In this document: one piece after another, positions 1 through 64,000 of the stretch
Position numbering within the stretch: the first letter of the stretch is position 1
Layout of the letters: the number at the start of each line of letters is the position of its first letter
Assembly: GCA_016195385.1 (NCBI GenBank)
Contig: JACPZS010000068.1
Coordinates: 3,919-67,918, forward strand
Length of the DNA stretch: 64,000 nt
Direction: 5' to 3'
DNA from: Verrucomicrobiota bacterium
Lineage (GTDB): Bacteria > Verrucomicrobiota > Verrucomicrobiia > Limisphaerales > JACPZS01
The notes under the pieces: generated by a model
The model's input: only the letters and a program-made list of their open reading frames with translations
What the model was told of the DNA's origin: nothing
The model's database searches: none
Made by a program: the position numbers and the translations under genes

Positions 1-1589
1 TTCGTCGCGCCGCCGATCGACTGCCCATTGAAAAGCCACTGATAAGTCAACGGAGGCGTGCCGGATGTGGCGGCGACGAGATCCGCGCCTCCGCACGGCG
101 CCACACTTTGACTGAACGGTTGCAAAGTAATTACCGGCGGCAAAATCGGCTCCACTACTTCAAATGTCACCACTGTTGAAATCGCGCGTGCGCCCAAATC
201 ATCCGTAGCTGCAGCCGTAAGTGTGTAAGTGCCCGTGGCCAAATTCGTGAGGGAAATTTCAAACGGCGCGTTCGTGACCTCCGCCAGCTTCGTGTTACCC
301 AGATAGAATTCTACCAAAGCAACGCGGCCATCAAGGTCCGTCGCGCTGACCGCGAACAAAACGGTTGCGGGTTCGACGAAGCGCGCTTGATTTGTCGGGT
401 TGGTCACCGTGACGGCTGGCGGTTGGTTGGATAAGGAAAGATTCGCGGTGTGGCCGTTGTCGTGCCGGAACATCGGCCACGGACTTTGAGCCAAACCGGC
501 GAGGCCGCGGAGCGCGTAGAGTTGCGCGTCGAACGAACCAACGTAAACCTCGCCAGCCGCGCTTACACTCGGCGACGAAAGGATGCCGTTGCCCGTCGTG
601 AACTGCCAGAGTTCCACGCCGTCGCTGCCAAGGGCATGAAGTTTCTTGTCGTGCGAGCCAAAATAGATCGTGCCGTTCGCCGCGATGGCGGGCGACGAGA
701 AAATCAAACTGCCTGCCACGAATTCCCATTTTTTCGAGCCGTCCGGATTGAGCGCGTAAAACTTCTTGTCCGAAGCGCCAAAGTAAATCGTTCCGTCCGC
801 GCCGATGGCGGGCGAGGACGCGATGACATTGCCGGCGGCGAACTCCCAGCGCTTCGAGCCGTCAGGATTGAGCGCGTAGAATTTCTTGTCGCTCGAACCA
901 AAGTAAATTACGCCGTCCGCGCCGATGGCCGGCGAGGATTGAATCGTCCCCCCGGTGTCGAAGTGCCAGCGCTCCACGCCGTCCGGGCCGAGTGCGCGCA
1001 GTTTGCCGTCAAAGGAGCCGAAGTAAATTGCGCGGTTCGCGGCGACGACGGGCGAAGAGTAGATCGCGTCGCTCGCGGCGAACTCCCATTGTTTGCTGCC
1101 GTCTGGACGCAGCGCATACAGCTTCGCATCGTAGCTGCCAAAATAAATCGAGCCGTCCGCCGCGAGCGCAGGCGAAGAAACGATCCCGAGCGGCGTCACG
1201 AATTCCCAGCGCTTCGAGCCGTCGGGCCGCAGCGCGTACAGCGTGCCCGGAGTCGTCACGTCCCCGGCGCTGAAGTCACCCGCGCCGAAATAGATCGTGC
1301 CGTCCGCGCCAATCGCGGGCGAAGAATGGACGACATCCCCGGCGGCGAACGACCACTTCTTCGTGCCGTCCGGGTTCACCGCATAAAAATTCTGATCGGT
1401 CGAACCGAAATAAACCGTGCCGTCGGCTCCAATCGCTGGCGACGAACGAATCGGGCCGCCGGTCGCGAACGCCCAGATCATTTCCCCCGTCGCGCCGGCA
1501 TTGCCGGGTTGACCGAACACGTTTTCGGTCAAACCCAAAGCCGTTCGAAAAAGAAAAATTATCACCAGTCGCGAGAGGGTTGTTTTCAT
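1..1589 (-). CDS. Secreted PQQ-like beta-propeller repeat protein with C-terminal bacterial Ig-like domains. Partial: the 3' end runs off the window start.
   Basis: The ATG at complement(1587..1589) opens MKTTLSRLVIIFLFRTALG (signal peptide). It is followed by many ~40-aa repeats of the form SSPAIGADGTIYFGS.D..LYAL..DGS.KWEF, which is the PQQ/BamB-like propeller pattern, and then a PWPMFRHDNGHTA motif and Ig-like repeats. The frame stays open to position 1. It is missing from the ORF track because there is no stop within the window. Confidence 0.7.
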   Translation of the reverse strand, partial: MKTTLSRLVIIFLFRTALGLTENVFGQPGNAGATGEMIWAFATGGPIRSSPAIGADGTVYFGSTDQNFYAVNPDGTKKWSFAAGDVVHSSPAIGADGTIYFGAGDFSAGDVTTPGTLYALRPDGSKRWEFVTPLGIVSSPALAADGSIYFGSYDAKLYALRPDGSKQWEFAASDAIYSSPVVAANRAIYFGSFDGKLRALGPDGVERWHFDTGGTIQSSPAIGADGVIYFGSSDKKFYALNPDGSKRWEFAAGNVIASSPAIGADGTIYFGASDKKFYALNPDGSKKWEFVAGSLIFSSPAIAANGTIYFGSHDKKLHALGSDGVELWQFTTGNGILSSPSVSAAGEVYVGSFDAQLYALRGLAGLAQSPWPMFRHDNGHTANLSLSNQPPAVTVTNPTNQARFVEPATVLFAVSATDLDGRVALVEFYLGNTKLAEVTNAPFEISLTNLATGTYTLTAAATDDLGARAISTVVTFEVVEPILPPVITLQPFSQSVAPCGGADLVAATSGTPPLTYQWLFNGQSIGGAT

Positions 1590-1725
1590 GTTCGACGCCG
1601 GCACCGGACGCGCGCTGCCAGCGGGGCATACTTCGCGATGTTACGGGATGGACTGCAATAGAAATGTGCGCCGTGGCGGACGCCGCGGGAGAAAATTCGC
1701 TCGCGTCCCGCGCGCCATTTGTTAA

Positions 1726-2652
1726 GTGAAGAGCATGAAATCACACACCAATTTTGCACGTCTGGCGAAGTTTGCCAGCGCGTGTGTCGCGGTTTTGCTG
1801 ACGCTGAGTCTGGAGGGAGCCACCGTGACGCTCAAGCCCATGGCGGACACGACGCTGTTCGAATCTTCGGCCGACAACAATCTTGGCGCTTCGCGGGATC
1901 TGGCCGCCGGCACGACGGCGAACGGGAAAAAGTCGCGCGCCTTGATCAAGTTCGATCTGACCCGTGCCGTACCAACCAATGCGACGATTTCGTCGGCGAC
2001 GCTGGCGGTCACGGTCGTCCGCACGCCGGGCAACGGCGGCGTTGGTTCCGTTTTCGATCTGCGACGAGTCTTGCGGGATTGGGCCGAAGGAACGCACGGT
2101 GCTTCCGGCGGCAGCGGCACGGCGGCGGCGGCAAACGAGACGACATGGAACGCCAGATTTTTCCCGGCGACACTCTGGAGCCAGCCCGGTGGCGCACTCG
2201 GTGTGGATTTTTCCACGACCGTGAGCGCTTCGCTGGCGATGGCGGGCACCAAGACTTATTCTTTCAAATCGACTCCCGCGCTGGTCGTCGACGTGCAGGC
2301 TTGGGTGAACGATCCCGCCGCGAACTTCGGCTGGGTGCTGCTGAGCGAGTCGGAAAATATGATCGAGACAGCGCGCCGGTTTGCTTCCCGGGAAAATGCC
2401 ACACAAGCGCCGACGTTGGTGATTGATTACGCGTTGGCGGCGGCGCCCATCCAGATGGCCGGCATGACGCTGTCGAATTCCGTGGCCACCATTTCCTGGA
2501 CCGGCGGCGCTCCGCCATTTCAATTGCAGCAGAAGACGACCATGAGCGACACGAACTGGCTCGATATCGGCGCTCCGTTGGCGACCAACCTGGCAAAAAT
2601 CAACGTGAGCGGAAGTCAGTCCTTCTTTCGCGTCCGGCAGGCGACGCCTTGA
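1726..2652 (+). CDS. Secreted hypothetical protein ending in a C-terminal module ...SFFRVRQATP
   Basis: The N-terminus has a signal peptide (KFASACVAVLLTLSLEG). The C-terminal ~55 aa are shared with three other secreted proteins in this window (see findings). Confidence 0.6.
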   Translation: MKSMKSHTNFARLAKFASACVAVLLTLSLEGATVTLKPMADTTLFESSADNNLGASRDLAAGTTANGKKSRALIKFDLTRAVPTNATISSATLAVTVVRTPGNGGVGSVFDLRRVLRDWAEGTHGASGGSGTAAAANETTWNARFFPATLWSQPGGALGVDFSTTVSASLAMAGTKTYSFKSTPALVVDVQAWVNDPAANFGWVLLSESENMIETARRFASRENATQAPTLVIDYALAAAPIQMAGMTLSNSVATISWTGGAPPFQLQQKTTMSDTNWLDIGAPLATNLAKINVSGSQSFFRVRQATP

Positions 2653-2698
2653 GCGCAATTCGCTCTGAGCATCGCACAACTCAAGGGAACGTGAATCG

Positions 2699-3619
2699 AT
2701 GAGAAAACAATTTTCGTTTTTAGCTTTTCTCTCTTTCGCTTGGATATGCGCTTTGGTGAGCCAACCGCAGGCGCTACGCGCTCAACACGGCTCTAGTTCC
2801 ATCACGAATCAACCGCCGTCCGTCTCCATTATTTTTCCACCACCTGATGTAATTTTTGGCGGGGCTAGAGTGCGTGTTCGTGCGCGCGCATGGGATCCTG
2901 ACGGTACGGTGGCTGCCGTTCAATTCTACGCCGACGGTCAACTCATTGGCGTCGTTACCAACGAGCCATTCAATTTGGTATGGTTCTTCAATGGTGAGGC
3001 TACTAGCTTGGCGATACTCACTGCCGTTGCTGTGGACAACTTGGGTGTTACGAATACGTCTTCGGGAGTCCGTCTCTTTGGCGTGCAACCGTCACAAGAT
3101 ACTATATTCCGTATTGTAGCCCCCAATGATCCAAAGAAGAACGTCAATGACAGTATCGTGTTGCCGGCAAAGGTCGATATTCTCTTTTCCGCTCGCTTGG
3201 CGACTAGCACCGGGCGAGGTGAGGCAGCCCGCTTTTTCATCGACAACAACTTCGTCGCGGTCGTTGGTGATCCGCCATACCAGATTACCGTAACCAACTT
3301 ATCGGATGGGCCCCATCGCTTGGTGGTTGACACGGAAAATAGTTTTAACCTACCCAATTTTTCGAGTTATGGAGACGGACGGAACATCACGATTGTTCCC
3401 TTGCTAATCCAGCAGGCGCTTACAGACACGAATCACAGTTTTTCGTTCCTCGCCGCTGGCCGCGTGGCGGGCAAGGCGACGGTTATCGAGGCGTCCACGA
3501 ATTTGGTTACGTGGCAGCCTATCGCAACAAACCTCACGAGCACGAATTCTTTCCTGTTCACCGACCCGCAAGCCACCAACTTCTCGCGCCGCTTTTACCG
3601 TGCTTCGTTCACGCAGTAA
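2699..3619 (+). CDS. Secreted protein with tandem Ig-like domains, in a lower-G+C gene
   Basis: Signal peptide MRKQFSFLAFLSFAWICALVS. Repeated PP.VSI..P..GA-type Ig-like segments. C-terminal tail ...NFSRRFYRASFTQ. The gene is visibly more AT-rich than its neighbours. Confidence 0.6.
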   Translation: MRKQFSFLAFLSFAWICALVSQPQALRAQHGSSSITNQPPSVSIIFPPPDVIFGGARVRVRARAWDPDGTVAAVQFYADGQLIGVVTNEPFNLVWFFNGEATSLAILTAVAVDNLGVTNTSSGVRLFGVQPSQDTIFRIVAPNDPKKNVNDSIVLPAKVDILFSARLATSTGRGEAARFFIDNNFVAVVGDPPYQITVTNLSDGPHRLVVDTENSFNLPNFSSYGDGRNITIVPLLIQQALTDTNHSFSFLAAGRVAGKATVIEASTNLVTWQPIATNLTSTNSFLFTDPQATNFSRRFYRASFTQ

Positions 3620-3631
3620 TCCTGTGCGGCT

Positions 3632-4411
3632 GTGGTTGCGCTCCTTGGCCGGGGTCGCTTATCGCAACACACGGTTGACGATGCCGCCCGGCAGAACGGT
3701 TCATGGAATTCCCGCTTGCCTGCCGCGCGCGAACCAAGGGATTTTGCATCCGTGCGGTTGAAGAAATGGGTGAAGCTGCTGGTCGGTGTCCTCCTGCTGC
3801 CAGTGTGCATTGGAGCGGGACTCGCCTTGTTGCGGGTGGTGCGCGCGACGGGCGCGGCGCACACGTTCTGGGTCGCGTTCCTTGCTGGCGCGGCGTGCTG
3901 GTTGACGATTTTCCTGCTGCTGCCGCGGCCGATGCTCGCCTACGTGTTCGGGCATGAACTGACCCATGCGTTGTGGGCTTGGGCGTGTGGCGGCCAAGTG
4001 AAGAAGTTCCAGGCTTCGTCGAAGGGCGGTCACGTCATCCTCACGAAATCAAATTTCCTGATCGCGCTCGCGCCGTATTTTTTTCCAGTGTACGCGGTGC
4101 TGGTGACACTGCTTTATCTCGGCGGCGGTCTGATCTGGAACTGGCAGGCTTACCGCGCGATCTTCCATTTGTTCCTCGGCGCGGCTTACGCGTTTCACCT
4201 CACGTTGACGTGGCATATTTTGCGAACCGAGCAAACGGATATTACCGAACAAGGTTTGATTTTCTCCGCCGTGGTGATCTGGATTGGGAATCTGCTCGTC
4301 CTGCTCATTGGAATTCCGTTGTTCACGGCGCAGGTGCGTTTGCTGGACGCGCTGGCGTGGTGGCTGGAAGGAACGGCGCGCGTCATCCACTGGCTGGCGC
4401 GAATCTTCTAA
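3632..4411 (+). CDS. Membrane protein with an HExxH motif (DUF3267-like putative zinc metallopeptidase)
   Basis: Multiple TM helices plus YVFGHELTHALWAW. The true start is uncertain; it could be the internal GTG before KKWVKLLVGVLLL. Confidence 0.5.
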   Translation: MVALLGRGRLSQHTVDDAARQNGSWNSRLPAAREPRDFASVRLKKWVKLLVGVLLLPVCIGAGLALLRVVRATGAAHTFWVAFLAGAACWLTIFLLLPRPMLAYVFGHELTHALWAWACGGQVKKFQASSKGGHVILTKSNFLIALAPYFFPVYAVLVTLLYLGGGLIWNWQAYRAIFHLFLGAAYAFHLTLTWHILRTEQTDITEQGLIFSAVVIWIGNLLVLLIGIPLFTAQVRLLDALAWWLEGTARVIHWLARIF

Positions 4412-5370
4412 TTGCGGGCCGGGCGATCTGGCCGGCGGCATTTGAAAAGAGTGGGGCGGATGTCGCCGGGATAACGGATGCGGCTCAGACCGTTGTTGTC
4501 CGTGGCCAGCCAGATGAACTCGCGATCCACGGCCAGGCCTTCCATCACGCCGACGAGCGGATAGCGCGTGCGGTAAGCGGCTTCTTTGTCGTTTTCGAGT
4601 TCGCGGAAATTGAACTCCGCCAGCACACGATGTGTCGCCGGCTCGATTTGCAGCACGAGGCGGCTTTCGCGCAGCAGGGCGTAGAGCGAGCCATCGAAGA
4701 AGCACAGATCGGAGTAATGCACATCCCAGCCGTCCACGCCGTGGGGAAAAGCCACGAAGTCGTCGATTACTTTGAGGCTCGTGAGATCGACCACAATGAT
4801 GCGGCCAAGGCTGCGCTCGTTGGCGACGTAAAGCTTGTCGTGTCCCACTGCGATGCCTTCAAACGACGCGTTGCGATCGCGGCCGAAATATTTTTTGACC
4901 GGCGACCAGTCGATGTTCAGCCGTTCGACGGAATTCTTCTTCGGGTCCCAGCGAAGTATCCAGCGATTGCCTTCCTCGCAAATGTAAACCCGCCCGGCGT
5001 CATCCTGCGCGATGCCTTCGCAATCCAGATACGTGCCGGGCGCGACGCCCAGGCGCGTCAGTTGCGGCGCGGTGAATGCGTTGGTGAGCAGGACGAGATT
5101 GGCGCCCGTGCCGCGCTCCTGAAACTCGATGCGGTAGAGTGATGGGCCGCGATCATTGATCGTGAGCAAACCGAAGTTCGTGGTGAGCAAAAGGCCCGAA
5201 GCATCGAAACGTTCGCCGCGCGGGGTGTTCAATTGCCAGGTTTGTTCGGCCTTCAAATCGTAGCGATGCCAGTCGTTGGCATTGACGGGGGAAGAAGTAG
5301 TGGCGCAATTCGAGGTCAGGCAAACCGCGCCCAGGATGATCGCGTGTCGTAGCGTGGATAAAAATGTCAC
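4408..5370 (-). CDS. Secreted SdiA-regulated/phytase-like (YjiK-type) beta-propeller protein
   Basis: The probable start is GTG at complement(5368..5370), giving VTFLSTLRHAIILGAVCLTS (signal peptide). The long 521-aa track ORF runs antisense into the gntP-like gene, so I trimmed it. Motifs FEGIAVGHDKLYVANE and MEGLAVD..IWLATDNNG fit the family. Confidence 0.5.
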   Translation of the reverse strand: MTFLSTLRHAIILGAVCLTSNCATTSSPVNANDWHRYDLKAEQTWQLNTPRGERFDASGLLLTTNFGLLTINDRGPSLYRIEFQERGTGANLVLLTNAFTAPQLTRLGVAPGTYLDCEGIAQDDAGRVYICEEGNRWILRWDPKKNSVERLNIDWSPVKKYFGRDRNASFEGIAVGHDKLYVANERSLGRIIVVDLTSLKVIDDFVAFPHGVDGWDVHYSDLCFFDGSLYALLRESRLVLQIEPATHRVLAEFNFRELENDKEAAYRTRYPLVGVMEGLAVDREFIWLATDNNGLSRIRYPGDIRPTLFKCRRPDRPARN

Positions 5371-5475
5371 GCGAGACTTGTAACAGCAAAGTTTCAGGAA
5401 ACAAGCCCGGCTGACTTTGCCGTGAATTGGCGATTGAACCCGTTGTGGCGCTTCGTCATTCTCCGTCCGCAACCC

Positions 5476-6828
5476 ATGCTCGCCGAACTGACGCATAACC
5501 AAAGCCTCCTGCTTTACACCGTTCTCGCCATTGCGGGGCTGGTGCTGCTCATCGCGCGCTGCAAAGTCCACGCGTTTGTCGCGCTCATCCTCGCTTCGAT
5601 TTTCGTCGGACTGTGCGCCGGCATGAGGCTGACGGACGTGGCGAAAGGATTTCAAGACGGCGTCGCGGCGATGCTGGGCACCATCGCGATCGTGGTTGGA
5701 CTCGGCACGATTCTGGGAAAACTCCTGGCGGAGTCCGGTGGCGCGGAGGTCGTTGCCAGCACGTTCATCCGCGCGCTGGGTGAACGCCGCCTGCACTGGA
5801 CGATGATGCTCGTGGCGTTCATCGTCGGTCTGCCGGTTTTTTTTGGCGTCGGTCTGGTGCTGCTTTTTCCGGTGCTGCTGACGGTGGCGCGCGAAACCAA
5901 AATTCCGCTTTTGCACCTCGGCATTCCGATGGTCGCGGGTCTCGCGGTCGCGCATGGGTTCGTGCCGCCGCATCCGGGGCCGATGGCGGCCATCGGCTTG
6001 TTGAAAGCGGACGCGGGCAAAACAATTTTTTATTCCCTTCTCGTCGGATTTCCCACCGCCATCATCGCCGGGCCGCTGCTCGGAACCTGGCTGGCCCGCG
6101 GCGAGCAGGTCGAGTTGAGCGCGCTGGCGGGGCAGTTGAAATCAAGCTCGGAGCGCAAGACGGCGCCTGGATTCGCGCTGACACTGTTCACGATCTTGCT
6201 GCCGGTCATGCTCATGATGCTCGCGAGCGCGGCGGATGTGCGTTTGCGCGAGCAGAGCACGTTACGTGAGTGGCTGGATTTTCTCGGCAGCCCGCTGGTG
6301 GCGATGTTGATCACGGTTTTATTTTCGTTTTATTCGTTCGGTTTCGCGCGCGGTTTCACGGCGGCGCAAGTGCTCAAGTTCAGTGAGGATTGTCTCGCGC
6401 CAGCCGCGAACATCCTGCTCGTGGTCGGCGCCGGCGGGGGCTTCAACAAAATTCTAGTCTTGAGCGGCGTCGGCAACGCCATCGCCGCTTACGCGCAGGA
6501 CGCGCACATTTCACCGCTGCTGCTCGGCTGGATGGTGGCGGCGTCCATTCGCCTGGCTGTGGGTTCGGCGACCGCGGCAATCAGCGCGGCTGTCGGCATC
6601 ATGGCGCCGATCGCGGATGCGCTGCCGGGGACGAATCGCGAATTGCTCGTGCTCGCGATGGGGGCCGGTTCGTCGTTTTTTTCGCATCTCAGCGACGGCG
6701 GGTTTTGGTTTGTGAAGGAGTATTTCAACCTGACCGTGCCGCAGACGCTGCGAACGTGGTCGGTGATGACTACGATTATTTCCGTGTTCGGTTTGCTTTT
6801 TGTGATGCTGTTGGCGCGCTGGGTTTGA
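5476..6828 (+). CDS. GntP-family gluconate:H+ symporter-like permease
   Basis: About 12 TM helices with GntP-like N- and C-termini (ILASIFVGLCAGM...GFNKIL...GSSFFSHLSDGGFWFVKEYF). I chose the start at MLAELT; the track ORF begins 54 nt earlier. Confidence 0.8.
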   Translation: MLAELTHNQSLLLYTVLAIAGLVLLIARCKVHAFVALILASIFVGLCAGMRLTDVAKGFQDGVAAMLGTIAIVVGLGTILGKLLAESGGAEVVASTFIRALGERRLHWTMMLVAFIVGLPVFFGVGLVLLFPVLLTVARETKIPLLHLGIPMVAGLAVAHGFVPPHPGPMAAIGLLKADAGKTIFYSLLVGFPTAIIAGPLLGTWLARGEQVELSALAGQLKSSSERKTAPGFALTLFTILLPVMLMMLASAADVRLREQSTLREWLDFLGSPLVAMLITVLFSFYSFGFARGFTAAQVLKFSEDCLAPAANILLVVGAGGGFNKILVLSGVGNAIAAYAQDAHISPLLLGWMVAASIRLAVGSATAAISAAVGIMAPIADALPGTNRELLVLAMGAGSSFFSHLSDGGFWFVKEYFNLTVPQTLRTWSVMTTIISVFGLLFVMLLARWV

Positions 6829-6935
6829 GCACGTTCAAGCTGACAGCGCGCTCGATTTGAATTTGCCACAATGGCGGCGCTGGAATAAACAACCGTCATC
6901 GAATAGCTCATGAAATCCAACTTCGTCCAGCGACC

Positions 6936-8090
6936 ATGAACACTGCCACGCCTGAAGCCGCCGTGCGTGCGCGTTACGCCGCTGCCGCCAAAAAATCCGA
7001 AGCCGCCCTGTGTTGTCCGGTCAGCTACAACGCCGACTTGCTGAAAGTCATCCCGGCCGAAGTCATCGAAAAGGATTACGGCTGCGGCGATCCGAGCAAA
7101 CACCTGCGTGTTGGCGAAACCGTGCTCGATCTCGGCAGCGGCACGGGAAAAATTTGTTTCATCGCCGCACAAGTCGTCGGGCCGGAAGGCCGCGTCATCG
7201 GCATCGACATGACGGACAACATGCTCGAAGTCGCGCGCCGCAATGCACCCGTCGTTGCGCAACGGCTCGGCTACGCGAACGTCGAGTTCCGCAAGGGACG
7301 CATCCAGGATCTCGCGCTTGATCTGGAAGTGTTGGACCGTGAACTCAAGGCGCGTCCGATCACCGACGCAAATTCGTTTCTCGCCGCGGACGAACTCGCC
7401 CGCGATCTGCGTGTGCGTCAGCCGTTGGTAGCGGAGGATTCGGTCGATGTAGTGGTCTCGAATTGCGTGCTCAATCTCGTCGAACCGGATGCCAAGCGAC
7501 AGTTGTTCGGTGAAATTTTTCGCGTGCTCAAAAAAGGCGGCCGCGCCGTGATTTCCGACATCGTTAGTGACGAAGACGTGCCGGTTGAAATGCAACGTGA
7601 CGCAGAGTTGTGGAGCGGCTGTATCGCCGGCGCGCTGCGCGAAGATTCGTTTCTCCACGCGTTTGAAGTTGCGGGATTTTACGGCATCCGCATTTTGGAA
7701 CGCGGCGAGAAAGCTTGGTCAACCGTGCGCGGGATTGAATTTCGCAGCGTGACCGTCGAAGCCTTCAAAGGCAAACAAGGCCCGTGCTTCGAGCGCAACC
7801 AAGCGGTCATTTACAAAGGACCGTTCAAGGAAATCCTCGACGATGACGGGCATCGCCTGGAACGTGGTCTGCGCTACGCCGTTTGCGACAAGACTTTTCA
7901 ACTCTATCGCCAGGCACCATATCGCGAGTGCTTCGAGTTTGTGGAACCTATCGAGCCGTTTGCCTTGTCGGAGGCTAGACCCTTCGACTGCTCCGGAATG
8001 CGCTTGCGTCATCCCCAGGAAACGAAAGGCCAGGGCTATCGTGCAAACACAGTGCCGAGCCAATGCTGCGATGGCGGTCAGTGTGGGTGA
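6936..8090 (+). CDS. arsM: Arsenite S-adenosylmethionine methyltransferase
   Basis: The CCPVSYNADLLKVIPAEVIEKDYGCGDPS motif with conserved Cys residues, an LDLGSGTGKICFIAA SAM-binding motif, and a Cys-rich C-terminus. Confidence 0.85.
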   Translation: MNTATPEAAVRARYAAAAKKSEAALCCPVSYNADLLKVIPAEVIEKDYGCGDPSKHLRVGETVLDLGSGTGKICFIAAQVVGPEGRVIGIDMTDNMLEVARRNAPVVAQRLGYANVEFRKGRIQDLALDLEVLDRELKARPITDANSFLAADELARDLRVRQPLVAEDSVDVVVSNCVLNLVEPDAKRQLFGEIFRVLKKGGRAVISDIVSDEDVPVEMQRDAELWSGCIAGALREDSFLHAFEVAGFYGIRILERGEKAWSTVRGIEFRSVTVEAFKGKQGPCFERNQAVIYKGPFKEILDDDGHRLERGLRYAVCDKTFQLYRQAPYRECFEFVEPIEPFALSEARPFDCSGMRLRHPQETKGQGYRANTVPSQCCDGGQCG

Positions 8091-8365
8091 TGAAGTTCAA
8101 GAAGAACAGCATCTCGAGAATCACGTCCCGTCCGAATCGGCGGCGACAGCAATCCCATTCGCCGCCGCCGCTGCCGGGGTTCTCTTTGGAAGTTGACGGC
8201 GCATCAGCGACGATTCGCCCATTGATGCCTGGCATGGCGAAACCACTCCCATGCGCCAATGAGTTTGAGGTGTTCCAGCGAGTTGGTTTTCAAAATTTGT
8301 TCAGCCTTCGCCAAGCCGCGCTTGGGCGCAGCTTGACTTCGCTGGTAAAAGATTGGTTGTGAATT

Positions 8366-10984
<2,619 letters not shown>

Positions 10985-11024
10985 CTGGCGGTTTCGGTTG
11001 GAACCACTGCCAGATTTCGTTTTC
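10985..11024 (+). terminator. Candidate intrinsic terminator after clpB
   Basis: A CTGGCGGTTTCGGTTGGAACCACTGCCAG stem-loop is followed by the T-rich ATTTCGTTTTCC, directly after the clpB stop. Confidence 0.4.
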
Positions 11025-11054
11025 CGAAAGCTACTAAGGAAACATGCCGGCTAG

Positions 11055-12002
11055 CTATCGCCGGTGTGCCGCGCGCGGGAGTGGATGCAGTTCCAATCGG
11101 CGGAAGTAAATTTCCGAGCCTTCGCACTGCAAAAGAATTTTTCCGCAGCGGGGATACACATCGAGTGCTTCGTTCACCAGTTTGCCATTTACGCGAATCT
11201 GTATTCGGCCTTCGTCACAAAGGCACTCGACGCGAGTCCATTCGCCCCAAAGCGCGTTGTCGATGTCCAGTTGGTTGCGGCGATCGAGCACATCCTTCCA
11301 ATCGGGATCTTTGTGTTGCCAGTTCACGCGGCCCCATCGTTCCAACACTAATCGTTTGCCGCCCGGACTCCAATACGGCCAGCCACCGACGTCACGCAAG
11401 GGTTCGTACTTCCCAGCCGTCATCGCGTAGCCACGAGTTTTGCCATCGACGATGATTGGTTCGCACGTCGGATTAGTTCGCACCAATCCAACCGGCACCG
11501 TCAGTTTGGGTGCGATCAGCGAGCCATCAAAATTTGTTCCGCGAATGAGCAGCAGGTCGCCGACTGCGCCCTGCATGATCTGGCACTCGATGGCCGCCTT
11601 GAACGCGCCTTGGCCATCGTGGCTATTTCCGTCCGGGCCGATGCTGTGGAGAAAAATTCCCGAGTCACGCGTCTTGCCGATGCGGTCGCCCCACGTCCAG
11701 TTTCGTTCACCCCATTTGAACTCGACGCTCAAGCGATAGTTCTGGTACTCGCGTTCCGTGCTCAGATAACCCAACCCATCGCCGGAAACGTGAATCATCC
11801 CGTTGGTCACGGTGAACACGCGGCGCGGATCTTCACGCTTGGTATCGACGAGCCACGTGTAAAAGCCGGACAGATCCTTGCCGTTGAAAAGCTGAATCAC
11901 GCGGTTCGTCGGACTCAGCGGAGCGCTCACATCGCTCGCGAACAATGCGCATGTGCTGACCACCAGAACGGCCCAACAAATGATGAGCTTAACGGAATTC
12001 AT
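11055..12002 (-). CDS. DUF1080 (3-keto-disaccharide hydrolase-like, LamG fold) secreted protein
   Basis: Signal peptide MNSVKLIICWAVLVVSTCALFA. FNGKDLSGFYTW...MIHVSGDGLGYLSTEREYQNYRLSVEFKWGE...GIFLHS is a typical DUF1080 motif. Start moved to the internal ATG (aa 20 of the track ORF). Confidence 0.75.
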   Translation of the reverse strand: MNSVKLIICWAVLVVSTCALFASDVSAPLSPTNRVIQLFNGKDLSGFYTWLVDTKREDPRRVFTVTNGMIHVSGDGLGYLSTEREYQNYRLSVEFKWGERNWTWGDRIGKTRDSGIFLHSIGPDGNSHDGQGAFKAAIECQIMQGAVGDLLLIRGTNFDGSLIAPKLTVPVGLVRTNPTCEPIIVDGKTRGYAMTAGKYEPLRDVGGWPYWSPGGKRLVLERWGRVNWQHKDPDWKDVLDRRNQLDIDNALWGEWTRVECLCDEGRIQIRVNGKLVNEALDVYPRCGKILLQCEGSEIYFRRLELHPLPRAAHRR

Positions 12003-12146
12003 TTCATGAACGTTCTGCGGCAAATCATGGCTGCCGCAATTTCTCAACGCCGACGCCAAGCGCCCAATGCGCGGCAGCTTGACTCGTTCAAACGCAGTTG
12101 CAGTTCTTCTCGCAACAACTCAGCGAGAATTTACCGCGTTCCGAAA

Positions 12147-13316
12147 TTATTTCACCGCGTCCACTGCGGCGAGCACCACCGATCCATCGATGTTTTGACC
12201 GGCCTCGTTCAAAATTTTCACGAGTGCTCCAAGAACTTTTTTCACGTTGGCCCGTGACGACGTTTCACCCATCAGGCCGATGCGCCAGATCTTTCCTTTG
12301 AGTGGCCCGAGGCCGGCGCCGATCTCGATGTCGAAATCCGTCAGCAGTTTTTTGCGGACGACTGCTTCATCGACGCCTTTGGGCACGCTCACGGCGTTGA
12401 GCTGCCAGAGTTGATGGCCTGGCTGCGAGGCGAGTTCGAGGCCCATCACTGCGAGGCCGGCTTTGAGCGCGAGGTGATTTTGCTCGTGGCGACGCCAGCG
12501 ATTTTCCAGACCTTCGACGAGCACGAGTCGGAGCGCTTCGTGCAGCGCGTAGTTCATCGAAATCGGCGCGGTGTGATGATACACGCGCTGCTCGCCCCAG
12601 TATGACGCGAGCAAGTTCACGTCGAGATACCAGCTTTGAACTTTCTTCTGCCGCTTGGTCGCGATAGCGAGCGCGTGCGGACTCAGCGAAACCGGCGACA
12701 ATCCCGGCGGACAACTCAGGCATTTTTGCGTGCCACTATAAACGGCATCGACGTTCCAATCGTCAATACGCACTGGGCAGCCGCCGAGTGACGTCACGGT
12801 GTCGAGGACGAACAACGCGCCCGCCTCGTGCGTCAGTCGTGAAATTTCCTCAACGGGCGTGAGCGCGCCGGTCGAAGTTTCGGCATGAACGACGGCAACG
12901 AGTTTCGGTTTTCGCCCCTTGAGCGCCTCGGCGATCTGCGCTGCTTCGATGATGCGGCCCCACGGAGCCTCGACTTTCGTGACGCGCGCGCCGCAGCGTT
13001 CCGCGACATCGACCATGCGCCCGCCGAACACGCCGTTGACGCCAATGACGACCTCGTCGCCCGGCTCGATGAGATTGACGAAACAGAATTCCATCCCGGC
13101 GCTGCCTGTGCCGCTGACGGGAAAAGTCATTTCATTTTTCGTCAGGAACACGGCGCGGAGCATCGCCTTGATCTCTTCCATCATTTGCACAAACACGGGA
13201 TCAAGATGGCCGAGCAACGGCAGCGAGAGGGCGTGGAGAACGCTGGGCGCGACGTCGCTGGGGCCGGGACCCATCAGCACGCGCGGCGGCGGTTGGAACG
13301 TGGACGGAATTTGCAT
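12147..13316 (-). CDS. Class V aminotransferase (serine-pyruvate/alanine-glyoxylate type)
   Basis: [22 protein letters not shown]... with PLP-family motifs ([12 protein letters not shown]). The 538-aa track ORF is trimmed to the ATG at aa 150, because the upstream part reads as noncoding. Confidence 0.8.
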
Positions 13317-13380
13317 GGCGCGCAGAATAATGTTGCCGCTGCGACGGGGCAATGAATTTGCGCGTGGATGAAATTTCGGC

Positions 13381-14856
13381 GTGCAAACGGTGCTCCGTGT
13401 GCTACCCATTTCACTGATGTTACACCACTCGCCACGGCTTGAAGATGCGTTCCTGACGCGCCGGGATTTCTTGCGCCGCTCGGGCATGGGCATGGGCGCG
13501 CTGGCGTTCACGCAGTTGTTGCAAGGAGTCGGCGCGCCGTCCTCGCTGGTCGCGGCGGAGGCGATCAATCCGCTCGCGTCGAAATCGCCGCCGTTTCCCG
13601 CGAAGGCCAAGCGCGTCGTCCATTTCTTCCTCAACGGCGGCATGTCGCACGTGGACACGTTCGATCCCAAGCCAATGCTCGACAAGTTCGCGAACAAATC
13701 GCTGCCGATTGAAAACCTCCGCACGGAGCGCAAGACCGGAGCCGCCTTCGCTTCGCCGTTCAAATTTCGGAAGCATGGTCAAAGCGGCATCGAAGTGAGC
13801 GACATTTTCCCGCGCATCGGTGAGTGCGTCGATGACCTGGCGGTCATTCGTTCGATGCAGGCGAAGCTGCCGAATCACGAACCGTCGCTCATGCTGATGA
13901 ACTGCGGCGACGCTGTGCAAAGCCGGCCGAGCGTCGGCTCGTGGGTCACGTACGGCCTCGGCACCGAGAACCAAAACCTGCCGGGCTTTATCGCGATGTG
14001 TCCGGGCGGCTACCCAATCAAGGAAGCGGAGAACTGGCAGTCCGGTTTTCTGCCCGGCGTGTTTCAAGGAACCTACATCGACACGCAGCACACGAAGATC
14101 GAGAAGCTGATCGAGAACATCCGCAACAACTACACGTCGCTGCGCGAACAGCGCCAGCAGCTCGACCTGATGCAACAACTCAACGCCGATTACCAGCAGC
14201 GCCGTCGTCAGGACGCCCGTCTGGAAGCGCGCGTGCAATCGTTCGAGCTGGCCTATCGGATGCAGATGGACGCCGCCGACGCCTTCGACGTCAGCGCGGA
14301 GCCGGAGTCGATTCGCGAACTGTATGGCTCCGGCACGCACGCGCGGCAGACGCTCATCGCGCGGCGATTGCTCGAACGCGGCGTACGCTTTGTCCAGCTC
14401 TGGCATGGCGCGGGCCAGCCGTGGGACAACCACGACGACATCCAGCAACACGCCAAGCTCGCGAAGGAAATCGATCAACCCATCGCCGCGCTCATCCAGG
14501 ATCTCAAACAGCGCGGCATGTTGGACGACACGTTGATCGTTTTCGGCGGCGAATTTGGCCGCACACCCACGGTGGAACTGAACGACTCCGGCAAGGACAA
14601 GAAAGGTCGCGATCACAATCCGTATGGCTTCTCGGTGTGGCTCGCGGGCGGCGGCGTGAAGGGCGGCACCGTCTATGGCACGACGGATGAGTTCGGTTTC
14701 AAGGCGGTGGAGAACGTCGTCGAAGTTCACGACCTGCACGCCACGATTCTGCACCTGCTCGGCTTCGATCACGAAAAATTCACCTTCCGCTACGCCGGCC
14801 GCGATTTTCGCCTGACCGACGTGCATGGCCGCGTGGTCAAAGAGATCGTTGCATAG
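13381..14856 (+). CDS. DUF1501 protein (sulfatase-like, Tat-signal)
   Basis: [17 protein letters not shown] twin-arginine motif. C-terminus [29 protein letters not shown]...[12 protein letters not shown], which is characteristic of DUF1501. Confidence 0.85.
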
Positions 14857-15163
14857 CTACCCAGTAAAATTCGCAGTCATTTCATGTATTGCCACAAAAC
14901 CTTTAACGCACAAACTCTCCTTCAATGAGCCCGAAGACATTACCCAACAAGTGCAACAACTTCCGCCGACCGAAGTCTTCACGCTCGGTCAATGGCTGCG
15001 CGAATACGAAGCTTCACTATGGGATCAGCAGGATCAGCAAATCGAAGCCGACCTGCGTGCCGGCAAGCTCGACAAACATGCGCAAAAAGCATTCGCGGAG
15101 TCGCGTGAAAGGAAGATCCGGCCCTTCTTGCGTGGACGCGTAGTAAATGACGTGATCAGTTAG
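14825..15163 (+). CDS. Small hypothetical protein inside the low-G+C insert
   Basis: The ORF overlaps the DUF1501 stop by 31 nt. It is AT-rich and I recognise no family. Coding status is uncertain. Confidence 0.3.
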   Translation: MAAWSKRSLHSYPVKFAVISCIATKPLTHKLSFNEPEDITQQVQQLPPTEVFTLGQWLREYEASLWDQQDQQIEADLRAGKLDKHAQKAFAESRERKIRPFLRGRVVNDVIS

Positions 15164-15220
15164 CCAACAGGAGCAGCGAAGAAATAATTCTTAAATTGCT
15201 TGGTATTACCGAACAAAACT

Positions 15221-15838
15221 ATGCACCTTATTTTCTTAGCCTTGTTTTTCTTCTTGAGCACTTTTTCCACTTTTTCTGATGTAGTGATTAGCGGATTTGC
15301 TGCCGGCCAAAATCCCTTTGGAAGTATTTTTGTTAGCATTTCTGCCAACAATGATGGGACTCAAACGCTCCTCGCTCCCTCGTCATCGGACATTGCATGG
15401 GTTGCAACTGAAAACTTTTTCCCTGGGATTGTTGATTTTTCTGAAGGCGGGACAAACAATGCGATTAGTTTGCGCGCTCGTTTGGAGCCCGATCACACGG
15501 ATAACGGTGCAATTGCTTTGCAGTTTAATTATCCACCAAGAACCTCAGGCCGTCCTGCGGAAAGTGTCGGTACAAGCATCCCATTCGGCTTATTCAACGC
15601 ACAAGATTTTACTACCATCACGATTCCATTATCCGACTTCCAAGGGACAATCACTCCCCCTGCACTTGATTCTGTCATAAGCGTTTTCTTGCATAATGTG
15701 CCCAGCGAGCCTGGCCACATTGTTCATATCACCTTTGACAGCCTCACGGCTGTCTCAATTCCAGAGCCCGGTACAGTTTCGCTCGGTATAGTTGGTTTCG
15801 TGACATTGCTTCTAGCCAGATACACTCGACGGCTTTAG
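15221..15838 (+). CDS. PEP-CTERM sorting-domain protein (exosortase substrate)
   Basis: N-terminal signal peptide MHLIFLALFFFLSTFSTFS. The C-terminus IPEPGTVSLGIVGFVTLLLARYTRRL has PEP, a TM helix and a basic tail. The gene is low G+C. Confidence 0.7.
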   Translation: MHLIFLALFFFLSTFSTFSDVVISGFAAGQNPFGSIFVSISANNDGTQTLLAPSSSDIAWVATENFFPGIVDFSEGGTNNAISLRARLEPDHTDNGAIALQFNYPPRTSGRPAESVGTSIPFGLFNAQDFTTITIPLSDFQGTITPPALDSVISVFLHNVPSEPGHIVHITFDSLTAVSIPEPGTVSLGIVGFVTLLLARYTRRL

Positions 15839-15949
15839 CGAAAAACGTAGCCGAATGGTTGCAAGCATGGCTGACCATTCTTGCAAACCGAATTAAAACC
15901 GCCAGCTACCTTGCTAAACCTCTCTCGATCCTGCGCGCTGCTGAGGACA

Positions 15950-16089
15950 AAGCGCACGAGACGACTTTCACGCGACGATTCTGCATATGCTCGGCTTCGA
16001 TCAGAAAAAATTCACGTTCCGCTACGGCGGCCGGGGGTTTCGCCATGACGGATGTGCATGGCCGCGTAGTCAAAGAGATCGTTGCGTAA
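15950..16089 (+). pseudogene. Diverged, frameshifted duplicate of the DUF1501 3' end
   Basis: It encodes [27 protein letters not shown], then a frameshift, then [13 protein letters not shown]. Compare the intact gene's [41 protein letters not shown]. About 85% nucleotide identity to 14730-14859. Confidence 0.7.
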
Positions 16090-16111
16090 CTACCAAGAAA
16101 ATTGAGTTCAA

Positions 16112-16300
16112 ATGAAAACGAAACTCGATCAAAATCGCAGCCCGTTCGCCGGGTTCACTTTGATCGAGTTACTGGTCGTCATCGCCATCATCGCGATTCT
16201 GGCGAGTTTGCGACTGCCTGCTCAGACGAGATTTAAGGTGCCGGCTCGCCGGTTTGAATGGAGGGCATTGGACAGAATTTCGAGGATTTCAGATTGGTGA
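16112..16300 (+). pseudogene. Truncated prepilin-type N-terminal cleavage/methylation-domain fragment
   Basis: [33 protein letters not shown] carries the canonical motif, but the ORF stops after 62 aa and has no DUF1559-like body. Confidence 0.6.
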
Positions 16301-16416
16301 GGCAGTTTCCAAATCGAATTGAGTTATTTCGGAGGCGTGCGCTTCCAATTCGCCGGCTTGGAATTTACAAGCGTTCGTGATGAACTGTGAAATGGTGATT
16401 CGTGAGAACTGACTAA

Positions 16417-19400
16417 GTGACATTGATGATTCAGAAATATCCGGCGCGTTCGCTCGCGCGAGTAGCGGCTATGCTCGTGCTGCTGGCAGGCGTGTGTCGA
16501 GCAACCGCCGCCGACCGCATGGAGCGCGAGTTGGAACTTCGCTTCGCCGACACGGTGCATCCCTTTCTGCAAACCTACTGCTTTGCCTGCCATGGCGAAG
16601 AGAAACAAAAGGGGAAGCTGGATCTGCGGCCTTACTCGACCACGGAGGCCGTGGCCAAGGGTTACCGCCAGTGGGAAGTCCTGCTAGAAAAGCTCAAGGC
16701 GGTGGAGATGCCGCCGGAGGAAGCCAAACGGCATCCCACGGTGGAGCTTCGGCAAAGCGTCATCGATTGGATTCAGGCGATGCGCAGGAGTGAGGCGCGG
16801 CGAAACGTCGGCGATCCCGGACCGGTGTTCGCGCGCCGGCTGAGTAACGCCGAATACGACCACACCATCCGCGATTTGACGGGCGTTGACCTCCGGCCGG
16901 CGCAGGAGTTTCCGGTCGATCCCGCCAACGAAGCCGGCTTCGACAACTCCGGCGAGTCCCTGATCATGTCGCCCGCGCTCGTGACGAAGCACCTCGAGGC
17001 GGCGCGACGGGTCGCCGAACACATTGTCCTGAAGCCGCAAGGTTTCGTCTTCGCACCGCATCCCGTCGTCACGGAAACCGATCGGGATAAATTCTGCGTG
17101 AAGCGCATCATTGATTTCTATCAGCAGCAGCCGACCGACTACGCGGATTATTTCATGGCGGCCTGGTGCTTCAAGCACCGCGCCTCCATTGGCAAGCCGA
17201 AGGCCACGCTGGCCGAGTTCGCCACGGCGCAAAGAATCAGCTCCAAATACCTCGCGACGATTTGGTCCACGCTATCAGACCCGCAGGATGCGGTCGGACC
17301 AATCGCCACGTTACGGGCGATGTGGCGGGAGTTGCCGGCACCCCCGCGGGAAGTCCGGCCGGACCGGGAGAACATCGCGCGCAGCGGATGTGAGCGGATG
17401 CGAGATTTCGTGGCGAGCCTCCGCCAAAAACTCAAACCGGAAGTCAGCAATCTCGCCGTTCGTGGAATCGCCCCCGGTTCCCAACCGCTCGTGCTCTGGA
17501 AGGATCGACAGATGGCGGCGAACCGCACTCGGTACGACCCCGGCGCATTGCGAGTCCAGGGCGAATCGACGGCGGACGCAGGGGGAATTGACCCGGCACT
17601 CGCCGTGCCTCACGACAATTCCGCTCGTGCGCGCTACGAGGCCGCGTTCGATCGATTCTGCCACGTCTTCCCCGACGCATTCTACGTGTCGGAACGAGTT
17701 TTGGTTTTTCTCAAGGAGGACAAGGACAGCCGCGGGCGGCTGTTGAGCGCCGGGTTTCACCTGATGACGGGTTATTTCCGCGACGACGCGCCGCTCTCCG
17801 AGCTAGTTCTTGACGAGCAAGCCCGGCGCGAGTTGGACGGACTGTGGGAGGAATTCCATTTCATCACGCTCGACTCCATGCGGCAGTACAAGGACTTCAT
17901 CTTCTTCGAGCGGGCCGAGCCTCCCCGATTTGCGCAAGGCGCTGAATTCGACTTCGCCCGTTCCGAGGACAAGGATGTGACGTCCGAGGCGAAGATCAAA
18001 CAACTCGCCGAGGCTTATCTGGCCAAGGCGCGCAGTAATGGCGGTGAAGGGGCCGCCATCAATGCCATCGAGGACTACTTCAAGAATATTTCCGCCGACA
18101 TTCGCCGGGTCGAGCAAGCCAGGCTGGCGGCGGAACCCAGTCACCTCCAGGCGCTGCTGGCCTTTGCGGAGCGCGCCTACCGTCGGCCGCTGTCGAAAGC
18201 GGAGGGCGATGACCTGCTCGCATTCTATGGCGCGCTTCGCGCAAAGGATGGCCTGGACCATGAAGAGGCTGTCCGCGACACCGTCGCCAGCGTGCTGATG
18301 TCCCCCTACTTTTGCTACCGCGTCGAACTTGGTGGGACGGTCGGACAGCCAGCTGTATCGCCGGATTCGAATGCAGTGAAATGGAAGGCGCAGCCATTGT
18401 CCGACTACGCGCTGGCCAGCCGTTTGAGCTACTTCCTCTGGTCGAGCATGCCCGATGCGGAATTGCTGGCCCGCGCGAAGGCGGGGGATCTGCATCGACG
18501 CACGGTGCTCGTCGCCCAGACGCGGCGGATGCTTCAGGATGATCGCATCCGTGGTCTGGCCACGGAGTTCTGCGGCAACTGGCTCGACTTCCGCCGATTC
18601 GAGGAGCACAACGCCGTGGATCGCGAACGGTTCAAGAGCTTCAACAACGAGCTGCGCGAGGCGATGTTTGAGGAACCGATTCGCTTCATGGTGGATCTCG
18701 TCCGCGAAGATCGTCCGGTTTTCAACTTCCTCTACGCCGACTACACGTTCGTCAATCCGATCCTGGCCAGGCACTACGACATGCCCGAACCCCGCGTCCG
18801 CTCGAACGAGTGGGTGCGGGTCAACGACGCGAATCGTTACGAGCGCGGCGGTCTCCTGCCCATGTCGGTATTCCTGACCAAGAACGCGCCCGGCCTGCGC
18901 ACCAGCCCGGTGAAGCGCGGCTACTGGGTCGCCCGCCGTGTGCTGGGCGAACGGATCCCACCACCGCCACCGGCAGTCCCTGAGCTGCCCAACGACGAAG
19001 CGAAGCTCGGGGATCTCACTCTGCGCGAGACGCTGGCCAGGCACCGGGCGGACAAGAATTGCGCCGGCTGCCACGCGCGCTTCGATGCCCTTGGCCTGGT
19101 CTTCGAAGGCTTTGGCCCAATCGGTGAGCGCCGTGAGAGAGATTTTTCCGGCCGGCCGGTGGACACTCACGCCACGTTTCCCGGCGGCAGCGAAGGAGCC
19201 GGACTCGACGGCCTGCGCCGATACCTGCGTGAACACCGCCAGCAGGAGTTCCTCGACAATTTATGTCGCAAGCTGTTAGCCTACGCTCTCGGACGAAGCT
19301 TGTTGCTCTCGGACGACGGCATCATCGACGACATGCGCGCCAAACTCGCAGCCAATGGATATCGCTTCAGCAGCCTGGTGGAGACCATTGTCACCAGCCC

Positions 19401-19446
19401 GCAGTTTCTGAATCAGCGAGTTGACGACAACCTCACCATGCGATGA
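16417..19446 (+). CDS. Large PVC-type multidomain protein (DUF1587/DUF1592/DUF1595/DUF1588/DUF1585 family) with an N-terminal CxxCH motif
   Basis: 1009 aa. Signal peptide, CFACHGEEKQKGKLDL, and RRLSNAEYDHTIRDLTG (DUF1587-like). It is paired with the downstream DUF1552 gene through a 4-nt ATGA overlap. Confidence 0.8.
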   Translation: MTLMIQKYPARSLARVAAMLVLLAGVCRATAADRMERELELRFADTVHPFLQTYCFACHGEEKQKGKLDLRPYSTTEAVAKGYRQWEVLLEKLKAVEMPPEEAKRHPTVELRQSVIDWIQAMRRSEARRNVGDPGPVFARRLSNAEYDHTIRDLTGVDLRPAQEFPVDPANEAGFDNSGESLIMSPALVTKHLEAARRVAEHIVLKPQGFVFAPHPVVTETDRDKFCVKRIIDFYQQQPTDYADYFMAAWCFKHRASIGKPKATLAEFATAQRISSKYLATIWSTLSDPQDAVGPIATLRAMWRELPAPPREVRPDRENIARSGCERMRDFVASLRQKLKPEVSNLAVRGIAPGSQPLVLWKDRQMAANRTRYDPGALRVQGESTADAGGIDPALAVPHDNSARARYEAAFDRFCHVFPDAFYVSERVLVFLKEDKDSRGRLLSAGFHLMTGYFRDDAPLSELVLDEQARRELDGLWEEFHFITLDSMRQYKDFIFFERAEPPRFAQGAEFDFARSEDKDVTSEAKIKQLAEAYLAKARSNGGEGAAINAIEDYFKNISADIRRVEQARLAAEPSHLQALLAFAERAYRRPLSKAEGDDLLAFYGALRAKDGLDHEEAVRDTVASVLMSPYFCYRVELGGTVGQPAVSPDSNAVKWKAQPLSDYALASRLSYFLWSSMPDAELLARAKAGDLHRRTVLVAQTRRMLQDDRIRGLATEFCGNWLDFRRFEEHNAVDRERFKSFNNELREAMFEEPIRFMVDLVREDRPVFNFLYADYTFVNPILARHYDMPEPRVRSNEWVRVNDANRYERGGLLPMSVFLTKNAPGLRTSPVKRGYWVARRVLGERIPPPPPAVPELPNDEAKLGDLTLRETLARHRADKNCAGCHARFDALGLVFEGFGPIGERRERDFSGRPVDTHATFPGGSEGAGLDGLRRYLREHRQQEFLDNLCRKLLAYALGRSLLLSDDGIIDDMRAKLAANGYRFSSLVETIVTSPQFLNQRVDDNLTMR

Positions 19447-20801
19447 ATCGAAATCAGAATACAGCTTCAATGAAGCCCCCAGGTTTCCAAGTCTCCAGGC
19501 GACGATTCCTCCGCGGCGTCGGTGTGGCGATGGCGCTTCCGTGGCTCGAATCGATCCCGGTTTGGGGCGCCGCGCCGCCCGTGTCCGGGACGCCGGGACC
19601 GTTCCCCAGGCGCTTCGCCGCGTTGTTCATGGGCAATGGCATCAACTCGCAGCATTGGTGGGCGCACGGGTCCGGCGCCGACATGGAACTGGGCAGGAGC
19701 CTCCAGCCGATGGCGCCGCTCAAGGCCAAGATGAATTTCATCACCGGCCTCTTCAACAAGCACGCCACCGGCGTGGGCATTCATCCGGGGCAAACCGGCA
19801 ACATCCTCTCCGGCGCGTCGCTGCAGCGAGGCGCCGTGCTCAAAGGCGACGTCAGCATGGATCAGGTGCTGGCCAATCATCTGGGGCAGGAGACGGTGCA
19901 GCCCAGCATGGTTCTCGGCTGCGAACAACCAATCACCGGGTACCACGAGACTAACTTCTCGATGGCCTACAGCTCGCACATCTCGTGGCAGAACGCGACG
20001 TCGCCCGTCCCGATGGAAGTGTATCCCTCGCTGGCGTTCGACAGCCTCTTCGACAACCGCGGCAGCCGGCGCACGCAGAGCATCCTCGATCGCGTGCAGG
20101 AACAGGCCGCGCGCCTGAGCCGGCAGGTGAGCCGCAACGACAAGGCCAAGCTCGACGAGTACCTCACCAGCGTGCGTGAAGTCGAGACGCGCATCGAACG
20201 CTTGCGCAGCACGAAGGCAAGTGCGGATGAAAAAGTGCGGGAGCGAGGGCCGGCGGTGCTGGCCATGAAGCGGCCCGACAACGGCCTGCCGGAGGACATC
20301 CGCGAACACATGCGCCTCATGTGCGACATCGTCGCCCTCGGATTTCAAACCGACAAGACGCGCGTCGCCACGCTGCTGCTTTGCCGCGATCTCTCCGGAC
20401 TGTTTTATCCCTTCCTCGACGTGCGGACCGCGCACCATCCGGCCTCGCACGACGATCAATCCGACGCGTATGAGCGGGTGTCCCGCTATTATTGCAGCCA
20501 GCTCGCCTATCTCGCCGGAAGGCTGGAAGCGATGCCCGAAGGCCAAGGCACGGTGCTCGACAACTCCTGTCTGATGTTCATCTCGAACATGTGGTCCGGC
20601 AGCAAACATGACTCCAGCAAGGTGCCGGTCATCCTCGCCGGCGGCCTGGGTGGCACGCTGGAAACCGGCCGCGTCCTGGACTACACGACTCAGGGCGACG
20701 ACAACCGCAAGCTGTGCAGCCTGTATCTATCGATCATGGATCGCATGAGCGTGCGGCTCGACCGCTTCGGCGACGCCGAAACACGCCTCGCCAGGCTTTG
20801 A
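19443..20801 (+). CDS. DUF1552 protein (Tat-signal partner of the DUF1587-family protein)
   Basis: RRRFLRGVGVAMALPWL twin-arginine motif. 452 aa. C-terminal ...RLDRFGDAETRLARL is typical of DUF1552. Confidence 0.85.
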   Translation: MNRNQNTASMKPPGFQVSRRRFLRGVGVAMALPWLESIPVWGAAPPVSGTPGPFPRRFAALFMGNGINSQHWWAHGSGADMELGRSLQPMAPLKAKMNFITGLFNKHATGVGIHPGQTGNILSGASLQRGAVLKGDVSMDQVLANHLGQETVQPSMVLGCEQPITGYHETNFSMAYSSHISWQNATSPVPMEVYPSLAFDSLFDNRGSRRTQSILDRVQEQAARLSRQVSRNDKAKLDEYLTSVREVETRIERLRSTKASADEKVRERGPAVLAMKRPDNGLPEDIREHMRLMCDIVALGFQTDKTRVATLLLCRDLSGLFYPFLDVRTAHHPASHDDQSDAYERVSRYYCSQLAYLAGRLEAMPEGQGTVLDNSCLMFISNMWSGSKHDSSKVPVILAGGLGGTLETGRVLDYTTQGDDNRKLCSLYLSIMDRMSVRLDRFGDAETRLARL

Positions 20802-20844
20802 GGCGGCGAGGCAAGGACGATGCGCTGGCTTTTCTTGCCGATCG

Positions 20845-21036
20845 ATGTGCGGCGAAACAACCACTTCACCTCGGGCCGGCTTTCTGCGAACTACACCGCC
20901 GTATACAGACAATGGAAAATCTGAGAGTAACGGATTCACTTTGATCGAACTTTTAGTCGTCATCGCCATCATCGGGATTCTGGCGGGCTTGATTCTGGTT
21001 TGTAGCAGACCGATCTGCGTGATCTTGGCGCGTTGA
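20845..21036 (+). pseudogene. Truncated or frameshifted prepilin-type N-terminal motif fragment
   Basis: ...SNGFTLIELLVVIAIIGILAGLILV then a stop. An ATG (MENLRVT) sits in the adjacent frame 1 nt off. There is no mature domain. Confidence 0.55.
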
Positions 21037-21258
21037 ACGTGACGCTGGCTTCTATCGGATTTGCTGGAGGCACGGCACAAAGGAATCACTTCCGAAGCAA
21101 CCGCAACTTGCTCGACAATCTCCGCCTCGCCTCGGAAACTGCGCGCATGTTTTGCATACGCAGTGCAATTTCAATTCGAGTAAGCGCGGTCGTGACGCAA
21201 AAGTTGGCGCGCCGCCGCTGTTTCGCCGGGTGTTGTTTTATTTACTGCTGAAGCGCTC

Positions 21259-23097
21259 ATGTCCCGCCACCACGCCGTTGCAGCCAGTTCCGATCCGACG
21301 CTTTCGGCGAAATCGCGTTCGACCTGGGAGATTATTCGGCGGGTCGCTGTTTACTTGCGTCCCTATCCGTGGATGATGCTAGGCACGGTTAGTTGCGCGA
21401 TTCTGTCGCTGCTGTTCCAGTTTTCGTATCCGCGACTGACGCAGTTCATCGTCGATGACGTCATTGGCAAGCGGCAGATGGAAAAGCTGAGTTGGGCGAT
21501 GCTGGCGCTTATCGGCGCGTTTCTGCTGCGGGAAGTTTTCAATAGCCTGCGCATTCGCATCAACAACACATTCGAGCAAAATGTCATCTTCGACATGCGT
21601 CGGGCGGTGTACGCGAAATTGCAACGGCTGCCGGTAAATTACTTCGACCAGCGTGCTTCCGGCGATTTGATGACGCGCGTGATCGAAGACGTGAATTCCG
21701 TTGAGCGCGTGCTCATCGATGGAACCGAGCAGGGGACGGTGGCGCTCTTGAGCATCGTGGGCGTGCTCGGCGTTCTATTTTACGTGAATGCGCGGCTGGC
21801 CTTGGTGGCGCTCACGCCGGTGCCGCTGCTGGCGGGCGGCGCGCTTTGGTACACACTCACGGCGCATCGCCGTTACCGCGCGCAACGCGAGGCGGCGAGC
21901 GCGATGAACGCTTTACTGATGGATAATCTGCAAGGCGTGCGGCAAATCAAATCTTTCGGTCGCGAGCCGCACGAAGATGAACGCTTCGCGCAACGTGCGG
22001 ATGACTTGCGCGAAGGCACGCTGGGCGTGATGCGCGTGTGGGCGATGTATTCGCCGGCGATGGGTTTCGCGGGCACGCTGGGCGTCGGGCTGGTGCTGTG
22101 GGTCGGCGGACAACACGTGCTCGTGGGGCCGATGACTGTCGGCGAACTGGTCAGCTTCGTTCTCTACTTGACGCTCTTTTACGAGCCGGTAACGCGTTTG
22201 CATGGATTGAACCAGATGCTCCAGGCCGCGCGCGCGGCGGGCGAACGCGTGTTCGACATTCTGGACACGGAGGTCGAACGCGCGAATGATCATCGGCGCG
22301 GCGAGAAGCTCACGAGCGTGCGTGGCGAGGTGGATTACCAAGAAGTTGGTTTTGCCTACAATGTCGAGCGCGCGGTTTTGAAAAATATTTCACTCCGCGC
22401 TCGTCCCGGCGAAATGATTGCGCTGGTCGGCCCGACGGGGGCTGGCAAATCGACGCTCGTCAATTTGCTGCCCGCTTTTTACGAGGCGACCTCGGGACAG
22501 ATCACCATCGACGGACACGACATCAGCCGTGTTTCCCTTGATTCGCTGCGCGCGCAAATCAGTATCGTGAGTCAGGAGCCGTTTTTGTTCAACGGCACCA
22601 TCCGCGAGAACATCCTCTACGGCCGGCTGGAGGCGACGGAGGAGGAATTGATCGCCGCCGCACGCGCCGCGAATTGCCACGAGTTCATCAGCCATCTGCC
22701 GGAGGGTTACGATTCACGCGTCGGCGAGCGCGGCGTCAAGTTGAGTGTCGGCGAGAAGCAGCGGGTGAGCATCGCGCGGGCGCTGCTGAAAAATGCCCCC
22801 GTGCTCATTCTCGACGAAGCGACGGCGAGCGTGGATACGGCGACGGAGCGGTTGATTCAGGAGGCGTTGGAACGGCTGATGACTGGCCGGACGAGCTTCG
22901 TGATCGCGCATCGCTTGAGCACGATTCGCCGCGCCAATCAGATTCTTGTTTTGCGGCGTGGTGAGATCGTCGAACGCGGCACGCACGAGGAGTTGCTGGC
23001 GCGCGACGGGCTTTACGCGAAGCTCGCGCGCATCCAGAACACGACGTTCATCGAGGAAGGATTTGAAAAATTATCCGTCGCCGAATCGCCGGCCTAG
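21259..23097 (+). CDS. ABC exporter with fused permease and ATPase (MsbA/type I exporter-like)
   Basis: Six-TM N-terminal domain, then an NBD with GPTGAGKST Walker A, the LSVGEKQRVSIARAL signature, and Walker B ILDEATASVD. Confidence 0.85.
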   Translation: MSRHHAVAASSDPTLSAKSRSTWEIIRRVAVYLRPYPWMMLGTVSCAILSLLFQFSYPRLTQFIVDDVIGKRQMEKLSWAMLALIGAFLLREVFNSLRIRINNTFEQNVIFDMRRAVYAKLQRLPVNYFDQRASGDLMTRVIEDVNSVERVLIDGTEQGTVALLSIVGVLGVLFYVNARLALVALTPVPLLAGGALWYTLTAHRRYRAQREAASAMNALLMDNLQGVRQIKSFGREPHEDERFAQRADDLREGTLGVMRVWAMYSPAMGFAGTLGVGLVLWVGGQHVLVGPMTVGELVSFVLYLTLFYEPVTRLHGLNQMLQAARAAGERVFDILDTEVERANDHRRGEKLTSVRGEVDYQEVGFAYNVERAVLKNISLRARPGEMIALVGPTGAGKSTLVNLLPAFYEATSGQITIDGHDISRVSLDSLRAQISIVSQEPFLFNGTIRENILYGRLEATEEELIAAARAANCHEFISHLPEGYDSRVGERGVKLSVGEKQRVSIARALLKNAPVLILDEATASVDTATERLIQEALERLMTGRTSFVIAHRLSTIRRANQILVLRRGEIVERGTHEELLARDGLYAKLARIQNTTFIEEGFEKLSVAESPA

Positions 23098-23110
23098 AGT
23101 CGCCAGGGCG

Positions 23111-24730
23111 TCAGGGCTTCGGCCGCTTCGAATTTATTCCGGAGGGAGTCGGCAAATTTTCGAGCTGTTTGATCGCTTCGGCCGCGCTCTGTTCATCGAC
23201 TTTCCCGCGCAACACAAAATCGATGAGCGGTTTCAACGCGAGGTTGTTGTAAACCGTCTTGTCGATCACATGGGCCGACTTTTGGCCGGGGAATTTGATG
23301 AACAGCGGCACCTTGCGATAGCGGAGGTCAGCCTTCCAGTTCTTGACGACCTCATCGGGATCGCTCCGCCAGCTATGGTCACCCGTCACGACGATCATCG
23401 CGTCGTCGTATTTGCCGGACGCCTTCAAGCGCTCGACGATCTCTCCGATGAGCCTGTCCATGTATATCAAGTGTCGGTGATAATCTTCCGCCGTGCCGCG
23501 CAAGCCGGCGAGCAGTTCGCCTTTGGGATACGGCCCGTGGTAGGAACCGTCTTCGTTCAAGACGAACGGCCCGTGCGGCAGCGGCCAATGGAAAAACGCG
23601 AACGTGTTGCGCGGGCTTTCGTCGAGCAAACGAAAGCTTTCATCGCGCAGCCAGCGGTTGATGTTGAACCAGCGCTCACTGTGCAGACGCGCGATTAACA
23701 CCCGCCGGACATGGTCGGTGAAGGGATCGGTGAGCTTGTCGAGGTTGGTGATCAATTTCTCCACCATGCGCCCCGGCAAGCCTTCGATGCGCGGGAATAC
23801 CGCAAACGTCCGGCAATAGTCCACCTGATTGCCGAGCATGGTGGCATAGGGCAGATAGAACCCCTGCATCGCCGTGACGTAGCCGGCTTCCTTGGCCGAC
23901 TTGAAGATGCTGGGGAAATTTTTGGCGGCTGTTTTCTTCCCATCCATTTCGAAGAAAGCCGCGCGCTTGCCGATGTCGAGCCGTTGATCGTTTTGGAAAA
24001 CCATCGCCGGCAGCGAATGGAGCGTGCGCGACGAGAATGACCAGGTGCGTTGAAAATCAAACGACTCCTCGCGCAAACGCCGCAAGTTCACGAGTTCCGG
24101 CACGAGCGCGCCATCCTTGAACGAGCGCCGGTACGACCATTCGTCGAAAACGAAAACGAAGATGGGGTGCTTGCCCGCGGCGGATTGAACCGATTGCGGG
24201 ATTGTCGGGCGCAAGGCGGGATCGGATTCCTGCGGGGTGCTCCACGGTTGGGTGGAGAGGAGCTGGAAGAACAAAATCGGCACAAGCGGCGAGAAGACGA
24301 TGCAGACATTCGCCGCGCGCCGCACCAATTGGAGTCGGGGTTTCCAAAACGAGTAAGCCGTTACCGAGAATACGCCCAGCCAGATGATCACCCAGCCCGC
24401 CTGGAGGCGAATCGTCATGTCATCGTGTGGCAGGAAGCGGGCAGGGAAAAGCGTTAAAGCCCCGTTTGCAAAAACAATCAGAAACAGGTGGTTGAAAATT
24501 TTTCGAGGGAGATCCGCCTTGAGCGCGCGCAGAATTTCTGAAGCGCCCAGCGCCAGGACGGCCAGCAGGATCACGTCGAGCACCAGTGCCAGCGCATCGT
24601 TGGCCTGCCAGAGATAGTAATAGCGATTCTCGTCGATGAGCCAGAAGGCGATCTGTTTGGCGAACGTCAACAGCGCGACCACGAGCGCGACGATGGCTTT
24701 CTGGACAAGGGTGGGGCGATCTTTGATCAT
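23111..24730 (-). CDS. Membrane-anchored sulfatase/alkaline-phosphatase superfamily protein (LTA-synthase/phosphotransferase-like)
   Basis: Five N-terminal TM helices followed by a periplasmic domain with HPIFVFVFDEWSY and MIVVTGDHSWRSD motifs. It lies 8 nt downstream of the methyltransferase gene on the same strand. Confidence 0.6.
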   Translation of the reverse strand: MIKDRPTLVQKAIVALVVALLTFAKQIAFWLIDENRYYYLWQANDALALVLDVILLAVLALGASEILRALKADLPRKIFNHLFLIVFANGALTLFPARFLPHDDMTIRLQAGWVIIWLGVFSVTAYSFWKPRLQLVRRAANVCIVFSPLVPILFFQLLSTQPWSTPQESDPALRPTIPQSVQSAAGKHPIFVFVFDEWSYRRSFKDGALVPELVNLRRLREESFDFQRTWSFSSRTLHSLPAMVFQNDQRLDIGKRAAFFEMDGKKTAAKNFPSIFKSAKEAGYVTAMQGFYLPYATMLGNQVDYCRTFAVFPRIEGLPGRMVEKLITNLDKLTDPFTDHVRRVLIARLHSERWFNINRWLRDESFRLLDESPRNTFAFFHWPLPHGPFVLNEDGSYHGPYPKGELLAGLRGTAEDYHRHLIYMDRLIGEIVERLKASGKYDDAMIVVTGDHSWRSDPDEVVKNWKADLRYRKVPLFIKFPGQKSAHVIDKTVYNNLALKPLIDFVLRGKVDEQSAAEAIKQLENLPTPSGINSKRPKP

Positions 24731-24737
24731 CGAATCT

Positions 24738-26168
24738 TCATTTTCTCTTCTTGCGCAGCAGCCAGAGTGTGCGCGGCGAACCGGGTATCGGCGCTTCGCG
24801 CACCACGTCGAATTTTTCGGCGAGCACTTTCCGGCATGAATCCAGCGTAAGGCTGCCGAAGAGGTTGGCGCGGAATTGGAGAAGTTTTTTGAACATCACG
24901 TCATCCGTCGGCACAAATTCGAGCACGAGGTAATCGCGGGTCATGTCGAAGAATAGATCGCGAATGGCCGGAATGGAAAGGTTTCCGCTGACGTGCAGGT
25001 GGTGAATCAGTGCCAGCGCCAGCACGCAATCGACATCCAGCCGTTCAAAGAAACTTGGGCGCTCCAGATTCCGATGGCCAATCGCCGGGCTGGGTGTGCT
25101 GAGATCAATAACCATTGGCGAGATGGCGGCGGGACGCGCCTGCAGCCGGCGATAGAGAATTTCAATCGCGGATTGATCGCCATCGGCGGCGATGACCGAC
25201 GCGCCCGTTTCCGTGGCGAGGAAACTGTAATCCCCCGTGTTGCAGCCCATGTCGAGCACGCGGGATGGCTTGGCCAATTCCAGGAATTCTTTGACGAGAA
25301 GCTTTTTGGCTTTTTCCGCCTCGGAATCGTAGCTGCACGTCGAAGTGTAATCCGACCAGACCCCGCGCGGTTTGTACGTCGTGGCCAGCTTGCGCAGTTT
25401 GCCACGCAGGCGCTGCAAATTCATGACTTGCGCGCTGGAATTTTTGTTGGGCTTTTCCAGCGTGGCCCGGCCGTCACCAGTTTGCGCGTTGGCCTTGCGT
25501 TGAAAAATCGCCGGCAGCGTTACATCAAACAAGGCGCGCGGCAGCCAGCGTTCCAGCGGGCCGAACGAACGCGCGACCTGCTCGACGTCGCGGCCGTTGA
25601 TGTTGCCCAAAAAATAGGAACGAAAATCCCAGCCGTGATGCCGGAAGAGCAGCAGCGGAAAAGTAAACATCTGCGCGAACTGGCCGAGCGCGAACCAGAC
25701 ATCCAACCGCGCGGGCCGCTCGAATGATGAAATGTCGATGAAAGTCGGCCGCCCATTGACGAATTGGATATTGTAGGCCGTTGCGTCCTTGAGCGACACA
25801 CCGGCTTCCAGCAGTTTTAACTGAAGATCGAGCGTGTGGATGGCGGCGTCCGCCAGCATTGAAACACTCCATTCGTACGGATAACTGATCGGCGCGATCA
25901 ATTCGTGCCGCAAAAAATTTTCGTAGCCCGGATGCTCGCGGGCTAGTTCGCTTCTCAGGTTTGCGTCCTCGACGAACTGCGTGCCGACGATCAGTTTTTT
26001 TTCCAAGAGTTGCCGCAACCAGCCGCCGTTGCGCAGTTCAACCATGAGTCGCTGACAGTCGGAATCAATCGCGCGAAAGATGGTACCGTTTCGTTTGAAG
26101 ACATAGCCGGATGGGTCGCGGAATGAGCCGGCGATCCGTTCACTGGACGCAGTTGATTCGTGTGCCAT
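24738..26168 (-). CDS. Two-domain class I SAM-dependent methyltransferase
   Basis: C-terminal SAM-binding motif VLDMGCNTGDYSFLATETGASVIAAD. The N-terminal domain is of unknown function. Confidence 0.7.
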   Translation of the reverse strand: MAHESTASSERIAGSFRDPSGYVFKRNGTIFRAIDSDCQRLMVELRNGGWLRQLLEKKLIVGTQFVEDANLRSELAREHPGYENFLRHELIAPISYPYEWSVSMLADAAIHTLDLQLKLLEAGVSLKDATAYNIQFVNGRPTFIDISSFERPARLDVWFALGQFAQMFTFPLLLFRHHGWDFRSYFLGNINGRDVEQVARSFGPLERWLPRALFDVTLPAIFQRKANAQTGDGRATLEKPNKNSSAQVMNLQRLRGKLRKLATTYKPRGVWSDYTSTCSYDSEAEKAKKLLVKEFLELAKPSRVLDMGCNTGDYSFLATETGASVIAADGDQSAIEILYRRLQARPAAISPMVIDLSTPSPAIGHRNLERPSFFERLDVDCVLALALIHHLHVSGNLSIPAIRDLFFDMTRDYLVLEFVPTDDVMFKKLLQFRANLFGSLTLDSCRKVLAEKFDVVREAPIPGSPRTLWLLRKKRK

Positions 26169-26365
26169 CAGTTTTCTCAGGGTTCTGATTCGCGGCTACT
26201 GTGTCGCAGCATGTGATCGTTTTGGGACAATCGCTCAGGCCGTTGAGCCGTGCCGACCAGCCCATGCGGTCGCCAAAATGGATCGTCACAGATTGTCGGC
26301 GGTAAAGCGTAGGCGGGCCAGGAAAGCGGGAACCAGCGCGCAAAACTCCGGCACGTCTGCACTCC

Positions 26366-26575
26366 TCACTTCTTGGCCAGTTCTTCGGGCTTTGGCGAGG
26401 CTGCTTTGACGTCGGCGTCCACCGGAGTCGGTTCGGTTTTTCGGCCCGTGAAGATTCCCAGAAACTTCCACCACAGGTTCCGAAAGAAGACGAGGACGCC
26501 AATAATCCCCGCAACGATCAATTGGAGCACAATCATTCCCGATCCGGGATCAATGTAACCGAGTAACAAGTGCAT
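26366..26575 (-). CDS. Small membrane protein (MHLLLGYIDPGSGMIVLQLIVAG...)
   Basis: 69 aa with one TM helix. Trimmed to the internal ATG of the 90-aa track ORF. Confidence 0.4.
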   Translation of the reverse strand: MHLLLGYIDPGSGMIVLQLIVAGIIGVLVFFRNLWWKFLGIFTGRKTEPTPVDADVKAASPKPEELAKK

Positions 26576-27077
26576 AATTCTTTTTTCCGAACTCTGGCCG
26601 CGCAAGCTAAAGCAGCGCTTTCTCTTGTCAAGATTCAACTGCGAACCTCGACCTCGCAGCGCCCTGGTGTGGATGATTCATTCGCGCGCTTGCGTTCGCC
26701 GCGAAGGTTGGTGCAGTGCTGCTGGCCACACCATCCACCGTCCGGTTATCGGCAACGCGACTCCAAACATTTACTCAAAAAAACAATTTTCCGATTAAGT
26801 CAGCGCGTTTGATGACGGCGAAGAAGTGCGCCCCCATGTCCATTGAACGATTGTCGCCGATGATCAAATACTCGTCGTGGTTTCCGTGGTTCGTTGGGCA
26901 TCGGTGCTTCCTCGCTCCCTTGCCCCTCACTTGACCACAAAATCGAGTCACTCTCAGTTCAACGTGCAGGCAAATTCTGGTGGAGCTCGCGGAGTGGCAT
27001 TTTGGTTCTCGTCCTCGCCGGGCAGTCGTATTGGAAAAAATTTTGCAAATTTGTCTGGAGCGGCTAATGGTTGCCGC

Positions 27078-27908
27078 ATGTTGAGCATCACTCAAAGCCA
27101 GCCGGTCGTTTCCTCCGCTGGTCGCACCCACAAGCCGAAACTTCACGACAAGCAGAGCGAGCCGGATCATCGCGAGTTGCGCATCGACAAAGTCGGCGTG
27201 CGGGGATTGCGCTTTCCGATACTGATTCGCGACAAGGCGCACTCGACCCAAAACACCGTGGCGACGATTGGCATGTATGTCGATCTGCCCAAGGAATTCA
27301 AAGGCACCCACATGAGCCGGTTCATCGAAGTGCTCAACGCCCACGGCAACATGGTGCATGTCGAGAACATCACGGACATCCTTTACGCGATGCAGCGCAA
27401 GCTCCACGCGGACTCCGCGCATCTCGAAATAGAGTTCCCCTTTTTCCTCACCAAGAAAGCGCCGGTTTCCGGGCAGGAAAGTGTGATGGATTACACGGCG
27501 CGTTTCGATGCCACCGCAACGGGCAAGGAAATTGATTTCGCCCTGACAGTCATCGCCAGCGTGACCACGCTTTGTCCGTGCTCGAAAGCGATCAGCAAAT
27601 TCGGCGCGCACAACCAGCGCGGCAACGTGACCGTGAAAATCCGCTCCACCGAGGCGATTTGGATCGAGGATCTCATCGCGTTGATTGAAGCCTCCGCGAG
27701 CAGCGAGTTGTATTCTTTGCTCAAGCGCGAAGATGAAAAAGCCGTCACGGAGCGCGCTTACGAAAATCCCGTATTCGTCGAAGACCTCGTTCGCAACGTG
27801 GCGCTCAAGCTCAACGCCCATCCCTCCGTGACGTGGTATAAAGTCGAGGCCGAGAATTACGAGAGTATCCATAACCACAACGCCTACGCCTGCATCGAAA
27901 AAGGCTGA
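27078..27908 (+). CDS. folE2: GTP cyclohydrolase I type 2 (FolE2/MptA)
   Basis: GTHMSRF, CPCSK and ESIHNHNAYA motifs. The long 343-aa track ORF is trimmed to MLSITQSQP. A 500-bp leader lies upstream. Confidence 0.85.
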   Translation: MLSITQSQPVVSSAGRTHKPKLHDKQSEPDHRELRIDKVGVRGLRFPILIRDKAHSTQNTVATIGMYVDLPKEFKGTHMSRFIEVLNAHGNMVHVENITDILYAMQRKLHADSAHLEIEFPFFLTKKAPVSGQESVMDYTARFDATATGKEIDFALTVIASVTTLCPCSKAISKFGAHNQRGNVTVKIRSTEAIWIEDLIALIEASASSELYSLLKREDEKAVTERAYENPVFVEDLVRNVALKLNAHPSVTWYKVEAENYESIHNHNAYACIEKG

Positions 27909-27941
27909 ACCGCTTTGATTGTGTAAACGACCGAGGCCAGT

Positions 27942-28196
27942 TTATCGCTTCGGCGAAGTTGGAGGCTGGCGTTCTTCCGCGGCTGACGGCTGAGTTTCGC
28001 TGGCCGAAGTTCCCAGGCGATTCAAGCGCTCCGCCTGTTCACGGCTGCGGGTCGCCTTCAAAAAAACGCCAAGCACGCTGAGGATCACCATCAGGAAAAT
28101 GGCCGCGATGCCAAGGCCAATGCACCGGCCAAGGCGGCCCGGATTTGACGGCTGCTGCGGGTGGTTCGGATTCGATGCCACTGGATGCTCGCTCAC
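27942..28196 (-). CDS. Small hypothetical membrane protein
   Basis: 84 aa with one hydrophobic helix (IGLGIAAIFLMVILSVLGVFL). Same strand as, and just downstream of, the peroxiredoxin gene. Confidence 0.35.
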   Translation of the reverse strand: MSEHPVASNPNHPQQPSNPGRLGRCIGLGIAAIFLMVILSVLGVFLKATRSREQAERLNRLGTSASETQPSAAEERQPPTSPKR

Positions 28197-28258
28197 GAGG
28201 CCAGTTTAGCGCCGGAGCGAGTCGAAGCGACTGAAATTTCCACGCGACGCGGTAACGC

Positions 28259-28894
28259 CTATTTGTTCGGCTGTGGGGTGTAGCGGAGGTAGGGTTTGAC
28301 GGTGCGCGCGCCTTTGGGGAACAGCGCCGGCACATCGGCGTCCTTCACGGCTGTGACGATGATGCAGTCCTGGCCGTCCTCCCAGTTCGCCGGCGTCGCG
28401 ACTTTGAACTTCGCCGTGAGCTGGAGCGAATCAATGACGCGCAGCAATTCGAGAAAGTTCCGTCCGGTCGAAGCCGGATAGGTGAGCGTGAGTTTGACCT
28501 TTTTATCCGGCCCGATGACGAACACCGAACGCACCGTGAAAGTGTCATCCGCGTTCGGGTGAATCATGTCGTAGAGCGTGGCGACCTTGCGCTCCGGGTC
28601 GGCGATGACGGGGAAATTCATCGTCGTCTTCTGCGTCTCGTTGATGTCACCAATCCAGCCTTGATGATCCTTGAGCGCATCGACGCTGACGGCGATGACT
28701 TTCACGTTCCGCCGGTCGAACTCGGCCTTCATCTTCGCCACCGCGCCCAGCTCCGTGGTGCAGACGGGCGTGTAATCGCGTGGGTGGGAAAAAAGAATGC
28801 CCCAGCCGGAGCCGAGCCATTGGTGGAAATCAATCGTGCCATCGGTCGTGACCGCCGTGAAATTCGGAGCATCGTCGCCTAAACGCAGTGCCAT
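28259..28894 (-). CDS. 1-Cys peroxiredoxin (Prx6-type)
   Basis: FSHPRDYTPVCTTELG peroxidatic Cys motif. 211 aa. Confidence 0.9.
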   Translation of the reverse strand: MALRLGDDAPNFTAVTTDGTIDFHQWLGSGWGILFSHPRDYTPVCTTELGAVAKMKAEFDRRNVKVIAVSVDALKDHQGWIGDINETQKTTMNFPVIADPERKVATLYDMIHPNADDTFTVRSVFVIGPDKKVKLTLTYPASTGRNFLELLRVIDSLQLTAKFKVATPANWEDGQDCIIVTAVKDADVPALFPKGARTVKPYLRYTPQPNK

Positions 28895-29218
28895 AAAAAA
28901 CTTTCGTCTGATTCGTTGAGTTTGTTTGTCCGCCCGCCAATGTCCGGCGGCAGGACGGCACGGAGAATACGAACCGTGCTCGCGGTTTCAATCCCGAAGA
29001 TCGGACCAACGCGGGATCGTCCCGGGCCTCCTCGCCGGGCGAGGCGAGGAAGAATTATTTTGTGGGACTAGAACCCAGGGTAGTCGCGTCACACCGTTGC
29101 TGGGCTAATTCTTTTGCTTCGTTGGAGCTGCGGCAAGGCGCGTTTGCGTATTCGGCGTAGTTCGCGGTTTGAATTCGTGCCAATTTGTGAAAATCGTGTC
29201 ACTGCATTGCACACCCGG

Positions 29219-29419
29219 CTATTTTAGCCAGGTGATCTTGATTTGCTTTTCGAGCGGCTTGAATTCCGCGTCGCCGGTGACGAGTTCCACATTTTTGATC
29301 TTCGCCAGCGCCGCCGCAAACGTATCGGCGTAGGACAGCTTGTTCGTGGCCTTGTAAATTGCGGCCTGTTTCGTCAGATGCAGGTCGGCTTCCACCAGTT
29401 CAATCGGTAGCCGGGACAA
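29219..29419 (-). pseudogene. C-terminal fragment of a PIN-domain (VapC-like) toxin
   Basis: ...KLSYADTFAAALAKIKNVELVTGDAEFKPLEKQIKITWLK aligns to the C-terminal half of VapC (…IAAtA…LVTrN.DF). An in-frame stop lies immediately upstream. There is no N-terminal half and no antitoxin gene. Confidence 0.5.
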
Positions 29420-29516
29420 ATCGGCGGCCGGGTGATTTTAAGTGGGTGAGGCTAATTCCAGAGAGAGAGCCATTGGCGGTTGGCATACGCGCTTCTAGCA
29501 ACTACGCTTTACGCGC

Positions 29517-30593
29517 GTGTCACGAGTCATTCTCCATGTGGACATGGACGCTTTTTACGCGTCGATTGAGCAGCGCGACCGACCGGAGTTGAGCGGCCAG
29601 CCAGTCATTGTGGGAAGCCCGCCTACCCAGCGTGGGGTCGTCAGTGCCGCCAGCTACGAGGCGCGAAAATTCGGCGTGCGTTCCGCGATGCCCAGCGTGA
29701 CGGCGGCGCGGCTTTGTCCAAAAGGAATTTTCGTCAGCCCGCGCATGGCCCGGTACCGCGAGGAGTCGGCGCACATAATGGAAATCCTGGCGCGCTCCAG
29801 TGCGGTCATCGAGCCGATGTCCATTGATGAAGCGTATCTTGAATTGACCGCTTTGTTCGACGGCGCCGATCCCGACGAAAAGCTGCTCTGCGCGTTGCCG
29901 CTCGCGCGCGAATTGAAGCGCGGTATTTTCTCCGAGCGCCGGCTCACGGCGAGCATCGGCATCGCCACGAATAAATTGCTGGCCAAACTCGCCAGCGATT
30001 TCAACAAACCGAATGGACTCGCCCTCATCTCCGAACGCGACAAAGTTCTTTTCCTTCGGCCAATGTCCATTCGCGCGCTGCACGGCGTCGGCAAAGTGAC
30101 CGCCGAAGTTTTGGGCAACGCGGGCATCCAGACCGTCGGCGAGTTGCAGGATTATCCCGGCGACTTGCGCGCGCTGATTGGCTCGTTCGGGCCCAAGTTG
30201 AAGCGGTTTTCGTTCGGCGAAGATGATCGTCCGCTGGAGTTGGACGACGAGGTCAAGAGCATCAGCAGCGAGAATACTTTCCTGCGCGACACCACCGACC
30301 GACCGGTGCTGCGCGCGTGTTTGCGCGAGCAGGCCGGTGAAATCGCGGCCAAATTGAAACGCAAACAACTCGGCGCGCAGACCGTCCAAGTCAAAGTGCG
30401 CTACGGCGATTTCACTACTCTGACCCGCCAGATCAGCGTCGAGGATCCGCTCACCGAAGTGCGCGACATTTACCGGCTGGGCTGTGTGCTGCTGGCCAGG
30501 GAAAAACTGGTTTCACGCCCGCTGCGCTTGATTGGACTCGGCGTCACGAACCTCGCCGGCTATTCCGGCCGGCAACTTTATTTCAATTACTAG
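29517..30593 (+). CDS. dinB: DNA polymerase IV
   Basis: ILHVDMDAFYASIEQRDRPEL... is a canonical Y-family polymerase N-terminus. 358 aa. Confidence 0.9.
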   Translation: MSRVILHVDMDAFYASIEQRDRPELSGQPVIVGSPPTQRGVVSAASYEARKFGVRSAMPSVTAARLCPKGIFVSPRMARYREESAHIMEILARSSAVIEPMSIDEAYLELTALFDGADPDEKLLCALPLARELKRGIFSERRLTASIGIATNKLLAKLASDFNKPNGLALISERDKVLFLRPMSIRALHGVGKVTAEVLGNAGIQTVGELQDYPGDLRALIGSFGPKLKRFSFGEDDRPLELDDEVKSISSENTFLRDTTDRPVLRACLREQAGEIAAKLKRKQLGAQTVQVKVRYGDFTTLTRQISVEDPLTEVRDIYRLGCVLLAREKLVSRPLRLIGLGVTNLAGYSGRQLYFNY

Positions 30594-30721
30594 TCGAAGT
30601 CCTCAAACACGGCTGGTGAAGCCAAGCCGCGCGATCACCAGGTTCGACCGGCCCGAAATGCCAACGCGGAGTGATTGGAGTCCATGATGGGTTTGAAGAG
30701 GCGCATGATTTCTCGGTTGGC

Positions 30722-31261
30722 TTAAAACAACGCGTTGGCATCCTTCGCCCAGCGAACCGTCACTTTATGGCCAACGTATTCGGTTTGAGGTCTTGCTGCC
30801 TTGCCCTCGATCTTAAACGCCTGCTGCGCGTGCGGAAGGATTGTGAAGCCGTCGTAGTCACGCGTGTGCGAATCCACGTCAATCAATTTCCCTTGACGAT
30901 CGAAAAACTGTGCCTCCAGCCCGACGTTTTTCCACGCGAAATCGCTCCGGTTGGTTACCACTCCGACCACCGTCACCCAAAGATTGCTGCCGGACATCCG
31001 GTGGCTGAACTCAGAGTTTATCGCCACGATCTGATCTTGGTACGGGCCGAACTCACGCTTTGGGCCAACCGTTTTTTCGACGAAAGTCACCAAGCAAGCC
31101 AGCAGCACAAGCCAAAACACGGCCCAGACGTTCATCATCACCAACGGATTCTGGAGTGACCACTTTTTCTGCCAGTGTCGGCAGTGCGGACATACTTTTG
31201 CGGCTGATTTAATTACTTCCGCGCAAAGCGGGCAAACGTTCGTCTCTAGGGCCTCATTCAT
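30722..31261 (-). CDS. Membrane protein with an N-terminal zinc-ribbon (CPLC...CPHC)
   Basis: CxxC-x10-CxxC, then a TM helix (VWAVFWLVLLACLVTF), then a ~110-aa extracytoplasmic domain. It is the last gene of the flotillin-strand cluster. Confidence 0.5.
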   Translation of the reverse strand: MNEALETNVCPLCAEVIKSAAKVCPHCRHWQKKWSLQNPLVMMNVWAVFWLVLLACLVTFVEKTVGPKREFGPYQDQIVAINSEFSHRMSGSNLWVTVVGVVTNRSDFAWKNVGLEAQFFDRQGKLIDVDSHTRDYDGFTILPHAQQAFKIEGKAARPQTEYVGHKVTVRWAKDANALF

Positions 31262-31311
31262 TTTTAAGAATCAGATTTCGGCTCATCTTGAGCGCGGGCA
31301 GGTTTGCAAAC

Positions 31312-31485
31312 TTACTTCGCTGCCGCCGGTTCTGGCACCAACCGTCGTTTCGTCCGTTTTTTTGCTTCTGCCGCTTCCAGCTTGCGCAAGTGGGCGATGT
31401 ATTTGTCGGTGTCGTGGCCAAACCGGGCCGAGATTTTGTGCCGGATTCGACGCACATCTTCGACGATCAGGTTTTTTTCATTCAT
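31312..31485 (-). CDS. 57-aa basic protein (MNEKNLIVEDVRRIRHKISARFGHDTDKYIAHLRKLEAAEAKKRTKRRLVPEPAAAK)
   Basis: Too short for the ORF track (below 60 aa). Its ATG overlaps the stop of the upstream PIN-like gene by 8 nt (ATGAATGA). Possible antitoxin-like or DNA-binding partner. Confidence 0.4.
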   Translation of the reverse strand: MNEKNLIVEDVRRIRHKISARFGHDTDKYIAHLRKLEAAEAKKRTKRRLVPEPAAAK

Positions 31486-31966
31486 ACGCGCTTTCGATCA
31501 ACTGGGCGGGTGTCACCAACTCCGGCATCATCAGCCCAAGGCTTTGATTGACGAGGCGAAGATGCTGCACTTTGTTCGGATTGGCAAGATGCTGGCAGTT
31601 CCACGTCAGCACGTAATCGCAGCGGTGGAAGGACGCGACCGCCAGATGCAGTGCATCACCTTCGGGGTCACGCGGCATGGCGCGTCGGGCGATATAATGC
31701 GAAACGAGGCCGAGAACTTCGTCCGTGATTTTCAGCAATGGAATGTCATCGAGCATCGCCAGGGCGGCCTTCGAAAGTGGAAACTTCTCGTCGCGCAACT
31801 CGTCCAGTACGGCGGCGCTCGTCCACAGTTCAAACCGCTGGCGTTGCTCATCCCACCATTGCCGTGTCCAGATTCGTTGTGCCTGCTGCAACGGTCCTGG
31901 GCGTTCCTCCAAGTAAGCGCCGGGGATGGTCGTTTCGATATAGACTCGTTTTTTCGGCGTCATCAT
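31478..31966 (-). CDS. PIN-like domain protein
   Basis: VYIETTIPGAYL resembles a PIN strand-1 acidic motif, and DALHLAVASFHRCDYVLTWNCQHLAN resembles the VapC C-terminal motif with H in place of D. Its start overlaps the flotillin stop by 4 nt (ATGA). Confidence 0.5.
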   Translation of the reverse strand: MMTPKKRVYIETTIPGAYLEERPGPLQQAQRIWTRQWWDEQRQRFELWTSAAVLDELRDEKFPLSKAALAMLDDIPLLKITDEVLGLVSHYIARRAMPRDPEGDALHLAVASFHRCDYVLTWNCQHLANPNKVQHLRLVNQSLGLMMPELVTPAQLIESAYE

Positions 31967-33489
31967 GCCTTTGGTGCCTCATCCTTCCCCATCGCCTTTT
32001 TCAACGCGGGCACCTGCTCCAACAATTTCTCAAACTTCACGCCGGTCAGGCTCTCCAGCACGGGCGGGAGTTGCGCGATGATTTGCGTGATGTCGCCGGT
32101 GAGCTTGCTCGCGCCGCCGCCGGGGCCGGAGCCGGAATTGATGATGACCATCTTCTCCATCTTCGCGAGCGGCTCGCTGATGCGGCCGGCGATTTCCGGG
32201 AGCACCTTGACGAGCAGTTCGATGACGGCGGCCTGGTTGTATTGCTGGAAGGCTTCGGCCTTGAGGCGCGTGGCTTCGGCGGTCGCCTTGCCTTGCGCCA
32301 TGATGATGTCGGCCTGGGCGAGACCCTTGGCCTTGTTGGCCTCGGCCTCGGCGATGCCGGTGGCTTTGTTCACGTCGGCAGCGGCGAAACCCGTGGCCTT
32401 GGTCGCGGAAGCAGAACCAGCGGCTTCGGTCTCGAGCTGGAACTTGCGCGCGTTGGCGAGCGTTTCGACCTTGTAGCGCTCGGCGTCGGCGGGCTTTTGC
32501 ACGTTGGCTTCGAGTTCACGCTGCTTGCGCTGGATTTCCTGCTGCTGCAATTCGATCTGCTTTTGCTTCTCGATGATTTGCACCTGCACTTCTTCGGCTT
32601 TCACGAGCTGGCCGGTTTTGAACTTCTGCAAGTCATACGCGAGGTCGGCCTCGGCTTTCTTCTGGTTCACCGCCGCATTGTATTGCTGCACGTTCGATTG
32701 GTAGTCCCGGCTCGCCTCGGCAATTTTGGTTTCCGCGGCAAATTGAGCTTCCTGTCCGGCTTGTTTGGCTTGCGAGGATTTGATCATCGCGTCGCGGTCG
32801 GCTTCGGCTTGGGCGATTTGCGCGTCGCGTTTTACCTGGGCGATGCGCGGCTTGCCGAGAGCGTCGAGGTAACCCTGCGTGTCGCGGATGTCGCGAATGG
32901 TGAAGCTCACGATGCCAAGGCCCATGTTCGCCATGTCACCGGCGGCCACTTCCTGCACCTTCTGCGCGAAGGCGTCGCGGTTCTGGTAAATCTCCTCGAC
33001 GGTCATCGTGCCGAGAATGGCACGGAGATGGCCTTCCATCGTCTGCATCGCGATGTTCATGATCGCGTTGGTGTCCTTGCTGAGAAATTGCTCGGCGGCG
33101 GTGGCGATGGAGATGTCGTCGCCCTTGACCTTGATTTGCGCCACGCCATCAACTTTCACCGGCACGCCTTTGCTGGTGTAAACCTCGGGCGTCTGCACAT
33201 CGATCGTGAGCAATTCGAGCGAAAGGATGTCCACCTTCTCAATGACCGGGATGACGAACGTGCCGCCGCCCTTGACGATGCGGAAACCGCGGGTCTGCGC
33301 GGTGCCGTCCGGGTCGCGAAACGTGTGCCTGCGACCGGACACGACGAGGACTTCGTTTGGTCCGACCTTCGTGTAGCGGCCCGCCCAGATCGCCGCGAAG
33401 ACGAACATGACGAAAGTGAGCGCGACGACGACGAGAATGATGCCGCCGAGACCAGCGAGATCGAGTGCAAGTATGGGAGTTGGGTTCAT
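31963..33489 (-). CDS. Flotillin (SPFH/band-7 domain, FloT/YqiK-like)
   Basis: N-terminal TM helix, SPFH domain, and a long Ala/Glu/Gln-rich coiled-coil (EAxxK repeats). 508 aa. Confidence 0.9.
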   Translation of the reverse strand: MNPTPILALDLAGLGGIILVVVALTFVMFVFAAIWAGRYTKVGPNEVLVVSGRRHTFRDPDGTAQTRGFRIVKGGGTFVIPVIEKVDILSLELLTIDVQTPEVYTSKGVPVKVDGVAQIKVKGDDISIATAAEQFLSKDTNAIMNIAMQTMEGHLRAILGTMTVEEIYQNRDAFAQKVQEVAAGDMANMGLGIVSFTIRDIRDTQGYLDALGKPRIAQVKRDAQIAQAEADRDAMIKSSQAKQAGQEAQFAAETKIAEASRDYQSNVQQYNAAVNQKKAEADLAYDLQKFKTGQLVKAEEVQVQIIEKQKQIELQQQEIQRKQRELEANVQKPADAERYKVETLANARKFQLETEAAGSASATKATGFAAADVNKATGIAEAEANKAKGLAQADIIMAQGKATAEATRLKAEAFQQYNQAAVIELLVKVLPEIAGRISEPLAKMEKMVIINSGSGPGGGASKLTGDITQIIAQLPPVLESLTGVKFEKLLEQVPALKKAMGKDEAPKA

Positions 33490-33522
33490 AGATTTATTGA
33501 AGTGTGTTTCGTGGAAAAATGC

Positions 33523-34080
33523 TTACGCGGGCGTGACCATGAATTGAGTGCCCGTGCGCGTAATCTTCACGGTCTGGCCGGCGGGAATCGCGGCGCCATT
33601 TTCCGCGCGCGCGGCTGCCGTGTAGCGGGTGCCAGTCTGCACGTAGGCGATTTCCCCAACGCCATTTTCCGGAATCGGCGTGATGATCGTCGCTGTCTGA
33701 CCGACCAGCGACGCGACGTGAGATTCGCTGGAACTTTGCGTCCGGCGAAATGCCTGGTTGAACAGCCACAAAATCCCCGCCGCGATGACGAGCGCGCCGG
33801 CGAAGGCGAGCGGTGCGCTGATGAAAACATTTTTGGTCGCGTCGATATTGGAAAAGACCAGTCCCAGTCCGCCAAACGCCGTGATGAACGAGGCGATGCT
33901 GGTGGGGCTGATCGGCGACATGCCCGGCATCCCGCCGTGATCAAAACCCGCATCGGCGTGTCCGCCGGCGCCAACGCCGCCCGCGTGGACGTCATGCCCG
34001 CCGAAGAGATGCGCGCCAAACGCGCTGATGATGGTGAAGAGCAGACCGACTCCGAAACAAATGAGATAGATCGTTTCCAT
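33523..34080 (-). CDS. NfeD-family membrane protein (flotillin partner)
   Basis: N-terminal TM helices, a Gly/His-rich linker, and a C-terminal OB-fold (GVGEIAYVQTGTRYTAAARAENGAAIPAGQTVKITRTGTQFMV). It lies immediately upstream of flotillin. Confidence 0.8.
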   Translation of the reverse strand: METIYLICFGVGLLFTIISAFGAHLFGGHDVHAGGVGAGGHADAGFDHGGMPGMSPISPTSIASFITAFGGLGLVFSNIDATKNVFISAPLAFAGALVIAAGILWLFNQAFRRTQSSSESHVASLVGQTATIITPIPENGVGEIAYVQTGTRYTAAARAENGAAIPAGQTVKITRTGTQFMVTPA

Positions 34081-34251
34081 AACGTCCTGACTTGAGTTGT
34101 GTGGCCGTAGTAAAGGAGGCGCGCTTTAACCAAGCAAGCTCGAAAGCACCTCGACAGCCAGTTCAATCAGCGTTCCGATTGAATCCAACCAGTCCAAGTT
34201 ACTGAGCAGGTCTTGCCACCACGATGGCTCTTCCGAATTCATTCCACTGCG

Positions 34252-34470
34252 TCAAACGCGCCGCGACCGGCGCACAAAAAAGTAAATGAGCGCGCCGATG
34301 AAATGCGTGAAGACGATGATCAAGATCCAGACGATTTTGTCGTTGCTCTGATTGCTTTCCTTCGTCGCGCAATCCACCAGCATCCAGATCCAAAAAATGG
34401 TTCCGAGCAGGCAGAGCGGGAGAAAGAACAGGAGTGCGAAAATTTCAATGATACCGAACAGACCGAACAT
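34252..34470 (-). CDS. PLD-nuclease N-terminal (PLDc_N) small membrane protein
   Basis: MFGLFGIIEIFALLFFLPLCLLGTIFWIWMLVDCATKE...KIVWILIIVFTHFIGALIYFF. AT-rich gene. Confidence 0.6.
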   Translation of the reverse strand: MFGLFGIIEIFALLFFLPLCLLGTIFWIWMLVDCATKESNQSNDKIVWILIIVFTHFIGALIYFFVRRSRRV

Positions 34471-34767
34471 AAATTTCCTTTCGATAATTGGTTCAAAGTT
34501 CAACTGTCGGCGACATCTTTACTTGGGCGAGCGCGGCGCGTCATTTCCGAAGTCAGCCGGAGTTTGTAATCCGCGCAGAAAAAAGCGACCACGAGCGGCG
34601 GCAGAGTTCGTGATTGCTTCGCCAGTGGCCTGTCTCTATAGCATGGGCCAGCGGAACCGATCCCAATGCCTCGATACGAAGTGATGAACAAACCGGACAC
34701 AACTTCGCCGTTTGTGCGGTGGCTTGCGCCGTCACGACGGAGCAAAGAGCAGGACGGTCGCGCAGCG

Positions 34768-36951
34768 ATGTCTGCCCGACGCGGCAGAAAACTTCCACTG
34801 CTGGGATCGCTGGTCATGGCGATGTGCGCGCTCGTATTCAGCGCCTCGGCCTCGCTGCAGTTCGATGTGTTCCTCGGTTACGACGGGACCATCCGGGAGG
34901 GCGAATGGTTTCCGGTGGCGTGTGAGATTTTGAACGACGGACCTTCGTTCAAGGCCGTGTTCGAGTTTGGCAGCGAATCCGGCGGGCGCACGCAGACGCG
35001 GCGGTTCGCGCTCGAATTGCCGACCAACACCCGCAAACGTTTTTCCATTCCGGCTTTTGCGTCCGCCGGACGGTTCGCGCGCTGGAACGCGCGTTTGCTC
35101 GACGAGCGCGGCCGCGTGCGCGCCGACCGGCCGAATCTGCAAGCGAAGGATCGTCCGTGGGACAGCCCACTGATTGCCGCCATCCCCCGCAGCTTCAACG
35201 GCATGCCGGAACTTCCGAAAGGCGTGAGCCGAACCGACGATTCCGGGCTGGGCGTGCTCCGGCTCATTCCCGATCAATTTCCCGATCACTTGCTCGCGCT
35301 CGAAAGTCTCGACGCACTCTACCTGAGTTCCGAAAAAGCGATCGACCTCAAAGTGAATCAGGTTCAAGCCCTGCTCGCCTGGCTCAACGGCGGCGGGCAT
35401 CTGGTCGTCGCGGTCGAACAACCCGGCGACCTCGCCGGCACTCCGTGGCTGCGCTCGCTGCTGCCGTGCGAATTGAACAGTGTCGTCGCGAAACCGATTC
35501 GCGGCGAGCTTCAGAAATGGCTGACGAGCGAGCGCAACGAAGCGGGGTTGAATTCCAAAACGTTAGCGTCCACCGATTCATCTCCGCGCCGCCGCAACCG
35601 GATGAACGCGCGTGATTCGTCCACGCTCACTGGCGATCCGATTCGCGCGCAGTTACCGGATGAAGCATTCGATCAAGCTGAACTCAGCGTCGCGGTCGGT
35701 TCGCTGCGGGACGGTAAGCCGCTGCTGGAGTTGGACGGCACACCCGCGATCATCCAGGCGCGGCGCGGTCGCGGCTTGGTTACGGTTTTGGCGTTCAGTC
35801 CCGAGCGCGAACCGTTTCGTTCGTGGAAGAACCGGAGTTGGTTTTGGGCAAAACTCCTCGACGTTCCGGCGCATTGGTTCACGCAACCGGACTCCAATCG
35901 CTACGGCGGTGTGAGTCTCGACGGCGTCATCGGCTCGATGATCGACAGCACCCAGGTGCGCAAACTGCCCGTCACCTGGCTGCTCGCGTTGCTCATCGTT
36001 TACCTGGTCGTCATCGGCCCCTTGGATCAATTTTGGCTCAAGCGATTGAACCGGCAGATGCTCACGTGGATCACGTTCCCCGCGTACGTCGCATTTTTTT
36101 CCGGCCTGATTTATTTCATCGGCTACCGGCTGCGCGCCGGCGAAACGGAATGGAACGAGTTGACGATGGTGGACGTGCTACCGCGCGGCCCGCAAGTCGA
36201 ATTGCGCGGGCGCACTTACGCTTCGGTGTACTCGCCCGTGAATGCCCGCTACGAACTGGTCAGCGACCAGCCGTACGCGAGCCTGCGCGGCGAATTTCAA
36301 GGTGCGTGGGCGGGCGGCCTCGAGCAAAGCCGCTCGGCGGTCGAGCAGCGCGTCAATGGCTACCGGGGCGAAATCGACGTGCCCGTCTGGACAAGCCAGC
36401 TTTTCGTGAGCGACTGGTTGCAACCCGGCAACGCGCCATTGACCGCCAAAGCTGTTTCCCGGCGTGGAAAAATCGAAGTGGAAATTTCCAGCGCTTTGAG
36501 CCAGCGGCTGGACGATGTGCGGCTCGCGTTGAACGGCAAAGTTTATCCGCTCGGCGCATTTGCTCCAAACCAGTCGCGCAAAATCACCCTCGACGAAGCG
36601 CAGGAAGGACGCGGCTTGCCGGAACTGCTCAACGCCGCACGTGGTGAATTTAGCAACGCTGTGCAGTATCGTCGCCAGGCGGTGGGGCGGGATATTCGGG
36701 TGGGCAAGAGCGCCGAAAATTTAATCGCCGCGTCCATCGCTTCGCGTCCGGAGGAGATCATCCAGAACGGCCAATTCTTCGTTTCACCGCGCGGCATGGA
36801 CGTTGGTGCGGCAATCGACCGCGGCGAGGCGGTGCTGTTCGCGTGGTCGCGCGAAGGTTCGGTAATCAACCCGGCTTACCGTTTCACCCCCAAACGCTCA
36901 CACCGCGAAACACTGCTCCGCTTGAGCGTGCCACTGACGGCAGCGGATTGA
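34768..36951 (+). CDS. Large hypothetical protein with a signal peptide and two internal TM helices
   Basis: I chose the start at MSARRGRKLPLLGSLVMAMCALVFSASA (track ORF starts at 34666). TM pair around VTWLLALLIVYLVVIG...ITFPAYVAFFSGLIYFIGY. Upstream of an ABC-2-type ATPase. Confidence 0.5.
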   Translation: MSARRGRKLPLLGSLVMAMCALVFSASASLQFDVFLGYDGTIREGEWFPVACEILNDGPSFKAVFEFGSESGGRTQTRRFALELPTNTRKRFSIPAFASAGRFARWNARLLDERGRVRADRPNLQAKDRPWDSPLIAAIPRSFNGMPELPKGVSRTDDSGLGVLRLIPDQFPDHLLALESLDALYLSSEKAIDLKVNQVQALLAWLNGGGHLVVAVEQPGDLAGTPWLRSLLPCELNSVVAKPIRGELQKWLTSERNEAGLNSKTLASTDSSPRRRNRMNARDSSTLTGDPIRAQLPDEAFDQAELSVAVGSLRDGKPLLELDGTPAIIQARRGRGLVTVLAFSPEREPFRSWKNRSWFWAKLLDVPAHWFTQPDSNRYGGVSLDGVIGSMIDSTQVRKLPVTWLLALLIVYLVVIGPLDQFWLKRLNRQMLTWITFPAYVAFFSGLIYFIGYRLRAGETEWNELTMVDVLPRGPQVELRGRTYASVYSPVNARYELVSDQPYASLRGEFQGAWAGGLEQSRSAVEQRVNGYRGEIDVPVWTSQLFVSDWLQPGNAPLTAKAVSRRGKIEVEISSALSQRLDDVRLALNGKVYPLGAFAPNQSRKITLDEAQEGRGLPELLNAARGEFSNAVQYRRQAVGRDIRVGKSAENLIAASIASRPEEIIQNGQFFVSPRGMDVGAAIDRGEAVLFAWSREGSVINPAYRFTPKRSHRETLLRLSVPLTAAD

Positions 36952-37055
36952 CTGCACGAAAAACGGACATGAAAAAATTAACCTTTGTTTCGACCATGAC
37001 TTGGCATTTCCGAGCAGCGCATTCCTCGGTAGCACATGTGATTGACGATCCGTTT

Positions 37056-37270
37056 CACAATCCCAACGGGATTGTGTCTTTCAGCCCAGGGTTGCGAGGC
37101 ACGAGCTACCCTGGGTCTTTCGTGCGAGCGTGTTCAACTCCAACGGAGTTGTGGCAGATCCTGCTCGTCGAACCGCAACCCCGTTGGGGTTGTTGGTTTC
37201 CGGCGCAGTTTCCCAAGGTAGCTCGTGCCTCGCAACCTTGGGCTATGTGCCGGAATCCCGTTGGGATTCC
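37056..37270. repeat. 215-bp hierarchical palindrome made of 6 self-complementary sub-hairpins in 3 mirror pairs about 37163/37164
   Basis: hp1 37056-37076 CACAATCCCAACGGGATTGTG. A 37085-37115 CCCAGGGTTGCGAGGCACGAGCTACCCTGGG. hpM 37135-37151 CAACTCCAACGGAGTTG. hp2 37176-37192 CAACCCCGTTGGGGTTG. A' 37212-37242 CCCAAGGTAGCTCGTGCCTCGCAACCTTGGG. hp3 37252-37270 GGAATCCCGTTGGGATTCC. The centres lie at +/-20.5, +/-63.5 and +/-97.5 nt from the dyad. Confidence 0.8.
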
Positions 37271-37324
37271 AGTCTGGAATTCCCGAAAAGCATTAGCGCC
37301 AGCCAAACAACAGTCCATTTGCGC

Positions 37325-38281
37325 ATGAGCAACTCCACTCCCAATCCCAGCCCGGCCGTGCAAACCTTCGGCTTGAGCCGTGTTTACGGAACGCTCACGG
37401 CCTTGGACAATCTCGACCTCACGATCCACCGCGGCGATTTGTTCGGCTTCATCGGCTCGAATGGCGCGGGCAAAACCACGACATTGCGTATCCTCGCCAC
37501 GTTTCTTTCGCCGTCTGCCGGACGCGCGGAGGTGCTGGGGCACGACGTGGTGAGCGCGGCGGATTCCGTCCGGCACGTCATCGGCTACATGCCGGATTTC
37601 TTCGGCGTGTACAAGGACATGGAAGTCACCGAGTATCTGGATTTCTTCGGCGCGTGCTACAAAATCCCGACCGCACAGCGTGAGAAGACCGTCAACGACG
37701 TGCTCGAACTCGTGGGCCTCAGCGAAAAACGCGGCGCGCTCATCGGCGCGTTGAGCCGCGGGATGCAGCAACGCATCGGCCTGGCGCGCGTGTTGATTCA
37801 CGATCCGCAGGTGCTGCTGCTCGACGAGCCGGCCAGCGGTCTCGACCCGCGCGCGCGCATCGAGATGATGGCGATCTTGCAGGAGCTGCAGCGGCTCGGC
37901 AAAACGATCATCATCTCGTCGCACATCCTCAGCGAACTGCAGACGCTCTGCAATCGCGTCGCCATCATCGAGCGCGGCAAGCTCATCTACAGCGGGCCGG
38001 TGCAGGGCGTGCGCCAACAAATGTCGAGCGGGTTGATCTACTGGATCAAGGTCAACAGCGATGCCGGCCAGGCGCTCGAACTGCTCAAGACCTGTCCGCA
38101 AATCACCGCCGCCGAATCAGTCGATGGCCGCATCAAAGTGACGCTGGTGGATCACGACACGGATCCGAGCAACGTGGCGGAAATCCTGGTGCGCGGTGGT
38201 GCGCGGCTCGTCGAATTCCGCGAGGACGAAGTCGGTCTGGAAAAAGTCTTTCTGCACGTCACGCGCGGCGAGACGCAGTGA
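37325..38281 (+). CDS. ABC transporter ATP-binding protein (ABC-2/DrrA/GldA-like)
   Basis: GSNGAGKTT Walker A, LSRGMQQRIGLARVL signature, LLLDEPASGLD Walker B. I chose the start at MSNSTPNP; the track ORF runs open upstream through the palindrome. Confidence 0.85.
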   Translation: MSNSTPNPSPAVQTFGLSRVYGTLTALDNLDLTIHRGDLFGFIGSNGAGKTTTLRILATFLSPSAGRAEVLGHDVVSAADSVRHVIGYMPDFFGVYKDMEVTEYLDFFGACYKIPTAQREKTVNDVLELVGLSEKRGALIGALSRGMQQRIGLARVLIHDPQVLLLDEPASGLDPRARIEMMAILQELQRLGKTIIISSHILSELQTLCNRVAIIERGKLIYSGPVQGVRQQMSSGLIYWIKVNSDAGQALELLKTCPQITAAESVDGRIKVTLVDHDTDPSNVAEILVRGGARLVEFREDEVGLEKVFLHVTRGETQ

Positions 38282-38366
38282 AGCGTGCTCAGGCAAAATG
38301 TTAGGCATTGAAGTTTCCCCCGAAAGAGTGGACAAGGGGCGGAGAACCCAAGAAAGAAAAACCGCT

Positions 38367-38645
38367 ATGTCCACGACGACCAAAACAAATCGAAAGACCT
38401 ACGACCCTGAGTTCAAGAAGCAGGCCGTGCAGCTGCTGCTCTCCAGCGGCCGGCCCCTGGCCCAGATCGTCCGCGAGTTGGGCGTGCTGTCCTGGCAGTT
38501 GCGCGACTGGAAGCAGCGCCTCCAGCCGCAACTGGCCCAGCAACCCGAGACCCTCGAAGCGATGCGCCGGAATTCGTCGCGGTGGCCGATTTCAACGGCG
38601 GCGCCAAGCCGGCGGTCGCTTGGAGCGACGGCGCACAGCAAGTGA
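38367..38645 (+). mobile_element. IS3-family transposase OrfA N-terminal (HTH) fragment: an IS remnant
   Basis: MSTTTKTNRKTYDPEFKKQAVQLLLSSGRPLAQIVRELGVLSWQLRDWKQRL matches the IS3/IS911 OrfA HTH region. After about 60 aa it degenerates. There is no orfB and no terminal repeats. Confidence 0.6.
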
Positions 38646-38882
38646 CGCTCGAAGGATTCGCGAAGCTGATGGCAGACCTCAAGCCGTTCATCGCGGGGGC
38701 GGGACGGAAGTAGGACGGCGAGTCCGCCAAAAGCCGAGTCCACTGAATCGCGGAGAGCGCGTCCGTTGGACATGGAACGGAAATTTTGCGGCCAAAAATT
38801 TGTTCGCGAACTTAAACCCACGGATGAAGAGGCTTGCTTTGGTCCGCGGATTTTACGAGAAGGTTGTCGGCAAAGGCAGCCT

Positions 38883-40568
38883 ATGACACATCGTGATCGC
38901 CCCTGTGGGGTTTTCAGCAACGCATCGAAATGGATCCTCTGGATTTGTTTCTGCCTGTTGTCGGCGACAAGTTCGCTGCGCGGCACTCCCAATCCTTTTA
39001 CGGCCACCACGACGGATTCGATTTTCTACGAAGTGTTGCCGAAGCCGACTTTCCCGCTAGCCACCGCAACGGTTATTGAGTCATCCCCGCCGCCGTGGCC
39101 GGGCGGCTCGTTGGATCTCGTCATCACGAATGGCTTCCAGCCCGGCGAGGATCATCTCGCAATCGGGGCTTCGGGCGCGAGCTTGATCACGACTGCTCGC
39201 GATCCGGCGACGAATGACTCGTTGATCGTCAGTTTCGCCGGGACGCCATTCGCCACGGCTTCTGGTTTTCTGGCGGCGCAAGATGTGACAGCCGGCGCGC
39301 AACTCCATTGTGTGTTCAACGCGCAAGCGACGACCACGGCCATTCAAGCTCTGCTGCGGCAGCTCGTATTGACGAACGACGTGTTTGGTTTCTCGCTGTT
39401 TGAGACCAACATTACGGCGCACTTTGCTTCGCGCGCGTGTGAGTTTTCCCTTTCGGATGGAACTAATCATTTCGCGACGGCTTCAATCCTGGTCGATTTT
39501 CCTTTTGTCACCGCGATCCGCTGCGTGCCTCAAGTAGTGGTGGTCACTTCAGAAGTGACGGGCATGGTTCGCGCCGAAGCGGAATTCAGCAATCCGCAGA
39601 AAAACACAACCCAGCGCCTTGGTTCTCAAGTGTTATGGTCGGTAACAGATCCCTTTTTTTACACGATTACAAATGATGCGATCCATCTTGAAACAGCCGT
39701 CGTAGGCATCAATCCCCAGCAAACTGGAGCAAATTATACTCCCTCGGCAGACGTAGTCGGCGTGGTGCCCGGCACGGGACTCATGGCGACTGCCTGCATC
39801 AAGGCATACCACACGTATGATTACCACATTTGTTACTTTAGCTTCCTTACTGTCCCCTATAACAACTGCACGGCGTTCTCCAGCCCCGCTTCAGTGGTCG
39901 TCCCGCACGCAGAAGGAAGCAGGTCTCTGCAATCGGTGCCGACTGTCTCATCAGACTTGTTCTCCCTGGCAACCTATCGCGCCTTGGAATCATTGATGAA
40001 CCAGACTGCCGAAGGTCGCCGTCTTGCTGACTTGTACTGGCAGAACACGAGTGAATTAGTGGACATCTTCGTTGCCCATCCTGATTTGATCCCTCAATCG
40101 CTGGCCATCGTGAAAGACTGGGAACCAAGAATCGGTGTGCTGCTCTCAAGTCAAGGCACTAATTCGGTGATCACCGCAGCAATGATTCGCTCCCTCAACC
40201 TGACTTGGAACCGCTTGACGAACTACGCCAGCCCGACGCTGCGGACAAGCCTCATCAACGAGCGGGCGAGGTTTAACAACTTCCAGGACTTCACCGGAAA
40301 AAATCTGGCCGACTGGGCGCAGATGCTTGGATTGCCCGTGCCCAGCCAACCTTCGATTCATCTCTCGCAACCGAGACGTTCCAGCGAAGGCTTCAGCGTC
40401 GAAGCCAACTACATCGGCGGCCTCGGCTATTCGCTGCTTACGAGCCTGAATCTGGCGGATTGGATTCCCGCCAACGGCGTTCGGCTGCTGACAAACGGTT
40501 TGACCTTGAGCCTGACCGATACGAATCCTCCGTCGCCCACCACGTTCTACAAGGTTCAAGCCCGCTAG
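38883..40568 (+). CDS. Secreted hypothetical protein, lower G+C, ending in a C-terminal FYKV-type module
   Basis: Start at MTHRDRPCGVFSNASKWILWICFCLLSATSSLRG (signal peptide); the track ORF starts at 38766. No recognisable catalytic motifs. Tail ...LTDTNPPSPTTFYKVQAR. Confidence 0.55.
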   Translation: MTHRDRPCGVFSNASKWILWICFCLLSATSSLRGTPNPFTATTTDSIFYEVLPKPTFPLATATVIESSPPPWPGGSLDLVITNGFQPGEDHLAIGASGASLITTARDPATNDSLIVSFAGTPFATASGFLAAQDVTAGAQLHCVFNAQATTTAIQALLRQLVLTNDVFGFSLFETNITAHFASRACEFSLSDGTNHFATASILVDFPFVTAIRCVPQVVVVTSEVTGMVRAEAEFSNPQKNTTQRLGSQVLWSVTDPFFYTITNDAIHLETAVVGINPQQTGANYTPSADVVGVVPGTGLMATACIKAYHTYDYHICYFSFLTVPYNNCTAFSSPASVVVPHAEGSRSLQSVPTVSSDLFSLATYRALESLMNQTAEGRRLADLYWQNTSELVDIFVAHPDLIPQSLAIVKDWEPRIGVLLSSQGTNSVITAAMIRSLNLTWNRLTNYASPTLRTSLINERARFNNFQDFTGKNLADWAQMLGLPVPSQPSIHLSQPRRSSEGFSVEANYIGGLGYSLLTSLNLADWIPANGVRLLTNGLTLSLTDTNPPSPTTFYKVQAR

Positions 40569-40656
40569 TCAGAAACATTGGTCCCGGCTTCATCAATGTT
40601 GCTGGTTTGTAACTTGTCTATCCGCGCGATCGCAGTAAACAATCCCCTCGATCTTC

Positions 40657-41331
40657 ATGAAAAAATTTGCCGCTGAATTTTTCGGAACCTTCGCCCTCGT
40701 ATTCGCCGGGACGGGTGCAATCATCATCAATCGGGTCAGTGGCGGCGCTGTCACACACGTGGGCGTGGCGCTGACGTTCGGGCTGGTCGTGCTGGCGATG
40801 ATTTACGCGCTGGGCGATGTATCCGGCGCGCATTTGAACCCCGCCGTGACGCTTGGATTTTTCGCGGCACGACGCTTTGAAGGCCGGCTCGTGGCACCCT
40901 ATGTCGCGAGCCAGACGGCGGGCGCGTTGCTGGCCAGCGGCGTCTTGCGGTTTCTGTTTCCCGGCAACCAAACTTTGGGGGCGACGTTGCCTGCGGGTTC
41001 CGCAATGCAATCTTTCATTTTGGAAATTATCCTCACGTCGCTGCTGATGTTTGTCATTCTCGGCGTCTCGACCGGCGCGAAGGAAAAAGGCATCACCGCC
41101 GGTGTTGCCGTGGGCGCCGTCATCGCGTTTGAGGCGCTTTTCGCCGGGCCGATTTCCGGCGCGTCGATGAATCCCGCCCGCTCATTCGCGCCAGCAATTG
41201 TCAGCGGCCATCTTGAACAGCTTTGGGTTTATCTCACCGCGCCGATTCTCGGTGCGCTGCTGGCCGTTCCCGGCTGTCGCTGCGTGCAGCCGGCCGGTTG
41301 TTGCGTGCGCGCCCAGGCCGGAACCTGCTGA
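40657..41331 (+). CDS. MIP-family channel (aquaglyceroporin-like), probably an arsenite channel given the adjacent arsC
   Basis: Two NPA boxes (HLNPAVT and SMNPARS) and six TM helices. An unusual Cys-rich C-terminal tail, [20 protein letters not shown]. Confidence 0.85.
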
Positions 41332-41344
41332 ACAAATTCAAGCC

Positions 41345-41797
41345 ATGAACGAAGTTCGCCAACCGACGGTGCTGATTCTCTGCACGGGCAATTCCTGCCG
41401 CAGTCATCTGGCCGAGGGAATTCTTCGCGCGGCAGCCGGCGACCTGCTCGAAGTGCAAAGCGCCGGCTCGAATCCCGCTGGCTACGTGCATCCGCTCGCG
41501 ATTGAAGTGATGAAGGAGATCAGCATCGACATCTCGCAACATCGGTCGAAGCATTTGATTGAATTTCTTCACCGCGAGATTGAAACCGTCATCACCGTTT
41601 GCGGCAACGCGGATCAAGCTTGTCCCGTCTTTCCTGGCCAGGTGAACCGCCATCACTGGGGCTTCGACGATCCGGCGAAATTCACCGGCAGTGACGTCGA
41701 AAAACTCATGGTGTTCCGCCGTGTGCGCGACGAAATGCGCCGTGCCTTCGAAGCGTACGCCGCCGGGCGGCGCGATCAGTTGATGGCAAAATCCTAG
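41345..41797 (+). CDS. arsC: Arsenate reductase, LMW-PTP (thioredoxin-coupled) type
   Basis: [17 protein letters not shown] is a CX5R P-loop. About 150 aa. It starts 14 nt after the MIP gene stop. Confidence 0.85.
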
Positions 41798-41815
41798 CCG
41801 CCGCAGGCCGCAGCC

Positions 41816-41998
41816 TCAGTTAAACTTGTTCTTCCGATACGCGCCCACCGCGGGGGCGTTCGGGTTCACTTCGGGGCCGAAGTAGCGCAGCGTCACGAGC
41901 GGTTCGGTTTCGCTGGTGTTCTCGAAGGTGACGCCGGCCTTCGCGTCGTGGTTCGGGAGCAAATGATTTTCGTCGGTCATGATTTTGATGCGCGGCAC
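41816..41998 (-). pseudogene. Diverged duplicate of the 3' end (last ~55 codons) of the gene at 42632-43857
   Basis: DAKAGVTFENTSETEPLVTLRYFGPEVNPNAPAVGAYRKNKFN matches GAKAGVTFENTSETEPLVTLRYFGPEVNPDAPAMGAYRKNKF. About 88% nucleotide identity. It abuts the ORF6N gene stop. Confidence 0.6.
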
Positions 41999-42564
41999 TA
42001 TTTCCCTTCTCGTTTCGGTTTGTCATTACGAAAGCCAATCAGCCGCCGGCCTTCCGGGTAGGCCCAACTGGAGGTTTCCTCAAGTTGATGCAACGCGGCA
42101 AAGATAGTTTGGATATCCTCGCCTTGGAGCTTCTGCGACTGTTCCAGTTCGGCGAGTTTGCGGCCCAGCGCCTCGTAACGACCGGCCTCCCGGCGCAGCG
42201 CGACGAAGGCGCGCATGATTTCGACGTTGACCAGCACCGCGCGCCGGCTGCGCAGCACGCTCGACAGCATGGCGACGCCCTGCTCGGTGAAGGCGTAGGG
42301 CAGAAATTTCCGGTGCCGCCCGCGTCCGGCCTTTAAGATGCCAGTTTGGCATCTTAAAGAATCCAGCTCATCGGCGGTGAGTTGGAACATGAAGTCGGTG
42401 GGAAACCGCTCGCGGTTGCGTTTCACGGCGCGATTCAAAGCGCCGGTGGACACGCCGTAAATGCGAGCAAGGTCCGAGTCGAGCATCGCACGCTCGCCAC
42501 GAAGCGCGTGAATCAACGGCTCGACTGGTTCGAGCTTCACAATGGGCTGTTTCTTCTTTGCCAT
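41998..42564 (-). CDS. ORF6N-domain (phage antirepressor/KilA-N-like DNA-binding) protein
   Basis: MAKKKQPIVKLEPVEPLIHALRGERAMLDSDLARIYGVSTGALNRAVKRNRERFPTDFMFQLTADELDSL is the ORF6N signature. Trimmed to the ATG at 42564. Confidence 0.7.
   Translation of the reverse strand: MAKKKQPIVKLEPVEPLIHALRGERAMLDSDLARIYGVSTGALNRAVKRNRERFPTDFMFQLTADELDSLRCQTGILKAGRGRHRKFLPYAFTEQGVAMLSSVLRSRRAVLVNVEIMRAFVALRREAGRYEALGRKLAELEQSQKLQGEDIQTIFAALHQLEETSSWAYPEGRRLIGFRNDKPKREGK
42331..42359. promoter_or_regulatory. Perfect 13-3-13 palindrome CTTTAAGATGCCA-GTT-TGGCATCTTAAAG inside the ORF6N coding region
   Basis: It is related to the two palindromes at 42565-42638. It creates the spurious MPNWHLKG ORF starts in the track. 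Confidence 0.6.
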
Positions 42565-42631
42565 GTTTAAGGTTCCAATTTGGCACCTTAAAAACTGCAC
42601 ACCAATTCCTTTAAAGTCACAAACTATGACC

Positions 42632-42638
<7 letters not shown>
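42565..42638. promoter_or_regulatory. Two operator-like palindromes immediately upstream of the ORF6N start
   Basis: GTTTAAGGTTCCA-ATT-TGGCACCTTAAAA at 42565-42593 abuts the start codon. CTTTAAAGTCA-CAAACTA-TGACCTTAAAA lies at about 42608-42638. Confidence 0.55.
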
Positions 42639-43857
<1,219 letters not shown>

Positions 43858-44104
43858 GTGTTTGTGCGTTTCAGAGTCGAGAGGATTTAATTGGTTTGCG
43901 GGTGTCGGGCGAGAGGAAAATGCACTTCGTTGCCAGACGCGCAATTTTCTTCCACGCTCGCGCTCGATTTGATCGCGCGCACTTCTGCTTTGAACGGCGC
44001 AGCACCGCGTGCTTTCGTAGCGCTCCTACCATGATAGAGGTTCTTCCAAACATCCGGAGCATTCCTTCCGTCGCTGTCCGCGAATTTGCCGCTTTTATTA
44101 TTGG

Positions 44105-45385
44105 GTGCGACGGGTCGTCAAGAGCCTGCGCCAGGCGGCGCAAGAGCGCGGCGTGTCCGTCGGCATCATGATCGACACGCAAGGCCCGGCGATTCGCACC
44201 GGCGATTTGCCGGCGGTGCTGCACTTGCAGCCGGGCCAGAAATTCACTTTCGCCGTCGCCGGTGAGCAATGCACGGAGACCCATTGCGTCACGGTGAATT
44301 ACGATGACCTCGCCAAAGACATCAATGCCGGCGACGTGGTCGTGCTCGATAACGGCGAAATCCGGATGAAGGTGCTCTCAAAAGCGGGCAACCGAATTGA
44401 ATGCGAAGTGCTCACGGAGGGAAAGCTGGGCAGCCGCCGGCACATCAATTTGCCGGGCGTCAAAGTCAACCTGCCCACGCTCACCGAAAAAGATCTCGCC
44501 GACGTGCAGCTCGGTCTCGAAGTGGGAGTTGATTTCATCTCGCTGTCGTTCGTGCGTGAGGCGGCGAACATCCGGCAGCTTCGCGACATTCTCGCCAAAT
44601 CGGTACACAAACCAAGGATCGTGGCCAAGATTGAAGACCAAATGGCCGTGAAAAATCTCACGGAAATCATTCTGGAGGCGGACGCGGTGATGGTGGCGCG
44701 CGGCGATTTGGGAATTGAATGCCCCTACGAAGAGCTGCCCATCATTCAGCGCCGCGTCGTCAAAGCGTGCCTGCGCATCGGCCGGCCAGTCATCGTCGCC
44801 ACACACATGCTCGAGAGCATGATCGAAAATCCGATGCCGACGCGCGCCGAGATCACGGACGTCGCCAACGCCGTCTTCGAGCAGGCCGATGGCATCATGC
44901 TCAGTGGCGAAACCACCGTGGGCAAATACCCGCTGCATTGCGTGGAAGTGTTCGACAAAATCGCGCGACGAATCGAACGCAGCGGCGGCGCGAATTATCA
45001 GGCCCAGGCGGAACTCACCAGCCCGCGCCAGAAGCTGGTGAAGAGCGCCGTGGTGATGGCCGATGAACTGCGCGCCGAGGCGATTTTGGTTTTCACCGTT
45101 CGCGGCAACATGGCCCGCCACACCGCGTGGATGCGCCCGCGGCATTCGCAGATTTTTGCCATCTGCGAAAAATGGGAAGTCGCTGATTCGCTGGCAATCA
45201 ACTGGGGCGTCAAATCGCTCGTCATTCCGTTCAATTACGAAAACCCCGAAAAGACGATCGATCTGGCCATGAAGACGCTGATGACGCGCGGCCATCTCAA
45301 ACGTGGCCAGACCACCGTCGTCGTCAGCTCCATTTCCGCCGGCGAAAAAATCATCGACGCGATCCAGATGCGGATGGTGGAATGA
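44105..45385 (+). CDS. pyk: Pyruvate kinase lacking the N-terminal ~45 residues of canonical PK (GTG start; possible pseudogene)
   Basis: IMIDTQGPAIRTG...MVARGDLGIE...LSGETTVGKYP motifs. The ORF begins at the position that aligns to about residue 46 of bacterial PKs. An in-frame stop lies 80 nt upstream, and no other frame encodes the missing IVCTLGP/NFSHG segment. Confidence 0.75.
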   Translation: MRRVVKSLRQAAQERGVSVGIMIDTQGPAIRTGDLPAVLHLQPGQKFTFAVAGEQCTETHCVTVNYDDLAKDINAGDVVVLDNGEIRMKVLSKAGNRIECEVLTEGKLGSRRHINLPGVKVNLPTLTEKDLADVQLGLEVGVDFISLSFVREAANIRQLRDILAKSVHKPRIVAKIEDQMAVKNLTEIILEADAVMVARGDLGIECPYEELPIIQRRVVKACLRIGRPVIVATHMLESMIENPMPTRAEITDVANAVFEQADGIMLSGETTVGKYPLHCVEVFDKIARRIERSGGANYQAQAELTSPRQKLVKSAVVMADELRAEAILVFTVRGNMARHTAWMRPRHSQIFAICEKWEVADSLAINWGVKSLVIPFNYENPEKTIDLAMKTLMTRGHLKRGQTTVVVSSISAGEKIIDAIQMRMVE

Positions 45386-45445
45386 TGCTCGCTTGAAATC
45401 ACGGCTGCGTTAGTCAAAATGACCCGCAGCCGGTTACTTTGCGAT

Positions 45446-45522
<77 letters not shown>

Positions 45523-45651
45523 TCTCCACGTCGCACGATCTGCCGAACAATAATTTTTACACCCCGCGCAATTCCTGCGACGCTGCGCCGCGTCATGCTT
45601 AATTTGGAAATACTGGCGCAACTGCTCGACACGCATCGCGCTGCGGCCGCA

Positions 45652-46488
45652 ATGAACGTTGCGGAGTTTTCTTTGGCCGGAAAAATTTTCAGCTTCAATT
45701 CGCGGCCCGCGATCATGGGCGTCATCAATCTTTCGAGCGATTCGTGGTACCGCGAGAGCGTGTGCCTGTCGGCGGAAGCGGCCATCCGTCGCGGTCATGT
45801 GCTCCAGGCGCAAGGGGCGGACATCGTCGATGTCGGCGCGGAATCGACCCTCGCCAATGCAGCGCGGCATTCAGCACAACTCCAAAAAAGCAAAATGCTC
45901 CCCGTGATTAAAGAATTGCGCGCGGCGGACGTTCTCGTGTCGGTTGAAACTTATTCGCTGGCTGTGGCAAGGGCGTGTTTGCGAGCTGGCGCAAACGTGT
46001 TGAATCTGACCGGCACGGTTGGGTCGGGACGGTTGTTTACGGAAGCAGCCGCGCACGACGCAGCCGTGATCATCTGTTACGTGCAAGGCCGCAACGTGCG
46101 CGAAGTAGGCAATTTCGATTTCCGCGCCGACACGGTGGCGATGATGTACGACTATTTCGCGCGCCAGATTGAACTGGCCACGCGTTGCGGTGTTAAAAAA
46201 ATCATCATCGATCCCGGCCTGGGATTTTATTACCGCAATTTGCAGGACAGCGCCGTGCGCGTGCGTCATCAGATGCGCGTTTTCCTGAACACGTTCCGCC
46301 TGAGGACGCTGGGATTTCCGGTGTGCCACGCGTTGCCGCACGCGTTTGAATACTTCGGGGACGAGGTGCGTTGCGCGGAACCATTCTTCGCAGTGCTGGC
46401 GAGTCTGGGACGGACGGATTTGTTCCGCACCCACGAAGTGCCACGGGTCAAGGCTGTGCTCGACACGCTGGCGGTTTATTCGCCGTGA
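45652..46488 (+). CDS. Dihydropteroate synthase-like pterin-binding protein
   Basis: IMGVINLSSDSWY...GADIVDVGAEST...VSVETYS...LNLTG...IIDPGLGF match DHPS motifs. Start chosen at MNVAEF; the track ORF starts at 45595. Confidence 0.7.
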   Translation: MNVAEFSLAGKIFSFNSRPAIMGVINLSSDSWYRESVCLSAEAAIRRGHVLQAQGADIVDVGAESTLANAARHSAQLQKSKMLPVIKELRAADVLVSVETYSLAVARACLRAGANVLNLTGTVGSGRLFTEAAAHDAAVIICYVQGRNVREVGNFDFRADTVAMMYDYFARQIELATRCGVKKIIIDPGLGFYYRNLQDSAVRVRHQMRVFLNTFRLRTLGFPVCHALPHAFEYFGDEVRCAEPFFAVLASLGRTDLFRTHEVPRVKAVLDTLAVYSP

Positions 46489-46506
46489 GCCGCCGCCCGC
46501 GACGGC

Positions 46507-48042
46507 TCAACCAACTTTCACCACGACCATCGTCAAATCGTCCAACGGCGGACGATTGCCCGAAAAACTACGGACGCTCTGGTAAATGGCCTCCACGATT
46601 TCCTTCGCGGACCTGTTCGCGAACTGGCGCACGACGTTGAACAACCGCTCGCTTCCAAAAAATTCATCCGCCGGCGACATTGCTTCTTCGATGCCGTCAG
46701 TGAGCATAAGCACAATGTCGCCTGCGGCCAGCGCCACCGGCGGGGCCGCGGTGTAGCGGGCGTCCGGCTGCAAGCCCAGCGGCACACCGGTGCGCTTGAG
46801 CAACGCCTTCACCTGGCAGGCGCGGTCGAGCACGTAGCCGGTCGGATGCCCGGCGCTCGTGTAAATGAGCGATCGCGTGCGTTGATCGAACTTGGTCAAT
46901 TGCAACGTGACGTACCGCTCAAAATCAACGTCCTCTGCCAGGATGCGGCTGGCGCGTGTGAGGATTTCGCCGACGTCCTCGCGATTGCGCGTGAGCACGC
47001 GCAGGTAGGCGCGCGTTTCCGCCATCAACAATGCCGGCCCCACGCCGTGCCCCGTCACATCCGCGATCACGATGGCCAGGCAACCATCGATCATCTTCAA
47101 GTAGTCAAAATAATCGCCACCGGCGGCCTCGGCGGGATACGAAGCCCCGGCGATGTCGAATGGAGGAAAATCCGGAGCGGCTTTGGGAAAGAGCCGTTGC
47201 TGGATGCGCCGGGCCACTTCGAAAGTTTCCTGGTGTTGCCGCAATTCCTTCTCCGCGCGTTTGCGCTCCGTGATGTCGCGGATGAACGCGACGAACCAGC
47301 GCTTGCCGTGGAGTGCCAAATCGTTGAGCGCGATTTCGATCAACACTTCTTTTTCGCCTTTGCAACGGCCCACCGTTTCCATCACGCGGCGCTTCGAGTC
47401 GGCAACGCCGGAACGGAGGTAGCGCGTGAAGGTTTCCTGGTGATCCGGCCGCAATCGTTCCGGCAGCAGCAACGTGAGATTTTTGCCGAGCACTTCCTCC
47501 GGCGCATAGCCGAAGACTTTTTCGACGGCGGGATTCGCGAAATGAATGTTGCTGTCCGTGTCCATCAGAAGCACGGCGTCCGCTGAATTCTCCCAAAGCA
47601 GCCGGTAACGCAGCTCGCTCTCGCGCAACGCTTGCTCGACCTGGCGGCGCTCGGCGCGGGTGTGGGCTTCGCGCAACTCCCGTTCGACGGCCGGCACGAG
47701 ACGCGCCAGGTTGCCCTTCATCAAATAGTCGTGCGCGCCCGCCTTCATCGCCGCCACCGCGATGTCCTCGCCGATGCCGCCGGAGACGATCAAAAACGGC
47801 AGGTCGAGTCCGCTCTCCTGCAAAAGCCGCAGTGCTGCGAGGGCGTTGAAGGTCGGCAGATTGTAGTCCGCCAGCACGACGTCCCACGGTTTTTCCTTCA
47901 ACGCCGCGAGCAATGTTTCCGCCGTCTCCACGCGCTGGAAGACGACTTCATAACCGCCCTGGCGAAGCAGGTTCACGAGGATGCGGGCGTCGAATTCGGA
48001 GTCTTCGACAATCAACACTCGCAATTTTTTAGCTTCAGTCAT
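46507..48042 (-). CDS. Response-regulator receiver + PAS + PP2C-type (SpoIIE/RsbU-like) phosphatase
   Basis: RVLIVEDSEFDARIL...DVVLADYNLP (receiver domain with Asp). A PAS region. C-terminal PP2C motifs (GDYFDY...ADVTGHGVGPALLMA...DGIEEA). Trimmed to MTEAKK. Confidence 0.85.
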   Translation of the reverse strand: MTEAKKLRVLIVEDSEFDARILVNLLRQGGYEVVFQRVETAETLLAALKEKPWDVVLADYNLPTFNALAALRLLQESGLDLPFLIVSGGIGEDIAVAAMKAGAHDYLMKGNLARLVPAVERELREAHTRAERRQVEQALRESELRYRLLWENSADAVLLMDTDSNIHFANPAVEKVFGYAPEEVLGKNLTLLLPERLRPDHQETFTRYLRSGVADSKRRVMETVGRCKGEKEVLIEIALNDLALHGKRWFVAFIRDITERKRAEKELRQHQETFEVARRIQQRLFPKAAPDFPPFDIAGASYPAEAAGGDYFDYLKMIDGCLAIVIADVTGHGVGPALLMAETRAYLRVLTRNREDVGEILTRASRILAEDVDFERYVTLQLTKFDQRTRSLIYTSAGHPTGYVLDRACQVKALLKRTGVPLGLQPDARYTAAPPVALAAGDIVLMLTDGIEEAMSPADEFFGSERLFNVVRQFANRSAKEIVEAIYQSVRSFSGNRPPLDDLTMVVVKVG

Positions 48043-48168
48043 CGCGCTTCGTCTCGAGCGGCAAGAGTTAATACTCACAGCGCTTCGGAGCTGGCCAGCG
48101 AATTTCGCTGCATCCAACAACCGCCGTCACTTGTCCAATTGCGATTCTGTGCCTATCGTAGCCGCGTT

Positions 48169-51100
48169 ATGACACCGACGTTCGCGCCTGCCCGCCGCTG
48201 CTTGTTGTTCCTGGTTCTTTTGCTTTCCATCCTGACCGAGGTGCCGGCTCAAACCAAATCCATCCGCCTGCGCAACGAAGTCATCACGACATCCGCGCCG
48301 AGTCCGAACCTCAATTTGCAACCGCAAGCTGCCGAAGCCGTCGTGTCCGGCCTGTATTTGGTCCAGCTTGACGGGCCGCTCCAGATCGCTTGGCGCGCGC
48401 GGCTCGCCAGCCTGGGCGTCGATCTGTTACGCTTCGTGCCGGACGATGCGTTTGTTGCGCGTGTCGAAGCCGCGCGGCTGAGTCAATTGCGCGCGCTACC
48501 GTTTGTGCGGTGGGTTGGCGAGTATCGGCCCGAACACAAGACGCATCGCGCGCTTCACTCCGAACTCGCCGGTGCTTCCACGAACGCGCTCGTGCCCATC
48601 AGCCTTCTGCTTTCGCCGCACGCGCCGTCGGCGGAAATTTTGAAAACAACGCGCGTCTTTCAATTGCTGCGCGAGCACTCGCCGTCAAAGTTCGGTTCAA
48701 TTTTACGTGGTCAAGTGACGCCCGCGCAGTTGGGGCAACTCGCGAAATCGGATTCGGTGCTTTGGATCGAATCCGCGCCGAGGATGAAACTCATCGACGA
48801 GATCGCTTCGAAAATTGTTGGCGGCGGTGAATATGCGCCGAGCACAGGCGCAGGTGGTGGACTCGGCGGCGACGGCGGCGATCTCGGATTGGAGAGCCTG
48901 AAGCTTCAGGCCGCGCCCGCGCAAACAAACCAACACGCGACGGTGGTGCAGCAACTTGGGTTCGACGGCAGCGGCGTGGTCGTCTGCGTGGCGGACAGCG
49001 GCTTGAACAATGGTGACGCCGCGACGATGCACCCCGATCTGGCCGGGCGCGTCGATGCGTTCTTCTTCTACTGCGATCTGTTGGATGCGTCGGATGAACA
49101 CAGCCACGGCACGCACGTCGCGGGCATCATCGCCGGCAACGGTGCGACTGGCGAAACGGACGACCGCGATACGCTTTACGGTTTGGGCGTCGCGTCCAAC
49201 GCGCATCTCGTGGCGCAACGAATTTTTGACGCCGACGGCAAAGATTATTTGCCGCCGTACGAAACGCTGACCCACGACGCCGTGCGCGCAGGCGCGGTGA
49301 TCGGCTCGAACAGTTGGGGTGACGATGTGAATGGCCGCTACGATTTGAGCGCCGCGCAATTCGACGCGCTCGTGCGCGACGCCGATGCGGAGACGCCGGA
49401 CGATCAACCTTACATCCTTGAATTCTCCGCTGGCAACGCCGGGCCTGGCGCGCAAACGCTGGACAGCCCGGCCGTCGCCAAAAACGTGATCGCGACCGGC
49501 GCGTCGCAAAATGATCGCCCGGACTTTTTCATCTATGCGGACGGCATTGAGGCGATGGCGGATTTCTCGAGCCGCGGCCCGTGCGAAGACGGCCGCATCA
49601 AGCCGGACATCGTCGCGCCGGGCACATGGATCGCGTCGCTGCAATCCGCTTCCGCGCCAGACACGAGCGCGTGGCTGCCGATTTCGCCGAACTACCAGTA
49701 TCAAGGCGGCACGAGTCAGGCCGGGCCGCACGCGTCGGGCGCGGCGGCGATTTTTGTGCAGTACTATCGCGCCACACATAACAACGCGACGCCCTCGCCG
49801 GCGCTCGTGAAGGCGGCGCTGATCAACTCCGCCACGGACATGGACGACGTCGAAGGCGGCACTGATCCGATCCCGAACATGGATGAAGGCTGGGGTCGCG
49901 TGACGCTGACGAACATCATCGGCTCGACGCGCAAATCGGAGTTCATCGATCAGTCGATCATCCTCACGAATGGCCAGACGTTCGAGCAGCGGATTGTGAG
50001 TGGCAACCCGAACGTGCCGTTGAAAATTACGCTGACGTACACGGACGTGCCCGGATTTCCGGCGGCGATTCCGGCGCTCGTTAATGATCTCGACCTCGAA
50101 GTCGTCGGACCGGACGGCACCGTGTATCGCGGCAATCAATTCAACGCTGGCGACTCAATTCCCAATCCGCCTGACCGCGACGCGATCAATAATGTTGAAG
50201 GTGTGCATCTGCTCGCGCCGCCACCGGGCGAATACTTTGTGCGCGTGCGCGCGAAAAACATCGCTGAAGATATTCACGGCCGCACGAACACGCCGCCGCA
50301 GCAGGACTTCGCGCTAGTGATTTCAGGCGACCTGCCGTTGCCGGGCGAAGGCATTTTGATTTTTGATCGCAACGCCTATACCGTGCCGGGAACAATCGGA
50401 ATCAAGCTGATCGATTTCGATCTGGCGGGGCAAAGTTCAGTGAGCATTCCAATTACGAGCGATTCACAATCCACCGCCGCTCAAATCAAATTGCTGCCGT
50501 CCGGCTCGGCGGGGGTTTTCACGGGCAACATCGCAACGGCGACCAGCCCGGCAAACGGAGCGTTGCGGATCACCGATGGGGACAAGATTAGCGCAAGCTA
50601 CCAAGACGCGTCGCCCTCCGGCACGCGCACGGTCGAAGCGGTGGCGGATCTCACGGCTCCCGTGGCGTCCGCGATTACGACGACGAATCATTTTGGCAAA
50701 GCTGTCATCACTTGGCAGACCGACGAAAACACGCGCTCGATCATCCGCTACGGCACGAACGCGAATCTGAACTTGTCGATCACGAATTCCGCCTTAATCG
50801 CCGACCATGGGCTGACGTTGAATGGTGTCCCGCCGGGCACGACAAATTTCTTTTTGATCATTTCGGTGGACGAAGCGGGCAACATTTCGACGAACAATAA
50901 TTCGGGCCGGCTGTTCTCCGTCGTGACGCGCCCGGTGCCGCCGGTGCTGCTGGTCGATGCATTCAACGACATCATCTTGAACGACCTCGTGCCCGTCAGC
51001 ACGTATCTCGATGGGCTCGACGCCACGGGCATCAAATATGAAGTGTGGTCGGTCGCCGACGAGGGGCGCGCGCCGGTGCTCGCGGATTTGCAGCCGTACC

Positions 51101-53370
51101 GTGTGGTGATCTGGCGCGCGGGCGAATTTTCCGGATCGCTGACGACGGGCGACGCGAAGGCGATTCGTGATTACGTGAGCGGCGGCGGCGGATTCTTCAT
51201 GGCGTCGATGGAAGTGTTGAGCCGGCTGGACGAACAAGGGCTGACAAACTTTCGGAAGAATGTTTTGCACGTGGAAGACTTCGCGGTCGATCCGGGAGTG
51301 GACGGGATCTTCGGCGTTGACAACACGTCGCTGACCAGCGGGGTGCAGACGGACCTTGATTTCTCGGCGTATCCCGATTTGATCACGATTTCACTAAATG
51401 TTTCGGACACGTTTCATCCGACGACGAATGCCGCGCCGATCCTGTTCGACAACGCCACCGGGCGGCCGGTGGGGCTGCGCTTTCCGCGCGCCGGCGAGGA
51501 GAGCGCGGGGCGCGTCGTCTATTTTTCGTTTCCGCTGGATACGATTCCGATGGATGGCATGGATCCGAACAATCGCGGCGCGATCCTTCGTAACGTCATC
51601 AGCTTTCTCGCGCCGGGAATCAACGGACTCGGTTCAATCGAACTTGACCGCGAGGATTACTCGATTCCAGCGCGCGTCACGATTGAAGTGGCTGATTCGG
51701 ATTTGGCCGGGAGCGAAAAGATCTCCATCAAGCTGGTCAGCGATCTTTTGCCGCAAGGCCAAACCGTTTCGCTTTCTGAAACTCCGACGGCCGGATTGTT
51801 TCGCGGCTTTGTAAATTTGATCGCCACCAACGCCGCCGCCGGCGCGGGCCAAATCCGAGTGAACGACGGAGACATCATCCATGTTGAGTACGTCGATGCT
51901 TCCGCGGCGGGACGGACGATTTTTGCGGAGTCCGTCGTCGATTCGTCGCCGCCCACCGTCAGCCGCGTCAAGGTGGAGCCGGATTATTCGGAAGCAATTA
52001 TCACGTGGGACAGTTCGGAGGCCGCAGATTCACTTGTGCAGTTTGGCGAGTCGAAGTTTCTCGGTCGCACGGCTTACTCGTCGGATCTGGAGGACACGCA
52101 TTCCGTTTCGCTCACCGGCTTGCTACCCGACCGAGATTATTTTTTCCAAGTCGCGAGCCGGGACGCGGCGGGCAACAGCATTATCGACGACAATAAAGGA
52201 AAATTTTATTCCTTCCGCACGCTCAAGCCGCTCACGCCGCCCTTCCGCGACGATTTGGAACACGGCTCGACGAATTGGACCGTCGTGAATCCGTCCGTGG
52301 ATGCGGAGACGCAATCGATTCTTACGTCCTCTGACTGGCAGTTTGGCAAGCCGCAAAACGAACTGGCCAACGCGGCGCACTCGGGCACGAATTGCTGGGG
52401 CACGAATTTGCGCGGCGAGGGAAACGATTACGCGAACAGCTCGCTCGCCAGCCCGGCGATTGATCTGAGCGGCGGGAACATCGCGACGCTGCGCTTCTGG
52501 CACAACTACGATTTCACGCCGCGCAACGACGAGACGGATATTCTGGAAACAGCCGGCGTGTACGTTTCTACCAATAACGGCGCGGCTTGGACGCAACTCG
52601 CCGCGTACGACGGAAGTTCCGGTGGTTGGGTCGAGGAGGAAGTGGACGCTTCGGCGTACCTTGGCAAGGTGGTTCGCTTCGGCTGGGCTTACGAATTGTT
52701 CTCCATCGACGCCGTGGCACATCCCGGCTGGCTCGTGGACGACGTGTCGGTGACGGTGACGAACATTGTGCCCGGCACGATTCAGATTTCAAACAATCTG
52801 GCGCAAGCGAGTTTCGTCCTCGACGGGCCGATTGCGCGCAATGGGCAAGGATTGTTCACGAGTTACACGAACGCGCCGCCTGGGGAATACGTGATCACGT
52901 TCAGCGATGTGCCGTTTTACCAGACACCCAAACCGCAGACGAACACACTGGCCGCGACGAAGCTGCTTGTGTTTGCCGGTCAATACACGTTTGCGGACGC
53001 GAACAACAACGGCATCTCCGACGCGTGGGAGAAACTATTCTTTGGCGCGGTGTCGCCGACGCGGACGAAATCCACCGACACCGACGGTGACGGTGCAAGT
53101 GATTACCAGGAATTTTTGGCGGGCACCAATCCGACGAACGCCACGTCTGTCTTGCGGGCCAGCGCGCCCATCCGTCAATCCGGCGGCGCGCTCCAAATCG
53201 CCTGGCCATCAATCATCGGGCAGGCGTATCGCGTCGAGGGCAGCACGAACGCCGTCGCGTGGAATCCGCTGACGGACTGGTTCCGCGCCCTGCGAACAAA
53301 TTCCACTTACACAGTGCGCAACCAGACCAGCGGCGCGCCTTATCTCTTCCGCATCTCGACGCGTCCGTGA
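48169..53370 (+). CDS. Giant secreted subtilisin-like (S8) serine protease with multiple accessory beta-sandwich domains
   Basis: Signal peptide MTPTFAPARRCLLFLVLLLSILTEVPA. Catalytic triad motifs VCVADSGL, HGTHVAGIIAG and GTSQAGPHASGAAA. About 1733 aa. The C-terminal tail ends ...APYLFRISTRP. Trimmed from the track ORF, which starts inside the divergent gene. Confidence 0.9.
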   Translation: MTPTFAPARRCLLFLVLLLSILTEVPAQTKSIRLRNEVITTSAPSPNLNLQPQAAEAVVSGLYLVQLDGPLQIAWRARLASLGVDLLRFVPDDAFVARVEAARLSQLRALPFVRWVGEYRPEHKTHRALHSELAGASTNALVPISLLLSPHAPSAEILKTTRVFQLLREHSPSKFGSILRGQVTPAQLGQLAKSDSVLWIESAPRMKLIDEIASKIVGGGEYAPSTGAGGGLGGDGGDLGLESLKLQAAPAQTNQHATVVQQLGFDGSGVVVCVADSGLNNGDAATMHPDLAGRVDAFFFYCDLLDASDEHSHGTHVAGIIAGNGATGETDDRDTLYGLGVASNAHLVAQRIFDADGKDYLPPYETLTHDAVRAGAVIGSNSWGDDVNGRYDLSAAQFDALVRDADAETPDDQPYILEFSAGNAGPGAQTLDSPAVAKNVIATGASQNDRPDFFIYADGIEAMADFSSRGPCEDGRIKPDIVAPGTWIASLQSASAPDTSAWLPISPNYQYQGGTSQAGPHASGAAAIFVQYYRATHNNATPSPALVKAALINSATDMDDVEGGTDPIPNMDEGWGRVTLTNIIGSTRKSEFIDQSIILTNGQTFEQRIVSGNPNVPLKITLTYTDVPGFPAAIPALVNDLDLEVVGPDGTVYRGNQFNAGDSIPNPPDRDAINNVEGVHLLAPPPGEYFVRVRAKNIAEDIHGRTNTPPQQDFALVISGDLPLPGEGILIFDRNAYTVPGTIGIKLIDFDLAGQSSVSIPITSDSQSTAAQIKLLPSGSAGVFTGNIATATSPANGALRITDGDKISASYQDASPSGTRTVEAVADLTAPVASAITTTNHFGKAVITWQTDENTRSIIRYGTNANLNLSITNSALIADHGLTLNGVPPGTTNFFLIISVDEAGNISTNNNSGRLFSVVTRPVPPVLLVDAFNDIILNDLVPVSTYLDGLDATGIKYEVWSVADEGRAPVLADLQPYRVVIWRAGEFSGSLTTGDAKAIRDYVSGGGGFFMASMEVLSRLDEQGLTNFRKNVLHVEDFAVDPGVDGIFGVDNTSLTSGVQTDLDFSAYPDLITISLNVSDTFHPTTNAAPILFDNATGRPVGLRFPRAGEESAGRVVYFSFPLDTIPMDGMDPNNRGAILRNVISFLAPGINGLGSIELDREDYSIPARVTIEVADSDLAGSEKISIKLVSDLLPQGQTVSLSETPTAGLFRGFVNLIATNAAAGAGQIRVNDGDIIHVEYVDASAAGRTIFAESVVDSSPPTVSRVKVEPDYSEAIITWDSSEAADSLVQFGESKFLGRTAYSSDLEDTHSVSLTGLLPDRDYFFQVASRDAAGNSIIDDNKGKFYSFRTLKPLTPPFRDDLEHGSTNWTVVNPSVDAETQSILTSSDWQFGKPQNELANAAHSGTNCWGTNLRGEGNDYANSSLASPAIDLSGGNIATLRFWHNYDFTPRNDETDILETAGVYVSTNNGAAWTQLAAYDGSSGGWVEEEVDASAYLGKVVRFGWAYELFSIDAVAHPGWLVDDVSVTVTNIVPGTIQISNNLAQASFVLDGPIARNGQGLFTSYTNAPPGEYVITFSDVPFYQTPKPQTNTLAATKLLVFAGQYTFADANNNGISDAWEKLFFGAVSPTRTKSTDTDGDGASDYQEFLAGTNPTNATSVLRASAPIRQSGGALQIAWPSIIGQAYRVEGSTNAVAWNPLTDWFRALRTNSTYTVRNQTSGAPYLFRISTRP

Positions 53371-53472
53371 ACGAGGCCGGGACGCGTGTCAAAACTGAAG
53401 CTTCTGTAAATCACGGCTGGAAATTCAAAATCTCCTTTTCGCTGCGAGCTGTTTCGCGTTTAGTGAGGTTTT

Positions 53473-54402
53473 ATGAAAAAGACGGCATTCCTGTTTGCTG
53501 GCCAGGGCGCTCAAAAAGTCGGCATGGGCAAAGATCTGGCCGCTCAATTTCCATTGGCGAAAGATTTGTTCGCGCACGCCAACCAGATTCTCGGCTACGA
53601 TCTGACGGGCATTTGCTTCGAGGGGCCGGAAGCGGAGTTGACCAAAACGGAGAACGCGCAGCCCGCGATTTTTCTCGTGGGCTGGATCGCCTTTCAATTG
53701 CTCCGGCAGCGGTTGCCGGAGTTGAAGTTTGACGCCACGGCGGGACTCTCGCTGGGCGAGTTCACGGCGCTAGCCGCCGCGGGGTCGATGAGTTTTGAAG
53801 ACGGTTTGCGGCTCGTCTGGCGGCGCGGGCGATTCATGCAGGAAGCCTGCGAAGCCACGCGCGGCGGCATGGCAGCCATCATTGCACTCGACGAGGCGGC
53901 GACCCGCGAAGTTTGCCTCGAAGCCGGCGTGGAATTGGCCAACCTGAACTGTCCCGGGCAACTCGTGATTTCAGGCGAGACGGAAAAGATCGCGATCGCT
54001 TGCGAACTCGCCAAAAAGCGTGGCGCGAAAAAGGCGATGCCGCTCACCGTCACCGGCGCGTATCACTCGCGGTTGATGGCTAGCGCGCAGCCCAAATTGC
54101 GAGTTGAGTTGGCACAAGTCGAATTCTCGCCTCCTCGCGTTTCCGTAATCTCGAACGTCACCGCCGCTCCGCACGGAACGCCGGACGAGATTCAGGCGCG
54201 ACTCGTGGATCAAGTCACTTCATCGGTACGCTGGGAAGAATCGATGCGCTATCTTTTGGCGCAAGGATTCACACGATTCGTTGAACTAGGCCCTGGAACG
54301 GCACTCAACAGCACACTCAAGCGAATTGACGAAAGAGCGCAACGGTTGAACATCGCCGACGTCGCGAGTCTCGAGGCGGCGGTTGCGGTGCTCGACGGCT
54401 AA
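53473..54402 (+). CDS. fabD: Malonyl-CoA:ACP transacylase
   Basis: FLFAGQGAQKVGMG...GLSLGEFTALAAAG (GLSLGE active-site Ser motif). 309 aa. Confidence 0.9.
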   Translation: MKKTAFLFAGQGAQKVGMGKDLAAQFPLAKDLFAHANQILGYDLTGICFEGPEAELTKTENAQPAIFLVGWIAFQLLRQRLPELKFDATAGLSLGEFTALAAAGSMSFEDGLRLVWRRGRFMQEACEATRGGMAAIIALDEAATREVCLEAGVELANLNCPGQLVISGETEKIAIACELAKKRGAKKAMPLTVTGAYHSRLMASAQPKLRVELAQVEFSPPRVSVISNVTAAPHGTPDEIQARLVDQVTSSVRWEESMRYLLAQGFTRFVELGPGTALNSTLKRIDERAQRLNIADVASLEAAVAVLDG

Positions 54403-54880
54403 ACCAAACTGGCGGCAGCTCTGCCCGATTGCCTCTGTGCGCCAGGCGGCCTCGCGGCGGATGGTGCGCATCTTACTGTAACTCCGCATGAAATTTCCAA
54501 CGGAGTAAGTCGTCAGTTCGGGGCCATGATTTTCTTTAGCTTCCGCTTGATAATCCGATAGTACCGACGGACAGCTCGGAAGCCGTTACCAGTCCAGCGC
54601 GACTTACTGGCTTTGGCCGGTCAAATTGCCGCTCCTGGAATGTTTTGCCTTCGACCGTGGCGCGTATTCCGAAGCGATTACGCGCCCGGGAATGCGAGCG
54701 AAGTCAGTCGCCTGGATCAGGAACGAAGATTGACAAGCGTGGCACGGAATGCCAGTTTCAGCGCGCTGCAGGGCTGTCGGTTTGAATTTGAACAGAAGTT
54801 TGCGAAGTCAATTTTGACGTTTTGATTTTCAGCTTTGACGCCCGGCGCCACAGGGCGGCATTCCACCAATCGGCAATCAC

Positions 54881-56383
54881 ATGGCAGTAAACGAAAAAGT
54901 CTGGTTTTGCATCGGTTCGCAGCACGGCTGGGAACAGTCGGCCCGCGAGGCGACGAACGCATTCAAGGATGTGGGACGCGGGAGCGCGTTGGTGAAACGG
55001 GCATTCGATGCAGTCTTTTCCGTGCTCGGACTCATCGTGCTCTCACCGTTTTTTTTGCTCGTGGCAGTCCTGGTGAAGTTCAGCGATGGGGGGCCAATTT
55101 TTTTCCACCAGCAGCGCGTCGGGCAGTTCGGCAAAAACTTCTTTCTCTGGAAATTTCGCACCATGATCGTGGACGCGGAGCGGCTGGGCATTTCGGTGAC
55201 GAAAGATGGCGATCCGAGAATTACCCGGGTCGGCCGTTACCTGCGCAAATGGAAGCTCGATGAACTGCCGCAACTCTGGAACGTCTTGAAGGGCGAGATG
55301 TCCTTCGTGGGTCCGCGCCCGGAAGTGCCGCGTTATGTCGAGCAGTACACGCCCCTCCAGCGTGAAATCCTGAAGTACAAACCGGGCATCACCGATTTGG
55401 CCACGCTTGTTTTTCGCGACGAGGAAATGTTGTTGCGCAGCGCCGGTTGCGTCGAGGACTTCTACATCAAGCACTGCGTGCCCCGGAAAATCGAACTCAA
55501 CCGCCAGTACGCCACCAAGGCGAATCTGGCCCAGGACATTTGGATTATCGTGCAGACCTTGTGTCCCTACTGGATTGGCGTGCTGACGATTTACGGCTCG
55601 GCTTTGCTAGCGAGCTTTTGGGTTGCTTACATGTTGCGCTTCGAGTTCCAGGTTCCGGTCGAAGAATTCGAGCAGTTCCAGCGTTACTGGATGGCGGTGC
55701 TGGGCCTGAAACTTTTCTTTCTCCTCTGGCGAAAGCAGTTCCACGGATTGTTGAGTTACTTCAGCGTGCCCGAATTGGAACAAATTGGCACCGCCCTCGG
55801 GGCCGCTTTCCTTTTGGAAATGGGGGCTTGGTGGCTCACTGCCGGCAATTGGGCGCCATCGCGCAGCATCATCTTGATCGATTTCCTACTGTCGTTGTTC
55901 CTGCTCTGTTCAATTCGCCTGACCTTCCGGCTGCTCCGCGAAAAATACTTCACACAGAAATCGCGCACAGACGCGCCGGCGTTGCGTGTGGCCATTATCG
56001 GTGCGGGTGAACTGGGTTCCAAACTCGCGCGCAAGCTGGCTTCCAACCAGAGCCTCGGCCGGAAAGTGGCGGCATTTTTCGACGATGATCCGGAAAAATG
56101 GCAGAAGGATTTGCACGGGATTGAAATCGTGGGCATGCCGGAGTGCCTGCTCAACGGCGAATGGGTTGAAAAATTGGATGAAGTGCTCATCGCGATGCCC
56201 CACGCTTCGCTGGAACGCCTGCGACAAATCAATAACATGCTCGCCAGCACGAATTTGAAATTCCGCGCCGTCCCTTCGTTGGATCAACTCGCCACGGGGA
56301 AAGTCGCCTTCGCCACCACGCGCTCGACGGCGATTGAAGACTTGCTTGCCAAACCAGCGGCCGAAACCAGCCTGGCCGGTTAA
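54881..56383 (+). CDS. Polyprenyl-phosphate glycosylphosphotransferase (Bac_transf) with non-canonical domain order: catalytic domain, then TM bundle, then Rossmann/CoA-binding-like domain
   Basis: aa ~35-235 = PglC/WbaP catalytic domain (KRAFD..., KFRTM, DELPQLWNVLKGEMSFVGPRP). Then four TM helices. Then RVAIIGAGELGSKLARKLAS...AFFDDDPEKW...IEIVG, which is normally N-terminal in WbaP-type enzymes. Confidence 0.8.
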   Translation: MAVNEKVWFCIGSQHGWEQSAREATNAFKDVGRGSALVKRAFDAVFSVLGLIVLSPFFLLVAVLVKFSDGGPIFFHQQRVGQFGKNFFLWKFRTMIVDAERLGISVTKDGDPRITRVGRYLRKWKLDELPQLWNVLKGEMSFVGPRPEVPRYVEQYTPLQREILKYKPGITDLATLVFRDEEMLLRSAGCVEDFYIKHCVPRKIELNRQYATKANLAQDIWIIVQTLCPYWIGVLTIYGSALLASFWVAYMLRFEFQVPVEEFEQFQRYWMAVLGLKLFFLLWRKQFHGLLSYFSVPELEQIGTALGAAFLLEMGAWWLTAGNWAPSRSIILIDFLLSLFLLCSIRLTFRLLREKYFTQKSRTDAPALRVAIIGAGELGSKLARKLASNQSLGRKVAAFFDDDPEKWQKDLHGIEIVGMPECLLNGEWVEKLDEVLIAMPHASLERLRQINNMLASTNLKFRAVPSLDQLATGKVAFATTRSTAIEDLLAKPAAETSLAG

Positions 56384-56441
56384 GTTTGGTGTTTTTCCAC
56401 CCTCGCTCCGTGGAAAAACGCCGCTGAACTCGCCGTCGGAT

Positions 56442-57371
56442 TCAGTGCAGTTCGGTTTCGCAAGTACCGATTCCACCTCGATAAAAATTGAACTGCACGT
56501 TCGGGTGTTCGGCCAGCAGCGACATGGGCACGGCCGCATCTACGATCCGCCGGCTGATCATCCACGTCGTCAGTCTCTGTCCGAATGGATTATCGTGTTT
56601 GCCGGCGTGCCAGATTGAAACTTTCCCGGCTTTCCAGGTTTCGACCGGCCCGACGCTGATCGCCTGCGTCGGCACGAGCGCGATGTTACCGCCTCCCGAA
56701 GTGCGCGCGTTTTGCGCAATCGTCAACGGATGCAGTTCCACCACTCGCGTGGTCAACTTGCGGTATTCAGCAGCGCTCGGCGGCGCGTTTTTGAATTTGC
56801 CTTGGCGCGGCAGCGGATCGTTAAACGCCCAGTGCTTCACGTCGCCCTGTCCACCTTGCATTACCGCGCAGCGCACGCCCTCCCAACTCGCCCGGTAAGC
56901 CCGCGTGTCGGCTTTTGGGAAATGCAAATGGGAGTCCGGCATCACAAGTTCTCTGCGAATCCGGTTGAAGCACAATTCACGATCCGCGCGTTCAAACGAC
57001 AGCGGATGCGTCGCGGGCACTTCGCGGTCGTTGGCGAACCATTCGTCCATGCCCCAGAAATGCGCCGAGCGAATCGAGAGCCCAAGTTCGTTCACGATCC
57101 GCGCCACCAGCGGCAGTTGCTCCGTCGGGCCGATCGGGCCGCAAATGCCGACGGGATTGTCGGGCGTCGATTCTTTCCAAGCGGCGACGTATTCGAGCGC
57201 TTCGGCTAGATAAAATTCCTCCAACGTGTCGTAGAAGACAACGCGAAAGCCGGGGCGCGAGAGCTTCAACATTTTTTCCGGCGTGAGCCGGGCGGCGGTC
57301 TGAATGATTTCGTCATTGAGCGTCGTGTAATCCCACCAGTCAGGAGAAATCGAACTAAGTTTGCGTGGCAT
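56442..57371 (-). CDS. Glucosamine-6-phosphate deaminase/6-phosphogluconolactonase-superfamily protein
   Basis: GMDEWF motif and overall NagB-like length. Trimmed to MPRKLSS. Confidence 0.5.
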
Positions 57372-57477
57372 AGTTGCCGGAAAATAAACGAAGAGACGCG
57401 CGAGCCACAAACTATTCCGTCGTGAGCGTCATTTCGGGCTTCGACAACTTGGCGCTGTCCGCGTACGCTTTGCGCCC

Positions 57478-58263
57478 GTGAAAATTCTGTTCATCGGCGA
57501 CATCGTGGGCGAGCCAGGCCGGCGCGCGGCCCGATTGCTCGTGCCCATGTTGCGCCAACGGCATCAGATTGATTTCGTCATCGCGAACGGTGAAAACTCC
57601 GCCGGCGGTTCCGGCATCACGCCAAACACCGCCGCCGAGATTTTCGGCGCGGGCGTGGATGTCATCACCTGCGGTGATCATCTGTGGGACCAAAAAGAAG
57701 TCATCGACCTCCTGCGAAACGAGCGTCGTTTCGTGCGGCCGCTGAATTATCCGCCCAACACACCCGGACAAGGCAGCACAATCGTGCAATTGCCCGGCCT
57801 TCCGTCCGTGGCCGTGCTCAATCTGCAAGGCCGCACGTTCATGCCACCGCTGGAAAATCCATTTCACGCCGCGCGCAGCGAAGTCGAACGCCTGCGCACG
57901 ACAACTAAAATCATCTTCGTCGATTTCCATGCCGAGGCAACGTCCGAAAAAATCGCCCTCGCGCGGATGCTCGAAGGACTGGTCAGCGCCGTCGTCGGCA
58001 CGCACACGCACGTGCAGACGGCGGACGAACAAATCTTTCCGGGCGGCACCGCTTTTCTTTCGGACGCGGGATTCACGGGACCGCACGACAGTGTGCTGGG
58101 ACGGGAAATCGATCCCGTCATCGAACGCTTTCTGACGAACCAGCCGCGCCGCTTTGAAGTCGCCAAAGGACGAATCCTGCTCCAAGGCGCGCTCATTGAC
58201 ATCGACGACACGACTGGCAAGGCGACGAAGATCCAGCGCGTGTCGGAACCCCTGCCAGCATGA
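57478..58263 (+). CDS. ymdB: YmdB-family metallophosphoesterase (2',3'-cyclic-nucleotide phosphodiesterase-like)
   Basis: KILFIGDIVGEPGR...ANGENSAGG...GDHLWD...GTHTHVQTAD are the typical motifs. Confidence 0.85.
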   Translation: MKILFIGDIVGEPGRRAARLLVPMLRQRHQIDFVIANGENSAGGSGITPNTAAEIFGAGVDVITCGDHLWDQKEVIDLLRNERRFVRPLNYPPNTPGQGSTIVQLPGLPSVAVLNLQGRTFMPPLENPFHAARSEVERLRTTTKIIFVDFHAEATSEKIALARMLEGLVSAVVGTHTHVQTADEQIFPGGTAFLSDAGFTGPHDSVLGREIDPVIERFLTNQPRRFEVAKGRILLQGALIDIDDTTGKATKIQRVSEPLPA

Positions 58264-59009
58264 GTGACGCAAAGAACAATCGTGTCGCGATGGGAACGTG
58301 GTGGTTTGCGCTTGTTGCGATCGCCGTCGCCGTCATCGGCATTGTTTTTTCTCGCCCTCGCGTGCCGGAGTACCAAGGCCGCTCCGCGAAGCAGTGGCTT
58401 GGCGATGTGTTTGGATTGTCTCGAGTTGGAAACACAAAATCTGACGACATTGCCGGTGCAATCGCCGCCTTTCGTGCGATGGATACAAATGGAGTCTCGT
58501 TTCTGGTTCAAGCTCTCGATCAACGAGAACATCCTTTGAACGAGATTTATCGGTGTGTCTCCAGGCAGCTTCCATCGGTAGCGAGAGATTGGCTGCCATT
58601 GCCGGTATCTGTGGAAGAATTAGCTAGTGCTGCGGGTATCGTGCTGCTGAAAATCCGCGACGGCACTCCAAGCCGAACTTTCCCTCGGTTAGTACATTTG
58701 CTAAATGCTGAAAGTCCGCACACGCGCCAGCTTGCGGCCGACCTCGTCCAGCACTACACGACCAATTACCGGAACTTGAACTTGTCTCAATTTCAGTTCG
58801 AGTTGGTTCGCGCTCTTCGTGACACGAACGACTGGATCCGAATCGATGTAGCGTACGCTCTAATGAGCGCTCGACTCAATGTGCCTGAGTTAGTCCCGGC
58901 ACTGAAATCGGCGTTGACGAATTCTAGTTCGAGTATTCGCGACGCTGCTCGGCAGGCCATTGAGGCAACAGTCACCGTCTTCAACCCGACCAATCATCAT
59001 GCCCCGTAG
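58260..59009 (+). CDS. Membrane-anchored HEAT-repeat-like hypothetical protein (lower G+C)
   Basis: N-terminal TM helix (WWFALVAIAVAVIGIVF). C-terminal repeats such as LVPALKSALTNSSSSIRDAARQAIE. ATGA overlap with the ymdB stop. Confidence 0.5.
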   Translation: MSDAKNNRVAMGTWWFALVAIAVAVIGIVFSRPRVPEYQGRSAKQWLGDVFGLSRVGNTKSDDIAGAIAAFRAMDTNGVSFLVQALDQREHPLNEIYRCVSRQLPSVARDWLPLPVSVEELASAAGIVLLKIRDGTPSRTFPRLVHLLNAESPHTRQLAADLVQHYTTNYRNLNLSQFQFELVRALRDTNDWIRIDVAYALMSARLNVPELVPALKSALTNSSSSIRDAARQAIEATVTVFNPTNHHAP

Positions 59010-60405
59010 CCCAAAATCCCAGTGGGACTTCGGCGAACTTTTTCCCACCGAAGCGACGCGCAAAGTTCTGTCTGTGTCGGAACTGACGACGCAAGTCAAA
59101 CGTCTGCTCGAAAAACAGGTCGGCCAAATCTGGGTCACGGGCGAGATCACGAACCTGCGCGCGCAAAGTTCTGGCCACGTTTATTTCACGCTCAAGGACG
59201 CCAGTTCGCAATTGAGTTGCGTGCTTTTTCGCGGTGAAGCGACCACAGCCCGCGTCTGGCTGGAAGATGGACGCAAGGTAATCCTGAACGGCGAAGTCAC
59301 CGTGTACGAGCCACGCGGCCAGTATCAACTCATCGTGCATGAGGTCGAGTTGCACGGCGTCGGCGCGTTGCAAATCGCTTTTGAAAAGCTGAAGCAAAAA
59401 CTCAACGCCGAAGGTTTGTTCGCGCCGGAACGGAAACGCCCGCTGCCACTTTTCCCGCAGCGAATCGGCCTCGTCACTTCACTCACGGGCGCGGCCATTC
59501 GCGATGTGCTGCATGTGATCCAGCGCCGGCAGCCGGGCTTGGAAATCATCCTCGCGCCGTGCCGCGTGCAGGGCGCGGGCGCAGCGGCAGAAATTGCGAG
59601 TGGCATTCGCTTGTTGAACGAATGCGCGGCGCGCGGCGGCGCGCTGGATTTGATTCTCGTCACGCGCGGCGGCGGCAGCCTCGAAGATTTGTGGGCCTTC
59701 AACGAAGAGGTCGTGGCGCGCGCAATTTTTGAATCCATCGTGCCGGTCGTCTCGGCCATCGGACATGAGATTGATTTCACGATCAGCGATTTCGTGGCAG
59801 ACCTGCGCGCGGCGACGCCGAGTGCCGCCGCCGAGTTGATCACCGAAGGCGCGTTCTCCAGCCGCCAGTTTGTGGCCGAAGCCGCGGCGAGACTCGCTCA
59901 ACTCGCGCGGGCGCGCGTGGCGGCGGAGTTGGAAACTCTCGCCGATTGCCGGCAGCGGCTCGGGCGCGTTCATCCGCAACGCTGGGTTCAAGAGAAGATG
60001 CAGCGACTGGATGATCTGCAAACGAGTCTGTTGCGCACGGCCAGATTCCGTTTACGCGAGCGACAAAATGCCTGGCATGGCTTTCGTCAGCGCCTGGCGC
60101 GTGTCCAGCCGGCGCAAACATTGCTTCGGCAGCGCGAAATAGTTTTGCGATTGACGGGCCGATTGATCGAACTCGGCCGGCACTCGCTCGCGCGCGAGAA
60201 AAATCACCTGACCAACACCCAAGCCCGGCTCCGCTTGCTCTCGCTGGAAAGCACTCTCTCTCGCGGCTACTCGATCACGACCGACGCGGCATCGGGAGAA
60301 ATTATTCGCGCGGCGAGTGAAGTTCGCGCCGGCCAGCGCCTCAAGACGCGCCTGCACGCCGGCGAAGTTCAAAGCGTGGTGGAACGCCCGCGAAGCGACG
60401 CATGA
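58999..60405 (+). CDS. xseA: Exodeoxyribonuclease VII large subunit
   Basis: OB-fold N-terminus (LSVSELTTQVKRLLE...VWVTGEITNL), a catalytic core, and a long C-terminal coiled-coil. Start chosen at MPRSPK. Confidence 0.9.
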   Translation: MPRSPKSQWDFGELFPTEATRKVLSVSELTTQVKRLLEKQVGQIWVTGEITNLRAQSSGHVYFTLKDASSQLSCVLFRGEATTARVWLEDGRKVILNGEVTVYEPRGQYQLIVHEVELHGVGALQIAFEKLKQKLNAEGLFAPERKRPLPLFPQRIGLVTSLTGAAIRDVLHVIQRRQPGLEIILAPCRVQGAGAAAEIASGIRLLNECAARGGALDLILVTRGGGSLEDLWAFNEEVVARAIFESIVPVVSAIGHEIDFTISDFVADLRAATPSAAAELITEGAFSSRQFVAEAAARLAQLARARVAAELETLADCRQRLGRVHPQRWVQEKMQRLDDLQTSLLRTARFRLRERQNAWHGFRQRLARVQPAQTLLRQREIVLRLTGRLIELGRHSLAREKNHLTNTQARLRLLSLESTLSRGYSITTDAASGEIIRAASEVRAGQRLKTRLHAGEVQSVVERPRSDA

Positions 60406-60875
60406 AACGCACCAACGAGTTGAAGCATTTTGCGTATGCATTCCTGATCGCGCTGATCGGCTACTTCGCGTTCTACGCGTGCGACGCACACTTGCGCCAG
60501 CGGCACGGTCCGTGGCGGGTCACTTTCGCGAAAGATGATGAGGGAAATCCCAGCCTCGTCATCAACGATCCCCGGCTGAACATCACTGGCGTGCGCATCG
60601 TGTTCGTCGGCGAGCGCGCCGCTCTGACTAATGCGCCGGCCGAAGTCGTGTTTGATCGACCGCTCCAGCCCGTGCCGTTTGGCAAAGTCATTTTCGAGGA
60701 ACTGATGTGGCTGCCGGGCACGGTGACGCTCGACCTGTTCGGTCACGAAGTCCAACTCCTGCCCCGTGTGCTGACGATCAACCGGAAAGAATTTGCCTGG
60801 CGAACTGGTGCGGAATTTCGACTGACGGCGACGGATAAATTGCCACCAGAAATGCTGCGTCCTCCCAAGCGCTGA
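60402..60875 (+). CDS. Hypothetical membrane protein where xseB would normally sit
   Basis: One TM helix (FAYAFLIALIGYFAFYA). ATGA overlap with the xseA stop. There is no XseB-like sequence. Confidence 0.45.
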   Translation: MKRTNELKHFAYAFLIALIGYFAFYACDAHLRQRHGPWRVTFAKDDEGNPSLVINDPRLNITGVRIVFVGERAALTNAPAEVVFDRPLQPVPFGKVIFEELMWLPGTVTLDLFGHEVQLLPRVLTINRKEFAWRTGAEFRLTATDKLPPEMLRPPKR

Positions 60876-60883
60876 TGGAGATG

Positions 60884-60944
60884 CCACGAAGACACCAAGG
60901 CACAAAGTTGCTGGAACTCCTTTCGTGTCTTGGTACCTTTGTGG
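60884..60944. other. Long imperfect stem-loop (~24-bp arms, 12-nt loop) between convergent genes
   Basis: CCACGAAGACACCAAGGCACAAAG-TTGCTGGAACTC-CTTTCGTGTCTTGGTACCTTTGTGG. About 21 of 24 positions pair (including G-T). No adjoining T-tract. Confidence 0.5.
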
Positions 60945-60965
60945 CCACAATCGGACGCCAATTCG

Positions 60966-61613
60966 TCAGACCAGGCGCGGCGCGGGCGCTTTGACGAAAC
61001 TGGTTTCGCGGAGGTAAATCGGTTCCAACGTTTCGCCCGCGACAAACTCGGTTTGCGACGCGGCCAGCTCCGCCAGTGCCGCCGCGCGTGGAATCAAAAC
61101 TCGTCCACTCGAAAACCAGCGCGTCGCGTCCGGCCCGGCAACCACTTCGCCGGCCTCAATGCGCGCTTGAATTTCCGGCCGCGTGGCCAGTCGTAGCGGA
61201 GCCAGTTCGCGTGCGTCCGAGTTGCTCACGCAAAATGTCGCGACGTAGAATTCACCGCGCTGTGCGTCGATGACTATGTTTACCGTGCCGTGAATGCCGG
61301 CGACTTTCGCTTGCGCCACGAGCGCAGCGCACGCGCCGAAGCCCAGGAGTTTCACGTCTCGCGCCAACTGCCAGCCTTGGGCGATGGCAATTGCGGCGCG
61401 GATTCCGGTGTACGAACCGGGGCCGAGACCCACAGCAATGGACTCGATTTCTTCGCGCTCGATTCGCGCCTGCTGCAACGCGGCGTCAATTAACGAGATC
61501 GCTTTGACGGAGCGGCCGCCGCTTTCAACCATTTCGCGAGTTTCACCATGCACGGTGTCGAGCACGGCCACGCTTCGCTCATCGCAAGAGAATTCAAGCG
61601 CCAAAATCTTCAT
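60966..61613 (-). CDS. tsaB: tRNA t6A37 biosynthesis protein TsaB (YeaZ)
   Basis: MKILALEFSCDERSVAVLD...GLGPGSYTGIRAAIAIAQG. Confidence 0.85.
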   Translation of the reverse strand: MKILALEFSCDERSVAVLDTVHGETREMVESGGRSVKAISLIDAALQQARIEREEIESIAVGLGPGSYTGIRAAIAIAQGWQLARDVKLLGFGACAALVAQAKVAGIHGTVNIVIDAQRGEFYVATFCVSNSDARELAPLRLATRPEIQARIEAGEVVAGPDATRWFSSGRVLIPRAAALAELAASQTEFVAGETLEPIYLRETSFVKAPAPRLV

Positions 61614-62049
61614 ACTGAATCCGCCGTTCTTGCTCGCTGGTGGTTTCGATCAGCACGCGGCGCAGCGGCGCGAGGGCATTGCGCGCCGCGCGTAACTCAT
61701 CCCCGCTCCAGCGCTCGAACCATTCGACGACTGCGACACCGTGCGGCTGGATCAAGTATTCCTCCAGCCCGGCCGCAATGATTTGCTCGCGCGAATCAAG
61801 CCGGTAAAGATCGAGGTGGAACAGCGGCAACCGTCCGCCCGTATATTCGTTCACGAGGGCAAACGTGGGCGAGTGAACGCGCGCCTTGATGCCCAGGCCG
61901 CGCGCGAAACCTTTGACGAGTTGCGTCTTGCCGGCGCCGAGGTCGCCGCTCAGGCCGATGACCCAGCCTGCTTTGATTTCGCGGCCCCATTGTTCGCCCA
62001 GATTGGCGGTGGCTTCAGGGCTGTTTGAAATGAATGTAACCTTCGGCAT
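61594..62049 (-). CDS. tsaE: tRNA t6A37 biosynthesis ATPase TsaE (YjeE)
   Basis: GLSGDLGAGKTQLVKGFARGLG P-loop. About 150 aa. Confidence 0.85.
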   Translation of the reverse strand: MPKVTFISNSPEATANLGEQWGREIKAGWVIGLSGDLGAGKTQLVKGFARGLGIKARVHSPTFALVNEYTGGRLPLFHLDLYRLDSREQIIAAGLEEYLIQPHGVAVVEWFERWSGDELRAARNALAPLRRVLIETTSEQERRIQYEDFGA

Positions 62050-62998
62050 TCAAGGTTTTGACTCCGCGTGATTCGCGCAAGCGCAGTCCAGGCTCGGCGA
62101 GAATTTTGCCGATGCAACTGAGCCGCAATTCGGGGAATTTTTTTTTCCACGCGTCGAGCAACGCCACCGCGTCGCTGCTGGCGACGGTGAACAGGAGTTC
62201 AAAATCCTCGCCGTCCGTCAGCGCGGCGAGCAACGGCGGCTTGACGCTCGCCGGGGTGGTCTCGCCGGGCGCGCCCGGTTTGCGCGCCGAGCGGCTGATC
62301 GGGATCGCGCGCGCGAGCAATTCCGCGCCGACATGGCTCGCGCGAAGGATGTGCCGCAGGTCGCCGGCCAACCCGTCGCTGATGTCCATCAATGCGTGAA
62401 TGGCGAAATGCTCGGCGAGCCAGCGCGCTTCACGCAGACGCGGCTCGAATTCAAGGTGCCGGCGGGCGAGCGAGCCACCGAGTTCACCGGTGACAAAAAT
62501 GGCGTCGCCTGACTTCGCGCCAGAACGGCGCGGGCATTTGGTTTTTTCAACGGTGCCAATCACGGAAACCGAGATGAGCAAACGATCCGGATTCGTCGTC
62601 GTTTCGCCGCCAACGATGGCGACGGCGTGACGTTCGGCGAGCGGTTTCATCCCGCGATAAATCGCCTTGATGAAACCGGGATCAAATTCGCGGGGAAGTC
62701 CGAGCGTGATGAGCGCGGCGACGGGTGTGCCGGCCATCGCGGCGATGTCGCTCAAACAACGCGCCAGCGCCTTGTGGCCGATTTTTTCCGGCGGCGTGCT
62801 AGTCGTGAAATGGACGCCTTCCACGACGGCATCGGTTTTGAAAAGCACCCACCGGTCGGGCAGGCCGAGTTCCAGCACGGCGCAATCGTCGCCCGCGCCC
62901 GCGATGACCTGGGCATTGGACGGCAGGTCGGCGGTTAGCGAACGAATCAAGGCAAACTCATCCATGACATCAACTAGGGAATGCCGGCGCTCGTTCAT
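62015..62998 (-). CDS. thiL: Thiamine-monophosphate kinase
   Basis: DEFALIRSL...GDDCAVL...VVEGVHF...SVSVIGTV; AIR-synthase-related fold. Confidence 0.85.
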   Translation of the reverse strand: MNERRHSLVDVMDEFALIRSLTADLPSNAQVIAGAGDDCAVLELGLPDRWVLFKTDAVVEGVHFTTSTPPEKIGHKALARCLSDIAAMAGTPVAALITLGLPREFDPGFIKAIYRGMKPLAERHAVAIVGGETTTNPDRLLISVSVIGTVEKTKCPRRSGAKSGDAIFVTGELGGSLARRHLEFEPRLREARWLAEHFAIHALMDISDGLAGDLRHILRASHVGAELLARAIPISRSARKPGAPGETTPASVKPPLLAALTDGEDFELLFTVASSDAVALLDAWKKKFPELRLSCIGKILAEPGLRLRESRGVKTLNAEGYIHFKQP

Positions 62999-63701
62999 GC
63001 AAAAGCCAAAAGAAATTGACCGCGTTGAACAAGCTGTGCGTCAGAATCGGGACCAGCAGCGTGCCGGTTTTTTCGTAGAGCCAGGTCAGCAACAGCGCGA
63101 GCATGACCAGCGACGCGAACACCTGCAGATTCTGGTGCATCGTGGCAAAGAAAATGGACGGTCCCCACCACGCAAAGCGCCGGAAGCCCCATTGCTTCAA
63201 CATCGGATAAGCCAGGCCGCGAAAGAGAAGTTCCTCGCCTACCGGCGCGACCACGATGGCGGCGCTGCCGAAAATAATTTTTTGTGGAATTGAAACGGTG
63301 GCTCTCAAAGTCTGCACGGGCAGTTGTTCCGCCGCCGCGACGTTAAGCCAGGAAAGAATTTGCGCCGACGCCTCCCCCAGCAGCCAGGCGAGCGGCAGGA
63401 CGACGGCCGTCGCCAGCGCCGCGAATCCGAGCACGTGCCAACCCGGCGACTGCGAGATGCCGAATGCCTCCGACCAGTTCGTGCGATTGATGCGCAAAAA
63501 CGCGGCCACAAAAAATAAATTGGCGCAGTGAAAAGCCAGCGTGGTGGCGGAAAATATCAGCGCGCCCGGTTTGATCGATCCGTCGGCGTGGCTGAATTTG
63601 AAAATCAGACTGGCCACGAGCATGACGAACAGATAGTTCGTCATGATGGTGAGCATCAGGAGCATTGCTGACTCCGTTCGCCAGTTTTTGTCGGACAACA
63701 T
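62970..63701 (-). CDS. CPBP-family intramembrane glutamic endopeptidase (CAAX protease-like)
   Basis: EELLFRG motif, FATMH and HSLFN motifs, multiple TM helices. Confidence 0.85.
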   Translation of the reverse strand: MLSDKNWRTESAMLLMLTIMTNYLFVMLVASLIFKFSHADGSIKPGALIFSATTLAFHCANLFFVAAFLRINRTNWSEAFGISQSPGWHVLGFAALATAVVLPLAWLLGEASAQILSWLNVAAAEQLPVQTLRATVSIPQKIIFGSAAIVVAPVGEELLFRGLAYPMLKQWGFRRFAWWGPSIFFATMHQNLQVFASLVMLALLLTWLYEKTGTLLVPILTHSLFNAVNFFWLLHERAPAFPS

Positions 63702-63801
63702 GATGAAAAGTTAATACAGCGCCCGTCAAGGTGACGATGGAAAAAGAAAACCTGACGGCGAAACCAGCGCATCTCCGTTTCTTTCAATCGATCCATCCGC
63801 T

Positions 63802-63944
63802 CTCATTAGCACCCAGCTTCAGCTGGGTGACTTGGGTCGCAAGCCAGGCGAACCGCTTGAGCGGTTTTGTGGCCGGGAAACCGCTCAAGCGGTTCCATTC
63901 CGTTTCGTACCAAGCCCACCCAGCTAAAGCTGGGTGCTAATGAG
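63802..63944. repeat. 143-bp hierarchical palindrome with the same build as the one at 37056-37270
   Basis: Outer arms 63802-63829 CTCATTAGCACCCAGCTTCAGCTGGGTG and 63917-63944 CACCCAGCTAAAGCTGGGTGCTAATGAG. Each is itself a hairpin, and they are reverse-complements of each other but for one loop base. Inner arms 63850-63867 GAACCGCTTGAGCGGTTT and 63878-63895 AAACCGCTCAAGCGGTTC. Dyad at about 63873. Confidence 0.75.
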
Positions 63945-64000
63945 AAGTCGGATTTCAACCTGCAAGAAACTGAGATGCGCCCCAGCGAAACCAGCGGAGC

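Follow-up and report, generated by a model that had tools for sequence, protein, structure and literature searches.

The palindrome and its neighbouring genes

The palindrome lies in the window (the whole 64-kb stretch of DNA that was analysed) between two genes of the same orientation, and it consists of two units of ~105 nt, each with hairpins A, B and C, set head-to-head. Alignment of the repeat family to which it belongs places its limits at 37058-37269 (~212 bp). A profile search of the window recovers one unit on each strand, at 37056-37160 (+; 89.7 bits) and 37171-37271 (-; 85.0 bits); no second copy of unit or doublet was found elsewhere in the 64 kb. The features of the locus are:

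34666..36951, + strand: upstream gene, 761 aa, no Pfam match (context, outside the element)
37058..37269, no strand: whole doublet, putatively REPIN-like, two profile matches; the family ends, on either side, at the base that opens the stem of hairpin A
37058..37155, + strand: left unit, C.G subtype, three hairpins as single-stranded DNA
37058..37074, + strand: hairpin A, CAATCCC-AAC-GGGATTG, with a 7-bp covarying stem
37075-37078, + strand: tail TGTC after hairpin A
37085..37115, + strand: hairpin B, holding the 21-mer GGTTGCGAGGCACGAGCTACC at 37090-37110
37135..37151, + strand: hairpin C, CAACTCC-AAC-GGAGTTG, with a covarying stem; the window copy has the rarer T.A variant
37152-37155, + strand: tail TGGC after hairpin C
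37156..37171, no strand: 16-nt spacer that separates the two C hairpins at the centre; unconserved, with 4/12 identity across the dyad
37172..37269, - strand: right unit, G.C subtype, with A' at 37253-37269, B' at 37212-37242 and C' at 37176-37192
37325..38281, + strand: ABC transporter ATP-binding protein, PF00005 E = 1.9e-28 (context, outside the element)

Within 37056-37270 the six hairpins are mirrored about a dyad at 37163.5, with centres at +/-20.5, +/-63.5 and +/-97.5 nt. This symmetry, first described in a first-pass annotation of the DNA, was reproduced both by a repeat search and by half-to-half alignment. The repeat search returned a 57-nt arm pair (37059-37115 / 37212-37268; 84% complementary; centre 37163.5) and an inner arm pair (37135-37154 / 37173-37192) centred on the same point. 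Aligned with the reverse complement of the right half, the left half is identical at 16/21 positions in A, 29/31 in B, and 15/17 in C, whereas the spacers agree at about chance level (3/8, 3/19, and 4/12). The two halves differ by no indels and, as the annotation had claimed, all stem differences between them are compensated; in hairpin B' of the right unit, pair 51-74 is the A.T variant. The outermost pairs first proposed for hairpin A (37056-57/37075-76) join non-conserved flank to conserved tail, and pairing between the corresponding alignment columns (8-29 and 9-28) is not kept across the family. Folding of both strands as RNA, a check suggested at the outset, gave structures far more stable than shuffled sequences (-140.6 and -133.7 kcal/mol; z = -12.2 and -11.8), with long-range pairing in the minimum free energy (MFE) fold; folded as single-stranded DNA, single units form three local hairpins each (z about -4 to -4.7).

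The window ATPase is 100% identical to a protein (P0001) labelled 'MAG: Verrucomicrobia bacterium'. In four orthologous loci (L121-L124), the ATPase ortholog directly follows an ortholog of the upstream gene, at a distance of 70, 12, 29, and 169 nt compared with 373 nt in the window, and no unit is present at this junction in these loci or in one further contig. Because the close orthologous junctions are short (12-169 nt) and lack the unit, we conclude that the window doublet is a lineage-specific insertion that is dispensable in close relatives; comparison of orthologous intergenic regions, which the annotation had recommended, thus showed absence of the element from the same junction. These regions are too diverged for base-level mapping of the insertion point. 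The ORFs downstream in the window showed no similarity to the orthologous ABC2 permeases.

A dispersed family of covarying three-hairpin units

The family was sampled as at least 120 genome-contig stretches with an exact match to the hairpin-B 21-mer; among the matches listed, these stretches represent at least 87 assemblies, almost all of which carry the label Verrucomicrobiota. The 21-mer was not found in a search of viral contigs, nor the B-loop 17-mer in a full-text search of papers. A profile search identified 241 units, with two or more units in 91 of 121 sources. Adjacent units are almost always convergent ('+-'), as in the window doublet (93 of 100 pairs, with gaps mostly of 5-25 nt), and single units also exist alone. 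Up to 9 loci and 18 units occur in one fragmented MAG, and long-read MAG contigs of 2-4.6 Mb hold at least 1-2 exact-match loci each among the matches listed; the copy number of the three-hairpin unit per genome may be modest. Nearly all exact-match units are intergenic (136/140), and their orientation to genes is random. The gene pairs around elements are tandem in 68 cases, convergent in 23, and divergent in 16. Heterodimer polarity relative to the direction of transcription was not significantly biased (15 vs 7). Spacers are more alike between loci of one assembly (0.47 vs 0.37, p about 1e-19), and hairpin B is nearly invariant across several orders.

Stem pairing was assessed on a family structure set by hand, after which pairs were counted; RNAalifold on the MAFFT alignment returned a poor partial structure (gap columns). 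Across the family, 96.4% of cells are paired, as against 89.8% in shuffled and 25-50% in slid controls, and 15 of 25 stem pairs show changes on both sides. Cells with a double change number 208, compared with 56 +/- 5 in shuffles, which supports the annotation's proposal of selection on hairpin formation. In hairpin A the outer pair covaries (GC 52, CG 44, AT 8, TA 6), and pair 13-23 is TA in 91 cases and CG in 36. Stem pair 51-74 of hairpin B is GC in 99 and AT in 22; this hairpin also conserves a T.T mismatch and tandem G.A/A.G. Stem variants of hairpin C are CG 115 / TA 10 and CG 114 / GC 8. The loops are 3 nt long and asymmetric, reading AAC, AAA, or GAA on one strand. G.U and A.C pairs number 80 and 88 when all column pairs are tallied, three non-stem ones included, and about 54 and 43 in a hand tally of true stems, 21 of the G.U falling at one loop-closing position; this balance would fit DNA, though it is no proof, and is uninformative for RNA. 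Doublets that pair a C.G with a G.C unit number 44 where about 25 would be expected. The substitutions between the halves of the window palindrome are compensatory, as first described, but they did not evolve in place: the half-to-half differences are two pre-existing unit subtypes that are preferentially paired.

The family has sharp boundaries, with information content falling to about 0 directly outside hairpin A. No base 5' of hairpin A is conserved (information content about 0), there is no unpaired GT[AG]G tag, and the only GTAG in the unit lies within the B stem, read on the opposite strand. A YRKC tail follows hairpins A and C on their 3' side. None of 81 doublets showed a target-site duplication, scored as direct flank identity of >=4 nt, and the motif GGGGWSAS is absent from the unit consensus.

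A linked Y1 transposase

The only recurrently linked gene at repeat loci encodes a Y1 HUH transposase of 151 aa (PF01797, E = 9e-21), in which Y1_Tnp was the only domain matched; in NCBIfam it matched only transpos_IS200 (NF033573), exactly at the cutoff of that model. The gene adjoins units in 10-11 of 120 loci selected by the repeat, and the flanking units or doublets are inverted. In one locus (L091), a unit at 4749-4857 (+), the gene at 4876-5328, and a unit at 5326-5431 (-) together span ~683 bp, the size of an IS200; in another (L109) the order is doublet, Y1 gene, doublet; and in three more (L033, L014, L097) the gene likewise lies between inverted units. The association also holds in reverse: when loci were picked by Y1 protein homology alone, units flanked the gene in 6/6, and four of these lack the exact 21-mer. 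In all, Y1 genes are flanked by structured units at 16 loci, and Y1 clade and unit subtype co-vary. Each Y1 locus came from a different assembly, with little shared synteny around the genes. A Y1 gene is missing from some 90% of repeat loci, gene-less doublets far outnumber gene-carrying copies, and no Y1 gene lies within the 64-kb window.

The protein carries the motifs EDHVHLL, EWQGGY, and QYIAGQEEHH, in which YIAGQEEHH is the Y---Q--HH signature of class 1, and a C-terminal tail of ~30 aa, HHRKIGFQDELRALLRKHEIEWDEKYVWD, that is conserved between two Y1 clades. A PDB sequence search gave only weak matches, to the TnpA proteins of ISDra2 and IS608 (E 0.004-0.045); E. coli TnpA-REP was not among the hits at E <= 1. 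By motif signature, the protein would fit TnpA-Y1 subclass 1.2. This subclass is defined by DH[IV]H, WQ, and YIKNQKEHH, a median length of 148 aa, and a 30-aa tail (Quentin et al. 2018, Table 1, PMC6006769), to which the DHVH, WQ, YIAGQEEHH, 151-aa length, and conserved ~30-aa tail of the Verrucomicrobial protein correspond. Members of subclass 1.2 are reported to come mostly from Cyanobacteria and Bacteroidetes, to have no associated REPs, and generally to lack IS200-type terminal structures (PMC6006769), whereas the Verrucomicrobiota genes are flanked by structured repeats. The repeats also cause over-extended ORF calls on the Y1 transposase gene.

Origin of the palindrome and its relation to known systems

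As the family is dispersed, non-coding, found across Verrucomicrobia, and travels with an IS200-like Y1 transposase, the palindrome is very probably a non-autonomous mobile DNA element of REP/REPIN type rather than a regulator of the ABC gene. The first-pass annotation had listed a MITE/REP-like element among its options, and the REP side of that option is borne out by the dispersed family, the doublets, and the Y1 link. The closest parallels are the REP/REPIN - RAYT (TnpA-REP) systems of Proteobacteria (Nunvar 2010; Bertels & Rainey 2011, PMC3116915; Ton-Hoang 2012, PMC3333891). Like these, the Verrucomicrobial repeats are dispersed extragenic palindromes with compensated stem changes and no target-site duplication; their main form is an inverted doublet that can fold into one long hairpin; and a Y1 HUH gene lies between inverted copies of its repeats, as in a REPtron. 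Heterodimeric doublets are preferred and tandem and convergent junctions favoured in both (PMC3733652), and the same work offers precedent for REPtrons, TIRtrons, preferential heterodimers, and location between tandem or convergent genes. The differences are substantial. A REP is one hairpin of 20-40 nt with an unpaired 5' GT[AG]G tag, its RAYT has a Y---NP motif (class 2), and it is conserved within a genus or family; the Verrucomicrobial unit is ~105 nt long with three hairpins, lacks the tag, is linked to a class 1 enzyme (Y---Q--HH), and is conserved across several orders. The family was also compared with the CGTC-tagged REPs and judged not to belong to them: in those REPs the tag is 5' of the stem, the first stem positions are AT, and loops are 4-5 nt (PMC3733652), whereas in the Verrucomicrobial unit a YRKC tail follows the stem on its 3' side and loops are 3 nt.

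Other systems share parts of this architecture. TIRtrons and their TIRYTs (Di Nocera et al. 2013, PMC3733652) also place a Y1 gene between long inverted repeats unrelated to GTAG REPs, and their TIRs form moderately abundant, dispersed families of dimers, some of them self-complementary (PMC3733652). However, most TIRYTs belong to subclass 2.1, are ~238 aa long, and have a C-terminal HTH, whereas the Verrucomicrobial protein is 151 aa without an HTH, and TIRs share the GGGGWSAS motif that the Verrucomicrobial units lack. With IS200/IS605 and PATE-type derivatives, the family has in common a Y1 HUH transposase, hairpins at the ends, no target-site duplication, and an expected single-stranded DNA mechanism; the ends of these IS are asymmetric, with hairpins on the same strand, and they are repeated as a whole including tnpA, unlike the inverted units and mostly gene-less doublets seen here. 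BIMEs of E. coli and BOX elements of S. pneumoniae are likewise modular, mosaic extragenic repeats with hairpin modules in fixed order, but neither is related in sequence to the Verrucomicrobial unit; BOX elements have no linked Y1 transposase, and the REPs that make up BIMEs are of the GTAG type, with defined linkers.

By analogy with IS200/IS605 TnpA and E. coli TnpA-REP, the Y1 enzyme would recognise the hairpins on single-stranded DNA, and by cutting and rejoining such DNA it could excise and insert doublets. Recognition of the hairpins by the enzyme would maintain compensatory changes in the stems. Absence from orthologous junctions and higher similarity within genomes are indirect signs that doublets may be mobile, and by association with the units the Y1 protein is the candidate for mobilising them. 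In the window, a doublet would have entered a short junction between two probably co-transcribed genes, and any effect on the ATPase, such as that of a highly stable hairpin in read-through RNA, would be a by-product and not the reason for its presence.

The strongest alternative is that the repeats have been adopted by the host as a bidirectional transcription barrier, a stabiliser of mRNA 3' ends, or a nucleoid-protein site, and are kept for that function and not for transposition. The near invariance of hairpin B over several orders speaks for such a role, as do the extreme stability of the hairpin in any read-through transcript and the preference for tandem and convergent junctions, which recalls REPs with such roles (PMC3733652). 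However, no U-tract follows the hairpins, polarity shows no significant link to transcription direction, close relatives do without the window copy, and a host role alone leaves the tight link to a transposase gene unexplained. We consider it unlikely as the explanation in its own right, and compatible with the REPIN-like reading as a secondary role.

Far less probable is a cis-regulatory RNA in the 5' leader of the ABC-2 ATPase gene, an attenuator or riboswitch-like device alternating between six local hairpins and one long one, which the first-pass annotation had put forward. The element does lie 55 nt before the start codon of the ATPase, its RNA fold is very stable with long-range pairing in the MFE structure, and its stems covary. 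Against this, the same junction occurs without the element in relatives, and copies sit beside unrelated genes in both orientations and also between convergent genes. The Rfam scan that had been proposed for an RNA element gave only tRNA elsewhere in the window at gathering thresholds, and nothing in 36900-37400 at E <= 10. A scan of 36850-37400 found neither a σ70 promoter nor an intrinsic terminator. Furthermore, such a transcript would contain one and the same unit twice, once in sense and once in antisense, and G.U is not enriched over A.C. Equally improbable is a MITE in the classical sense, derived by internal deletion from a DDE-type IS and bound at its terminal inverted repeats by a DDE transposase. 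The doublet has a suitable size (~212 bp) and is non-coding and dispersed with inverted ends; the mobile-element part of the annotation's MITE wording stands, but the target-site duplication is missing in all 81 doublets, the only recurrent linked gene is a Y1 HUH and not a DDE enzyme, conservation resides in covarying structured hairpins and not in linear terminal-repeat sequence, and single units occur alone. That the four short palindromic sites, with their common NaTCCC-N3-GGGAtN consensus and fixed spacing, form an operator array for a dimeric transcription factor controlling the ABC operon, another of the annotation's options, is scarcely credible given compensated stem changes within one genome and even one doublet (unexpected for fixed protein contacts), asymmetric loops, and sites that are absent from orthologous promoter regions and dispersed at unrelated genes.

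Read as a REP/REPIN-type element, the window palindrome loses its riboswitch or attenuator interpretation, and its covariation is explained without a local RNA function. It would also belong to a Verrucomicrobiota system that resembles REP/REPIN and whose modules, with three hairpins each, are unusually long; if confirmed, this system would widen the range of (semi-)domesticated partnerships between HUH transposases and repeats. The near-identity of hairpin B across orders exceeds what selfish spread alone would predict, and a host-level role may account for it. More speculatively, the unit and its subclass-1.2-like Y1 might form an ancient, vertically kept Verrucomicrobiota partnership, the first repeats for a subclass thought to be repeat-free, with the near invariance of hairpin B reflecting a host-level function, for instance in processing of single-stranded DNA at replication forks or in genome structuring, beside selfish transposition; we regard this as a tentative possibility. 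The three covarying hairpins and sharp ends offer a defined substrate for biochemistry of how a Y1 enzyme reads structure. A repeat model would improve the annotation of Verrucomicrobial MAGs, in which three-hairpin repeats break assemblies.

A family of inverted three-hairpin units

An unbiased repeat search recovered, within the 215-bp palindrome at 37056-37270, an inverted pair at 37059-37115 / 37212-37268 (57 nt, 84% complementary, centre 37163.5) and an inner pair at 37135-37154 / 37173-37192 with the same centre, 37163.5; the mirrored hairpins and compensated stems described in the first-pass annotation were thereby reproduced. When the left half was set against the reverse-complemented right half, the hairpins were nearly constant (identity 16/21 in A, 29/31 in B and 15/17 in C), whereas the spacers stood at chance level (3/8, 3/19 and 4/12). 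No indels separated the halves, and all stem differences were compensated. Since hairpins were kept constant while spacers were randomised, decay of a simple inverted duplication does not explain the palindrome. Folded as RNA, the region reaches -140.6 kcal/mol on one strand and -133.7 kcal/mol on the other, with z about -12 for both against dinucleotide shuffles; as single-stranded DNA, each half folds into exactly three local hairpins.

The first-pass annotation had suggested an Rfam scan and a genome-wide search for further copies. The Rfam 15 scan gave no match for the palindrome region, even at E <= 10, and the copy search returned many. At least 120 stretches of a 596-Gb genome collection contain the hairpin B core 21-mer, GGTTGCGAGGCACGAGCTACC (chance expectation ~0.3), which was not found in viral contigs. 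It is carried by at least 87 assemblies, almost all of them with a Verrucomicrobiota label; the matches listed include Limisphaerales, Pedosphaera, Chthoniobacterales, Akkermansiaceae and Verrucomicrobiaceae, and up to 9 loci in one fragmented MAG. Alignment of the 21-mer matches defined a unit of ~105 nt.

Anatomy of the repeat unit
Hairpin A: 7-bp stem, A-rich 3-nt loop; consensus [C/G]AATCCC-AAM-GGGATT[G/C], then a YRKC tail
Hairpin B: ~8 nt beyond A; 12-bp stem with a conserved T.T mismatch; apical tandem G.A/A.G
B-C spacer: variable, ~20 nt
Hairpin C: CAACCCC-AAC-GGGGTTG, then a tail of the same kind as that of A

The window palindrome consists of two such units with their C hairpins face to face. 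The loops differ between the strands: on the strand of the unit they read AAC, AAA or GAA, an asymmetry that suggests one strand is recognised. Searching with a profile of 131 distinct units gave 241 units in 121 sources, 91 of which have two or more. Adjacent units form 93 convergent (+ then -), 4 divergent and 3 tandem pairs, and gaps inside convergent pairs are mostly 5-25 nt; given this predominance, the doublet rather than the single unit is the usual form. The window doublet scored 89.7 and 85.0 bits and is a typical, well-preserved example; it is the sole copy in the 64-kb window.

Several fetched loci depart from this layout. In L052 and L082 the C hairpins of paired units abut with almost zero spacer (e.g. 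CAACCCTGAAGGGGTTGCGCAACCCCTTCAGGGTTG), so the central spacer of the doublet is dispensable. At ~3179-3295 in locus L026, an inverted A-type hairpin (CAATCCCGTTGGGATTG) comes straight after hairpins A and B, an arrangement that looks like an internally deleted doublet. Two directly oriented units in L058 (OY969777.1, 4277-4816), 426 nt apart in identical surroundings, suggest a local tandem duplication, not a doublet. Some assemblies with the Verrucomicrobia-type repeat bear labels such as Bifidobacterium, Klebsiella, Acidobacteria, Proteobacteria, Haliangiales or Anaerolineae (loci L014, L020, L037, L051, L053, L056, L011, L016, L073, L080, L086 and L091); labelling or binning problems are the likely cause, and horizontal spread may be an alternative one.

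The family is dispersed and extragenic. Outside genes lie 136 of 140 units, randomly oriented to their neighbours. Elements sit between tandem genes in 68 cases, convergent genes in 23 and divergent genes in 16, and the neighbouring genes differ between loci and are unrelated. On either side, conservation ends sharply where the stem of hairpin A begins; no target motif was found at these edges, and none of 81 doublets has a target-site duplication of 4 nt or more. Spacers are more alike between loci of the same assembly than of different assemblies (0.47 vs 0.37, p about 1e-19), as expected if copies multiply inside genomes. Many of the 21-mer matches listed lie at contig ends, as expected of repeats that break assemblies.

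Covariation and inherited subtypes

In an alignment of 131 unit sequences, 96.4% of stem cells held standard pairs, against 89.8% with shuffled partners and 25-50% with partners slid by 1-3 columns. Both sides had changed in 15 of 25 stem pairs, and double-change cells numbered 208 vs 56 +/- 5 in shuffles.

Polymorphic stem pairs
A outer pair: G.C 52, C.G 44, A.T 8, T.A 6
A pair 13-23: T.A 91, C.G 36
B pair 51-74: G.C 99, A.T 22
C pair 119-132: C.G 115, T.A 10

Judged by this family-wide covariation, hairpin formation is clearly under selection, in agreement with what had been proposed from the window copy. Typical structured RNAs usually show G.U enriched over A.C. No such enrichment was seen here (80 vs 88 across all tallied column pairs, three non-stem pairs included); a hand tally of true stems gave about 54 vs 43, with 21 of the G.U at one loop-closing position. 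This balance fits a constraint at the DNA level, though it is not proof of one.

Four compensated differences separate the window halves. Three fall at family-polymorphic pairs (the A outer pair, B 51-74 and C 119-132). The remaining one is the outermost pair of hairpin A as first drawn, which joins non-conserved flank to conserved tail and is not maintained across the family. Doublets preferentially combine a C.G-type with a G.C-type unit (44 heterodimers observed vs about 25 expected; 11 homodimers vs about 25), a preference also reported for several REP families (PMC3733652). Taken together, the polymorphic pairs and the heterodimer preference identify the half-to-half differences as inherited differences between two unit subtypes, and compensation arising in place at the window locus was rejected.

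A linked Y1 transposase gene

We clustered all ORFs of 120 repeat-selected loci and found a single family whose members all have a unit at most about 400 nt away. Its 151-aa product carries both an HUH motif (HVH) and a conserved tyrosine region, matches Pfam Y1_Tnp (PF01797, E = 9e-21) and scores exactly at the cutoff of NCBIfam transpos_IS200. By tblastn the gene is present in 10 of these loci, plus one remnant, and inverted units flank it.

Arrangements around the Y1 gene
L091 (compact): unit (+) 4749-4857, Y1 gene 4876-5328, unit (-) 5326-5431
L109: doublet, Y1 gene, doublet
L033, L014 and L097: doublet, Y1 gene, unit (-)

Because these loci had been selected by the repeat, the reverse test was run from protein to repeat: five homologues on long contigs yielded six loci, and in all six units or doublets directly adjoin the Y1 gene, with the exact 21-mer absent from four. 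The physical link is therefore reciprocal. Two protein clades, 60% identical to each other, accompany different unit subtypes: CGTC/TGTC/CGGC tails with AAC loops (L076-type loci), and AATC/CATC tails with GAA-loop C hairpins (L091, L025). In this small sample, the pattern hints that enzyme and repeat co-vary. The window itself contains no Y1 gene by tblastn. Database ORF calls (proteins P0121-P0240) often run N-terminally through the upstream repeat, giving 160-258 aa against the 151-aa core, and the call at L025 19-717 includes the repeat-derived peptide "...IQPRVARHELPWE..."; such over-long calls are annotation artefacts of the repeat. The JGI pipeline labels many homologues "REP element-mobilizing transposase RayT", so the protein side was loosely anticipated by annotation.

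The system behaves like REP/REPIN-RAYT: its units are dispersed outside genes, its doublets are inverted, its stems are compensated, its Y1 gene is placed as in a REPtron, and target-site duplication is lacking; the REP/MITE-like option of the first-pass annotation was thus borne out in dispersed extragenic doublets tied to a Y1 gene. It nevertheless departs from classical REP/RAYT in three defining features: there is no unpaired 5' GT[AG]G tag, three hairpins make up a 105-nt unit in place of one 20-40-nt hairpin, and the protein has a Y---Q--HH signature, unlike class 2 RAYT (Y---NP). A PDB search gave weak matches to ISDra2 and IS608 TnpA and no match to E. coli TnpA-REP. In its motifs (DHVH, WQ, YIAGQEEHH), length and 30-aa C-terminal tail, the protein matches TnpA-Y1 subclass 1.2, an assignment by motif only; that subclass is listed as lacking REPs and as mostly cyanobacterial and Bacteroidetes (Quentin et al., Table 1; PMC6006769). 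TIRtrons (Di Nocera et al.) likewise place a Y1 gene between long, partly self-complementary inverted repeats forming dimer families, but their proteins are mostly of subclass 2.1 with an HTH, and their TIRs carry GGGGWSAS (PMC3733652). A strict IS200/IS605 element was rejected because the two ends are copies in inverted orientation and doublets lacking the gene are in the majority.

On the model of IS200/IS605 TnpA and E. coli TnpA-REP (PMC3333891, PMC3479197, PMC8266576), the Y1 enzyme would recognise the hairpins on single-stranded DNA, then cut and rejoin it; elements with paired stems would keep being copied, leaving compensated changes, and the doublet would be the propagating unit. The basic biology of a Y1-associated extragenic palindromic doublet is already established; of moderate interest to specialists are the module of three hairpins, a hairpin B that stays constant across the phylum and an enzyme of subclass 1.2 type by motif. 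A full-text search turned up no paper with the B-loop sequence.

The window insertion and its neighbours

Features around the element
31738-36951: two large ORFs (785 aa and 761 aa) upstream of the element, without Pfam match
37058-37269: doublet
37325-38281 (+): ABC transporter ATPase gene
38308-38886 and 38766-40568: overlapping ORFs 3' of the ATPase gene, without Pfam match
40657-41331 (+): MIP-family channel gene
41998-42672 (-): ORF6N-domain gene
45446-45519 (+): tRNA

The window ATPase (identical to database protein P0001, which is named as from a Verrucomicrobia MAG) has many close orthologues. At four fetched loci and one further contig, the orthologous ATPase is 85-93% identical to that of the window, with an orthologue of the 761-aa gene (52-69% identical) directly upstream. 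Orthologous junction gaps measure 70, 12, 29 and 169 nt and contain no unit detectable at E <= 1; the window junction spans 373 nt, of which the doublet makes up 212. The doublet is missing from the orthologous sites and is thus a lineage-specific insertion into the tight junction of a gene pair that is probably co-transcribed. These short, unit-free junctions led us to reject a conserved ATPase leader and, together with the lack of an Rfam match, the riboswitch or attenuator that was one option of the first-pass annotation; the operator-array reading was rejected as well. Neither a σ70-like promoter nor a U-tailed terminator was found at the window element. If the doublet influences the ATPase gene at all, this would be incidental: a very stable hairpin in read-through RNA could, for example, serve as barrier or stabiliser.

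A tblastn comparison of the overlapping ORFs at 38308-38886 and 38766-40568 with the ABC2 permeases downstream of the ATPase orthologue in locus L123 gave no similarity. Further downstream, the channel, ORF6N and tRNA genes cluster at 40657-45519, and the ORF6N gene near the tRNA could mark a remnant of an integrated element.

Follow-up and report, generated by a model that had tools for sequence, protein, structure and literature searches.

Bacterial MITEs are non-autonomous derivatives of DDE IS elements, as exemplified by Correia/CREE of Neisseria and by Nezha of cyanobacteria. In ISfinder, members of the ISKra4 group have ends that begin with GGG and direct repeats of 9 bp. The attC sites of integrons are imperfect palindromes ending in the core sites RYYYAAC ... 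GTTRRRY. Like the Mutator-like transposons TnGBS and ISLre2, the ISKra4 group is targeted to the proximity of promoters of the sigma-A type, upstream of which insertion occurs at a fixed distance (Guerillot et al., 2014, PMC3942029). In ISKra4-group elements, the junction distance is 13-17 bp (PMC3942029). REP sequences and REPINs mobilized by RAYT typically number tens to hundreds per genome and flank a single-copy RAYT gene. Concerning REP sequences, superfamilies are defined by a GTAG or a CGTC tag, and some HH dimers form part of longer palindromes (Di Nocera et al., 2013, PMC3733652). Descriptions of MITEs belonging to the ISKra4 family were not found in a literature search.

The locus considered here is located at one end of the window, that is, of the whole 64-kb stretch of DNA that was analysed. 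An earlier note had drawn attention to a 143-bp dyad upstream of the gene of a CPBP protease and had seen in it, together with another palindrome at 37056-37270, a recurrent structural element class. We propose, with a probability of roughly 0.8, that the dyad forms the middle part of a 218-bp MITE belonging to the ISKra4 family, inserted upstream of the CPBP promoter. This annotation replaces the apparent new class of structured intergenic element. What stands of the earlier proposal is the existence of a family: several genomes contain the hairpin core, with conserved and covarying hairpins, in intergenic loci that are unrelated to one another. The novelty of the class is not supported: the copy would be the interior of a MITE, it is bordered by ISKra4-type repeats and it has no counterpart at orthologous loci.

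As in other bacterial MITEs, the element is short (218 bp), non-coding and found in intergenic copies. It can fold into a long hairpin, its terminal inverted repeats are common to a full-length IS, and a duplication of fixed length is found directly outside of them. It differs from described MITEs by its ISKra4 parent and by its interior, which is unrelated to the IS and corresponds to a modular four-hairpin array also found without terminal repeats. With the ISKra4 group it has in common ends that begin with GGG and direct repeats of 9 bp. In addition, a full-length relative (L168) matches the ISKra4 model, and insertions of the family keep a constant distance from a -35-like TTG located downstream of them, on one side only, in line with the promoter targeting of the ISKra4 group, TnGBS and ISLre2 (PMC3942029). 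The differences are that the window holds only a transposase-less derivative and that the distance is 27 nt instead of 13-17 bp (PMC3942029).

Organization of the 218-bp Element

When the sequence was re-examined, all the units attributed to the dyad were found in place, between 63801 and 63945. With a length of 29 nt, the outer arms (63801-63829 and 63917-63945) show 97% complementarity, their single mismatch being located in the loop, and each of them contains a hairpin, CACCCAGCT-nn-AGCTGGGTG (63810-63829 and 63917-63936). The inner 18-nt arms, GAACCGCTTGAGCGGTTT and AAACCGCTCAAGCGGTTC, are perfect complements, each of them also forming a hairpin of its own, AACCGCT-nn-AGCGGTT. The units are all symmetric with respect to a centre close to 63873. 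The 143-bp dyad is thus real but its symmetry runs on outwards, where a further inverted pair of 20 nt is found (63767-63786 and 63961-63980). Because the symmetry reaches 63765-63786 and 63961-63982 and because a 9-bp direct repeat flanks these limits, the true unit measures 218 bp, not 143 bp. The 20-nt outer unit has two occurrences, versus 0.01 expected from shuffles of the window, and the folding energy of the dyad region is -138 kcal/mol, versus -79 ± 5 kcal/mol in shuffled sequences (z = -11.4). The nested dyad is far beyond chance. At the gathering score, the window matches no Rfam family except a tRNA. With a threshold of E ≤ 10, the best match between 63700 and 64000 has E = 0.33 and 19 bits versus a gathering score of 79, and nothing relevant was found.

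The target-site duplication is made of a left copy, CGGCGAAAC (63756-63764), and of a right copy, CAGCGAAAC (63983-63991), identical at 8 of 9 positions and located directly outside the terminal repeats; the last base of the window is 9 nt past the right copy. At one fixed pair of positions, 8 matches or more have a chance probability of about 1e-4. The left terminal inverted repeat, CAGCGCATCTCCGTTTCTTTCA (63765-63786, + strand), is degenerate, with 18 of 22 positions matching the consensus GGGCGCATCTCAGTTTCTTGCA. The best match to the terminal repeat within 90 nt has a mean of 10.8 under the null, where the probability of reaching at least 15 is 0.005. The right terminal inverted repeat (63961-63982, - strand) matches the consensus at 22/22 positions, its reverse complement being GGGCGCATCTCAGTTTCTTGCA itself. 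Between the repeats and the core are a left linker, ATCGATCCATCCGC (63787-63800), similar to those of L053 and L021, and a right linker, AGTCGGATTTCAACC (63946-63960).

The core (63801-63945) comprises four hairpins and two tags, all described on the + strand. The left tag TCTCATTAG (63801-63809) pairs with the right tag CTAATGAGA (63937-63945), which forms the closing stem P0. The hairpins are H1 (63810-63829, CACCCAGC-TTCA-GCTGGGTG), H2 (63851-63866, AACCGC-TTGA-GCGGTT), H2' (63879-63894, AACCGC-TCAA-GCGGTT), and H1' (63917-63936, CACCCAGC-TAAA-GCTGGGTG). The only ORFs that cross the 218-bp element (63765-63982) are 50 and 69 aa long. The neighbouring gene, outside the element, encodes a CPBP (Rce1-like) intramembrane protease (62970-63701, - strand). 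Its 243-aa ORF is 100% identical to P0001, which carries PF02517, and the element lies about 100 nt upstream of its start.

Two candidate features of the same segment were dropped. A 12-nt direct repeat, GCGAAACCAGCG, had been taken as the duplication, but clean copies of the element fix the ends of the repeats and lead to a duplication of 9 bp. A sigma-54 promoter evoked by the TTGCA of the terminal repeat was discarded on inspection, its spacing to GG being unsuitable.

Relationship With the ISKra4 Family

The motif of the terminal repeat, GGGCGCATCTCAnTTTCTTGCA, is found inverted, 1-50 nt outside the core, in the window as well as in L053, L021, L033, L043, L039, L063, and L065. A motif scan of metagenomes retrieved it at 120 loci at least. 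Among the matches listed, the pairing of motifs delineates 71 bounded elements; 61 are short (118-582 bp), with about 30 unrelated interiors, and ten measure 1467-1500 bp. Within the same list, the flanking 9-bp repeats agree at 8 or more of their 9 positions in 34 of the 69 scorable elements, and they are perfect in 25 of the 69. It was also observed that many of the terminal-repeat matches listed lie some 100 nt away from the end of a contig, which would be usual for an assembly-breaking repeat.

Among the matches listed, each end of the ten long elements corresponds to the 22-mer with two mismatches or fewer, the match being exact on both sides in L166, L173, and L193. The identity of the transposase was assessed with one long element, L168, which belongs, like the other long ones, to metagenome contigs and not to the source genome: the 471-aa ORF that fills this element matches the NCBIfam model NF033572 (ISKra4 family transposase) with 215.4 bits, for a cut-off of 205 (E = 1.4e-63). 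Distant plasmid homologues of this transposase, at most 29% identical to it, are annotated as ISKra4. The right terminal repeat of the window copy shows no difference with the left end of the full-length IS of L168 (417-1883), and one difference with its right end. The terminal repeats of the window are therefore ends in common with ISKra4-type IS elements.

L053 and L021 belong to the MITE family of the window copy, with 73-78% identity over about 220 nt. A composite of the same kind, made of terminal repeats, similar linkers and core, is present twice in one MAG (L021 and L053) with different duplications, and is also found in metagenome contigs L107, L111, and L161. These observations argue that the composite moves as a unit. 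Multiple copies occur in other genomes and samples (L021/L053, L039/L063/L065, and, among the matches listed, many contigs of one metagenome). Of the viral contigs scanned, only three contain the terminal repeat and none the outer hairpin motif, so that no sign of spread by phages is seen.

The second palindrome (37056-37270), in which the earlier note saw another instance of the same design, has no sequence in common with the dyad, as that note stated; only matches of 8-10 nt are found. It is 75-90% similar to the interiors of L104 (2522-2849) and L190 (5646-5952), which are bounded by the same terminal repeats. Because of this resemblance to interiors of same-repeat elements, the two palindromes of the window are related in kind. 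In the flanks of 37056-37270, the terminal repeat is recognized at only 10/22 and 12/22 positions, at the expected distance, and no duplication is seen. This palindrome would be either a decayed copy (37015-37301, a possible relative) or a naked module. Among the matches listed, other interiors of the superfamily are symmetric hairpin arrays (L172/L199/L118, L099/L181, and L149). The idea of two instances of one design therefore holds within limits, in that both palindromes are related in kind and hairpin arrays are common cargo; it does not extend to the two commonest interiors, which are not arrays.

Considering these data, the following scenario may be envisaged. An ISKra4-family Mutator-like DDE transposase, supplied in trans by a full-length IS, would have recognized both 22-nt repeats. 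A staggered cut of 9 bp would have accompanied the insertion and given rise to the flanking duplication. The insertion point would correspond to the preferred fixed distance upstream of the -35 element of CPBP, in a site that would have read ...GACGGCGAAACCAGCGG... with one 9-mer. Later decay would have introduced four changes in the left repeat, including its two terminal bases, and one in the duplication; the window copy is probably immobile now. Transposition would have occurred in this lineage. In such a scenario, the four hairpins would be a passenger sequence for the ISKra4 transposase, and would represent a separate REP-doublet-like module carried by the MITE. The imperfection of the left repeat and of the duplication argues against this model. 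So does the lack, within the visible 64 kb of the window, of a full-length IS or of a second clear copy.

Proposed Insertion Upstream of a Putative CPBP Promoter

Site preference was evaluated on both sides of the 34 elements with duplications of at least 8/9. Among these matches listed, 15 of the 68 flanks have a TTG 27 nt from the end of the repeat (offset 27), the mean for other offsets being 1.27 ± 1.27; no element has this TTG on both sides. A TAnnnT-like hexamer is often found 17 nt after this TTG. The preference of the family agrees with the targeting of promoters by the ISKra4 group (PMC3942029), although the distance measured here, 27 nt from the repeat end or 18 nt past the duplication, is not the 13-17 bp of that study (PMC3942029), a difference that counts against the proposed scenario.

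At the window locus, offset 27, counted from the end of the left repeat, is where the hexamer TCGTCA (63732-63737, - strand) starts, instead of a TTG; this also counts against the proposed scenario. TCGTCA belongs to a block, TTTTCCATCGTCAC, that does not vary among the orthologous loci L079, L080, and L082. It is located 15 nt upstream of a TATAAT-like hexamer, TATTAA (63711-63716, - strand), which aligns with TATAAT in L079 and with TATTAT in L082. Judging from the sequence, TCGTCA may correspond to the -35 element and TATTAA to the -10 element of a putative CPBP promoter. With TCGTCA at offset 27 and conserved in orthologues, targeting by the window copy is only suggestive. In this case, the position of the element upstream of CPBP would be due to the insertion of the family at a fixed distance from the -35 element of promoters.

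In the three orthologous loci (L079, L080, and L082), where CPBP is 76% identical and the CPBP-thiL-tsaE-tsaB synteny is kept, the element is absent upstream of CPBP. A solo terminal repeat was searched for in L079; the best match, 12/22, is at background level.

The Hairpin Core as a Dispersed Module

A scan with the outer hairpin over one genome per species identified 78 loci. Using BLAST and an nhmmer profile, 20 other full-length relatives of the core (about 150 nt) and several partial ones were retrieved. Their hosts are MAGs labelled Verrucomicrobiota, Acidobacteriota gp4/Pyrinomonadaceae, and Bifidobacterium, the latter label being probably a binning error. Several MAGs have copies on up to five contigs, as counted from exact matches to an 18-nt motif. 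In Bacteroidota loci, a 25-nt stretch made of the tag and H1 is identical and forms a half-unit with another second hairpin. Integron attC sites were considered for the core and rejected: it ends in TCTCATT...AATGAGA in all copies, and no integrase or cassette context was found.

In the alignment of 21 sequences, the core begins with the tag TCTCATTAR, continues with H1, H2, H2', and H1', and finishes with the tag YTAATGAGA; linkers of about 22 nt separate H1 from H2 and H2' from H1', and a spacer of about 12 nt separates H2 from H2'. A model with four hairpins and a tag stem pairs 97.4% of the cells and has 14 pairs with double changes; its covariation score was reached by none of 500 shuffles. 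With a single long-hairpin model, double changes are seen in six pairs only. In H1, both sides of the variable stem position change in relatives to give an A-T, G-C, or T-A pair. In H2, alignment columns 68 and 73 form a U-A pair in 11 copies, the other 10 having C-G. In H1', the local pair of columns 157 and 167 is kept in 20 of 20 copies (AU 14, GC 4, GU 1, UA 1), and the long-range pairing of H1 with H1' at the variable position is broken in 11 of 21. The tags covary as TTAG/CTAA, TTAA/TTAA, and TTCA/TGAA, both tag pairs being standard in 21/21 copies, where the tag sequence is CTCATTAG, CTCATTAA, or CTCATTCA.

Because the local pairs are kept and the long-range pairing is broken, the conserved units are the small hairpins. 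The design is that of four independent hairpins closed by a 9-bp stem, without a true palindrome of palindromes. The latter description, given in the earlier note, derives from the symmetric arrangement of the small hairpins. An ISKra4 enzyme would be expected to require nothing but the terminal repeats for transposition, so that its action does not explain why the hairpins are conserved and covary. The MITE model leaves two facts unaccounted for: the frequency of the majority base in the 21-sequence alignment, which is 0.92 in stem and tag columns versus 0.44 in linkers, and the existence, among the 21 aligned copies from the genome scan, of 13 without terminal repeats or duplication.

These facts lead to consider another possibility, in which the core would be the primary element. 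It would be a REPIN-like REP doublet, spread by its own enzyme acting on single-stranded hairpins in the RAYT/IS200/IS605 HUH manner, and in the window copy it would merely be inside, or have been captured by, an ISKra4 MITE. This hypothesis is compatible with the MITE as outer layer, and competes with it only over the identity of the 143-bp dyad. We consider it possible, though rather doubtful. In its favour, the 13 copies mentioned above stop abruptly at YTCTCATT...AATGAGAR, and around them no terminal repeat exceeds background; apart from the inverted ends of 10 nt, neither a duplication nor a target motif was found in naked copies. In the Acidobacteria MAG AA26, the repeated unit stops at the core boundaries for most pairs of copies; in the pair L013/L027, about 40 nt more are in common on one side. 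Compensatory changes keep the hairpins while linkers drift, and the linkers between terminal repeat and core differ among MITE subfamilies. Moreover, a tag and a hairpin are placed head-to-head around a structured spacer, as in REP HH dimers (PMC3733652).

Several points argue against a REP doublet. The tag contains TTAG, TTAA, or TTCA, and not the GTAG or CGTC of known REP superfamilies. No RAYT or IS200-like gene was found within about 4 kb of any core copy, in a phmmer search that is a weak test, its queries being approximate ones (IS608 TnpA and the E. coli RAYT). The sole match of that search, L162, is unrelated to any core copy. No gene recurs beside the copies, as judged from an all-against-all BLAST of the ORFs around 30 of them. 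A neighbour apparently shared by L012 and L033 was rejected, the two proteins being only 32% identical and thus not orthologues. The apparent copy number is low, with at most five loci per MAG by exact-motif matches. Finally, no "empty" MITE backbone, devoid of the core, was found among the elements compared.

Since most copies have neither terminal repeats nor duplication, the core resembles a REP doublet (REPIN). As in REP HH dimers, REPINs, and BIMEs (Bertels and Rainey, 2011, PMC3116915; PMC3733652), two inverted and tagged 20-nt hairpins have their tags outside. H1 and H1', 87 nt apart, form a larger hairpin; the spacer contains two further stem-loops, the location is extragenic, stems show compensatory changes and naked copies lack a duplication. 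The core is unlike REP and REPIN sequences in having no GTAG or CGTC tag in 21/21 copies, a low apparent copy number and no RAYT gene seen within about 4 kb of them. It also differs by its presence in MAGs labelled as several phyla and in Bacteroidota half-units, instead of being inherited within one lineage. We thus view the core as working like a REP doublet, without filing it as one.

Terminator and Regulatory Hypotheses

The ISKra4 MITE was also confronted with functions that the dyad might exert in its host. The earlier note had likened the inner hairpins to a weak bidirectional terminator, and had suggested testing for an enrichment of such elements near gene ends. A bidirectional intrinsic terminator, or a hairpin that stabilizes mRNAs, would be selected by the host at gene ends. 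Indeed, H2 and H2' have G+C-rich stems beside short T or A runs (GCGGTTTTGT and GGGAAACCGC), one terminator-like match spans 63850-63895, and in the Bacteroidota half-unit of L041, TTTTTT follows the second hairpin. However, this single weak match equals the expectation from shuffled sequences (1.0 ± 1.2), and the T runs measure only 3-4 nt and are paired with the preceding A runs. Moreover, the window copy is on the 5' side of a gene, upstream of the CPBP start, and not at a 3' end. According to crude gene calls around 22 copies, the context is divergent in about 5 cases, convergent in 4 and tandem in 8. This near-random placement shows no enrichment at gene 3' ends. A terminator is thus very improbable.

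A cis-regulatory feature of CPBP, for instance an array of operators recognized by a dimeric DNA-binding protein, or else a small RNA or structured 5' leader, is the least credible hypothesis: the position about 100 nt upstream of the CPBP start and the hairpins, each a perfect double-stranded palindrome of the type bound by dimeric regulators, would agree with it, but orthologous CPBP loci lack the element, the same core stands beside unrelated genes elsewhere, no Rfam family is matched (best E = 0.33), compensatory changes within single hairpins are better accounted for by pairing of strands than by a regulator that recognizes two half-sites, and a conserved promoter-like block lies between the element and CPBP, so that the element is probably not transcribed with this gene.

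Concluding Remarks

The assignment of the dyad to an ISKra4-type MITE provides rules to find further copies, namely the 22-nt repeat GGGCGCATCTCAGTTTCTTGCA and the 9-bp duplication. Such elements are abundant in environmental metagenomes, and their location, often less than about 100 nt from contig ends, suggests that they break assemblies. Because insertion occurs at a fixed distance from promoters, they may modify how neighbouring genes are expressed and lead to errors of gene calling in MAGs.

Besides, the hairpins of this small module have undergone compensatory changes and are conserved in several phyla, and the MITE model explains neither its movement nor its retention. It is tempting to imagine, although we would only tentatively defend this view, that the 145-nt core is a distinct REP-doublet-like module, devoid of the GTAG or CGTC tag and with selected hairpins, moved or used by a putative partner protein and found repeatedly inside promoter-targeting ISKra4 MITEs, like unrelated arrays of the 37056-37270 type. 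If so, there would be a functional link between hairpin modules and ISKra4 MITEs; for instance, the hairpins may join both ends of the element or serve as preferred landing sites.

Related elements in the window and in other loci

The terminal repeats that delimit the ISKra4-type MITE at 63765-63982 also enclose other symmetric interiors. In several MITEs (L172 7785-8130, L199 4895-5240 and L118 4844-5190; L099 6946-7220 and L181 3807-4081; L149 974-1270), these interiors are arrays of small hairpins, unrelated to the core but as symmetric as it, made for instance of four CCACCGAC-TTTAT-GTCGGTGG units or of CCCTCTCCC...GGGAGAGGG pairs. The second nested palindrome of the window (37056-37270, wider span 37015-37301) has 75-90% similarity to the interiors of two MITEs, L104 and L190, bounded by duplications and by the same ISKra4-type repeats as the 63765-63982 element. 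In the window, the flanks of this palindrome agree with the terminal repeat at only 10/22 (37015-37036) and 12/22 (37280-37301) positions, and a flanking duplication is absent.

In Bacteroidota MAGs (L028 1890-1975, L031 3173-3258, L070 1880-1949, L041 6921-7044), 25 nt identical to the tag and first hairpin H1 of the core, ATTAGCACCCAGCTTCAGCTGGGTG, are partnered with a different second hairpin, GCCCGCTTCAGCGGGC, followed in L041 by TTTTTT. This arrangement makes up a half-unit of the core design. The core repeat is also carried by bins labelled Bifidobacterium or Bifidobacteriaceae (L021, L053, L042, L058, L074), and the ISKra4-type MITE is present in two of these loci; their contigs may be misbinned. 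In L065 (5642-5971) and L044 (2530-2835), roughly 150 nt of unrelated DNA lies between the two halves of the core, and these interrupted copies may correspond to nested insertions.

Properties of the terminal repeat

At many loci (e.g. L091 562-583), the outward reading of the terminal repeat includes TTGCAA at a distance of exactly 17 nt from the end of the element. This spacing would put a -35-like hexamer in position to pair with a -10 located in the adjoining DNA. The left end of the window MITE has TTGAAA (63782-63787) in place of TTGCAA, and its flank, GTTTCG, makes a poor -10.

Among the matches listed (L083-L202), many terminal repeats face outward from positions some 100 nt inside the end of a contig (for example L084 74-95 and L096 76-97, and at both ends in L119 and L156), a sign that metagenome assemblies are commonly broken by this repeat. 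At L043 (5349-5460), an extra terminal-repeat-like fragment (GCGCATCTCGACCC) just past the right duplication of a core-bearing copy suggests tandem or nested insertions. In L162, an IS200/IS605 TnpA-like ORF (2517-2978, - strand; phmmer E = 2e-18, with an IS608 TnpA sequence as query) is found 1.2 kb from an ISKra4-type MITE, with no core copy adjoining.

A tRNA gene and the CPBP upstream region

The sole Rfam match at gathering score in the window is a tRNA gene (45446-45519, + strand, 68 bits). Upstream of the start of the CPBP intramembrane protease gene, a block on the - strand (63702-63750) is conserved in orthologous loci that lack the element (L079 4480-4541, L080, L082), with the layout TTTTCCATCGTCAC, 13 nt, then GTATWAW. 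Its -10-like hexamer stands only 9-11 nt before the ATG, a distance suggesting that the CPBP mRNA would be leaderless or near-leaderless.
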